Source: Botryllus schlosseri
Taxonomy: Eukaryota
Assembly (NCBI GenBank): GCA_051294905.1
Contig: CM119373.1
Location: forward strand, 33,976,001-34,040,000
Length of the DNA stretch: 64,000 nucleotides
Reading direction: 5' to 3'
The position numbers and the translations under genes are program-made. Position 1 is the stretch's first letter, and each line of letters opens with the position of its first letter. Positions 1-64,000 of this stretch are shown here, piece by piece. The notes under the pieces were generated by a model. It was not told where the DNA came from. It worked only from the letters and a program-made list of their open reading frames with translations, and ran no database searches.

Positions 1-1443
1 ATCCGCTTTTTACGCTCCTCAGAAGAACTGTCATTATGCCGGGCAAGAAGCGACATTATGCAGAGGCGTTTTTGAATCACGGCTTTGTAAACACACCACA
101 ACTGAATGGTGACGATCGACCACAGTGTGTCATTTGTCTCAAAGTTTTGACCAACGAAAGCCTAAAGCCGTCAAAACTGAACGAGCACCTCATGAAGCGT
201 CATCCGCTACTGGCCGGAAAGAGTCGAGGATACTTTGAGGGCAAATCGAAGCAACTTCGAGGCATTCAATTTGGATCAGGTGGCATGGCTTCGGAGAAGC
301 TAACGGCCGCTGTTGAAGTTTCGTACGAGGTGGCATACCGAATTGCAAAAAGTTCCAAGAACCACACAATCGCAGAAGACCTTATTATGCCTTGTACCAA
401 GTTGATCGTTTCCAAAATGTGTGGGGAAGATCAGGCCAAGAAGCTGGAAGGAGTATCAGTCTCGAACACCACAATTCGAAGAAGGGTTGATGATCTTGCA
501 GCTGACATCCTTGCCCAAGTCGTTGCCGAAGTGAAGGCAAGTCCTCACAAAATGTTTTCTCTCCAGTTCGATGAATCCACGGATGTAAGCAGCTGCGCAG
601 TTTTACTCGGATACGTTCGATACATTCACGAGTACTCTGTCAAGGAGGAATTTTTGCTTGCCAAGAACTTGAAGACAACAACGAAAGGAGAAGATATCTT
701 CAACCTTGTGAACGATTTCTTGGGCATGCACGGTTTGGAGTGGAACAATGTGCAGCAAATCTCTGTTGACGGCTGTCCCGCTATGATGGGTGGAAACCGC
801 GGTTTCAGGGGCTTTGTGCAGCGGGAAAACTCGGACATTCATGTGGATCATTGCGCACTGCACCGCTACTCGCTTGCGTCCAAATCTCTGCCGGAGAGCT
901 TGAAAATAGTGTTCGACCAAGCAGTGAAGGTTGTAAACTTCATAAAAGCGAAGGAGTTGAACAGTCGTCTTTTCAAGGAACTGTGCAAGGAGATGGGGCA
1001 AAAATATGAGGCATTACTGTACCACACAGAGGTGCGGAATCGCCTGGATGTCGAAAACGACGCAAGAATTGCCCTCAGTACAACCAAACCCAGAATTGCA
1101 AAGCTAGTGGTAGATATGCAAGCTCAACCTTCGCACTGATTGAATATTATCTTTGTCATTCCACGACAGTTGTCTTGGTGTTTGCTATCCCTTGCTTGCA
1201 TTTGTTCCTTGGCAACGAACGTCTGCAGCCTTTTTCCACTGATAAACCAATTTATTTCTCTTTCAAACTTGATGTCGCTTTTTCTCAGGTCGGTCTCTCC
1301 CTCAGGTAAAACTCCCATCCTGGACTGGACGATCGTTTTTGAGTGTTTAGTGATGAAACGTGGTTTTGATGGAAGAGGGGGGTAAAAACCTGTCTGGAAA
1401 GTCTGGTTTTGGGTAACGGGGAGAAAAAGGTTGGGAACCACTG
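1..1443 (+). mobile_element. hAT (Buster/Charlie-type) DNA transposon, internally deleted; left end lies outside the window
   Basis: Right TIR ...AAAAAGGTTGGGAACCACTG ends at 1443, followed by CTCTAATC (NNNTANNN, Buster-type target). Paralogous empty sites with a single CTCTAATC at 11576-11583 and 37442-37449. Contains transposase ORF. Confidence 0.93.
36..1139 (+). CDS. Buster/ZBED5-like hAT transposase, 367 aa, with large in-frame internal deletion
   Basis: N-terminal BED finger (CVIC...HLMKRH), catalytic-region motifs FDESTD, VDG and HCALH, then YHTEVR fused directly to the C-terminal RNRLDVE...QAQPSH tail. The W/LSR segment, catalytic Glu and most of the dimerisation region are missing. 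Confidence 0.9.
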   Translation: MPGKKRHYAEAFLNHGFVNTPQLNGDDRPQCVICLKVLTNESLKPSKLNEHLMKRHPLLAGKSRGYFEGKSKQLRGIQFGSGGMASEKLTAAVEVSYEVAYRIAKSSKNHTIAEDLIMPCTKLIVSKMCGEDQAKKLEGVSVSNTTIRRRVDDLAADILAQVVAEVKASPHKMFSLQFDESTDVSSCAVLLGYVRYIHEYSVKEEFLLAKNLKTTTKGEDIFNLVNDFLGMHGLEWNNVQQISVDGCPAMMGGNRGFRGFVQRENSDIHVDHCALHRYSLASKSLPESLKIVFDQAVKVVNFIKAKELNSRLFKELCKEMGQKYEALLYHTEVRNRLDVENDARIALSTTKPRIAKLVVDMQAQPSH

Positions 1444-1739
1444 CTCTAATCCAAACCATGTAACAAATGTTACGATCTGAGGTGAGAAGTGACAAATGAT
1501 TACGGTACGGTACTGACATCGTACGCCCCTTTCCATGAAAAGGTATATCGTCAACGAGAGTTTGACGCTATTTTCTCAATGTGGAAGCGTCAAAACCGAA
1601 TTCACAGGATCCAAAACTCATAGCACAGAGCTTCGCAGGTTACTGGTGATTACATTTCAGCCAAGTCATAATCAAGCCACAGCATTATCACAGAGTGAAA
1701 AGAAATCGGCATGGTCACCATATTATTTACCACCTAGGC

Positions 1740-2131
1740 CAGTGGTTCTCAACTGGTGGGGAATTCGATGGTTGGTATCTGGTGGGGTATAGACACATTT
1801 GTAAACCTTAATATACAGGATAGTCTACCACACATGCACGATTACCGTTACCAGTTAACTACTCTGGACTGTATAAATCAAAACTCATAAATTGAAACTG
1901 TCCTCGAAGGACGCCTAAATGTCCATTTAGTCAACACAATACTATCGGTTGACAATTTTCAAACCACCAGTTTTCTTGAAGCATTCAGAATTCATACCAA
2001 GTGTCCCTTTTTGGGATCTCAAAATATGGTAACCTATTTTAAAGGGTATATAGGAGTTTTGGGTAGTGGGGAATAAAGACTCGGAATAAATCTGAAGTGG
2101 GAAATGAAGACAAAAAGGTTGGGAACTACTG
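1740..2131. mobile_element. Non-autonomous hAT/Charlie-type MITE
   Basis: TIRs CAGTGGTTCTCAAC / GGTTGGGAACTACTG; degenerate 8-bp TSD ACCTAGGC / ATCCAGGC; absent from the C-type spacer near 29880. Confidence 0.8.
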
Positions 2132-2801
2132 ATCCAGGCCTATATGAGGTGTAAAAGTGACCTCACATTTTTGCGGCTGCATTCAAGTTAGCCGACATAT
2201 ATGAACATAACCAAGGATTATAGTTCTATGTTGCTATATTAAGTGATAGTTGAAGAAGCACACGATTCTCCATCTCTTAACAACTCAGGTACTTGATTTT
2301 CCCAAGCCCTACTAACAAGCACAGAACAAACTTTAATATTTTTTAAGCATGGGTATGATACATGTACGCCTACACGGACACAGACCAAGAAACACAGAAA
2401 GATAGCATGAAAATGCACAAGCAATAAACAGAGAAAGATGGTATGAAAAAGCAATATAAATGTCGCTACATAGTTTAGTTGCTTGATAACAAAACTAGCT
2501 TATCGTGAAGATGTCAATGAATACTGTGATACTACCTGCAACCAATAACTATAATTCAACAGCTTACTGTACTAGCTAGTTTCACGATATCTCTCACAGT
2601 CTTATAGAACTTACAATTGAATTTGAAGCAATCGGTGGGTGTACTAAGTTCAATAACTTGCAAGTTTAAGTTCACCGTTACAATAACAATGTAGTGGTGG
2701 TAAAAGTAAAAATAGTTCTAACGCTGTAAATTTTATGGAATTACAGGTAGAATTAGCAATATCCAAGACATGTCAAAACCAAAAATGACTGATGACACAA
2801 G

Positions 2802-3256
2802 CAGGGTTGATATGACTCTAGTCGCGAATTTCCGTCGACTTGACTTGACCTAGCAATTTTCTGTATTGACTCGCATAATTCCCATGACTTGTGACATTGT
2901 ATATGGCTTGATTTAAGTCTCGTGATCATGGACGATGCACAAAAATAGGCTCAGAACCAGTGTTTTTGTTTATTTGAAGGGACATAATGAGATTGATAAA
3001 AACAAGGGTATTACGAGTTGGAGCCATCGAAATCACCAAAGAACTTTAGAAAAGTGACTTCAACGTGACTTGAACTCTATAATAAACAAGGAAGACTATG
3101 GCTTGGACTCGAGTCTCAAGACTGTGACTCGAAGTCGGCCAATTTTTCTTAGACTTGGAATAGGACTAGACCAGGTGGTGAGTTGTAAATGACTCGATTT
3201 CACTCGAGTCAAAGCTAAAAAAATTAATACTGACTCGTGACTTGGCTGCGACCCTA
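2802..3256. mobile_element. hAT-type MITE with GACTC/GAGTC subterminal repeats
   Basis: Termini CAGGGTTG... / ...CGACCCTA; TSD GACACAAG / GACACAAC; many GACTCGAGTC and GACTTG motifs. Same insertion site in the other spacers. Confidence 0.75.
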
Positions 3257-3892
3257 GACACAACACAGAATAGTCTTAAAAAAAAAGAATCCTTCGATAT
3301 ATATTGTCGAATCCATGTGGTTTATATGACAATTTCACTCATAAATGTGGTAAAGCTTATTTCAAATTACTTTCAATTTCTCAAAATCCAAATCGTGAAA
3401 AGTAATAATTTTTACCTAAGATTTGTTAAAGTAGAATGAGTCTGAAAATGACGTGAGAAAGTAGCACAAGTAACATAAACCTAAGCCTACAGTACACTCC
3501 ACAGTCCACACCAACTTAAAATATTCTACAACTGTAAAACTACGACGATACAAAACTCAGGGTGATTTGGTTTACGACATGCAGACAACGCCTTACCTCT
3601 TGTTAAAACCGTAATGTAAAACAATGATGGAACAAAATATCAGAAATGTTGAGAAAATGAAGAGACATTCATCCAGCAAAAGGCATGCAGGTTGGCATAT
3701 TCTAAATGCGAAGTCAAGTAGATGACCAAAAAATATTATCCAGCATATTTAATATAGACATGCATATAGATACCCCATGACATGCCAATTCGCATGACAT
3801 GAACGTGATGTAAGGTTTAATTCCGGAAAATTGAAGTGTAATATAAATATAATAAGGTAAATATAATAAGGTAATTCTTCCATATTCAAAAG

Positions 3893-4995
3893 TTACTTTG
3901 TGTCAAAATGGCCCCGCATGTGGTTCCTCAAACAGGAACTCCTGACGAATAACTTTCCGCATATTTCACACCCATAATCTTTCACGTCCAAATGGCTCTT
4001 CATATGTTGCCTCAGAGAATGTTTTTGAACGAACGCTTGACCACACGTTTGGCATTTGAAATCTTTTATATCCAGATGGATGCGCATATGCCGATTCAAA
4101 GAACATTTTTGGTTAAATGAAAGGTCGCATCTCGCACATTTAAAATCGTTCACGCCATAATGGATGAACATGTGTCGCTGTAGGGATAGATTTTGACTAA
4201 AATATTTGCCACAGACTTCACACTCGAATTTCACACCAAAATGGATGATAGTGTGATTTTTCAAATACAGCAGTGTGGAGAACCATTTTCCACATATCTC
4301 ACACTCATGTCTCTCATCGTTAGTGCGTGAATGGATGAGCAAGTGGTGTGCTAAACCTTCCCTTCGCTTGAACGATTTGCCGCATATTTCACACGAGAAA
4401 TTATTCACATCCAAATGGATCGCCATATGCTTTCGCAAACCATCTTTCCTCCTATATAATGAGCCACATATGTCACACTTGAATTCTAAACCATCAGTGT
4501 GCATCCTCGAATGATTTCTTAGAGACTGTTGATGCTGGAAAAGTTTACCGCATACTTGGCATTCAAAGCTTTTTACAGCAGAGTGGACGGACATATGTGA
4601 TTTCAAAGCTGTCTTTGAGCAGAACAACATTGCGCAAATTTTGCACTCAACTTTTTTGATAGCGGTTGCATTATGGACGATCTTATTATGCTTTCTCAAA
4701 TCTTTCTTTGTGAAAAATGACCTTTCACAAATTTCACATTTGAAACTTTTAACGTCAAAATGGCGCAGCACGTGATTCTTCAAACCTCTCATTTCTTTTA
4801 GAACTTTACCGCAAATTTCGCATGTAAAATTTTTTGTACTCTAATGGAACTGCATGTGCTTTTTGAGATCATCTCTTTGTCCGAAGGGCAAATGACATGT
4901 TCGACAGGTCACAGTTTCTGTAGCAGAATGAAGCGGTAGGTACTGACTCAAATCTCATTTAGAGGACGATGCTTCGAAGCAAACTTCACATTTGA
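3893..4995 (-). pseudogene. C2H2 zinc-finger gene type A, copy 1: 5'-truncated, with nonsense codon
   Basis: Nearly identical to 39803-41086, but has TCG->TAG at 4841-4843, and homology stops at 4995 where it joins Kelch-C 3' flank. Residual ORF 3893-4792 holds 10 fingers. Confidence 0.9.
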
Positions 4996-7470
4996 GTCGA
5001 TTTGAGTCGAGTTGAAGATAAAATTGCTTCCGGCACTGCAATTACGTGTTCCTAGCTTCTATGAGTAATTTATCCGCAGGAATTATAGTTTTAATAGTGG
5101 ATGTGAGATATTTATGAAGTCACGATCATGATCAACTCACACCACTGCCAAAAAATGCAATGAAACAGGCATGGTAGAGAAATACCGTCTTTGATGTGAT
5201 GTAGAGCTGGCATTGTATTTTTGCAGTTGCAAGAAACGTACATATTTCAATTTTTCACATCATTCAAACTGCTGTGATATAATTATCAATGATACTTGAA
5301 TACTCGACTCAGCGCCTGATGCTCGATTAGGAATGACAGGCGCTCGATTCAGAATCGGATCATTCAAGGACTAAATTTCGCTCAGCCATACTGACCAGGT
5401 ATGTGACGGTACGAGAAATGCAAAAACGCTACAACGAAATCAATCCTAAATCATAAATGCAGTACTCAAGGCCATCATTAGTTCTTGTTTGCAAACAGCC
5501 GACTTTTGGGAGGAGCCAGCAAAAAAGGAATCCAAACCCACGTTCTGCAAGATCAGCGATGTAACCAATCATTTGCTGTGGCGAACGAAACAAATATTGG
5601 AAACCTTCCGGACATTCAATCTGAGCTTTTTGTATCTTTGTTCAAACAGAGTAATATTTTGATGGGCTCAAAATATCACGCGAGTCCAAAACTACCAAAT
5701 CAAGAATAATGCGAAATGAAGGGTTAAATAGTTAAAATCATATGGACTTACGGATAGTGAATCGAAGAATGGAGGAAGAGCCATCCACACAAGTTTACAA
5801 AATCACAGATAACGGACGGAAAACTGAAGGCAGGAGCCATGCTTTTTCGCAAGTTGTATACAAAATCAGGGGCAAGCTATATGCAAAATCACGAATTTTA
5901 GAATTTGATCCGTTAACGTTTTGTGGCGTTACAAGATAATTGCCGCTGCATAGAATTCATGCATATTCAAGTCATGGCTATTCAAGTCCATCACAGTCCT
6001 CAACAAATTAGTTTTGGGATTGAACTCGAGGATACTTTTGCAGCGACTCGGCATCATTTCACCATGGGATCCACCACATACGTATATCTTTCCGCCAATG
6101 CAATAAGTACTTAAATTTGAACGCTCCAATTCGAGTTCTTGTACTGGAATTATCGTCCAAATACTTTCATCACTGGGTAGCAGAAAAATGTCGTTGACAT
6201 ACCCAGAGTTCACAGTTCTTCCACCAACAAGGTAGATGGCCTTATTATATGAACATGCACTTGCCATAGCTATCACAACCGGTAATGATGGTCCAACTGA
6301 CCAAGTAGACGTTGAAAAGTTGAAACATTCCACATCCAGCGCAAAGGTGGTATGATATGCATCAAAACCACCAATTACATGAAGTTTATCCTGAGATATA
6401 GAGTAGGCAGACAAACACAATCTGGATTGCTTGTTGGGAAGCTTCGACCACTTGTTATTGATTGTGTCATATTGGGCCAAATGTTCAAGATATGAAAAAT
6501 ATAATATACCGGGCTTACGTGCAACTACAGTATCGTATCCAAAAAATGCAGGTTCAAGTTTTCTCCAGGGTGAATCATTTTCAAGAAAATTACGACAGTA
6601 CAAATCCCACTTGTCATCAACGACATATATGTAGCAGTCCATCACAACTACCATGAGAAATGGCCTCAAACTAACTTCAGCATTGAAATGTCGCTGCTCT
6701 GTCAAAGACTCTCTGTCCATGTCAAACCACATAAGACGAGAAACATCCTCATTCACTATTATAATATTCGGAGTACAGTCACCTTTGTAATCACTGGCTT
6801 CTACATCTGACTTCTCCGGTAGTGACTTCATGATGTGCATCATGCATTCGGTGGATTTAGCAACAGTTGGTTGCTGAGATAAAAATTTACGATAGTAGAC
6901 AGGGATTTTCTCCAGATCGATATACTTCAGTAATTCAAAAAGTTGATCAGCGCGATCCAGATCCTCATTCACCCAAATCAATGACGCTTTGCACTTAATA
7001 ACATCCAACACATGCAAATCTTCAGAGCATATCAAATCCTCAAGGAAATCGAACTCAAGTTCCTTGAAATCAGCAGTTTTCATGATCGAATGAAAGTGAT
7101 CACGAGCAAAACTTCTGCATGCTTGCTGTAATTGTTGACAGGAATACTTATCGGCAATACTTCTGGTGTCGAAAAACGAGTCCACGTCAAGATTTTGATC
7201 CAAGAAAAGCGACATTGCATCGCATACCTTATTAATTCCAAACAAATGCGCCACATACATTAGTTTTCCGTTTTTTGAATCAGAAAAGACGCTTGTCCCC
7301 GGTACATGATTTCAATGCAGGTCATCACACATTCAGGATCTACATGCTTTAAATCAACCATTCCCAACATGTTCTCTTTTGTGTCGTGATTGAGCATCTT
7401 AGCAAAATACTCAGAACTTGCGGCAATGACGCACTTGTGAACAGAGATCTCCTTTTCTCCCACTTTTATA
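4996..7470 (+). repeat. Segmental duplication block matching ~25086-27545 and ~56267-58740
   Basis: Kelch C 3' flank and body. Confidence 0.93.
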
Positions 7471-7568
7471 ATGAAGTCGCAATACTGTTGATTGATTCTG
7501 AACTCCTCAAATTTCGATAGAATGTCGAGGGCATGACCCGTCTTGCCAATATCCAGAAGATGCTTCAT
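5929..7568 (-). pseudogene. BTB-BACK-Kelch gene, D/C chimera, frameshifted (C1)
   Basis: ORF 7260-7568 (BTB) plus ORF 5929-7260 (rest). 1-bp deletion in an A run (GAA AAA CTA ATG -> GAA AAC TAA TG). Body matches type C; first codons and upstream flank match type D. Confidence 0.88.
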
Positions 7569-8943
7569 CCCAGTCGACGTGGTAGTTCCGAGTCAACTCA
7601 AAATATATAGCTAATTCAAAAACTTTGAGATAGGGCACCAAAATATGATTCTGTAAAATCATAAACATGGTCAGTACAGTCGTGTGCAAGGATGAGTTTC
7701 GTCATGAAGGCATATGAGCATATGAAATGCAAAATAGCTTGGACACAATACTTCCATCAGTTTCCTTACAAATGTAGATGAGAGAAACTATCTTCATATA
7801 CGTCAGCGAAAAACAATATCTTTCGGCTATACAAATTTGAATATGAATGATCAGGTCACAGTAGATACTATTAGTTGCACAAATGATAACCTACAGAGCA
7901 ATGCACATTCTGTGACTTGATGAAATCTGAGAAATGTCCATGCCTTGTTCTACGGCATATTATAACATTCAGGAATACACGGTTGATCCGAAATACAGAG
8001 AGTTTGCATAAAATTGCGCTAGCACTGAAAAGAAGGGCTTGACACAATGATTTGAGTACTCAAATCTGAATCGAGTAATAATGCTAATGATTCGGGACAA
8101 GTAGTGAGATACGTCGGTTCAAGTACTGAAATTACCTGTTCCTGGTCGCTATGTGTAATTTATCATCGGGAATTATAGTTTTAATAGTGGATATGGGAAA
8201 ACTGTGAAGCGACATCTTGTTCAACTCACACCGTTGTCAGAATGGCATGGTGAAAAAAACATGTATAATCTTTAATGTGTTGTAGAGCTGGCAATGTATT
8301 TTTGTGGTCGCCTGAAACGAACATATTAGAATTTTTCACATCATTCATACTTCTGTGATATTATTATCAGTGATACTTGAATACTCGACTCGACAATAAA
8401 TACTCGATTAAGCACCAAATCATTCCAGCACGGCACTCAATTTCCCCCTACTAAGAAGGCATGTGATGGTGCAAGGAATGCAAACCGCTGCATCGAGATC
8501 AATCCTAAACCTCAAATGCAGTGCTTTGGACTATCATTGGTTTTTGCTTGCCAGCGGCTGCATTTTAGGAGAAAGCCAACAGAAACGTAATCTAGACCCA
8601 CGTTCTGCAAGATCTGCGGTGTAACCAATAATATGCTCTGGTGACCGAAACAAATATTGAACATCTTTCGGACATTTACCTTCAGTTTTTTGTGTCTTTG
8701 TTCCCACACAGAAACACTTTCATTGGCTTACAATATCATTTGAGTGCAACACGACAAAATCAAGGGGAATGCGAAAGTAAGGATGAAAAAAATTAATTAG
8801 ATGGGCTTACGGATAGTGAGAAAGAGTCATGCACACAGTTTTACAAAACGACAGATCACAGACAGAAAACTAAAGGCAAGAGCTATGCTTTCTCACATGA
8901 TGTATATAAAATCAGGGGCAAGCTATATGTAAAATCACAAATT

Positions 8944-8949
8944 TTTATT
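8944..8949 (-). other. Putative polyadenylation signal (AATAAA) of Kelch A1; same at 34841-34846 for A2
   Basis: TTTATT on plus strand just beyond the stop codon in both A copies. Confidence 0.5.
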
Positions 8950-8967
8950 CGTGTACGTTTTGTGGCG

Positions 8968-10656
8968 TCACATGGTAATTGCTGCTGCATAGACTTCATG
9001 ATTAAGAGATTTCAAGTCATGGCTATCCAAGTCTATCATCGTACTCAACAAATTAGTTTTGGGATTGAACTCGAGAATACTACTGCACGGCTGAAAATCA
9101 TCACAGTATCCACCACATATGTATATCTTTCCGCCAATACAATAAGTACTTAACTTTGACCGCTCCAATTCGGGTTCTTTTACTGGAATTAACGTCCAAA
9201 TACTTTCATCAAAGGGTAGACAAAGAATGTCGTTTACATACTCAGACTCAGACTGAGAGTCAGAGTCAAACTCAGAGTCAGAGTCAGAGTTCACAATTTT
9301 TCCGCCTAGAAGGTAGATGGTCTTATTATAGGTGCATGCACTTGCTTGAGCTCTCTTCGATGGTAATGATGGTCCAACTGACCAAGTAGATGTTGAAAAG
9401 TTGAAACATCTTACATCCCGCACAAAGTTTGCAAATAGATCATAACCACCAATTGCGTAAAGCTTATCCTGAGATATAGTGTAGGCAGACCAAACCACTT
9501 TAGGTTGCTTGTTGGGAAGCTTCGACCACTTGTTATTGACTGTGTCATATTGTGCCAAAAAGCGGTTCGGATAATCATTTGCTAAATAAAATTTACCTGA
9601 TTTACATGCAACTACAATATAGTATCTTGGAAATGCACATCCAAGTTTTCTCCAAGGTGAATCATTTTCAAGAAAATTACGACGGTACAAATCATAATTG
9701 ATATCAATGACATATATGTAGCAGTCCATCACAACTACTGCGTTGAATTTACTCATACTATCAGTATATTTGAAATGTCGCTGCTCGGTCAAGGACTTCC
9801 TGTCTATGTCAAACGACGTAAGACGTGAAACTTCCGGATTCGCCATTATAATACTAGGAGTACAGTCACCTTTGTAATCACTGGCTTCTAAATCTGATTT
9901 TTCTGGTAGTGACTTCATGATTTGCATCATGTATTCGGTGGATTTGGCAACAGTTGGCTGCTGAGATAAAAATTTACGATAGTAGACAGGGATTTTCTCC
10001 AGGTCGATGTGCTTCAATAAATCAAAAAGTTGATCGGCACGATCCAAGTCGTCATTGACCCAAATCATTGACGCTTTGCACTTGATAACATCCAACACAT
10101 TCAAATCATCGGAGGAAATCAAATCCTCAAGGAAATCGAACTCAAGTTCCTTGAAAGCGGATGTTTTCATGATCGAATGAAAGTGATCCAGAGCAAAACT
10201 TCTGCATGCTTCCTGTAATTGTTGACAGAAATACTTATCAGCAATATACCTGGTATCGAAAAAGGAATCGACGTCAAGATTTTTCTCCAGTAAAAGGGAC
10301 ATAGCATCGCATACTTTATCAATTCCAAACAAATGCGCCACATACATTAGTTCTTCCGTTTTTCGAATAGGAAAATATGCTTGTCCAGTGTACATGATTT
10401 CAATGCAGGTCATCACACATTCAGGATCTACATGCTTTAAATCAACCTTTCCCAACATGTTTTCTTTTGTGTCGTGATTGAGCATCTTTGCAAAATACTC
10501 GGAACTTGCGGCAATGACGCACTTGTGAACAAAGATTTCCTTTTCTCCCGCTTTGATAATGAAGTCGCAATACTGTTGATTGATTCTGAACTCATTAAAC
10601 TTCGATAGAAGGTCGAGGGCATGACCCGGTTTGCCAATATCCAGAAGATGTTCCAT
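8968..10656 (-). CDS. BTB-BACK-Kelch (KLHL-like) protein type A, copy 1, 562 aa from the conserved MEHLL start
   Basis: BTB motif CDFIIKAGEKEIFVHKCVIAASSEYF, BACK region, Kelch blades (LYAIGG, IYLLGG, IYICGG). Single coding exon. AATAAA about 20 nt after the stop. Confidence 0.93.
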   Translation of the reverse strand: MEHLLDIGKPGHALDLLSKFNEFRINQQYCDFIIKAGEKEIFVHKCVIAASSEYFAKMLNHDTKENMLGKVDLKHVDPECVMTCIEIMYTGQAYFPIRKTEELMYVAHLFGIDKVCDAMSLLLEKNLDVDSFFDTRYIADKYFCQQLQEACRSFALDHFHSIMKTSAFKELEFDFLEDLISSDDLNVLDVIKCKASMIWVNDDLDRADQLFDLLKHIDLEKIPVYYRKFLSQQPTVAKSTEYMMQIMKSLPEKSDLEASDYKGDCTPSIIMANPEVSRLTSFDIDRKSLTEQRHFKYTDSMSKFNAVVVMDCYIYVIDINYDLYRRNFLENDSPWRKLGCAFPRYYIVVACKSGKFYLANDYPNRFLAQYDTVNNKWSKLPNKQPKVVWSAYTISQDKLYAIGGYDLFANFVRDVRCFNFSTSTWSVGPSLPSKRAQASACTYNKTIYLLGGKIVNSDSDSEFDSDSQSESEYVNDILCLPFDESIWTLIPVKEPELERSKLSTYCIGGKIYICGGYCDDFQPCSSILEFNPKTNLLSTMIDLDSHDLKSLNHEVYAAAITM

Positions 10657-10721
10657 CACAGTTGACCAGTTTATAGCAAAAATATATACCTCACTCAAAA
10701 ACTTTAGAATAATATCGGTAA

Positions 10722-10790
10722 CTGTAACATCATACATATGGTGAAATTAGTTGTACTATATTTATGCAACGGTATCATCATATTCCTAAC
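10722..10790 (-). promoter_or_regulatory. Putative short 5'-UTR intron / splice acceptor of Kelch A1
   Basis: Minus strand GTTAGG...CTAAT...TGTATGATGTTACAG. Homologous branch point and acceptor upstream of all Kelch types (e.g. CTGAC...TTTTTCAG at 33557-33580). Confidence 0.5.
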
Positions 10791-11882
10791 ATATGGATAG
10801 GAAAGAAAATGCAACCCCACATTTTAGCAAAGAGTGATATCCTTGGGCTCAGGTGACAGATGATAGAAATAAATCAAAAAATTTAATGGTACAGGGCCAA
10901 GCCCATTTCTGGGTCTCAACAAAATCTACACAAAGCAACAAAACACAGACATGTACAGTGTACACGTACAGTGGACACAACACAATGGCCGAAAAGTACG
11001 TACCAAGTAACAGCCTAGCACCTGGAAAATGAATGCCAAATCGCATCGGAAAAACTTTTTAGCGTACGTAACAAAAACGTACCATAAAATTGTAGTTTGT
11101 GATGCTGAACCACAGTTTCAGGAGAACAAACTTATAGTACTTGAACAAGTTACACATTTTGAAAATCTTTCCAGCATCCACTAGCAAGTACTGACGAACA
11201 CAATTAAGTTCAGTTCATCAGGAATTTTCATCAACTCAAAACACCAGAAGAGTGCGATACAATGAAAATATAGTGAGGTGTAGAAACGATTTGGAGTAGT
11301 CTTTGAAATCAGACACCCACCTGGGCCGGAGCAAAGTAAATGGAAGGCATGCACATGCACACTAAACGAAGAGCAAAAGAAGATAGTACAAAAAGACAAG
11401 AAACAAAATGAGGTGGCATGTGACGGAAGGCGAGATTGATATGTCACTTCATGGTCTGGTAGACTTGAGGACTGACTAGTGTTCAATAAGTAGAAATTGA
11501 TTGTATTTCGACTTGAATATGGACTTGGACACGCTCTGGGAATGCCGGATAGCCGACGAGATGACGATTCGAATGCTCTAATCCAAACCATGTAACAAGT
11601 GTTACGATCTGAGGTGAGAAGTGACAGATGATTATTTTCTGAGTACGGTACTAAGATGGAACGCCCCTTTCCATGAAAAGGTATATCGTCAACGAGAGTT
11701 TGACGCTATTTTCTCAATGTGGAACCGTCAAAACCGAATTCACAGGATCCAAAACTCATAGCAGAGCTACGCAGGTTACTGTTGATTAAATTTCAGCTAA
11801 GTCATAATCAACCCACAGCAATATCACAAATTGAAATGAAATCCGCATGGTCACAAAATACCATATTATTTACCACCTAGGC

Positions 11883-12097
11883 CAGTGGTTTTCAACTGGT
11901 GGGGAATTCGATGGTTGGTTTCTGGTGGGGTATAGACACATTTGTAAACCGTAATATACAGGATGGTCTACCACACATGCGCGATTACCGTTACCAGTTA
12001 TCTACTCTGGACTGTATGAATCAAAACTCATAAATTGAAAGTGTCCTCGAAGGACGCCTAAATGTCCTTCTAGTCAACACAATACTATCGGTTGACA
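11883..12097. mobile_element. Left half of the 1740-2131 MITE, cut by a deletion junction
   Basis: ACCTAGGC + CAGTGGTTTTCAAC; homology to 1740-1950 stops at 12097. Confidence 0.8.
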
Positions 12098-12213
12098 GGT
12101 TCGGCGCCTATGGGACTACGTAATATTTTAGTTTCTAGTTCCACTTTAACTGACACCTCTTGAAAAACACAACTACTTGTGCAGAAATAATACTACAAAG
12201 ACCTCATGCATCA

Positions 12214-13836
12214 TCACAAAATAATTCCTGCCGAAAAGAGGTTGAGATCCAGAGACTTCACGTCTTGCCAATCGAATTCTATCAACGTATTCAACAAATT
12301 CGTCTTGGGGTTGAATTCGAGGATATTCGTGCATGGTCTGTTAGAAAAGAATCCACCGCATATGTATACCCTTCCGCCAACACAATAAGTCACAAAATAT
12401 GAACGTTGCAAATTGGGAAGTGGGATTTGCGTCCAAATACATGCGTCATGGGGCAACAGAAGAATGTTGCTTCCATACACTGACTTGCCACTAAGTCCAC
12501 CAAGAACGTAAATGCTCTTATTCAAGGTGCATGCAACTGCACCAGTTCTCTTATCCGGTAAGGATGGCCCGATTGACCAAGTGGATGTCGAAAAGCTGAA
12601 ACATTCCACATCTTGCAGATAGTTATTCAGTTCATTAGAGCCTCCAATTACATAAAGCTTATGCTGGAAAATAGTGAAGGCAGACGAAAGAGTTCTATAT
12701 TGCTTGCGGGGGAGCCTTGACCAATGGTTATTATTTACGTCATATTGAGCCAAACAGCAGCTCGGATATTTATTTGCTACATAAAATTTACCCGATTTAC
12801 TGGCAACTACACTCCTGTAATATGGAAATGAACGTTCAAGTTCTTTCCAGGGCGAATCATTTTCGAGAAAATTACGATAGTACAGATCATACTTGAGATC
12901 AATAACATATATGTAGCATTCCATTACAACAACTGAGCCTGGTATATAATTGAATGGCCGTAGCTCAGTGACCGACTTTCTGTCTATGTCAAACCACATG
13001 AGACGAGAAAGATCAACATTCACCATCAAAATACCAGGAGTACAGCCACCTTTGTAATCACTGGCTTCTTCATATGATTTCTCCGGTAGTGATTTCATGA
13101 CGTACGTCATGCATTCGGTGGATTTGGCGACAGATTGTTGCTGAGATAAAAATTTACGATATGAGATGGGTATTTTTTGCAGGTCAATATGCTGCAATAA
13201 GTCAAAAAGTTGATTGGATCGATCCAAGTTTTCGTTGAACCAAATCATCGCGGCTTTGCACTTGATCACATCCAACATCTTCAAATCTTCAGAGGAAATC
13301 AAATATTCCAGGAATTCGAAATCAACTTCCTTGAATTCGTCCCTTTTCATGATCGCGTGAAAGTTTTCATGAGCAAAACTTCTGCATGCTTGCTGTAATC
13401 GTTGACAGGAATACTTATCGGCAATATTTCTGGTGTCGAAAAACGAGTCCACGTCAAGATTTTCATCCAGGAAAAGTGACATTGCATCGCATGCTTTATT
13501 AATTCCAAACAAATGTGCCACGTACATTAGTTTTTCTGTTTTTCTAATCAGGAACGAAGCTTGTCCAGTGTACATGATTTCAATGCAGGTCATCACACAT
13601 TCAGGATCTACATGCTTTAAATCAACCATTCCCAACATGTTCTCTTTTGTGTCGTGATTGAGCATCTTAGCAAAATACTCAGAACTTGCGGCAATGACGC
13701 ACTTGTGAACAGAGATCTCCTTTTCTCCCACTTTTATAATGAAGTCACAATACCGTTGATTGATTCTAAACTCGTCAAATTTCGAGAGAAGGTCGAGGGC
13801 ATGGCCGGTCTTGTCAATATTCAAAAGATGTTCCAT
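12214..13836 (-). CDS. BTB-BACK-Kelch protein type B, copy 1, 540 aa
   Basis: Intact ORF; BTB, BACK and Kelch blades (LYVIGG, IYVLGG, VYICGG). Confidence 0.93.
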   Translation of the reverse strand: MEHLLNIDKTGHALDLLSKFDEFRINQRYCDFIIKVGEKEISVHKCVIAASSEYFAKMLNHDTKENMLGMVDLKHVDPECVMTCIEIMYTGQASFLIRKTEKLMYVAHLFGINKACDAMSLFLDENLDVDSFFDTRNIADKYSCQRLQQACRSFAHENFHAIMKRDEFKEVDFEFLEYLISSEDLKMLDVIKCKAAMIWFNENLDRSNQLFDLLQHIDLQKIPISYRKFLSQQQSVAKSTECMTYVMKSLPEKSYEEASDYKGGCTPGILMVNVDLSRLMWFDIDRKSVTELRPFNYIPGSVVVMECYIYVIDLKYDLYYRNFLENDSPWKELERSFPYYRSVVASKSGKFYVANKYPSCCLAQYDVNNNHWSRLPRKQYRTLSSAFTIFQHKLYVIGGSNELNNYLQDVECFSFSTSTWSIGPSLPDKRTGAVACTLNKSIYVLGGLSGKSVYGSNILLLPHDACIWTQIPLPNLQRSYFVTYCVGGRVYICGGFFSNRPCTNILEFNPKTNLLNTLIEFDWQDVKSLDLNLFSAGIIL

Positions 13837-14727
13837 CACAGCTCACCAGTTTAAAACCAAAATATATAGCTCACTAAAAAACTTTGGAATAAAACTGTAA
13901 CCGTAACATCAGATACATGGTGAGTTTAGTTGTAGCATATTTATGCAACAGTATCATCATAGTCCTAACATAAAGATAGGAAAGAAAATGTAATCCCACA
14001 TGTTAGCGAAGAGTGATATCCTTGGGCTTAGGTGACAGTAGATAGAATACTAAGGAAGAAATTGAATATTACAGGGCCAAGGACATGTTAGGGTCTTTAA
14101 CACAATCTAAGAAGAAATACCTTCTTTATTCTACGGAAAGCAAAAAAACACAGACATTTACAGTGAACACAAATAGATGGAAGAAAAGTACCAACCAAGT
14201 AACAGCCAAACCGAATCACATCGGAAAAACTATTTAGCGTACGTAACAAAATCGTACTATAAAATTGCAATTTGTGATGCTGAACCACAGTTTTTGAAGA
14301 ACCTACTTATAGTACTAAAAGAGTTACACTGTTTGAAAATTTTCTAGCATCCACTAACAAGTAGTGTCGAGTACAATTTAGTTCAGTTCATTAGGAATTT
14401 ACCTCAATTCAAAACACCACAAGACTACGAAACAATGAAAAAAAGCAAGGTGTCGAAACGATTAGAAGTAGGCTAGTCTTTGATACCAGACAGTCACCCA
14501 CCCAGGCCCAAGCAAAGAAAATGGATGACATGCACACTGAACGAAGAGTAAAGGAACATAATATAAAAAGACAAATGACAAAATAAGGTGGCATGTGACG
14601 GAAGACGAGATCGATACGTCAGGTCAGAGGTCATGATCTGGTACACCTGAGGGCTGGCTAGTGCTCAAACTGCTCATGCTCATTCAGTAGAAATTGATTA
14701 TACTTGACTTGAATATCGATACACTTG

Positions 14728-15212
14728 GAGCTTTGGAGGCGGAGCCGTGCATTTTCACCGGAGCTCCACATGAAATCGTGTGACAATTAAACACACGAAG
14801 CGTGAAGAAAAAATTCACTACTATTTTAGTTTATTGTAATGTACGAAGATCTACTAAAAATGTGACTGGACCCTGGATCTGCCAATGCGTCGGAACTGAT
14901 ATTTTAGTCATCAACATCTCAAGTGTCGCAGCCAGACTTGTTATTTTTGGTTGGCCTTGCAAGTTCATAATCTGAGCAATTCATTTTCGATAATATAACA
15001 GGATTCCGATAATAAAATAGGAAATTATCTCGTGGGCCACTCAAAACCCTCTCGCACGCCACATTTGGCCCGCTGGCCGCGCGTTGGCCACCGCTGATAT
15101 AGACAAACCCATTCGATAATTTTCAGAGCCGGAGCTGGAGCTAATGTATGAGGGAAGAAAGCTCAGGAGCCGGAGCTGGAGCAGTTAAAATTTACGCTGC
15201 TCCAAAGCCCTG
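14728..15212. mobile_element. hAT-like MITE with GGAGCC repeats, left end eroded
   Basis: Right TIR GCTGCTCCAAAGCCCTG; left GAGCTTTGGAG lacks the terminal CAGG. Contains the right end of another hAT (GTTGGCCACCGCTG + ATATAGAC at ~15096). About 500 bp of spacer seen in the C-type copy is missing next to the left end. Confidence 0.65.
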
Positions 15213-16509
15213 CATGTAGGTCTACATGGAACATAGAGCGAGAAAAACAGAAATATAGTATGAAAATGCACAAGAAACAAACGGAAAGATGGTACGAAAA
15301 TGGTCAAGCAACATAAATTGATGAGCACATGAAGCTACAGAGTTTTTTTGCCTTGATAACAAAACTTATTTATCGTGAAGATTTGAATGAATACTATGAT
15401 CTTACATGCATATTGTATCTGCATTTCGACAGCTTTGCATACAACTTGGCTAAAATATATCTCTAGCAGTTTTACAGATCTTACAATTGACTTTAAAGAA
15501 AATGGTGGATGATCTTAATTCTAATAACTTTGAAGTTTGTGTTCATCCTTTCACTACCGATGTGGTGAAAGTGGAAATGCCCCAGTATATTTTGCTGGAT
15601 TAGAAATAGAAGTAGCAATATCTAAGACATGTCAAAACAAAAATATATATGGATTGATTCAAATCTCGTGTATCAGGAACGATACCAGAAAAAAAGGGCC
15701 AAGATCAATTGCTTCGTACGTTCAATTAGACCTGTTAAGACTTGATGAAAATGAGTTTCTTTCGAATTGAGGCCTTCGATATCACCGAGGAGCTTTTAAA
15801 AAGTTTGAGTTGAACTAGACTTGAACTAGGAACACGGAACACTATGGTTTGTATTTGAGTCTCAACCATTTGTCTTTGAGCCGGACTAGGACTTGGCCTG
15901 GCGGTGAGTTTTAAATGACTCGACTTCACTCGAGCAAAATCTCTAAAAGTAATATTGACTTGTGACTTGACTACAACCCTAGACACAACACAGAAGAGTC
16001 TTCAAAAATAGAACACGTTGATAAATCCCTGCGGTTATTATGACAATTTCACTCACAAATGTGGAGCAACTGTAAAACTAAAACAATACAGAACTCACGG
16101 TAATCTGGTTTACGACATGAAGACAACGCCTTATCGGCATGTTTGAAAAGGAACATATTATCTAAATGTGGTGTTAAACTGTATGTTTTTTTTCTTTGTG
16201 GCTGAATTTGAGTTGCATATATCAACATTATCATCGCCATAGTTCTATGATGCAATAATAAGTGTTACTCGAATATACACATTCGATTCTCAATCTATTA
16301 CTCAGGTAGCCTACTCGATTTTCCCAAGCTCTACTAACAATCATAGAACCGACTTCAAATTTTTCAAGCATCAGTATGATACATGTAGGAATACATGGAA
16401 CACAGAGCGAGAAATACAGAAAGATGGTAGGAAAATGGTCAAGCAATATAAATTGACAGGCACATGTCGCTACAGAATTTGACTTGAACAATGACAAAAC
16501 TGTAAATCC

Positions 16510-16783
16510 TAAATCAGCTGATAAAGAAGAGGGGAAGATTGAGAACCGTGGTATCAATAACAGCCTTGATGAAAGCTTGAATCGCTAATAAGACGTTGCC
16601 AGCATTTATCAATTGACGTCATACTTTGTAAAACGAGTGTTGATATGCAATGTTCTTTCCAATTCTCTACTTGTTGCTGAAAATTACCCCTGACGAGTGT
16701 CAGGCGTAAATATTCAGGTTCATTTCAATATGAATATACCATTTATTTGTATATTGAAGTTTTGTACCTCCAAGTTGCTCTTA
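16510..16783 (+). mobile_element. Penelope-like retroelement 3' fragment with degenerate hammerhead motif
   Basis: Homologous (reverse complement) to insert 28926-29144. Motif ACCC-CTGACGA-GTGTCAGGC-GTAA-ATATTC at 16686-16719 (GAAA mutated to GTAA). Confidence 0.6.
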
Positions 16784-16919
16784 AAAACTGTTAAACTAAG
16801 AAAATAACGAATTGACGGTGATCTGGTTTACGACATGAAGAAAACGCCTTACCTATACAACAGAGACCATAATGCAAAACAATAATGAAACAAAATACGG
16901 AAATGTCGAGAATGTCAAG

Positions 16920-18550
16920 CAGGCGCGTAGCCAGGGGGGGGGGGGGGGGGGTTCGGGGGTCGGAAACCCCGACTTTTGAAGCGCGAAACCCCTTCCATTT
17001 ACGCGAAACCCCTCTCGATGCATTTCAATATTTCGTCGGTCGGTAGCACTAGCTAATTTGTAGCACGCTCTTGCGCAATGATATGACCGATACATATGAT
17101 GGCCTTTTTCTCGCGTCTTCTCTCGTGTGCACAGTAGATGAGAGAGGGCTTTTTTTCACGTGCGTGCAAGGGAGACAAGGTCGTTATATCGTATAATGTA
17201 ATCACAGTCACAGTGTAGCTACAACTCGTCGCGTCGCTTTTCCGAACGCGCGTAATTAGTATTAATAATATCAGATGTATTGCAGTATTCACCTCACTGG
17301 CGGCGCGTAATTCATAATTGTCGCGTGGTCCGCGATCTCATCAAGTCTAGAACTCTATTAGGTCTTTGCTTCAACAATTGGATGCCTAATCTCACGCATT
17401 CACCGATACACGGCAACGCAACTTTGATCTACAATTTGACGGCTTAATATCAACAAAGAACAAAGAAATAGCAACAGGTTATCTGAAGAACACTGTATTC
17501 GAACGGCATTCTTCAATCTACGCTAACATTTTTTTGCCAAAATCCTTTAACACAGCCAAGCCAGGCTTGCGCGCGGCCAATTGGCCGGGCCTATTGCAGA
17601 TGCGGTTCTTCAAGCCAGTAGAACTAGGCTTGTTAGAGACGTGATAAATCAGGCTAGCAACGATTGCATCCAGCACGGCAAAAACTAACGAGAATCGATC
17701 TCGCTGAGATGATTGCGAAATTAAGTCATCGATTGGCGCGCGCTCGGCAATCGTTGCTAGCCTGATTTGTCACGTCTCTACCAAGCCTAGTTTTACTGGC
17801 TTGAAGAACCGCATCTGCAATAGGCCCGGTGCGAACTATACCATCGCCTGCACAATCGCATCTGCTTTGCCTGTCCCGCACTATATCATCGTTGGCTTAC
17901 ACAACAATCGCATCCGCAATATGCCTGATACGAAAGATATCATCGCTAGCCTAATAACGATCGCGTCTCAGGCCTAGCATGCTTTGGCTCCTATCTCTCG
18001 ATGGATTGTATGCGGATTTGCGATTGTGATTAAAGAATGACATCGCTAAACTGAATGACATGGAATGTCCGCAATCGACCTCAAACATGTACGTGCGACG
18101 GTGCGTACATACTTGATTGATTTTCGCTAATACTTGAACATAACCATCGGAAGATGTGTGTCAATGCTTGAGTTATAAAAGATGAGAAAAGTTTGAAATT
18201 GAACCACCTGAAATCGGTGCCATTATAGAACAGATTCCATAACAACTCTGACATTTTGACTTGTGCAAATCGTCGCCGAGGTTACACGTAATATGCGTTG
18301 ATATGCGCGTAATACGCGTTGAGAAAGCTCGCGTATTCAATTGTTCGCGAGAGATCAGGGACTCGCTAATTAACAGCACTTCCGGACACGTTGGCAAGCT
18401 TATCATACGCGTAAGTTCGTCAACGCGAGGCGATTGTATAATCGTCATTTACGCATTACTTAACCCTAATGAATTTGATGCTATAAAAATCGAAACCCCG
18501 CCCTCTTCATTTCAAACCCCTCCCATATTTTTCGGCTGGCTACGCGCCTG
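16920..18550. mobile_element. Non-autonomous hAT (Tip100-like termini) element, 1631 bp
   Basis: Perfect 15-bp TIR CAGGCGCGTAGCCAG / CTGGCTACGCGCCTG; perfect 8-bp TSD ATGTCAAG; empty paralogous site at ~47852. Confidence 0.92.
17585..17829. mobile_element. Palindromic MITE-like element nested in the hAT element
   Basis: About 83-bp near-perfect inverted arms (17585-17667 and 17747-17829), bounded by CCGG at both ends. Confidence 0.75.
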
Positions 18551-18768
18551 ATGTCAAGAGACATCCATCCTGCAAATTGCATGCAAGTTAGCACATTCCA
18601 AATGCTAAGTCCAGTATATGACCCGAAAATATCATCCATAATATTTAATTTAGAAAAGCATGCAGATTCTCCATGACATGCCAATTCACATGACAATGAA
18701 CGTCAAGTAACGATTAATTCAGGTATATTGAAGTGGTAAAAAATAAAGTAATCGTTACATACTCAAAG

Positions 18769-20046
18769 TTACTTTGTGTCAAAATGGACCTGCATGTGGT
18801 TCCTCAAACAAGAACTCCTGACAAATAACCTGCCGCATATTTCACACCCAAAATCTTTCACGTCCAAATGGCTCTTGATATGTTGCCTCAGAGAATGTTT
18901 TTGAACAAACGCTTGACCACACGTTTCGCACTTGAAATCTTTCATATTCAGATGGATACGCATATGCCTATTCAGAGAACACTTTTGGTTAAATGAAAGG
19001 TCGCATCGCTCGCATTTAAAAGATTTCACGCCATAATGGATGAGCATGTGTCGCTGTAGGGATTGCTTTTGACTAAAACGTTTGCCACAGATTTCACACT
19101 CGAATTTCACATCAAAATGGATGAAAGTGTGTTTTGCCAGATACAGCAGGGTGGTGAACGATTTTCCACATGTCTCACACTCATGTCTCTCATCTTTAGT
19201 ATGCGAATGGATGAGTATGTGGCGCGCTAAATCCGGTCCTCGCTTGAACGATTTGCCGCATATTTCACACGAAAAATTGTTCACATCCAAATGGATCGCC
19301 ATATGTCTTTCCAAGCTACTCTCCATGCTATATAATGAGCCACATATTTCACATTTGAACTCTATACCATCAGTGTGCATCCTCGAATGACTTCTCAGAC
19401 AATTTTTCTGTCGGAAAAGTTTACCGCATACTTGGCATTCAAAGCTTTTGGCAGAATGGATGAGCATATGTGATTCCAAAGACGTCTTTGAGCAGACTAA
19501 TTTAGCGCAAATTTCGCACTCGTACTTTTTGATACTGGTAACTGTATGGATGATCCTATGGTTTCTCAAATCTTTTTTTGTGAAGAATGATCTTTCACAA
19601 ACTTCACATTTGAAACTTTTAACGTCAAAATGGTGCACCATGTGATTCTTCAAACCTCTCATTTCTTTTAGAATTTTGCCGCAAATTTCACACGTGAAAT
19701 TTTTAGTGCTGTAATGGAACTGCATGTGCTTTTTCAGATCATCTCTTCGTCCGAAGGGCAGAGCACAAGTTCGACAGGTCACAGTTTCTGCACCAGAATG
19801 GAGCAGTAGGTGATGACTCAAATTCCATTTAGAGGACAATGATTTGAAACAAAGTCCACATTGCAAAGGCTTCACACCAGCGTGTATCAGAGAGTGCTGA
19901 CTTAAACGGTATTTACTGGCCAAAGATTTATAACAAAGTTCACATTTGAAAAGGCTCACCGTACGAGTGTGAATCAGCAAGTGCTTTTCCAAATCACTTT
20001 TTGTGCTGTAGAATTGACCGCAAACGTCACATTCGTGGTACGGCAT
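18769..20046 (-). CDS. C2H2 zinc-finger-only protein type B, copy 1, 15 fingers, 425 aa from MPYHEC
   Basis: 15 CxxC...HxxxH units; no KRAB, SCAN, ZAD or BTB domain visible; single coding exon. Confidence 0.92.
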   Translation of the reverse strand: MPYHECDVCGQFYSTKSDLEKHLLIHTRTVSLFKCELCYKSLASKYRLSQHSLIHAGVKPLQCGLCFKSLSSKWNLSHHLLLHSGAETVTCRTCALPFGRRDDLKKHMQFHYSTKNFTCEICGKILKEMRGLKNHMVHHFDVKSFKCEVCERSFFTKKDLRNHRIIHTVTSIKKYECEICAKLVCSKTSLESHMLIHSAKSFECQVCGKLFRQKNCLRSHSRMHTDGIEFKCEICGSLYSMESSLERHMAIHLDVNNFSCEICGKSFKRGPDLARHILIHSHTKDERHECETCGKSFTTLLYLAKHTFIHFDVKFECEICGKRFSQKQSLQRHMLIHYGVKSFKCERCDLSFNQKCSLNRHMRIHLNMKDFKCETCGQAFVQKHSLRQHIKSHLDVKDFGCEICGRLFVRSSCLRNHMQVHFDTK

Positions 20047-20328
20047 TGCGGAATGAATATACAGTGTTCCTTGTGACTTTCTTTCCAGACTTGCCACAAA
20101 TTTGACAAAGCGTCTCTAACTGTGCTCCTCTATGGACTTGCTGCGTGTCTTGTATTTACAGCTACCGCCAATCGTTCAAATTCTCAAGTCAGTCAAGGAT
20201 TAATAATTCGAGGTATTGACAAACGACTATGGACGCAGAGCTGCAGCAGAGATATGCCAACTCTTTTATTTTTATTCAGCAATCTAAAAATAGTAAGCAG
20301 ATCCATTAATAAAATTGTGTATATTTTG

Positions 20329-21217
20329 CAATGTTGGGATCAAGTCACTACCTTCGAGTCACGAGTCATTTCGATTCATTGCACATTTTGATTCAAGTCA
20401 AGTCACTTGATTTTTGGTGAGTCAAGTCGAGTCAAGTCGAGTCAAGTCACGAGTCAAGTCACAATTCAAGTTTCATATTGCCTTTTCTAAGTATGAGGAA
20501 TGATTACGTCATTGCATTTCACTAGCTGTCTGATAGACAGGTTGAGTGGTCATCAATTCTGAATCAATGAACGAATATAGAGTTAAATATAAGGCAAAAA
20601 AGCGCTGTATCGCTCACATATACGTACAGCACAGCGTCAGTTTATAGTTATTAGTCACCAGCGAAAATAGAGAAAAGAATTGATAACATGCAATAGACAT
20701 TGCCGATTTACAAATTGATATAATACAATTCGAATCTGCACCAGTGGTTGAGGACTATATAAACTATATTCGAATTCAATTTCAACCAAACAATAGGTTT
20801 GGTTAGGGTAAGAACAGAAAACAGAAATAGACATTTTGCTAATAAATTACTTTAATATGCTAGTTTACGACCCCGAAAGCTGTAAGTTCCGATCACTTCG
20901 TTTGCGATCAATTTATTTGTGAGAGAATAATGGAGAATCAGTGCAACGCACGATCATTGAATGCTTGATCATTCTTACGGGTTACACCAGCATTTCGCGA
21001 ACGATTCGATCATATGCAAGATACAGTGATTTTTATCAACACCGATTACTTGATGACTTGAAATTGACTCGTGAATTTTGCTCCGAGTCACAAGTCAATC
21101 CACATTTCTGATGTGCCGAGTAAAGTCAAGTCATTCCAGCAAAGTGACTCGAGTCAAGTCAAGTCATTCGAAAAAGGTGACTCGAGTCAAGTCATGGCTC
21201 GAGTCATCACAACACTG
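20329..21217. mobile_element. hAT-type MITE (GAGTCAAGTC repeats), 889 bp
   Basis: Termini CAATGTTGGG / CACAACACTG; perfect 8-bp TSD ATATTTTG. Confidence 0.88.
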
Positions 21218-22196
21218 ATATTTTGTTTGTGGAAACCGACTGCAGCAGTGATAAAAAGATATTTATATATAAGGCTGACATTACAAAGATGATATTTCAA
21301 TTAGAATTGACTGTAAAAGTGCAGTGTGACTTTTTCTATCTCGTCAAAAAATGGTCAAAACACATCATTGGGTGCCAAGAAGTTGACAAAGCTCAAAGTT
21401 TTCTCTGTGACGTCTTTAGTTTTAAAGACCCTTATTCTGAATAAATTAAAATGCTTGTGCATTGAAAACAAGGACTATCGTCACATTTATATTTTATGTT
21501 GTGAAGCGGTGTTCAATACGTGAGAGATAAATGTAGTCACTATATCGATCAACATATCACAAAACAAGCATGCACAACTGCACATGAACATTTGGGGTTT
21601 CGGCGAAGTCTAAGTAAAAGTCCATAATTTAATCTACAGTGTAATAAATTGCAGGAATACACAGATGATCCTAAATACAGAAAATTCACTTGAAATTGAG
21701 CTAATACTGACAATAAGCGCTGGACACCATGATTCGAGTACTCAAAATTTTAATCGGGCAATAATTATAACGATTAGAGACGAGTAGTGAGATTAAGTTG
21801 TTTCCAAGTACTGAAAGTACGTGTTCCTGGCCACTATGAGTAATTTATCAACGGGAATTATGGTTTTTATATTGGATATGAGATATCCGTGGAGTCATGA
21901 TCAACCCACACCACTGTCAAAATGTACAATGAAATAGGTATGGTAGGAAAAATACCATATATTGTTTAATGTGATGTGGAACTGGCACTGTATTTTGTGG
22001 TCGCAACAAGCTTACATATTTCATTTTTCCACATCATTCATACTGCTGTGACATCATTACCAGCGATACTTGAATACTCGACTCGATGTCCAATACTCGA
22101 TTTAGGATCCAATCATTCAAGTATTGAAATTTGCCAAGCCCTACTGACAAGGCCTGTGACATTATGAGGAATGCAACATCGAAATCAACTCTAAAC

Positions 22197-22689
22197 CAGT
22201 GTTGTAATGACTTGAGTCATGATTCGAGTCAAGTCCGACCCAAGTCGTGATTTTTGGTGACTTGACCGAACTCGAATCATTTTTTCGAATGGTTGAAATG
22301 ACTCGACTCAGTTTTTCTGTTGCCTCGACTTGTACTTGAACCAAGTCATATGGCTCGAGACCAGGACAGACACGACAGACATATCATTGTAACATAGAAG
22401 AATAAAGTTACCACATTATTGGTATTTCATATGTAAGTCTCGATACTCCGGAAATTGGGCCACAAACTGTTAAAACAAAAGAGAATTACTATATTATGAG
22501 TGTAAGCCATTCTTTATCACTCGAGACTCAAGTCACAACACTATGACTCGGATTAGACCCTCTACCAGCTGTCTTGGCCTCGGACTTGACTCGATCGTGA
22601 ATTGAAAATGACTCGACTTGACTGGAGTAAAAACTATAAAAGTGAGACTGACCTGTGACTCGGAACCTTGTGATATGGTTTCAACCCTA
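22197..22689. mobile_element. hAT-type MITE (GACTC family)
   Basis: Termini CAGTGTTG / CAACCCTA; degenerate TSD CTCTAAAC / CCTCAAAC; absent from the paralogous Kelch 3' flank near 8500. Confidence 0.7.
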
Positions 22690-23159
22690 CCTCAAACCTC
22701 AAATGCAGTGCTTCGGACAATAATTGGTTTTGTTTGCCAGCGGCTGGATTTTGGGAGAAAGCCAGCAGAAAAGTAATCCAGACCCAGATTACGTAAGATC
22801 AGCGGTGTAACCAATGACTTGCTGTAGCGACCATAAAAAATATTGAAACCTTTCACACATTTAAATTATGCTTTTCGTCTTTTTTATCCCACTCAGTAAC
22901 ATTTTGATTGGCTCAAAGTAACACGTGAGCGCAACACTACAAAATTGAGGGAAATTGGAAAGGAAGGAACACGAAGTCTAAATCAGCTGGGCTTACAGAT
23001 AGTGAGAAAGCGTCATGAACACAGTTTTATAAAACAACGGGTAACAGACAAAAAACTAAAGAAAAGATCCATGCTTTCTCGCAAGATGTATAAAACCCAA
23101 CGCAAGATGTGTGCAAAATCACTAATTTTAAAAATTTGATCCGTTAACGTTTTGTGGCA

Positions 23160-24549
23160 TCACAAGATGATTGCCGAAGCATGGATTCTATTATTCAGAT
23201 ATTCCGGGTCATCACTATGGAAGTCTATCAACGTACTCAACAAATTAGTTTTCGGATTGAACTCGAGGATATCATCGCAGAGCATTTCATCATTGTATCC
23301 ACCACATATGTATATCTTTCCGAGAATAAAATGAGTTTTGAAATCCATTCGCTTCCATCCAGGCTTTTGAACTGGAATTATCGTCCACATACTTTCAGCA
23401 CTGGGTAGCCAAAGAATGTCGGTTGCATACATACAGTTCACAGTTTTTCCGCCAAGAAGGTAGATGGCCTTATTCAATGTACATGCACTTGCATCAGTTC
23501 TCTCAACTGGCAATGATGGTCCATGCGACCAAGTAGATGCTGAAAAGTTGAAACATTACACATCCAGCACAAATTTTGATGAAAATATATCAAAACCACC
23601 AATTGCGTAAAGCTCGTCCTTAGATATCGTGAAGGCAGACGCATCCACAATGGATTGCTTGTTAGGAAGCTTCGACCACTTGTTATTGATAGTGTCATAT
23701 TGGGCCAAAGACTCGATCCGATTATGACTTGCTAAATAAAATTACCCTGATTTACGTGCAACTACTTCACCGTATCGGTATTCTGGTAATGGACGTTCAA
23801 GTTTTATCCAGGGTGAATCATGTTCAAGAAAATTACGACGGTAGAAATCAGAATTGGTATCAATGACATATATGTAGCAGTCCATCACAACTATCGCGTT
23901 AAATCGTGTCATACTATCGTTATAATTGAAACGACGCTGCTCGATCAAAGACATTCTGTCCATGTCAAACCACATAAAACGTTTCACTTTTCCGTTCGTC
24001 ATTATAATGCCAGGTGTGCAGTCACCTTTGTAATCACTGGCTTCTACATCTGATTTCTCAGGTAGTGACTTCATGATGTACATCATGCATTCGGTAGATT
24101 TGGCAACAGTAAGTTGCTGAGATAAAAATTTACGATAGTAGGTAGGAATTTTTTCCAGGTTCATTACATCATAAAGTTGATTGGATCGATCCAAGTTGTC
24201 GTTGAAACAAATCATAGAGGCTTTGCACTTGATAACATCCAACACATTCAAATCTTCAGAGGAAACAAATACTCCATGAAATCGAACTCAAGTTCTTTGA
24301 CATAGGCCGTTTTCATGATCAAATGAAAGTGATCGCGAGCAAAATTTCTGCATTCTTGCTGTAATTGTTGACAAAATTACTTATCAGCAATATGTCAAGA
24401 TCTTTCTCCAGAAAAAGTGAAATGGCATCGCATACTCCATTAATTCCAAACAATTGCGCCACAAACATTAGTTTTTCCGTTTTTCGAATCAGAAAAGAAG
24501 CTTGTCCAGTGTATACATGATTTCAATGCAGGTCCAGAAGATGCTCCAT
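23160..24549 (-). pseudogene. BTB-BACK-Kelch pseudogene type E, copy 1
   Basis: About 230-bp deletion in BTB (junction near 24533), TA insertion, further deletions in BACK, nonsense codons at 23742-23744 and after FVLDV. Kelch blades related to type D. Confidence 0.9.
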
Positions 24550-26002
24550 CACAGTCGACTAGTTCCGAGTCAACCCAAAATATGTAGCTAATTCTAGCAC
24601 TTTGAGATAGGACACCAAATTCCGATTCTGAAAAATCATACACATGGACAGTACAGTCGTGTGCAAGAACGAGTTTGGTCTTGAAGGTATACGAATATTG
24701 GCCTGAATCGAAATTGAAAATAGCTTGGACAGTATATTTCAACAATACTTTCATCATTTTCCTTACAATTGAATACGAGAGAAAGTATATTCAAAGATGT
24801 CAGCGGAAAACAATATCTTAAGGCTTTATAAATTTGAACATGAGTGATCGGGTCACAGTAGATACTATTAGTTGCACAAATGAAAACGTACAGAGCAATG
24901 CACATTCTGTGATTGATGAAATCTAAGAAATGTCAATGCCTTGTTGTGAGGTATGTAATAAAATTCAGGAATACACAGTTGATCCAAAATAGAGAAATTT
25001 GAATAAAATTTGGCTAGCACAGAAAATAACGGCTGAACGCAATGATTGGAGTACTCAAATCGTAATCGAGTATTAATTATATTGATTTGAGTCGAGTTGA
25101 AGATAAAATTATTTCCAGCATTGAAATTACGTGTTCCTAGCCCCTATGAGTAACTTATCAGCAGGAATTATAGTTTTAATAGTGGATGTGAGATATTTAT
25201 GAAGTCACGATCATGATCAACTCACACCACTGCCAAAAAATGCAATGAAACAGGCATGGTAGAAAAATACCGTCTTTGATGTGATGTAGAGATGGCATTG
25301 TATTTTTGCAGTTGCAAGAAACGTACATATTTCAATTTTTCACATCATTCAAACTGCTGTGATATAATTATCAATGATACGTGAATACTCGACTCAGCGC
25401 CTGATGCACGATTCAGAATGACAGGCGCTCGATTCAGAATCGGATCATTCCAGGACTAAATTTCGTTCAGCCATACTGACCAGGTATGTGAAGGTACGAG
25501 AAATGCAAAAACGCTACAACGAAATCAATCCTAAATCATAAATGAAGTACTCAAGGCCATCATTAGTTCTTGTTTGCAAACAGCTGGATTTTGGGAGGAG
25601 CCAGCAAAAAAGGAATCCAAACCCACGTTCTGCAAGATCAGCGATGTAACTAATCATTTTCTGTGGCGAACGAAACAAATATTGAAAACCTTCCGGACAT
25701 TTAATCTGAGCTTTTTGTATCTTTATTCATACAGAGTAACATTTTGATGGGCTCAAAATATCACACGAGTCCAAAACTACCAAATCAAGAGTAATGCGAA
25801 ATGAAGGGTTAAATAGTAAAAATCATATGGACTTACGGATAGTGAATCGAAGAGCCATCCACACAAGTTTACAAAATCACAGATAACGGACGGAAAACTG
25901 AAGGCAGGAGCCATGCTTTCTCGCAAGTTGTATACAAAATCAGGGGCAAGCTATATGCAAAATCACGAATTTAAGAATTTGATCCGTTAACGTTTTGTGG
26001 CG

Positions 26003-27643
26003 TTACAAGATAATTGCCGCTGCGTAGACTTCATGCATATTCAAGTCATGGCTATTCAAGTCCATCACAGTCCTCAACAAATTAGTTTTGGGATTGAACT
26101 CGAGGATACTTTTGCAGCGACTCGGCATCATTTCACCACGGGAATCACCACATACGTATATCTTTCCGCCAATGCAATAAGTACTTAAATTTGAACGCTC
26201 CAATTCAGGTTCTTGTACTGGAATTATCGTCCAAATACTTTCATCACTGGGTAGCAGAAAAATGTCGTTGACATACTCATATTTCACAGTCATTCCACCA
26301 AGAAGGTAGATGGTCTTATTATATGAACATGCACTTGCATTAGCTCTCTCAACTGGTAATGATGGTCCAGCTGACCAAGTAAATGTTGAAAAGTTGAAAC
26401 AATCCACATCCAGAGCAAAGTTTCCAAGATATGAATCAAAACCACCAATTGCATGAAGTTTATCCTGAGATATAGTGTAGGCAGACAAACACAATCTGGA
26501 TTGCTTGTTGGGAAGCTTCGACCACTTGTTATTGATTGTGTCATATTGGGCCAAAGACTCAAGACATGTAAAATATAATATACCGGGCTTACGTGCAACT
26601 ACAGTATGGTATCCAAAAAATGCAGGTTCAAGTTTTCTCCAGGGTGAATCATTTTCAAGAAAATTACGACAGTACAAATCCCACTTGTCATCAACGACAT
26701 ATATGTAGCAGTCCATCACAACTACCATGAAAAATGGCCTCAAACTAACTTCAGCATTGAAATGTCGCTGCTCTGTCAAAGACTCTCTGTCCATGTCAAA
26801 CCACATAAGACGAGAACCATCCTCATTCACTATTATAATATTCGGAGTACAGTCACCTTTGTAATCACTGGCTTCTACATCTGACTTCTCCGGTAGTGAC
26901 TTCATGATGTGCATCATGCATTCGGTGGATTTAGCAACAGTTGGTTGCTGAGATAAAAATTTACGATAGTAGACAGGGATTTTCTCCAGGTCGATATACT
27001 TCAGTAATTCAAAAAGTTGATCAGCGCGATCCAGATCCTCATTCACCCAAATCAATGACGCTTTGCACTTAATAACATCCAACACATGCAAATCTTCAGA
27101 GCATATCAAATCCTCAAGGAAATCGAACTCAAGTTCCTTGAAATCAGCAGTTTTCATGATCGAATGAAAGTGATCACGAGCAAAACTTCTGCATGCTTGC
27201 TGTAATTGTTGACAGGAATATTTATCGGCAATACTTCTGGTGTCGAAAAACGAGTCCACGTCAAGATTTTGATCCAAGAAAAGCGACATTGCATCGCATA
27301 CCTTATTAATTCCAAACAAATGCGCCACATACATTAGTTTTTCTGTTTTTCTAATCAGAAAAGACGCTTGTCCCCGGTACATGATTTCAATGCAGGTCAT
27401 CACACATTCAGGATCTACATGCTTTAAATCAACCATTCCCAACATGTTCTCTTTTGTGTCGTGATTGAGCATCTTAGCAAAATACTCAGAACTTGCGGCA
27501 ATGACGCACTTGTGAACAGAGATCTCCTTTTCTCCCACTTTTATAATGAAGTCGCAATACTGTTGATTGATTCTGAACTCATCAAATTTCGATAGAAGGT
27601 CGAGGGCATGGCCCGACTTGCCAATATCCAGAAGATGTTCCAT
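26003..27643 (-). CDS. BTB-BACK-Kelch protein type C, copy 2, 546 aa
   Basis: Intact ORF with BTB, BACK and Kelch blades. Confidence 0.93.
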   Translation of the reverse strand: MEHLLDIGKSGHALDLLSKFDEFRINQQYCDFIIKVGEKEISVHKCVIAASSEYFAKMLNHDTKENMLGMVDLKHVDPECVMTCIEIMYRGQASFLIRKTEKLMYVAHLFGINKVCDAMSLFLDQNLDVDSFFDTRSIADKYSCQQLQQACRSFARDHFHSIMKTADFKELEFDFLEDLICSEDLHVLDVIKCKASLIWVNEDLDRADQLFELLKYIDLEKIPVYYRKFLSQQPTVAKSTECMMHIMKSLPEKSDVEASDYKGDCTPNIIIVNEDGSRLMWFDMDRESLTEQRHFNAEVSLRPFFMVVVMDCYIYVVDDKWDLYCRNFLENDSPWRKLEPAFFGYHTVVARKPGILYFTCLESLAQYDTINNKWSKLPNKQSRLCLSAYTISQDKLHAIGGFDSYLGNFALDVDCFNFSTFTWSAGPSLPVERANASACSYNKTIYLLGGMTVKYEYVNDIFLLPSDESIWTIIPVQEPELERSNLSTYCIGGKIYVCGDSRGEMMPSRCKSILEFNPKTNLLRTVMDLNSHDLNMHEVYAAAIIL

Positions 27644-27742
27644 CACAGTTGACTAGTTTATAGCCAAAATATATACCTCACTCAAAAACTTTAGAATAAT
27701 ATCTGTAGCCTAACTGTAACATCATACACAAGGTGAGATTAG

Positions 27743-28653
27743 CAGTGTTGGGATCAAGTCACCACCTTCGAGTCACGAGTCATTGCATATTTTGACTCGA
27801 GTCAAGTCAAGTTAATCGATTTTCAAAGGTGACTTGAGTCAAGTCAAGTCACTTGAATGTTGGAGGTGACTCGAGTCAAGTCGTGTCAAGTCAAGTCAAG
27901 TCACAATTCAAGTCAAGTCGCCTTTTCGAAGTATGAGGCATGATTATGTCATTGCATTTTGCTAGCTGTCTGAAATACAGATTAAGTGGTCATTATTCTG
28001 AACTGATGAACGAATATAAATATATACGCAAGATGGTGCTGTATCGCTCACGTATACGTACAGCTGTTGAACTACGTAAGTAATTGCATAGCCTCAGTTT
28101 ATAGTTACCAGCCAAAATAGAGAATAGAGAGACGAATTGTTAAGATGGAATACATTACCAATGTATACATATTGATATGATACGATTCGAATCGACTCCA
28201 ATAATTGAGTAAACTATATTTCAATTCATTTTCAATAAAACAAGAGGTTTGGTTAAGGTAAGAACAGGGAACAGAAATATATATTTTACTATTCAATTAC
28301 TTTACTACTTGTTCACGACAACATAAGTTGTTAACTTCGAACATTTCTTTTGTGGTCAATTTATTTGTGAGTGAACAATGTGAACAACTCAGTAAAACGC
28401 ACCATAATTAAATGATTGGTCGCTCTCACGGTTTACACCAGCGTTTCGCGAACAATCTGAACATATGCAAGATTCATTGATTTTTATCGACACCGATAAT
28501 GTTATGACTTGAAATTGACTCGTGAATTTTTCACCGAGTCATGAGTCAATCAACATTTCTGATATGCCAAGTTAAGTCAAGTCATTTTAGCAAAGTGAGC
28601 GGAGTTAAGTCAAGTCATAGGAAAAAGGTTCGACTCGAGTCATACCAACACTG
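27743..28653. mobile_element. hAT-type MITE (GAGTCAAGTC family), ~910 bp
   Basis: TIR CAGTGTTGG / CCAACACTG; TSD GAGATTAG / GTGATTAG; same family as 20329-21217. Confidence 0.88.
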
Positions 28654-28925
28654 GTGATTAGTTGTACTTTCGGTATCATCATATTCGGAAGAAAATGGAA
28701 TCCCACATGTCATCGATGAATATTATAGGGCAAAGCACATTTTTGGGTCCCAACAAAATCTGAGAAGAAATCCCTTCTTTATTCTACAGAAAGCCAATAA
28801 AACACAGACATGTACAGTGGACACCAAACGATGGCAAAAAGGTACCTACATAGTAACAGGCAAGCCAAATCGTATGGGAAAACTTTTTACAGTAAGTAAC
28901 AAAAACGTACTATAAAATTGTAGTT

Positions 28926-29144
28926 AAAGAGCTTCTTGGAGGTACAGAACTTCAATATACAATTGAATAGTATATTCATAGTGAAATGAACCCGAATATT
29001 TTCGGCTGACACTCCTCAGGGGTAATCGTCAGCAACTAGTAGAGAAATGGAAAGAACATCGTATATCAACAATCGTATCACAAAATATGACATGACATGA
29101 CATATGACACCAGCATGAAAGAGAGAGCGTTCAATGTACTATTT
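28926..29144 (-). mobile_element. Short Penelope-like insertion specific to this copy
   Basis: Absent at the paralogous site ~60095; flanked by TAGTT direct repeats; homologous to 16620-16783 and 31680-31740. Confidence 0.7.
28990..29023 (-). ncRNA. Minimal type I hammerhead ribozyme motif
   Basis: Minus strand ACCC-CUGAGGA-G(UGUCAGC)C-GAAA-AUAUU-C-GGGU: 4-bp stem I, intact core, 1-bp stem II, palindromic AAUAUU helix III, UUC cleavage triplet. Confidence 0.7.
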
Positions 29145-30557
29145 TAGTTTGTGATGCTGAACTATAGTGTCAGGAGAACCGACTTATAGTACTTGAACGA
29201 GTTACACATTTTGAAAATCTTTCCAGCATCCACTAACAAGTAGTGCCGAGCACAATTTTGTTCAGTTCATCAAGAATTTTCATCAATTCAAAACACCACA
29301 AGACTGCGATGCAATGAAAAAGAGGAAGGTCTCGATACGATTTGGTGTAGTCTTTGAAATCAGACACCTACCCAGGCCTAGGCAAAGTAAAGGGAAGGCA
29401 TGCACACTGAACGAAGAGCAAAAGAAGATAATACAAAAAGACGAGCGAAAAAATGAGGTGGCATGTGACGGAATGCGAGATCAATATGTCAGGTCATGGT
29501 CTGGTACACATGAAGGCTGACTAGTATTCATTAAGTAGAAATTGATTGTATTTCGACTTGAATATGGACACACTCGAGGAATGTTGGATTGCAGACTTGA
29601 TGATTCAAGTGCTCTAATCCAAACCCTGTAAAAAATGTTATGATCCGAGTCGAGAAGTGGCAGACGATTAATTTTCGAGTACTGAGATCATACATCGTTT
29701 TGCATTAAAGAATATATCATTAACGACATTTAGAGTGACGATGCTATTTTCTCAACGTAGAAGCGTCAAAACCGGATTCGCAGCACCTAAAACTCATAGC
29801 ACAGAGCCACGCAGGTTGCTGGTGATTAAATTTCCGCCAAGTCATGATCAACCCACAGCATTGTCACAAAGTGAAAAAACACTAAATTATCTATATGAGG
29901 TGTAAAACTGCCCTTATTTTTGTGGCTGCATTATAGGTAGCCTACATGAACATTACCGATGATTATAGTTCTATGATGAAATATTAGGTGATACTTGAAT
30001 ATACACCTGGTGCGCAATCTATTAACTCAGGTACCAAGCCCTACTAACAAGCGTAGAACAAACTTCAAAATTTTTAAGCATGGGTATTATACATGTAGGC
30101 CTTCATGGAACATAGAGCGAGAAATATAGAAATGTAGTATGAAAATACACAAGAAACAAACAGAAAGATAGTATGAAAATGGGCATGTAATGAAAATTGA
30201 TGAGCACATGACGCTACACAGTTGGCTTGCTTGATAATTAAACTTGCTTATCGTGAAGATTTAAATGAATACTGTGATCCTACATGAATCTGTTATCTTT
30301 ATTTCGACAAATTTCCATATACCTCAGCCAAAAGATATCTCTTGCAGTTTTACAGATCTTGCAATTGAATTTAAAGAAAAGGGTTCATGTACCAATACTT
30401 AATGTTAATAACTGTGAAGTTTATGCTCATCGTTTCACTACCAATGTGGTGAAAGTAGAAATGGAATTACCGCTGTATATTTTGCTGAATTACAAATAGA
30501 AGTAGCAATATCCATTATCCAAGACATGTCAAAACAAAAAATGACTGATGACACAAC

Positions 30558-31040
30558 CAGGGTCGTGATGAATCGAGTCGCAAATTTCCGTTAACTGGAC
30601 TTGACTCTTGAGTCATTTTATGTATAGACTCGACTTTTACTACAGTCATTGTGAATGACTCAAACAAGTTATAAGACTAGAGCCTTTATATATGGATTGA
30701 TTCAAGTCTCGTGTAACAGGAACGATACCAGAAAAATAGGCCAAGATCAATTGTTTGTACGTTTATTTAGACATGTTAAGACTTGATAAAAATGAGTTTC
30801 TTTTGAATTGGGGCCTTCGATATCACCGAGGAGCTTTTAAAAAGTCGAGTTGAAGTAGACTTGATCTCGGAACACAGAACTCTATGGCTTGTATTTGAGT
30901 CTCAAGACTATGACTCGACTCAACCATTTTTTCTTTGAGCCGGACTAGGACTTGGGCTGGCGGTGAGTTTTAAATGACTCGACTTCACTCGAGCAAAATC
31001 TCTACAAGTAATATTGACTTGTGACTTGGCTACAACCCTA
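30558..31040. mobile_element. hAT-type MITE (GACTC family)
   Basis: CAGGGTCG... / ...CAACCCTA with perfect TSD GACACAAC. Confidence 0.85.
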
Positions 31041-31195
31041 GACACAACACAGAAGAGTCTTCAAAAATAGAACACGTTGATAAATCTATGCGGTTACTAT
31101 GACAATTTCACTCACAAATGTGGTGCAACTGCAAAACTACAACAATACAGAACTCACGGTGATCTGTATCACGACATGAAGACAATGCCTTATTG

Positions 31196-32258
31196 CAGCG
31201 TTTCTCAACCGGGGGTCCGCGGACCCCTAGGGGTCCGCGAAGCAATTTTAGGGGGTCCGCGGGACCTCTAAATTTTTAAAATGGTTGATAACCTAATTTT
31301 TTATTTCATTTTTTAATTTGAGAAAGCATGAGGCAGTTTCGCACCACAACTGCTAAAGCCTCATGACTCATATCGTCATCATAATCGTCTGACATGGACT
31401 ATCGTAGTGTGGAAACTCATTTTCATTGCCAATTTTTCAATAACCTGCTGATACAAACATATTGCTGTTTGGTCCTTTTTGTTGGCGTTTGTGGAAAAAA
31501 TAAAAATATGGAGATAGTAACGCCAGTCAGGGTGACTTCGTAATGTCTGCGAAACCTTCTCGATTTGAAGTTGTCAGTCTCATCAAATTAGTGAACAGTC
31601 GTTTGAAATAAAATTTCTGAAGTATTTCCATAATTTGTCCCAATGCAGGGAACAGCTTCTTGGAGGTAGAGAACTTTAATACACAATTGCATAGTATATT
31701 CATATTGAAATGAACCCGAAAATTTTCGGCTGACACTCGTAATAAATCAGACAATGATATACGTGCTCTTAAAGCTCGGCTATCAGATTTGGCTCATTCT
31801 TATTGCGGATGCCATATCGACAAGGCTGGTGTTTTGATGAACAAGGAGTGTTTCGTTGCTATCAAAGCATTACGCTCCAACCCTGAAATTCATATCACCA
31901 TTGTATGAAGCCTTGTCTAGTTAATGTTCAATTGTACATGGTCGAAAATGTTTGCTCGTAAATATATATGTACAGAACAAGTCGTTTCATGACAGTCTTT
32001 CTCTGGTAGGAAAACTTGGATCCATTCTTCGGAGCATAAAGTTTGTCTATAATACTTTTAGATGAGGATTTCACTTTGACGGTAGAAACTCTCTGCGGGC
32101 CGATCTAAATGCCGTCGCGGGCTGAATCCGGCCCGCGGTCCGTATGTTGCCCATCCCTGCGCTAGATGCCAGACGTGATATGTTGATAAAATATGTGTTT
32201 CTTCATTTTGGTGCCATAAATGTTGCGATCACACCAAAAGTATCGTCGGAAGCGTTAT
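31196..32258. mobile_element. hAT/Charlie-type element, right end deleted
   Basis: CCTTATTG + CAGCGTTTCTCAACC; matches 62095-63138, then fuses into the Kelch D coding sequence. Carries a nested hAT right end (GTTGCCCATCCCTG, ends 32159). Confidence 0.88.
31750..31899 (+). mobile_element. Penelope-like reverse-transcriptase N-terminal fragment inside the hAT element
   Basis: Translates to DNDIRALKARLSDLAHSYCG...KECFVAIKALRSNPEIHIT, resembling the AIKxLRxNxxIxITKxDKG region of Penelope-like RTs. Confidence 0.6.
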
Positions 32259-33478
32259 TTTGATGAAAATATATCAAAACCACCAATTGCATAAAGCTTA
32301 TCCTCAGATATAGTGAAGGCAGATACATCCGCAATGGATTGCTTGTAAGGAAGCTTCGACCACTTGTTATTGATTGTGTCATATTGGGCCAAAGACTCGA
32401 TCCCATAACGACTTGCTAAATAAAATTTCCTTGATTGATGTGCAACTACTTCACCGTATCGGTATTTTGGTAACGGACGTTCAAGTTTTATCCAGGGTTC
32501 ATCATTTTCAAGCAAATTACGTCGGTAAAAATCGGAATTGGTATCAATGACATATATGTAGCAGTCCATCACAACTATCGCTTTAAATCGTGTTATACTA
32601 TCGTTATAATTGAAACGCCGCTGCTCGATCAAAGACATTCTGTCCATATCTAACCACATAAAACGTTTTACTTTTCCGTTCGTCATTATATTGCCAGGAG
32701 TGCAGTCACCTTTGTAATCACTGGCTTCTACATCTGATCTCTCAGGTAGTGACTTCATGATGTACATCATGCATTCACTGGACTTGACAACAGTTGGTTG
32801 CTGAGATAAAAATTTACGATAGTAGACGGGTATTTTTTCCAGGTCGATGTGCTTCAGTAAATCAAACAGTTGATCAGCGCGATCAAAGTCCTCATTAACC
32901 CAAATCATCGACGCTTTGCATTTAATAACATCCAACACATGCAAATCTTCCAGGAAATCAAACTCAAGTTCCTTGAAATAGGATGTTTTCATGATCGAAT
33001 GAAAGTGATCGCGAGCAAAACTTCGGCATGCTTGCTGTAATTGCTGACAGAAATACTTCACAGCAATATACCGGGTATCGAAAAACGAGTCTACATCAAG
33101 ATTTTCCTCCAGAAAAAGTGACATTGCATCGCATACTTTATCAATTCCAAACAATTGCGCGACATACATAAGTTTTTCCGTTTTTCGAATCAGAAATGAC
33201 GCTTGTCCAGTGTACATGATTTCAATGCAGGTCAGCACACATTCAGGATCTACATTCCTTAAATCAACTATTCCCAACATGTTCTCTTTTGTGTCGTGAT
33301 TGAGCATCTTAGCAAAATACTCAGAACTTGCGGCAATGACGCACTTGTGAACAGAGATCTCCTTTTCTCCCACTTTGATAATGAAGTCGCAATACTGTTG
33401 ATTGATTCTGAACTCGTCAAATTTCGATAGAATGTCAAGGGCATGACCCGTTTTGCCAATATCCAGAAGATGCTCCAT
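32255..33478 (-). pseudogene. BTB-BACK-Kelch type D, 3'-truncated (407 aa), stop supplied by the hAT element
   Basis: ORF ends GFDIFSSK* at the junction. An 18-bp in-frame deletion in BACK (LEDLICSEDLH -> LEDLH). Confidence 0.88.
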
Positions 33479-34864
33479 CACAGTCGACTAGTTCCGGGTC
33501 AACCCAAAATATATAGCTAATTCAAAAACTTTGAGATAGGACACCTAAATCTGATTCTGAAAAATCATACACATGGTCAGTACAGTCGTGTGCAAGGATG
33601 AGTTTTGTCATGAAGGCATATGAACGCAAAATATCTTGGACACAATACTTCCATCATTTTCCTTACAAATGTAGATGGGAGAAACTATCTTCATATACGT
33701 CAGCGAAAAACAATATTTTTCAGCTATACAAATTTGAATATGAATGATCAGGTCACAGTAGATACTATTAGTTGCACAAATGATAACCTACAGAGCAATG
33801 CACATTCTTTGACTTGATGAAATCTGAGAAATGTCCATGCCTTGTTCTACGGCATATTATAACATTCAGGAATACACGGTTGATCCGAAATACAGAGAGT
33901 TTGCATAAAATGGCGCTAGCACTGAAAAGAAGGGCTTGGCACAATGATTTGAGTACTCAAATCTGAATCGAGTAATAATGCTAATGATTCGGGACAAGTA
34001 GTGAGATACGTCGGTTCAAGTACTGAAATTACCTGTTCCTGGTCGCTATGTGTAATTTATCATCGGGAATTATAGTTTTAATAGTGGATATGGGAAAACT
34101 GTGAAGCCACATCTTGTTCAACTCACACCGTTGTCAGAATGGCATGGTGAAAAAAACATGTATAATCTTTAATGTGTTGTAGAGCTGGCAATGTATTTTT
34201 GTGGTCGCCTGAAACGAACATATTAGAATTTTTCACATCATTCATACTTCTGTGATATTATTATTAGTGATACTTGAATACTCGACTCGGCAATAAATAC
34301 TCGATTAAGCACCAAATCATTCCAGCACGGCACTCAATTTCCCCCTACTAAGAAGGCATGTGATGGTGCAAGGAATGCAAACCGCTGCATCGAGATCAAT
34401 CCTAAACCTCAAATGCAGTGCTTTGGACTATCATTGGTTTTTGCTTGCCAGCGGCAGCATTTTAGGAGAAAGCCAACAGAAACGTAATCTAGACCCACGT
34501 TCTGCAAGATCTGCGGTGTAACCAATAATATGCTCTGGTGACCGAAACAAATATTGAACATCTTTCGGACATTTACCTTCAGTTTTTTGTGTCTTTGTTC
34601 CCACACAGAAACACTTTCATTGGCTTACAATATCATTTGAGTGCAACACGACAAAATCAAGGCGATTGCGAAAGTAAGGATTAAAAAAATTAATTAGATG
34701 GGCTTACGGATAGTGAGAAAGAGTCATGCACACAGTTTTACAAAACGACAGATCACAGACAGAAAACTAAAGGCAAGAGCTATGCTTTCTCACATGATGT
34801 ATATAAAATCAGGGGCAAGCTATATGTAAAATCACAAATTTTTATTCGTGTACGTTTTGTGGCG

Positions 34865-48070: not shown

Positions 48071-49348
48071 TTACTTCGTGTCAAAATGGACCTGAATGTG
48101 GTTCCTCAAACAAGAACTCCTGACAAATAACCTGCCGCATATTTCACACCCAAAATCTTTCACGTCCAAATGGCTCTTGATATGTTGCCTCAGAGAATGT
48201 TTTTGAACAAACGCTTGACCACACGTTTCGCACTTGAAATCTTTCATATTCAGATGGATACGCATATGCCTATTCAGAGAACACTTTTGGTTAAATGAAA
48301 GGTCGCATCGCTCGCATTTAAAAGATTTCACGCCATAATGGATGAGCATGTGTCGCTGTAGGGATTGCTTTTGACTAAAACGTTTGCCACAGATTTCACA
48401 CTCGAATTTCACATCAAAATGGATGAGAGTGTGTTTTGCCAGATACAGCAGGGTGGTGAACGATTTTCCACATGTCTCACACTCATGTCTCTCATCTTTA
48501 GTATGCGAATGGATGAGTATGTGGCGCGCTAAATCCGGTCCTCGCTTGAACGATTTGCCACATATTTCACACGAAAAATTGTTCACATCCAAATGGATCG
48601 CCATATGTCTTTCCAAACTACTCTCCATGCTATATAATGAGCCACATATTTCACATTTGAACTCTATACCATCAGTGTGCATCCTCGAATGACTTCTCAG
48701 ACAACCTTTCTGTCGGAAAAGTTTACCGCATACTTGGCATTCAAAGCTTTTGGCAGAGTGGATGAGCATATGTGATTCCAAAGACGTCTTTGAGCAGACT
48801 AATTTAGCGCAAATTTCGCACTCGTACTTTTTGATACTGGTAACTGTATTGATGATCCTATGGTTTCTCAAATCTTTTTTTGTGAAGAATGATCTTTCAC
48901 AAACTTCACATTTGAAACTTTTAACGTCAAAATGGTGCACCATGTGATTCTTCAAACCTCTCATTTCTTTTAGAATTTTGCCGCAAATTTCGCACGTGAA
49001 ATTTTTAGTGCTGGAATGGAACTGCATGTGCTTTTTCAGATCATCTCTTTGTCCGAAGGGTAGAGCACAAGTTCTACAGGTCAGAGTTTCGGCACCAGAA
49101 TGGATCAGTAGGTGATGACTCAAATTCCATTTGGAAGATAATGATTTGAAACAAAGTCCACATTGCAAAGGCTTCACGCCAGCGTGTATCAGAGAGTGCT
49201 GACTTAAATGGTATTTACTGGCAAAGGATATAAAACAAAGTTCACATTTGAAAAGGCTCACCGTACAAGTGTGAATCAGCAAGTGCTTTTCCAAATCACT
49301 TTTAGTGCTGTAGAATCGACCGCAAACGTCACATTCGTGGTACGGCAT
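48071..49348 (-). CDS. C2H2 zinc-finger-only protein type B, copy 2, 425 aa from MPYHEC (finger 6 His->Asn)
   Basis: Intact ORF, near-identical to 18769-20046. Confidence 0.92.
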   Translation of the reverse strand: MPYHECDVCGRFYSTKSDLEKHLLIHTCTVSLFKCELCFISFASKYHLSQHSLIHAGVKPLQCGLCFKSLSSKWNLSHHLLIHSGAETLTCRTCALPFGQRDDLKKHMQFHSSTKNFTCEICGKILKEMRGLKNHMVHHFDVKSFKCEVCERSFFTKKDLRNHRIINTVTSIKKYECEICAKLVCSKTSLESHMLIHSAKSFECQVCGKLFRQKGCLRSHSRMHTDGIEFKCEICGSLYSMESSLERHMAIHLDVNNFSCEICGKSFKRGPDLARHILIHSHTKDERHECETCGKSFTTLLYLAKHTLIHFDVKFECEICGKRFSQKQSLQRHMLIHYGVKSFKCERCDLSFNQKCSLNRHMRIHLNMKDFKCETCGQAFVQKHSLRQHIKSHLDVKDFGCEICGRLFVRSSCLRNHIQVHFDTK

Positions 49349-49630
49349 GGCGGAATGAATATACAGTGTTCCTTGTGACTTGCTTTCCCGACTTGCCACA
49401 AATTCGACAAAGCGTCTCCAACTGTGCTCTTCTATGGACTTGCTGCGTGTCTTGTATTTACAGCTCCTGCCAATCGTCCAAATTCTCAAGTCAGTCAAAG
49501 ATAGAAAATTCGAGGTATTGACAAACGACTATGGCCGCAGAGCTGCAGCAGAGATATGCCAACTCATTTATTTATATTCAGCAATCTAAACATAGTAAAC
49601 AGATCCATTATTAAAATTATGTATATTTTG

Positions 49631-52336
49631 CAATGTTAGGATCAAGTGACTACCTTCGAGTCACAAGTCATTTTGAGTCATTGCACATTTTGACTCGAGT
49701 CAAGTCATGTCAATCGATTTTCGAAGGTGACTCGAGTCGAGTCAAGACACTCGATTATTGGCGGTGACTCGAGTCAAGTCGAATCAAGTCAAGTCAAGTT
49801 ACGAGTCAAGTCACAATTCAAGTCAAGTTGCCTTTTCGAAGTATGTGGAATGATTACGTCATTGCATTTCACTAGCTGTCTGATAGACAGGTTGAGTGGT
49901 CATTAATTCTGAATCAATGAACGAATATAGAGTTAAATATACAGGCAAAAAAGCGCTCAATCGCTCACATATACGTACAGCACAGGCTCACTTTATAGTT
50001 ATTAGTTACCAGCGAAAATAGAGAAAAGAATTGATAATATGCAATACACATTGCCTATTTACAAATTGATATAATACAATTCGAGTCCGCGCCAGTGGTT
50101 GAGGACTATATATTATATAGTATATAGCAGTGCTTTTCAACCTGTGTGACGGTTCGCACTGGTGCGAATGAAAAAAATTGCAGTGCGAATGACGAAGGTG
50201 GTGCGAACGGTGCGAATGAAAAATCCGGATGAGTGCGAATGAAAATCGTGAATAATTGTTCATTTTTCTGACGTGAAATACTTCAAATAAACCTAATAGA
50301 AAATGCAAGAGCCGTGTAACGGTTGTAGTTCAGACGCAATTGTAAAAAATTGTTTAACTTGACGCACCACTAATTGTAGCCTTCACAAGCCATGGTGAAT
50401 TATCGCTTTCGCATTATAATTATTACGTAATCAAAAGCCTGGTTTAGAAGTTGGTGTACTTGAAGACATACAGTTATATTTGTTGAACTTATTGCAAAGA
50501 TCCTGCCATAGTTTTTACATATCCACGGGCACTGTGTTGGTTAGTGTAGTCAATAAGCGAGACACGCAGAAAATGTGGCTTGATCATGAAAATCAGCCGA
50601 CTTTTGGGTTGAATTCATGATAAGATTTGTCCGAATGTTTTTTTTTTCTTTTCTGGAATACATGGACGAAGACCGTTATGATGAACTAGTGTAGGGGTGT
50701 GAAACAAGCGAGTTCAGGCCTATGAGATTCAGTCATTTTGAGGCCAACACCTTCTGCGTCGGATCACATGAACGCGTGAAGTTTTCGCCAACATACCGCT
50801 GATAAAATGAGGAGCTGCTGATAAAATACGGCCCCAAACACATCAGAGGCGACAAAACCCTAGCCAAAAATCGCCGTCGCTGGATGGCCAAACCTTTCCG
50901 TATGGATATTATCCGTTGTCGACACGGAATAGTCCCGTTCTTGCAATCTGACGAGACAGTAGTACAAATGCCACACACATCAGAGGCATTTACTTCACCC
51001 TAATTTGAAATCGCGTGCGTCAGACATATTTTATAGAGCTGTGCTGGGTAGAATTGTGGTGTGCGCGTTCTGTATGTCATACATGCTCGTAAAATCGTAG
51101 CATACTACTCTAATACTAAAAATTAATTCCTTTTCATGGGTGAGGCTCGGGTTGCGAGATGCCACAAAAATTCAGATTTTGGTGGTAGTCTAAAAATCTG
51201 CTTTAAGGTTATTAAACTGTTATGAATATTCAAGTAAGATTGAACTAAAGAGTCGATCAAACAGTATCGTGACTTTGTTTGATCTTCTCATATACTCACG
51301 AGACAGACAATGGGATATCGAAAGAAAAAAACAGAACTCAAGTTGAAGCAACGTATCATAAGGCAGCGAGCTCTAATATGCCTACTCTCCTTGACGGTAT
51401 TAGAGCTTATTTTCCAAGACATCAGGCACAAGCCTCAACACAAGCATGTGGATTTTTCACCCTTTCGACAAACAGGAGCCTCCGGGACCCTTGTGTCATC
51501 ACTCAAAAACGATTTCTGCGAGCTAGCGTTTTTCACTCGCGGAAAATACGCTGTATTTTGGATAGAAGTGCAGAACAGTTTTTAAGACCTGGCCATCCAA
51601 GCACTATGGTAGGCGTTATTGTACAAAATCTGCCGAGAAGCGTTTTAGAGAAATAGTTGAAATCAAAACGAGGGAAAAGAGTTGCCTTTTTAATGAGACA
51701 CTTCCTAGCCTAACAGTTATAATAGCCAATTTGTTGCACATCTGAACAGAATATTCTTATGTATCTACATCTTCTTTTTGTGTAGCAATTTTCGGTACGC
51801 TTGTGCGAATGAAATTTATTTTCCAAAAAAAGTGCGAATGAAGCTCAGAAAGGTTGAAAAGCACTGGTATATAGTATATAAACTATATTCGAATTCAATT
51901 TCAACCAAACAATAGGTTTGGTTAGGGTAAGAACAGAAAACAGAAATATACATTTTGCTATTAAATTACTTTACTATGCTAGTTTACGACAACATAGGCT
52001 GAAAGTTTCGATCACTTCATTTGCGATCAATTTAATTGTGAGAGAATAATGGAGAATCAGTGCAACGCACGATCATTCAATGATTGATCGATGTCACGAG
52101 TTACACCAGCATTTCCCGATAGATCCGATCATATGCAAGATACAGTGATTTTTATCGATCACGATTACTTGATGACTTGAAATTGACTCGTGAATTTTCC
52201 TCCGAGTCACAAGTCAATCCACATTTCTGATGCGCCGAGTAAAGTCAAGTCATATCCGCGAAGTGACTCGAGTCAAGTAAAGTCATTCCAAAAAGGTGAC
52301 TCGAGTCAAGTCATTACTCGAGTCATCACAACACTG
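49631..52336. mobile_element. Copy of the 20329-21217 MITE interrupted by a nested hAT element
   Basis: TSD ATATTTTG / ACATTTTG; same termini. Confidence 0.85.
50128..51866. mobile_element. Non-autonomous hAT Buster/Charlie element, 1739 bp
   Basis: 16-bp TIR CAGTGCTTTTCAACCT / AGGTTGAAAAGCACTG; perfect TSD GTATATAG; empty site at ~20755; subterminal GTGCGAATGAA repeats. Confidence 0.92.
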
Positions 52337-53324
52337 ACATTTTGTTTGTGGAAACCGACTGCAGCAGTGATAAAATGATATTTATATTCAAGGCTGACAT
52401 TACACAATGATATTTCTATTAGAATTGACTGTAAAATTGCAGTGTGATTTTGTCTATCTCGTCAAAAAACGGGCAAAACACATCAAGCGGTCCCAAGAAG
52501 TTGACAATTCTCAAAGTTTTCGCTGTGACGTCTTTAGTTTTAAAGACCCATATTCTGAAGAAATGAAAATGCTTCTGGCGTAAAATGAGTGCATTCAAAA
52601 CAAGGTCTATCGTCACATTCATCATTTATGTAGTGAAGCGGGGTTCAATACGTGTAAGATATATGTAGTCACTATATCGAGCAACATATCACAAAACATG
52701 CATGCACATGAACATTTTGGGTTTTGGCGAAGTCGAAGTAAAAGTCCACAAGTTGTTCTACGGTGTAATACAATGCAGGAATACACAGTTGATCAGAAAT
52801 ACAGAAAATCTGCTAAAATTAGGCTAGTACTGAAAATAATCGCTGGACACAATGATTCGAGTACTCAAAATCTGAATCGAGTAACTATAACGATTAGAGA
52901 CGAGTAGTGAGATTAAGTTGTTCCAAGTACTGAAGTTACGAGTTCCTGGCTACTGTGAGTAATTTATCAACGGGAATTATAGTGTTAATAAGGGATATGA
53001 GATATCCGTGAAGTCATGATCAGCAGACACCACTGTCAAAATGTACAATGAAATAGGTATGGTAGGAAAATTACCATATATCGTTTAATGTGATGTGGAA
53101 GTGGCACTGTATTTTTGTGGTCGCAACAAGCGTACATATTTTATCTTTCCACATCATCCATGCTGCTGTGACATCATTATCGGTGATACTAGAATACTCG
53201 ACTCGACGTCTAATGCTCGATTTAGGATCCAATCATTCAAGTGTTGAAATTTGCCAAGCCCTACAGACAAGGCCTGTGATATTATGAGGAATGCGAAAAT
53301 GCAACATCGAAATCAACTCTAAAC

Positions 53325-53867
53325 CAGTGTTGTAATGACTTGAGTCATGATTCGAGTCAAGTTAGACCCAAGTCGCGATTTTCGGTGACTTGACCGCACT
53401 CGAATCATTTTTTCAAACGAGTAAAATGACTCGACTCAATATTTCTGTTGCCTAGACTTGTACTTGAACCAAGACGTATGGCTCGAGACTAGGACAGACA
53501 TATATCATTGTAACATAGAAGAATAAAGTTAACACATTATTGGTATTTCGTATATAAGTCCCGATACTCGGGAAATTGGGCCACAAACTGTTAAAACTAA
53601 AGAAAATTACTATATTATGAATGTAAGCCATTCTATATCACACGAGCAGAGTTGCAAAAGTAGGTTGAAGCAGACAGACTGAGAACTGAACATAATGACT
53701 TGGAATCAAGTCACAACACTATGACTCTGACTTGACCCTCTACAAGCTGTCTTGGCCTCGGACTTGACTCGATCGTGAATTGAAAACGACTCGGCTTGAC
53801 TCGAGTCAAAACTATAAGAGTGAGATTGACTTGTGACTCGGAACCTTTTGATATGGTTTCAACCCTA
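53325..53867. mobile_element. Copy of the 22197-22689 MITE
   Basis: Same termini and flanks. Confidence 0.7.
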
Positions 53868-54340
53868 CCTCAAACCTCAAATGCAGTGGTTCGGACAATC
53901 ATTGGTTTTGTTTGCCAGCGGCTGGATTTTGGGAGAGAGCCAGCAGGAAAGTAATCCAGACCCAAATTGTGTAAGATCAGCGGTGTAACCAATGAATTGA
54001 CGTAGCGACCATAAAATATTGAAAACCTTCCAGACATTTAAATTGCGCTTTTTGTCTATTTTTATCCCACGCAGTAACAATTTGATTGGCTCAAAGTAAC
54101 ACGAGAGCGCAACACTACAAAATCGAGGGAAATTGGAGAGGAAAGAACACGTAGTCTGAATCGGCTGGGCTTAAAGATAGAGAGAAAGCGTCATTAACAC
54201 ACTTCTATAAAACAATGGGTAACGGACAAAAAATTAAAGAAAATGTCCATGCTTTCTCGCAAGATGTATACAAAACCAAACGCAAGATGTGTGCAAAATC
54301 ACTAATTTTAAAAATTTGATCCGTTAACCGTTTTGTGGCA

Positions 54341-55730
54341 TCACAAGATGATTGCCGAAGCATGGATTCTATTATTCAGATATTCCGGGTCATCACTATG
54401 GAAGTCTATCAACGTACTCAACAAATTAGTTTTCGGATTGAACTCGAGGATATCATCGCAGAGCATTTCATCATTGTATCCACCACATATGAATATCTTT
54501 CCGAGAATACAATGAGTTTTGAAATCCATTCGCTTCCATCCAGGCTTTTGAACTGGAATTATCGTCCACATACTTTCAGCACTGGGTAGCCAAAGAATGT
54601 CGGTTGCACACATACTGTTCACAGTTTTTCCGCCAAGAAGGTAAATGTCCTTATTCAATGTGCATGCACTTGCATGAGTTCTCTGAACTGGCAATGATGG
54701 TCCATGTGACCAAGTAGATGCTGAAAAGTTGAAACATTACACATCCAGCACAAATTTTGATGAAAATATATCAAAACCACCAATTGCGTAAAGCTCGTCC
54801 TTAGATATCGTGAAGGCAGACGCATCCACAATGGATTGCTTGTTAGGAAGCTTCGACCACTTGTTATTGATTGTGTCATATTGGGCCAAAGACTCGATCC
54901 GATTATGACTTGCTAAATAAAATTTCCCTGATTTACGTGCAACTACTTCACCGTATCGGTATTCTGGTAATGGACGTTCAAGTTTTATCCAGGGTGAATC
55001 ATGTTCAAGAAAATTACGACGGTAGAAATCAGAATTGGTATCAATGACATATATGTAGCAGTCCATCACAACTATCGCGTTAAATCGTGTCATACTATCG
55101 TTATAATTGAAACGACGCTGCTCGATCAAAGACATTCTGTCCATGTCAAACCACATAAAACGTTTCAATTTTCCGTTCGTCATTATAATGCCAGGTGTGC
55201 AGTCACCTTTGTAATCACTGGCTTCTACATCTGATTTCTCAGGTAGTGACTTCATGATGTACATCATGCATTCGGTAGATTTGGCAACAGTAAGTTGCTG
55301 AGATAAAAATTTACGATAGTAGGTAGGAATTTTTTCCAGGTTCATTACATCATAAAGTTGATTGGATCGATCCAAGTTGTCGTTGAACCAAATCATAGAG
55401 GCTTTGCACTTGATAACATCCAACACATTCAAATCTTCAGAGGAAACAAATACTCCATGAAATCGAACTCAAGTTCTTTGACATAGGCCGTTTTCATGAT
55501 CAAATGAAAGTGATCGCGAGCAAAATTTCTGCATTCTTGCTGTAATTGTTGACAAAATTACTTATCAGCAATATGTCAAGATCTTTCTCCAGAAAAAGTG
55601 AAATGGCATCGCATACTCCATTAATTCCAAACAATTGCGCCACAAACATTAGTTTTTCCGTTTTTCGAATCAGAAAAGAAGCTTGTCCAGTGTATACATG
55701 ATTTCAATGCAGGTCCAGAAGATGCTCCAT
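54341..55730 (-). pseudogene. BTB-BACK-Kelch pseudogene type E, copy 2
   Basis: Shares the BTB deletion, TA insertion and FVLDV* nonsense with E1; lacks the E1-specific stop at 23742. Confidence 0.9.
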
Positions 55731-57194
55731 CACAGTCGACTAGTTCCGAGTCAACCCAAAATATGTAGCTAATTCTAGCACTTTGAGATAGGACACCAAA
55801 TTCCGATTCTGAAAAATCATACACATGGTCAGTACAGTCGTGTGCAAGAACGAGTTTGGTCTTGAAGGTATACGAATATTGGCCAGAATCGAAATTGAAA
55901 ATAGCTTGGACAGTATATTTCAACAATACTTTCATCATTTTCCTTACAATTGAATACGAGAGAAAGTATATTCAAAGATGTCAGCGGAAAACAGTATCTT
56001 AAGGCTTTAGAAATTTGAACATGAGTGATCGGGTCACGGTAGATACTATTAGTTGCACAAATGAAAACGTACAGAGCAATGCACATTCTGTGATTGATGA
56101 AATCTAAGAAATGTCAATGCCTTGTTGTGCGGTATGTAATAAAATTCAGGAATACACAGTTGATCCAAAATAGAGAAATTTGAATAAAATTTGGCTAGCA
56201 CTGAAAATAACGGCTGAACACAATGATTGGAGTACTCAAATCGTAATCGAGTATTAATTATATTGATTTGAGTCGAGTTGAAGATAAAATTGTTTCCAGC
56301 ATTGAAATTACGTGTTCCTAGCCCCTATGAGTAACTTATCAGCAGGAATTATAGTTTTAATAGTGGATGTGAGATATTTATGAAGCCACGATCATGATCA
56401 ACTCACACCACTGCCAAAAAGTGCAATGAAACAGGAATGGCAGAAAAATACCGTCTTTGATGTGATGTAGAGCTGGCATTGTATTTTTGCAGTTGCAAGA
56501 AACGTACATATTTCAATTTTTCACATCATTCAAACTGCTGTGATATAATTATCAATGATACTTGAATACTCGACTCAGCGCCTGATGCTCGATTCAGAAT
56601 GACAGGCGCTCGATTCAGAATCAGATCATTCAAGGACTAAATTTCGCTCAGCCATACTGACCAGGTATGTGACGGTACGAGAAATGCAAAAACGCTACAA
56701 CGAAATCAATCCTAAATCATAAATGCAGTACTCAAGGCCATCATTAGTTCTTGTTTGCAAACAGCTGAATTTTGGGAGGAGCCAGCAAAAAATGAATCCA
56801 AACCCACGTTCTGCAAGATCAGCGATGTAACCAATCATTTGGTGTGGCGAACGAAACAAATATTGAAAACCTTCCGGACATTTAATCTGAGCTTTTTGTA
56901 TCTTTGTTCATACAGAGTAACATTTTGATGGGCTCAAAATATCACGCGAGTCCAAAACTACCAAATCAAGAGTAATGCGAAATGAAGGGTTAAATAGTTA
57001 AAATCATATGGACTTACGGATAGTGAATCGAAGAATGGAGGAAGAACCATCCACACAAGTTTACAAAATCACAGATAACGGACGGAAAACTGAAGGCAAG
57101 AGCCATGCTTTCTCGTAAGTTGTATACAAAATCAGGGGCAAGCTATATGCAAAATCACGAATTTTAGAATTTGATCCGTTAACGTTTTGTGGCG

Positions 57195-58835
57195 TTACAA
57201 GATAATTGCCGCTGCATAGAATTCATGCATATTCAAGTCATGGCTATTCAAGTCCATCACAGTCCTCAACAAATTAGTTTTGGGATTGAACTCGAGGATA
57301 CTTTTGCAGCGACTCGGCATCATGTCACCACGGGATCCACCACATACGTATATCTTTCCGCCAATGCAATAAGTACTTAAATTTGAACGCTCCAATTCAG
57401 GTTCTTGTACTGGAATTATCGTCCATATACTTTCATCACTGGGTAGCAGAAAAATGTCGTTGACATACTCATAGTTCACAGTTCTTCCACCAACAAGGTA
57501 GATGGCCTTATTATATGAACATGCACTTGCCATAGCTTTCTCAACCGGTAATGATGGTCCAACTGACCAAGTAGACGTTGAAAAGTTGAAACATTCCACA
57601 TCCAGCGCAAAGGTTGTATGATATGCATCAAAACCACCAATTACATGAAGTTTATCCTGAGATATAGTGTAGGCAGACAAACACAATCTGGATTGCTTCT
57701 TGGGAAGCTTCGACCACTTGTTATTGATTGTGTCATATTGGGCCAAAGACTCAAGACATGTAAAATATAATATACCGGGCTTACGTGCAACTACAGTATT
57801 GTATCCAAAAAATGCAGATTCAAGTTTTCTCCAGGGTGAATCATTTTCAAGAAAATTACGACAGTACAAATCCCACTTGTCATCAACGACATATATGTAG
57901 CAGTCCATCACAACTACCATGAGAAATGGCCTCAAACTAACTTCAGCATTGAAATGTCGCTGCTCTGTCAAAGACTCTCTGTCCATGTCAAACCACATAA
58001 GACGAGAAACATCCTCCTTCACTATTATAATATTCGGAGTACAGTCACCTTTGTAATCACTGGCTTCTACATCTGACTTCTCCGGTAGTGACTTCATGAT
58101 GTGCATCATGCATTCGGTGGATTTAGCAACAGTTGGTTGCTGAGATAAAAATTTACGATAGTAGACAGGGATTTTCTCCAGGTCGATATACTTCAGTAAT
58201 TCAAAAAGTTGATCAGCGCGATCCAGATCCTCATTCACCCAAATCAATGACGCTTTGCACTTAATAACATCCAACACATGCAAATCTTCAGAGCATATCA
58301 AATCCTCAAGGAAATCGAACTCAAGTTCCTTGAAATCAGCAGTTTTCATGATCGAATGAAAGTGATCACGAGCAAAACTTCTGCATGCTTGCTGTAATTG
58401 TTGACAGGAATATTTATCGGCAATACTTCTGGTGTCGAAAAACGAGTCCACGTCAAGATTTTGATCCAAGAAAAGCGACATCGCATCGCATACCTTATTA
58501 ATTCCAAACAAATGCGCCACATACATTAGTTTTTCCGTTTTTCTAATCAGAAAAGACGCTTGTCCCCGGTACATGATATCAATGCAGGTCATCACACATT
58601 CAGGATCTACATGCTTTAAATCAACCATTCCCAACATGTTCTCTTTTGTGTCGTGATTGAGCATCTTAGCAAAATACTCAGAACTTGCGGCAATGACGCA
58701 CTTGTGAACAGAGATCTCCTTTTCTCCCACTTTTATAATGAAGTCGCAATACTGTTGATTGATTCTGAACTCATCAAATTTCGATAGAAGGTCGAGGGCA
58801 TGGCCCGACTTGCCAATATCCAGAAGATGTTCCAT
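57195..58835 (-). CDS. BTB-BACK-Kelch protein type C, copy 3, 546 aa
   Basis: Intact ORF. Confidence 0.93.
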   Translation of the reverse strand: MEHLLDIGKSGHALDLLSKFDEFRINQQYCDFIIKVGEKEISVHKCVIAASSEYFAKMLNHDTKENMLGMVDLKHVDPECVMTCIDIMYRGQASFLIRKTEKLMYVAHLFGINKVCDAMSLFLDQNLDVDSFFDTRSIADKYSCQQLQQACRSFARDHFHSIMKTADFKELEFDFLEDLICSEDLHVLDVIKCKASLIWVNEDLDRADQLFELLKYIDLEKIPVYYRKFLSQQPTVAKSTECMMHIMKSLPEKSDVEASDYKGDCTPNIIIVKEDVSRLMWFDMDRESLTEQRHFNAEVSLRPFLMVVVMDCYIYVVDDKWDLYCRNFLENDSPWRKLESAFFGYNTVVARKPGILYFTCLESLAQYDTINNKWSKLPKKQSRLCLSAYTISQDKLHVIGGFDAYHTTFALDVECFNFSTSTWSVGPSLPVEKAMASACSYNKAIYLVGGRTVNYEYVNDIFLLPSDESIWTIIPVQEPELERSNLSTYCIGGKIYVCGGSRGDMMPSRCKSILEFNPKTNLLRTVMDLNSHDLNMHEFYAAAIIL

Positions 58836-58934
58836 CACAGTTGACTAGTTTATAGCCAAAATATATACCTCACTCAAAAACTTTAGAATAATATCTGTAG
58901 CCTAACTGTAACATGATACACAAGGTTAGATTAG

Positions 58935-59826
58935 CAGTGTTGGGATCAAGTCACCACCTTCGAGTCACGAGTCATTGCATATTTTGACTCGAGTCAAGTC
59001 AAGGTAATCGATTTTCAAAGGTGATTTGGGTCAAGTCAAGTCACTCGAATGTTGGAGGTGACTCGAGTCAAGTCGTGTCAAGTCAAGTCGAGTTGCCTTT
59101 TCGAAGTATGAGGCATGATTATGTCATTGCATTTTGTTAGCTGTCTGAAATACAGATTAAGTGGTCATTATTCTGAACTGATGAACGAATATAAATATAC
59201 ACGCAAGATGGTGCTGTATCGCTCACGTATACGTACAGCTGTTGAACTACGTAAGTAATTGCATAGCCTCAGTTTATAGTTACCAGCCAAAATAGAGAAT
59301 AGAGAGACGAATTGATAAGATGGAATGCATTACCAATGTATACATATTGATATGATACGATTCGAGTCGACTCCAATGGTTGAGTAAACTATATTTCAAT
59401 TCATTTTCAATAAAACAAGAGGTTTGGTTAAGGTAAGAACAGGGAACAGAAATATATAATTTACTATTCAATTACTTTACTACTTGTTCACGACAACATA
59501 AGTTGTTAACTTCGAACACTTCTTTTGTGGTCAATTTATTTGTGAGTGAACAATGTGAACAACTCAGTAAAACGCACCATAATTAAATGATTGGTCGCTC
59601 TCACGGTTTACACCAGCGTTTCGCGAACAATCTGAACATATGCAAGATTCATTGATTTTTATCGACACCGATAATGTTATGACTTGAAATTGACTCGTGA
59701 ATTTTTCACCGAGTCATGAGTCAATCAACATTTCTGATATGCCAAGTCAAGTCAAGTCATTTTAGCAAAGTGAGCGGAGTTAAGTCAAGTCATAGGAAAA
59801 AGGTGACTCGAGTCATACCAACACTG
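58935..59826. mobile_element. Copy of the 27743-28653 MITE
   Basis: TIR CAGTGTTGG / CCAACACTG; TSD TAGATTAG / GAGATTAG. Confidence 0.88.
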
Positions 59827-61455
59827 GAGATTAGTTGTACTTTCGGTATCATCATATTCGGAAGAAAATGGAATCCCACATGTCATCGATGAATATTATA
59901 GGGCAAAGCACATTTTTGGGTCTCAACAAAATCTGAGAAGAAATCCCTACTTTATTCTACAGAAAGCCAATAAAACACAGACATGTACAGTGGACACAAA
60001 AAGATGGCAAAAAGGTACCTACATAGTAACAGGCAAGCCAAATCGTATGGGAAAAACTTTTTACAGTAAGTAACAAAAACGTACTATAAAATTGTAGTTT
60101 GTGATGCTGAACTAGAGTGTCAGGAGAACCGACTTATAGTACTTGAACGAGTTACACATTTTGAAAATCTTTCCAGCATCCACTAACAAGTAGTGCCGAG
60201 CACAATTTTGTTCAGTTCATCAAGAATTTTCATCAATTCAAAACACCACAAGACTGCGATGCAATGAAAAAGAGGAAGGTCTCGATACGATTTGGTGTAG
60301 TCTTTGAAATCAGACACCTACCCAGGCCTAGGCAAAGTAAAGGGAAGGCATGCACACTGAACGAAGAGCAAAAGAAGATAATACAAAAAGACAAGCGAAA
60401 AAATGAGGTGGCATGTGACGGAATGCGAGATCAATATGTCAGGTCATGGTCTGGAACACATGAAGGCTGACTAGTATTCATTCAGTAGAAATTGATTGTA
60501 TTTCGACTTAAATGTGGACACACTCGAGGAATGTTGGATTGCAGACTTGATGATTCAAGTGCTCTAATCCAAACCCTGTAAAAAATGTTATGATCCGAGT
60601 CGAGAAGTGGCAGACGATTAATTTTCGAGTACTGAGATCATACATCGTTTTGCATTAAAGAATATATCATTAACGACATTTAGAGTGACGATGCTATTTT
60701 CTCAACGTAGAAGCGTCAAAACCGGATTCGCAGCACCTAAAACTCATTGCACAGAGCCACGCAGGTTGCTGGTGATTAAATTTCCGCCAAGTCATGATCA
60801 ACCGACAGCATTGTCACAAAGTGAAAAAACACCAAATTATCTATATGAGGTGTAAAACTGCCCTTATTTTTGTGGCTGCATTATAGGTAGCCTACATGAA
60901 CATTACCGATGATTATAGTTCTATGATGAAATATTAAATGATACTTGAATATACACCTGGTGCGCAATCTATTAACTCAGGTACCAAGCCCTATTAACAA
61001 GCGTAGAACAAACTTCAAAATTTTCAAGCATGGGTATGATACATGTAGGCCTTCATGGAACATAGAGCGAGAAATATAGAAATGTAGTATGAAAATACAC
61101 AAGAAACAAACAGAAAGACGGTATGAAAATGGGCATGTAATGAAAATTGATGAGCACATGACGCTGCACAGTTGGCTTGCTTGATAACAAAACTTGCTTA
61201 TCGTGAAGATTTAAATGAATACTGTGATTCTACATGCATCTGTTATCTTTATTTCGACAGCTTTGAATTTAAAGAAAATGGTTCATGTACCAATACTTAA
61301 TGTTAATAACTGTGAAGTTTATGCTCATCGTTTCACTACCAATGTGGTGAAAGTAGAAATGGAATTAACGCTGTATATTTTGCTGAATTACAAATAGAAG
61401 TAGCAATATCCATTATCCAAGACATGTCAAAACAAAAAATGACTGATGACACAAC

Positions 61456-61939
61456 CAGGGTCGTGATGAATCGAGTCGCAAATTTCCGTTAACTGGACTT
61501 GACTCTTGAGTCATTTTATGTATTGACTCGACTTTTACTACAGTCATTGTGAATGACTCAAACAAGTTATAAGACTAGAGCCTTTATATATGGATTGTTT
61601 CAAGTCTCGTGTAACAGGAACGATACCAGAAAAATAGGCCAAGATCAATTGCTTCGTACGTTTATTTAGACATGTTAAGACTTGATAAAAATGAGTTTCT
61701 TTTGAAATGGGGCCTTCGATATCACCAAATAGCTTTTAAAAAGTCGAGTTGAAGTAGACTTGATCTCAGAAAACGGAACTCTATGGCTTGTATTTGAGTC
61801 TGAAGACTATGACTCGACTACACCATTTTTTCTTTGAGCCGGACTAGGACTTGGGCTGGCGGTAAGTTTTAAATGACTCGACTTCACTCGAGCAAAATCT
61901 CTACAAGTAATATTGACTTGTGACTTGGCTACAACCCTA
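61456..61939. mobile_element. hAT-type MITE (GACTC family)
   Basis: Perfect TSD GACACAAC. Confidence 0.85.
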
Positions 61940-62094
61940 GACACAACACAGAAGAGTCTTCAAAAATAGAACACGTTGATAAATCTATGCGGTTATTATG
62001 ACAATTTCACTCACAAATGTGGTGCAACTGTAAAACTAAAACAATACAGAACTCACGGTGATCTGTATCACGACATGAAGACAATGCCTTATTG

Positions 62095-63498
62095 CAGCGT
62101 TTCTCAACCGGGGGTCCGCGAAGCAATTTTAAGGGGTCCGCGGGACCTCTGAATTTTTAAAATGGTTGATAACCTAATTTTTATTTTATTTTTTAATTTG
62201 AGAAAGCATGAGGCAGTTTCGCACCACAACTGCTAAAACCTCATGACTCATATCATCATAATAATCGTCTGACATGGACTATCGTAGTGTGGAAACTCAT
62301 TTTCATTGCCAATTGTTCAATAACCTGCTGATACAAACATATTGCTGTTTGGTCCGTTTTGTTGGCGTTTGTGGAAAAAATAAAAATATGGAGATAGTAA
62401 CGCCAGTCAGGGTGACTTCGTAATGTCTGCGAAACCTTCTCGATTTGAAGTTGTCAGTCTCATCAAATTAGTGAACAGTCGTTTGAAATAAAATTTCTGA
62501 AGTATTTCCATAATTTGTCCCAATGCAGGGAACAGCTTCTTGGAGGTAGAGAGCTTTAATACACAATTGCATAGTATATTCATATTGAAATGAACCCGAA
62601 TATTTTCGGCTGACACTCGTAATAAATCGGACAATGATATACGTGCTCTTGAAGCTCGGCTATCAGATTTGGCTCATTCTTATTGCGGATGCCGTATCGA
62701 CAAGGCTGATGTTTTGATGAACAGGGAGTGTTTCGTTGCTATCAAAGCATTACGCTCCAACCCTGAAATTCATATCACCATTGTATGAAGCCTTGTCTTG
62801 TTAATGTTCAATTGTTCATGGTCGAAAATGTTTGCTCGTAAATATATATGTACAGAACAAGTCGTTTCATGACAGTCTTTCTCTGGTAGAAAAACTTGGA
62901 TCCATTCTTTGGAGCATAAAGTTTGTCTATAATACTTTTAGATGAGGATTTCACTTTGACGGTAGAAACTGTCTGCATGCCGATCTAAATGCCGTCGCGG
63001 GCTGAATCCGGCCCGCGGTCCGTATGTAGCCCATCCCTGCGCTAGATGCCGGACGTGATATGTTCATAAAATATGTGTTTCTTCATTTTGGTGCCATAAA
63101 TGTTGCGATCACACCAAAAGTATCGTCGGAAGCGTTATGCGTTAATATTGCATTAGCCTCCATCTATCTTTGTGGAAATGGTTTCGGCACTCCTCGTTCA
63201 TATCAAAACAAAGACGCAGATTATCAAGACACGACCCCGTAGCCTACTTCAAGAAATACAGCAACAAAATTAGCTATGAGATAAGAAAAGTTCACCAATT
63301 TCTAGATAAATAGTATGATGTTATCTTCAAGAAAACTCATTATTTTCTGTTTATCACACGCCTACAGTTCATATTTGCACAAGACAGACGACGGTTGTAC
63401 CATAATAGAGCTAAAATTGAACTAAAACTTGAGGGGGTCCGCGAGGGGCCGTGACGGTCAAAAGGGGTCCGCGAAGCCAAAAAGGTTGAGAACCACTG
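62095..63498. mobile_element. Complete non-autonomous hAT/Charlie element, 1404 bp
   Basis: TIR CAGCGTTTCTCAACC / GGTTGAGAACCACTG; perfect TSD CCTTATTG; empty sites at ~16130 and ~47050. Confidence 0.92.
62630..62779 (+). mobile_element. Penelope-like RT fragment (copy of 31750-31899)
   Basis: Same translated motif. Confidence 0.6.
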
Positions 63499-64000
63499 CC
63501 TTATTGGCATGTTCGAAAAATAACATATTATCTATATGTGCTGTTAAATTGCCCGTTTTTTCTTTCTGGCTGAATATGAGTTGCATATATCAAGATTATC
63601 ATCGCCATTATTCTATGATGCAATAATAAGTGTTACTCGAATACACACATTCAATTCCCAGTCTATTACTCAGGTACTAGATTTTCCCAAGCTCTACTAA
63701 CAATCATAGAACAAACTTCAAATTTTTCAAGCATCTGTATGATACATGCAGGCATACATGCAACACAGAGCGAGAAATAGAAAAATATAGTATGAAAATG
63801 CACAAGCAACATAAATTGACAGGCACACGTCGCTACAGAATTGGCTTGATCAATGACAAAACGGTACAGTGAAGTGAAGTAAAGTCGGCTGCATATCCTC
63901 AATCAGCTGATAAAGACTAGGGGAATATTGAGAACCGTGATATCAACCAGAGCCTTGTATCGCGAATAAGATGTTGCCAGCATCAATCAATTGACGTCAT

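What the first reader, a model, noticed from the sequence alone, without database searches (positions are those of the whole stretch)
26282..26452. Hypervariable Kelch blades against an almost invariant BTB-BACK
Seen: C2 vs C3 differ at 1 residue in the first ~270 aa but at 23 in the remainder. Fourteen of these lie in a 57-aa window (AIGGFDSYLGNF...GGMTVK vs VIGGFDAYHTTF...GGRTVN), with only about three synonymous changes. C1 adds further variants at the same loops. Known: loops next to the GG motifs form the substrate-binding face of Kelch propellers. Inference: diversifying selection and/or a conversion tract changes substrate specificity, as in an arms race with pathogens, transposons or the cognate ZF.
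Basis: partly seen in the sequence, partly recalled or inferred. Interest (0 to 1): 0.72.

Follow-up and report, generated by a model that had tools for sequence, protein, structure and literature searches.

The report
Swapped loop patch in duplicated Kelch adaptor genes
Two almost identical neighbouring genes for ubiquitin-ligase adaptors differ mainly in one 170-base patch that encodes target-binding loops; the patch looks copied in as a block, and it sits in a gene family whose binding loops are under selection to diversify.

Summary
C2 (26003-27646, minus strand) and C3 (57195-58838, minus strand) align without gaps. They show 1 amino-acid change in codons 1-270 and 23 in codons 271-547. 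Fourteen of the 23, plus 3 synonymous changes, lie in codons 399-455 (26282-26452).

The patch is 11.7% diverged. Non-coding flanks are 1.8%, BTB-BACK 0.4%, and the rest of Kelch 1.8%.

The patch is one block with its own history. Four near-identical copies exist (C0 outside the window, C1, C2, C3). Three share one patch version; only C2 carries the other. Synonymous divergence is also raised in the patch. The patch tree conflicts with the flanking tree. No donor exists in this assembly. The pair's own dN/dS is 1.5, not significantly above 1.

Across 19 intact paralogues of this ~270-kb array, my codon site models with block-local trees find about 12% of Kelch sites at omega ~3. BTB-BACK shows none, and recombination simulations give no such signal. 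Most selected sites lie in or next to the BC and DA loops, including 405, 407, 408, 436 and 452 inside the patch.

Best reading: a gene-conversion-type mosaic in a lineage-specific, diversifying family of CUL3-type BTB-BACK-Kelch adaptors. Substrates, expression and any arms race are untested. Earlier scan notes report a similar Kelch family elsewhere in this genome.

The parts
26003..27646 (-). C2: intact intronless BTB-BACK-Kelch ORF. The probable start is the ATG at codon 2. It carries the minority 'C2-type' patch.
   Evidence: ORF list. Pfam BTB, BACK and Kelch. AF2 model with pLDDT 85.8.
27266..27586 (-). C2 BTB domain (residues 21-127).
   Evidence: Pfam PF00651, E 6.6e-21. phmmer aligns it to the Keap1, KLHL3 and KLHL11 BTB-BACK regions. 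Omega is 0.12-0.29 across pairs.
26972..27241 (-). C2 BACK domain (residues 136-225).
   Evidence: Pfam PF07707, E 2.5e-13. Helical in the model.
26009..26842 (-). C2 six-bladed Kelch propeller (residues 269-546).
   Evidence: DSSP strands of the AF2 model. Foldseek TM-score (normalised to the target) 0.75-0.81 to KLHL12, KLHL3 and Keap1 Kelch domains.
26282..26452 (-). The patch, at its minimum extent (codons 399-455). It covers strand B and the BC loop of blade 4, strands C and D, the DA loop, strands A and B of blade 5, and the start of its BC loop. C2 and C3 differ here at 20 nt (17 non-synonymous, 3 synonymous).
26235..26506 (-). Maximum extent of the discordant tract. It is bounded by the nearest C2/C3 differences outside the patch, at CDS nt 1140 and 1413.
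57195..58838 (-). C3: intact paralogue of C2. It carries the majority 'C3-type' patch at 57474-57644.
5929..7571 (-). C1: a third copy with the C3-type patch at 6208-6378. It is frameshifted by a 1-nt deletion in an A-run at CDS nt 305 (about window 7267). The ORF 5929-7260 restarts at Met105.
22525..32258 (.). Segmental-duplication block that holds C2. Its twin at 53703-63138 holds C3. Identity is 96.6-98.1%. This sets the neutral divergence scale.
   Evidence: Self-BLAST. Partitioned divergences.
9247..9288 (-). A 14-residue Ser/Asp-rich insertion in the BC loop of blade 5 of paralogue A1, also present in A2. This is length variation in the loop where the patch ends.
   Evidence: Alignment. 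Coordinates.

Best explanation
C2 and C3 are recent tandem duplicates, about 1.8% neutrally diverged. They belong to a lineage-specific, intronless BTB-BACK-Kelch family, with at least 35 copies in about 270 kb. The architecture is that of CUL3 ubiquitin-ligase substrate adaptors.

The BTB-BACK half would dock the ligase and is held by purifying selection (omega about 0.2). The six-bladed Kelch propeller would bind the target through its BC and DA loops. About 12% of Kelch sites, most of them in or next to those loops, are under diversifying selection (omega about 3).

The 170-272-bp patch is not a run of independent point changes on C2 or C3. It is a block with its own genealogy, as a gene-conversion-type exchange between paralogues or alleles would leave. 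C0, C1 and C3 carry one version. C2 carries an older-looking version that lacks the changes on the stem of the C clade and is nearest to the patch of C5/C6b.

The swap replaces, as a unit, the BC loop of blade 4, the following DA loop and the start of the BC loop of blade 5. These include positions that align near the Keap1 contact residues R380/N382 and R415/R483.

Shown: the block structure, the discordant history, domain-specific selection in the family, and the fold. Inferred: CUL3 docking, a change in target specificity, and the direction and donor of the conversion.
For: 1. Divergence by partition among C0-C3. It is 0.4-3.7% everywhere except the patch. There C2 differs from C0, C1 and C3 by 10.4-12.9%, while those three differ by 1.8-2.4% among themselves.

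2. Patch against non-coding flanks: odds ratio 7, p = 8e-10. Synonymous sites in the patch are also raised, 3-4 of 40 against 1.83% (p = 0.04-0.007).

3. Trees. In nt 811-1094, C2 and C3 group together (93). In nt 1095-1375, C0, C1 and C3 group together (100) on a branch of 0.055. That is about the length of the C-clade stem in the flanking blocks (0.089 and 0.068), so C2 lacks the stem changes.

4. Polarisation with C4, C5 and C6b. Eleven nt (10 non-synonymous, 1 synonymous) are derived in C0/C1/C3. Four non-synonymous nt are derived in C2. At four further sites C2 groups with C5/C6b, and C3-type with C4.

5. C2-C5 synonymous divergence is 0.05 in the patch against 0.26-0.35 elsewhere, and the sliding profile dips at nt 1174-1443. 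The same segment was therefore exchanged at least once before.

6. Family site models with block-local trees. Kelch LRT is 53.5 (p = 2e-12), with 12% of sites at omega 3.1. Without C2 and C3 the LRT is 44.5. The BTB-BACK control gives 0. Twelve null simulations with within-block recombination give 0-2.6.

7. C2/C3 differences fall on sites selected in the other 17 paralogues: 5 of 23 differences against 14 of 277 sites (p = 0.003), and p = 0.0014 within the patch.

8. Class-wise dN/dS: BC+DA loops 0.98, strands 0.53, other loops 0.41, BTB-BACK 0.26.

9. Fold. AF2 pLDDT is 85.8. Foldseek matches the full length to KBTBD2, KBTBD4 and KLHL22 CUL3 complexes, and the Kelch domain to six-bladed propellers. 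Pfam finds BTB, BACK and Kelch.

10. The C2-type patch joined to the C backbone is seen in independent public runs. Run X8 has a 347-nt contig spanning 26292-26638 with 1 difference. In run X2 the depth over the patch equals that of the unique flank.
Against: - No donor for either patch version exists in this assembly. The best non-self match is 92% for the C2 type. The C3 type matches only C0 and C1, at 97%.
- Among the four copies alone, the pattern 'C2 against the rest' is only a long branch. The conflict appears only after rooting with outgroups, and the C2+C3 grouping upstream rests on about 2 sites.
- The pair's own N:S (17:3) does not exceed neutral (p = 0.28).
- BC/DA loops as a class sit at omega about 1, which by itself is also what unconstrained loops would give.
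- The site models are my own implementation, with branch lengths fixed up to one scale factor per block, and the trees come from about 55 codons each.
- C2 has G501D in the otherwise conserved GG doublet of blade 6 (only the two most divergent of the 19 paralogues also depart there), so it may be decaying.
- Expression is not shown. One bulk RNA run gave only 14 partial reads, all in the BTB part.
- CUL3 binding is untested, and the phi-x-E motif reads T-K-E.
Confidence: 0.62

Rival explanations
1. A burst of point substitutions without conversion. Strong episodic positive selection fixed about 10 replacements in the common ancestor of C0, C1 and C3, and 4 in C2, within 170 bp, and nothing was copied between genes.
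For: No donor is found in the assembly. The polarised changes are 10 non-synonymous to 1 synonymous on the C3-type branch, and 4 to 0 on C2. Several hit sites selected family-wide: 405, 407, 408, 436, 452.
Against: Synonymous divergence is raised in the patch too. Rooted trees place C3 with C2 upstream but with C0 and C1 in the patch. The shared segmental duplication makes C2 and C3 the closest loci, so the C3-type patch would still have had to move between loci. C2 shares the derived synonymous state 1233T with C5/C6b. Six of the 14 changes are in strands or the CD turn.
Confidence: 0.13
2. A neutral mosaic in a decaying array. The cluster turns over by birth and death. Loops drift because they are unconstrained. 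The patch is a chance conversion with no effect on function, and C2 may itself be on the way to becoming a pseudogene.
For: BC/DA loops as a class have omega about 1. Kelch outside the patch diverges at exactly the neutral rate between C2 and C3. C0 is broken by an inserted element and C1 by a frameshift. C2 carries G501D at a GG doublet that is conserved in 16 of the other 18 paralogues. No convincing RNA reads were found.
Against: M2a beats M1a by 53 likelihood-ratio units, with a class at omega 3, while BTB-BACK and the recombination simulations give about 0. Most copies keep open frames of about 545 codons. Strands and the other loops stay constrained at omega 0.4-0.5. Recent singleton replacements in C0, C1 and C3 concentrate in BC/DA loops, 15 against 5 in the rest of Kelch, which has 1.6 times as many sites.
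Confidence: 0.2
3. Assembly artefact. The patch is a chimeric join or a haplotype switch, and no real locus carries it.
For: The array is repetitive. Tunicate genomes are often very heterozygous (my own knowledge).
Against: In run X8, from another study, a 347-nt contig joins the C2-type patch to the upstream backbone with one difference. Other contigs of X8 (0-3 differences each) cover the downstream side as far as 26147. In run X2 the patch has the same depth (about 194) as the unique 3' flank (191).
Confidence: 0.03

Closest known systems
KLHL/KBTBD BTB-BACK-Kelch substrate adaptors of CUL3 ligases (Keap1, KLHL3, KLHL12, KBTBD2, KBTBD4)
   Same: The domain order is the same: BTB, then BACK, then a six-bladed Kelch propeller. 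GG doublets and the conserved Trp are kept in the blades. The variable positions align near Keap1 contact residues: ORF 403-405 to Keap1 R380-S383, ORF 386 to S363, and ORF 434-436 to R415/R483, within about 2 residues depending on which blade is aligned.
   Different: It is not an orthologue of any named member. The best named hit is KBTBD7 at 25% identity. The best of 1.8 billion representatives is 37%. The genes are intronless and stand in a tandem array of dozens. The phi-x-E CUL3 motif reads T-K-E. The first three blades have short, degenerate BC loops. Substrates are unknown.
Adaptively evolving ligase-adaptor families: MATH-BTB and F-box genes of nematodes and grasses (Thomas 2006, Genome Res 16:1017, cited in PMC4091423; F-box in C. 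elegans isolates, PMC8120010)
   Same: There is a large lineage-specific tandem expansion. The ligase-docking domain is conserved and the substrate-binding domain evolves fast, with site-specific positive selection. Pseudogenes mark birth-and-death turnover.
   Different: The recognition module here is a Kelch propeller, not MATH or FBA, and the host is reported to be a tunicate. My paper searches found no report of such a BTB-Kelch expansion in ascidians. I did not read the content of Thomas 2006, because the paper is not held. I rely on its title and my own knowledge.
Gene-conversion mosaics in tandem recognition gene families, such as MHC or KIR (my own knowledge)
   Same: A short tract of a few hundred bp has a discordant genealogy, sits on a near-identical backbone, and covers ligand-contact residues.
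   Different: No donor was identified here. Allelic and paralogous exchange cannot be told apart from one assembly.

Membership tests
BTB-BACK-Kelch (KLHL/KBTBD-type) CUL3 substrate adaptor | N-terminal BTB/POZ domain | tested here: met
   PF00651, E 6.6e-21, residues 21-127. phmmer aligns it to the Keap1, KLHL3 and KLHL11 BTB regions.
BTB-BACK-Kelch (KLHL/KBTBD-type) CUL3 substrate adaptor | BACK (IVR) helical domain after BTB | tested here: met
   PF07707, E 2.5e-13, residues 136-225. The model shows helices up to about residue 250.
BTB-BACK-Kelch (KLHL/KBTBD-type) CUL3 substrate adaptor | C-terminal six-bladed Kelch beta-propeller | tested here: met
   The model has 23 strands arranged as six four-stranded blades. 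Foldseek TM-score (normalised to the target) is 0.75-0.81 over whole Kelch domains of KLHL12, KLHL3 and Keap1.
BTB-BACK-Kelch (KLHL/KBTBD-type) CUL3 substrate adaptor | CUL3-contact phi-x-E motif in BTB | tested here: inconclusive
   In the phmmer alignment to KLHL3 (M-S-E) and Keap1 (L-R-E), the family has T-K-E. The Glu is nearly invariant in alignment A1. The hydrophobic position is Thr. The 3-box was not examined.
BTB-BACK-Kelch (KLHL/KBTBD-type) CUL3 substrate adaptor | Binds CUL3 and recruits a substrate for ubiquitination | not testable with these tools
   This needs biochemistry. No complex prediction was run.
BTB-BACK-Kelch (KLHL/KBTBD-type) CUL3 substrate adaptor | Orthology to a named KLHL/KBTBD gene | tested here: not met
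   The best named hit is KBTBD7 at 25% identity over 31-38% of the query. The nearest protein of any kind is 37% identical.
Adaptively evolving ligase-adaptor gene family (MATH-BTB / F-box type) | Lineage-specific tandem expansion with pseudogenes | tested here: met
   At least 35 matches lie in contig C3 at 33.80-34.07 Mb, and 472 first-look candidates genome-wide. C0 is broken by an insertion and C1 by a frameshift. Several copies have stops.
Adaptively evolving ligase-adaptor gene family (MATH-BTB / F-box type) | Ligase-docking domain under purifying selection | tested here: met
   BTB-BACK omega is 0.08-0.29 in 15 pairs and 0.26 by counting. In M1a, 82% of sites are at omega 0.19.
Adaptively evolving ligase-adaptor gene family (MATH-BTB / F-box type) | Site-specific positive selection in the substrate-binding domain | tested here: met
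   M1a vs M2a LRT is 53.5, or 44.5 without C2 and C3. The BTB-BACK control gives 0, and the recombination null gives 0-2.6. These are my own implementation, not PAML or HyPhy.
Gene-conversion tract | Clustered differences with raised synonymous divergence and sharp limits | tested here: met
   Scan p < 2e-5. Synonymous differences are 3-4 of 40 against a 1.83% background.
Gene-conversion tract | Genealogy of the tract conflicts with that of the flanks | tested here: met
   This depends on rooting with C4, C5 and C6b.
Gene-conversion tract | Identifiable donor sequence | tested here: not met
   In own-genome DNA searches the best non-self match to the C2 patch is 92%. The C3 patch matches only C0 and C1 at 97%.

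The most novel reading that the evidence does not exclude
The array is a germline repertoire of CUL3 adaptors aimed at non-self or selfish targets such as viruses, transposons or symbionts. Exchange of short loop-coding cassettes between paralogues or alleles is then a recurrent way to make new binding faces on a fixed ligase-docking scaffold. That would be a tunicate counterpart of TRIM5-like restriction-factor arrays or of conversion-driven recognition loci. The blade 4/5 segment has been exchanged at least twice (C5/C6b with the C lineage, and C2-type with C3-type), and a third patch version is seen in another individual (run X3).
Probability: 0.12. Interest if true: 0.75.

Novelty: new member of a known kind. 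Interest (0 to 1): 0.42.

Why it matters
Expanded, fast-evolving ligase-adaptor families are thought to mark host-parasite or genome-conflict interfaces. They are documented mainly for MATH-BTB and F-box genes in nematodes and plants. A BTB-Kelch version in an invertebrate chordate would extend that pattern.

It also offers a natural experiment. C2 and C3 differ almost only in three adjacent target-binding loops, so comparing what each binds would test directly whether these loops set specificity.

By itself the patch is an ordinary product of conversion in a tandem array. Without substrates or expression data, its biological role is open.

Tried and rejected
1. Transposon-excision footprint. 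The four changes within 7 nt at codons 407-409 coincide with the 3.37-kb insertion in C0. However, that element (TG...CA ends, 5-bp duplication CAACC) sits inside an already C3-type sequence, so it came later. Rejected.

2. Donor search. DNA searches of the whole assembly with both patch versions found no donor.

3. Pairwise dN/dS as a test of selection. It was not significant for the patch (1.5) or for BC/DA loops pooled over 6-8 independent pairs (0.88-1.04).

4. Excess of recent replacements in BC/DA loops over the non-coding rate. In C0, C1 and C3 the ratio is 1.4, not significant, though these loops clearly exceed the rest of Kelch.

5. Family-wide window scan for other mosaic tracts. It had little power at p < 1e-4. 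Only C2/C3 showed an excess at nt 1174-1353.

6. Expression. The one raw RNA run laid gave 14 partial reads with mismatches, probably from paralogues. The kind of runs X2, X3 and X8 is not on record.

7. Close relatives in other species. None was found: the best match is 37% identity, so no orthologue-based test was possible.

8. Literature. There was no hit for ascidian BTB-Kelch expansions. Thomas 2006 is not held.

9. Simulations. The first run crashed on a numeric overflow and was rerun with bounds.

10. Organism. Earlier scan notes call it a sea squirt. I did not verify this.

11. Structure mapping. No model coordinates were available, so the face assignment rests on DSSP strand order and on phmmer alignment to Keap1, not on measured solvent exposure.
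Full report
**Setting**

The window is G000 contig C3, 33,976,001-34,040,000, in a 495.5-Mb eukaryotic assembly. Earlier scan notes call the organism a sea squirt; I did not verify this.

All long ORFs but one lie on the minus strand. They alternate between intronless BTB-BACK-Kelch genes and C2H2 zinc-finger genes.
- C type: C1 5929-7571, C2 26003-27646, C3 57195-58838.
- A type: 8968-10737 and 34865-36616.
- B type: 12214-13839 and 42969-44636.
- D type and its fragments.

An own-genome search finds at least 35 related copies between 33.80 and 34.07 Mb of this contig. More distant families (25-35% identity) lie on other contigs, and there are 472 first-look candidates in all.

**Observation**

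C2 and C3 align without gaps over 1644 nt, with 35 differences.
- Codons 1-270: one replacement and two silent changes.
- Codons 271-547: 23 replacements and five silent changes.
- Codons 399-455 (26282-26452): 14 replacements (17 nt) and three silent changes.

The clustering is not chance. The permutation scan gives p < 2e-5, also within Kelch alone at codon level.

**Neutral yardstick**

C2 and C3 sit in a segmental duplication, 22525-32258 against 53703-63138, at 96.6-98.1% identity. C2 and C3 differ as follows:

| Partition | Divergence | Against non-coding flanks |
|---|---|---|
| Non-coding flanks | 57/3109 = 1.83% | reference |
| BTB-BACK | 0.37% | p = 0.001, purifying selection |
| Kelch outside the patch | 1.8% | neutral level |
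| The patch | 11.7% | p = 8e-10 |

Silent sites in the patch are also raised, 3-4 of 40 (p = 0.04-0.007). The N:S ratio of 17:3 does not differ from neutral expectation (p = 0.28), and NG86 dN/dS is 1.5. The pair alone therefore shows a block of excess divergence, not selection.

**The patch has its own history**

A fourth near-identical copy, C0, lies just upstream of the window. Its two CDS pieces lie at genome positions 33,960,248-33,960,665 and 33,964,037-33,965,257. It is broken at CDS nt ~1227 by a 3.37-kb element with TG...CA ends and a 5-bp target duplication. C1 is frameshifted by a 1-nt deletion at CDS nt 305.

Among C0-C3, every partition is 0.4-3.7% diverged except the patch. There C2 differs from the other three by 10-13%, and they differ by about 2% from each other.

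Polarising the 20 patch differences with the outgroup paralogues C4, C5 and C6b gives:
- 11 nt (10 replacement, 1 silent) derived in C0/C1/C3;
- 4 replacement nt derived in C2;
- 4 nt where C2 groups with C5/C6b and the C3 type with C4;
- 1 nt specific to C3, at a codon where C1 changed independently.

Maximum-likelihood trees group C2 with C3 in nt 811-1094 (bootstrap 93). This fits the shared duplication. In nt 1095-1375 they group C0, C1 and C3 (100) on a branch of 0.055. That length matches the stem of the C clade in the neighbouring blocks (0.089 and 0.068). The simplest reading is that C2's patch lacks the stem changes of its own clade, so it derives from an older lineage.

C5 and C6b are far from C2 elsewhere (dS 0.26-0.35) but close in this same segment (dS 0.05), with a profile dip at nt 1174-1443. 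The segment was therefore exchanged at least once before.

Neither patch version has a donor in the assembly. The best non-self match is 92% for the C2 type. The C3 type matches only C0 and C1, at 97%. Direction and donor therefore stay open. The donor may be lost, or it may lie on an unassembled haplotype.

**Is it real?**

Public runs from other studies hold the C2-type patch.
- Run X8 has a 347-nt contig covering 26292-26638 with one difference. It crosses the upstream limit of the patch.
- Run X2 shows the patch at the same depth (about 194) as the unique 3' flank (191).
- Run X3 has a 292-nt contig with 13 differences, a third version.

Positions 26282, 26291 and 26144/26145 (K455, M452, D501) vary among runs. 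An assembly chimera is unlikely.

**Fold and faces**

An AlphaFold2 model (mean pLDDT 85.8; its numbering is ORF minus 1) shows BTB, a helical BACK region, and 23 strands forming six blades. Foldseek matches the whole protein to KBTBD2, KBTBD4 and KLHL22 CUL3 complexes. It matches the Kelch part to KLHL12, KLHL3 and Keap1, with TM-score (normalised to the target) 0.75-0.81. Pfam finds BTB, BACK and Kelch.

In ORF numbering the patch covers these elements:
- strand B4, 396-400
- BC loop, 401-413
- strand C4, 414-418
- strand D4, 423-426
- DA loop, 427-437
- strand A5, 438-442
- strand B5, 445-449
- start of the BC5 loop, 450-460

BC and DA loops form the substrate face in Keap1 and KLHL structures (my own knowledge). 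Of the 23 Kelch differences, 14 lie in BC/DA loops, which make up 39% of the residues. Inside the patch it is 8 of 14 against 53%, so there is no enrichment by class.

In phmmer alignments to Keap1:
- ORF 403-405 aligns with Keap1 R380-S383.
- ORF 386 aligns with S363.
- ORF 434-436 aligns with R415 or R483, within two residues depending on the blade.
- ORF 452 takes the first position after GG, the R380-equivalent in blade 5.

**Family-wide selection**

Across 19 intact paralogues, pairwise omega is 0.08-0.29 in BTB-BACK and 0.46-1.13 in Kelch. Counting changes on block-local trees gives:

| Class | dN/dS |
|---|---|
| BTB-BACK | 0.26 |
| Kelch strands | 0.53 |
| AB/CD (other) loops | 0.41 |
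| BC+DA loops | 0.98 |

I then fitted codon site models M1a and M2a (F3x4 codon frequencies, five Kelch blocks each with its own tree).
- The LRT is 53.5 (p = 2e-12), with 12% of sites at omega 3.1.
- Sites with posterior above 0.8: 273, 275, 304, 306, 320, 345, 347, 348, 362, 386, 387, 405, 407, 408, 436, 445, 452, 485, 503, 504.
- They recur blade by blade, in the BC loop and at the end of the DA loop or the start of strand A.
- BTB-BACK, treated the same way, gives LRT 0.
- Twelve M1a simulations with three recombinant sub-blocks per block, and trees re-inferred, give 0-2.6.
- Without C2 and C3, the LRT is 44.5. The C2/C3 differences are then enriched at the selected sites: 5 of 23 differences against 14 of 277 sites (p = 0.003). 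Within the patch the mean posterior is 0.36 at differing sites and 0.03 at the others (p = 0.0014).

Recent singleton replacements in C0, C1 and C3 also concentrate in BC/DA loops, 15 against 5 in the rest of Kelch.

Caveats:
- The models are my own code.
- Branch lengths are fixed up to one scale factor per block.
- The trees rest on about 55 codons each.
- A conversion from any diverged paralogue would also place differences at fast sites.

**Interpretation**

The family has the architecture of CUL3 substrate adaptors. It has a constrained docking half and a binding face under diversifying selection. This matches the pattern known from MATH-BTB and F-box families (Thomas 2006, cited in PMC4091423; PMC8120010).

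The C2/C3 patch is best read as a conversion-type mosaic. It swaps three adjacent binding loops between otherwise near-identical genes.

The following are not shown: that specificity differs, that the genes are expressed, or that an arms race with pathogens, transposons or the neighbouring zinc-finger genes drives this. One bulk RNA run gave only 14 partial reads in the BTB part. C2's G501D, in a GG doublet that is otherwise conserved (only the two most divergent of the 19 paralogues also depart there), warns that C2 may be decaying.

**Novelty**

The nearest proteins in 1.8 billion representatives are 37% identical, and the nearest named one is KBTBD7 at 25%. I found no paper on such an expansion in ascidians.

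Conceptually this is a new member of a known kind. I tested the same idea independently on this cluster.

Noticed in passing
L031:2666-6036 (genome C3:33960666-33964036, about 12 kb upstream of the window start): A 3.37-kb element with TG...CA ends and a 5-bp target-site duplication (CAACC) interrupts copy C0 at CDS nt ~1227, inside the patch. It looks like an LTR-type insertion. Its LTRs and coding content were not examined.
   Followed up: partly
window 7260-7275 (C1): C1 has a 1-nt deletion in an A-run at CDS nt 305, which shifts the frame in the BTB domain. Even so, 9 of its 11 unique Kelch replacements lie in BC/DA loops. Its first 22 codons carry states typical of D-type paralogues (T11, I17), suggesting a 5' conversion.
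   Followed up: partly
window 34865-36616 (A2) against 8968-10737 (A1): A2 lacks six codons (FIIKAG) in the first strands of its BTB domain. It is otherwise nearly identical to A1, so it may be a damaged copy.
   Followed up: no
window 9247-9288 (A1), and the same place in A2: A 14-residue Ser/Asp-rich insertion lies in the BC loop of blade 5. It shows length variation in a target-face loop among paralogues.
   Followed up: no
whole array (loci L006-L014): In many pairs, silent divergence is higher in BTB-BACK than in Kelch (for example B1-B2 0.164 against 0.060, and L007-L011 0.223 against 0.068). L010 groups with the A type in the BTB tree but with L007/L013 in the Kelch trees. Whole domains seem to be reshuffled between paralogues.
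   Followed up: partly
window 36-1139 (+): A 367-aa ORF has a zinc-finger-like N-terminus reminiscent of domesticated hAT/ZBED-type transposases. It has no Pfam hit at E <= 0.01.
   Followed up: no
window 26144-26145 (C2 codon 501): C2 has Asp in place of the second Gly of the GG doublet of blade 6 (16 of the other 18 intact paralogues keep Gly; the two most divergent differ). Contigs of runs X2 and X3 read Gly here, and X8 shows both, so this variant is polymorphic.
   Followed up: partly
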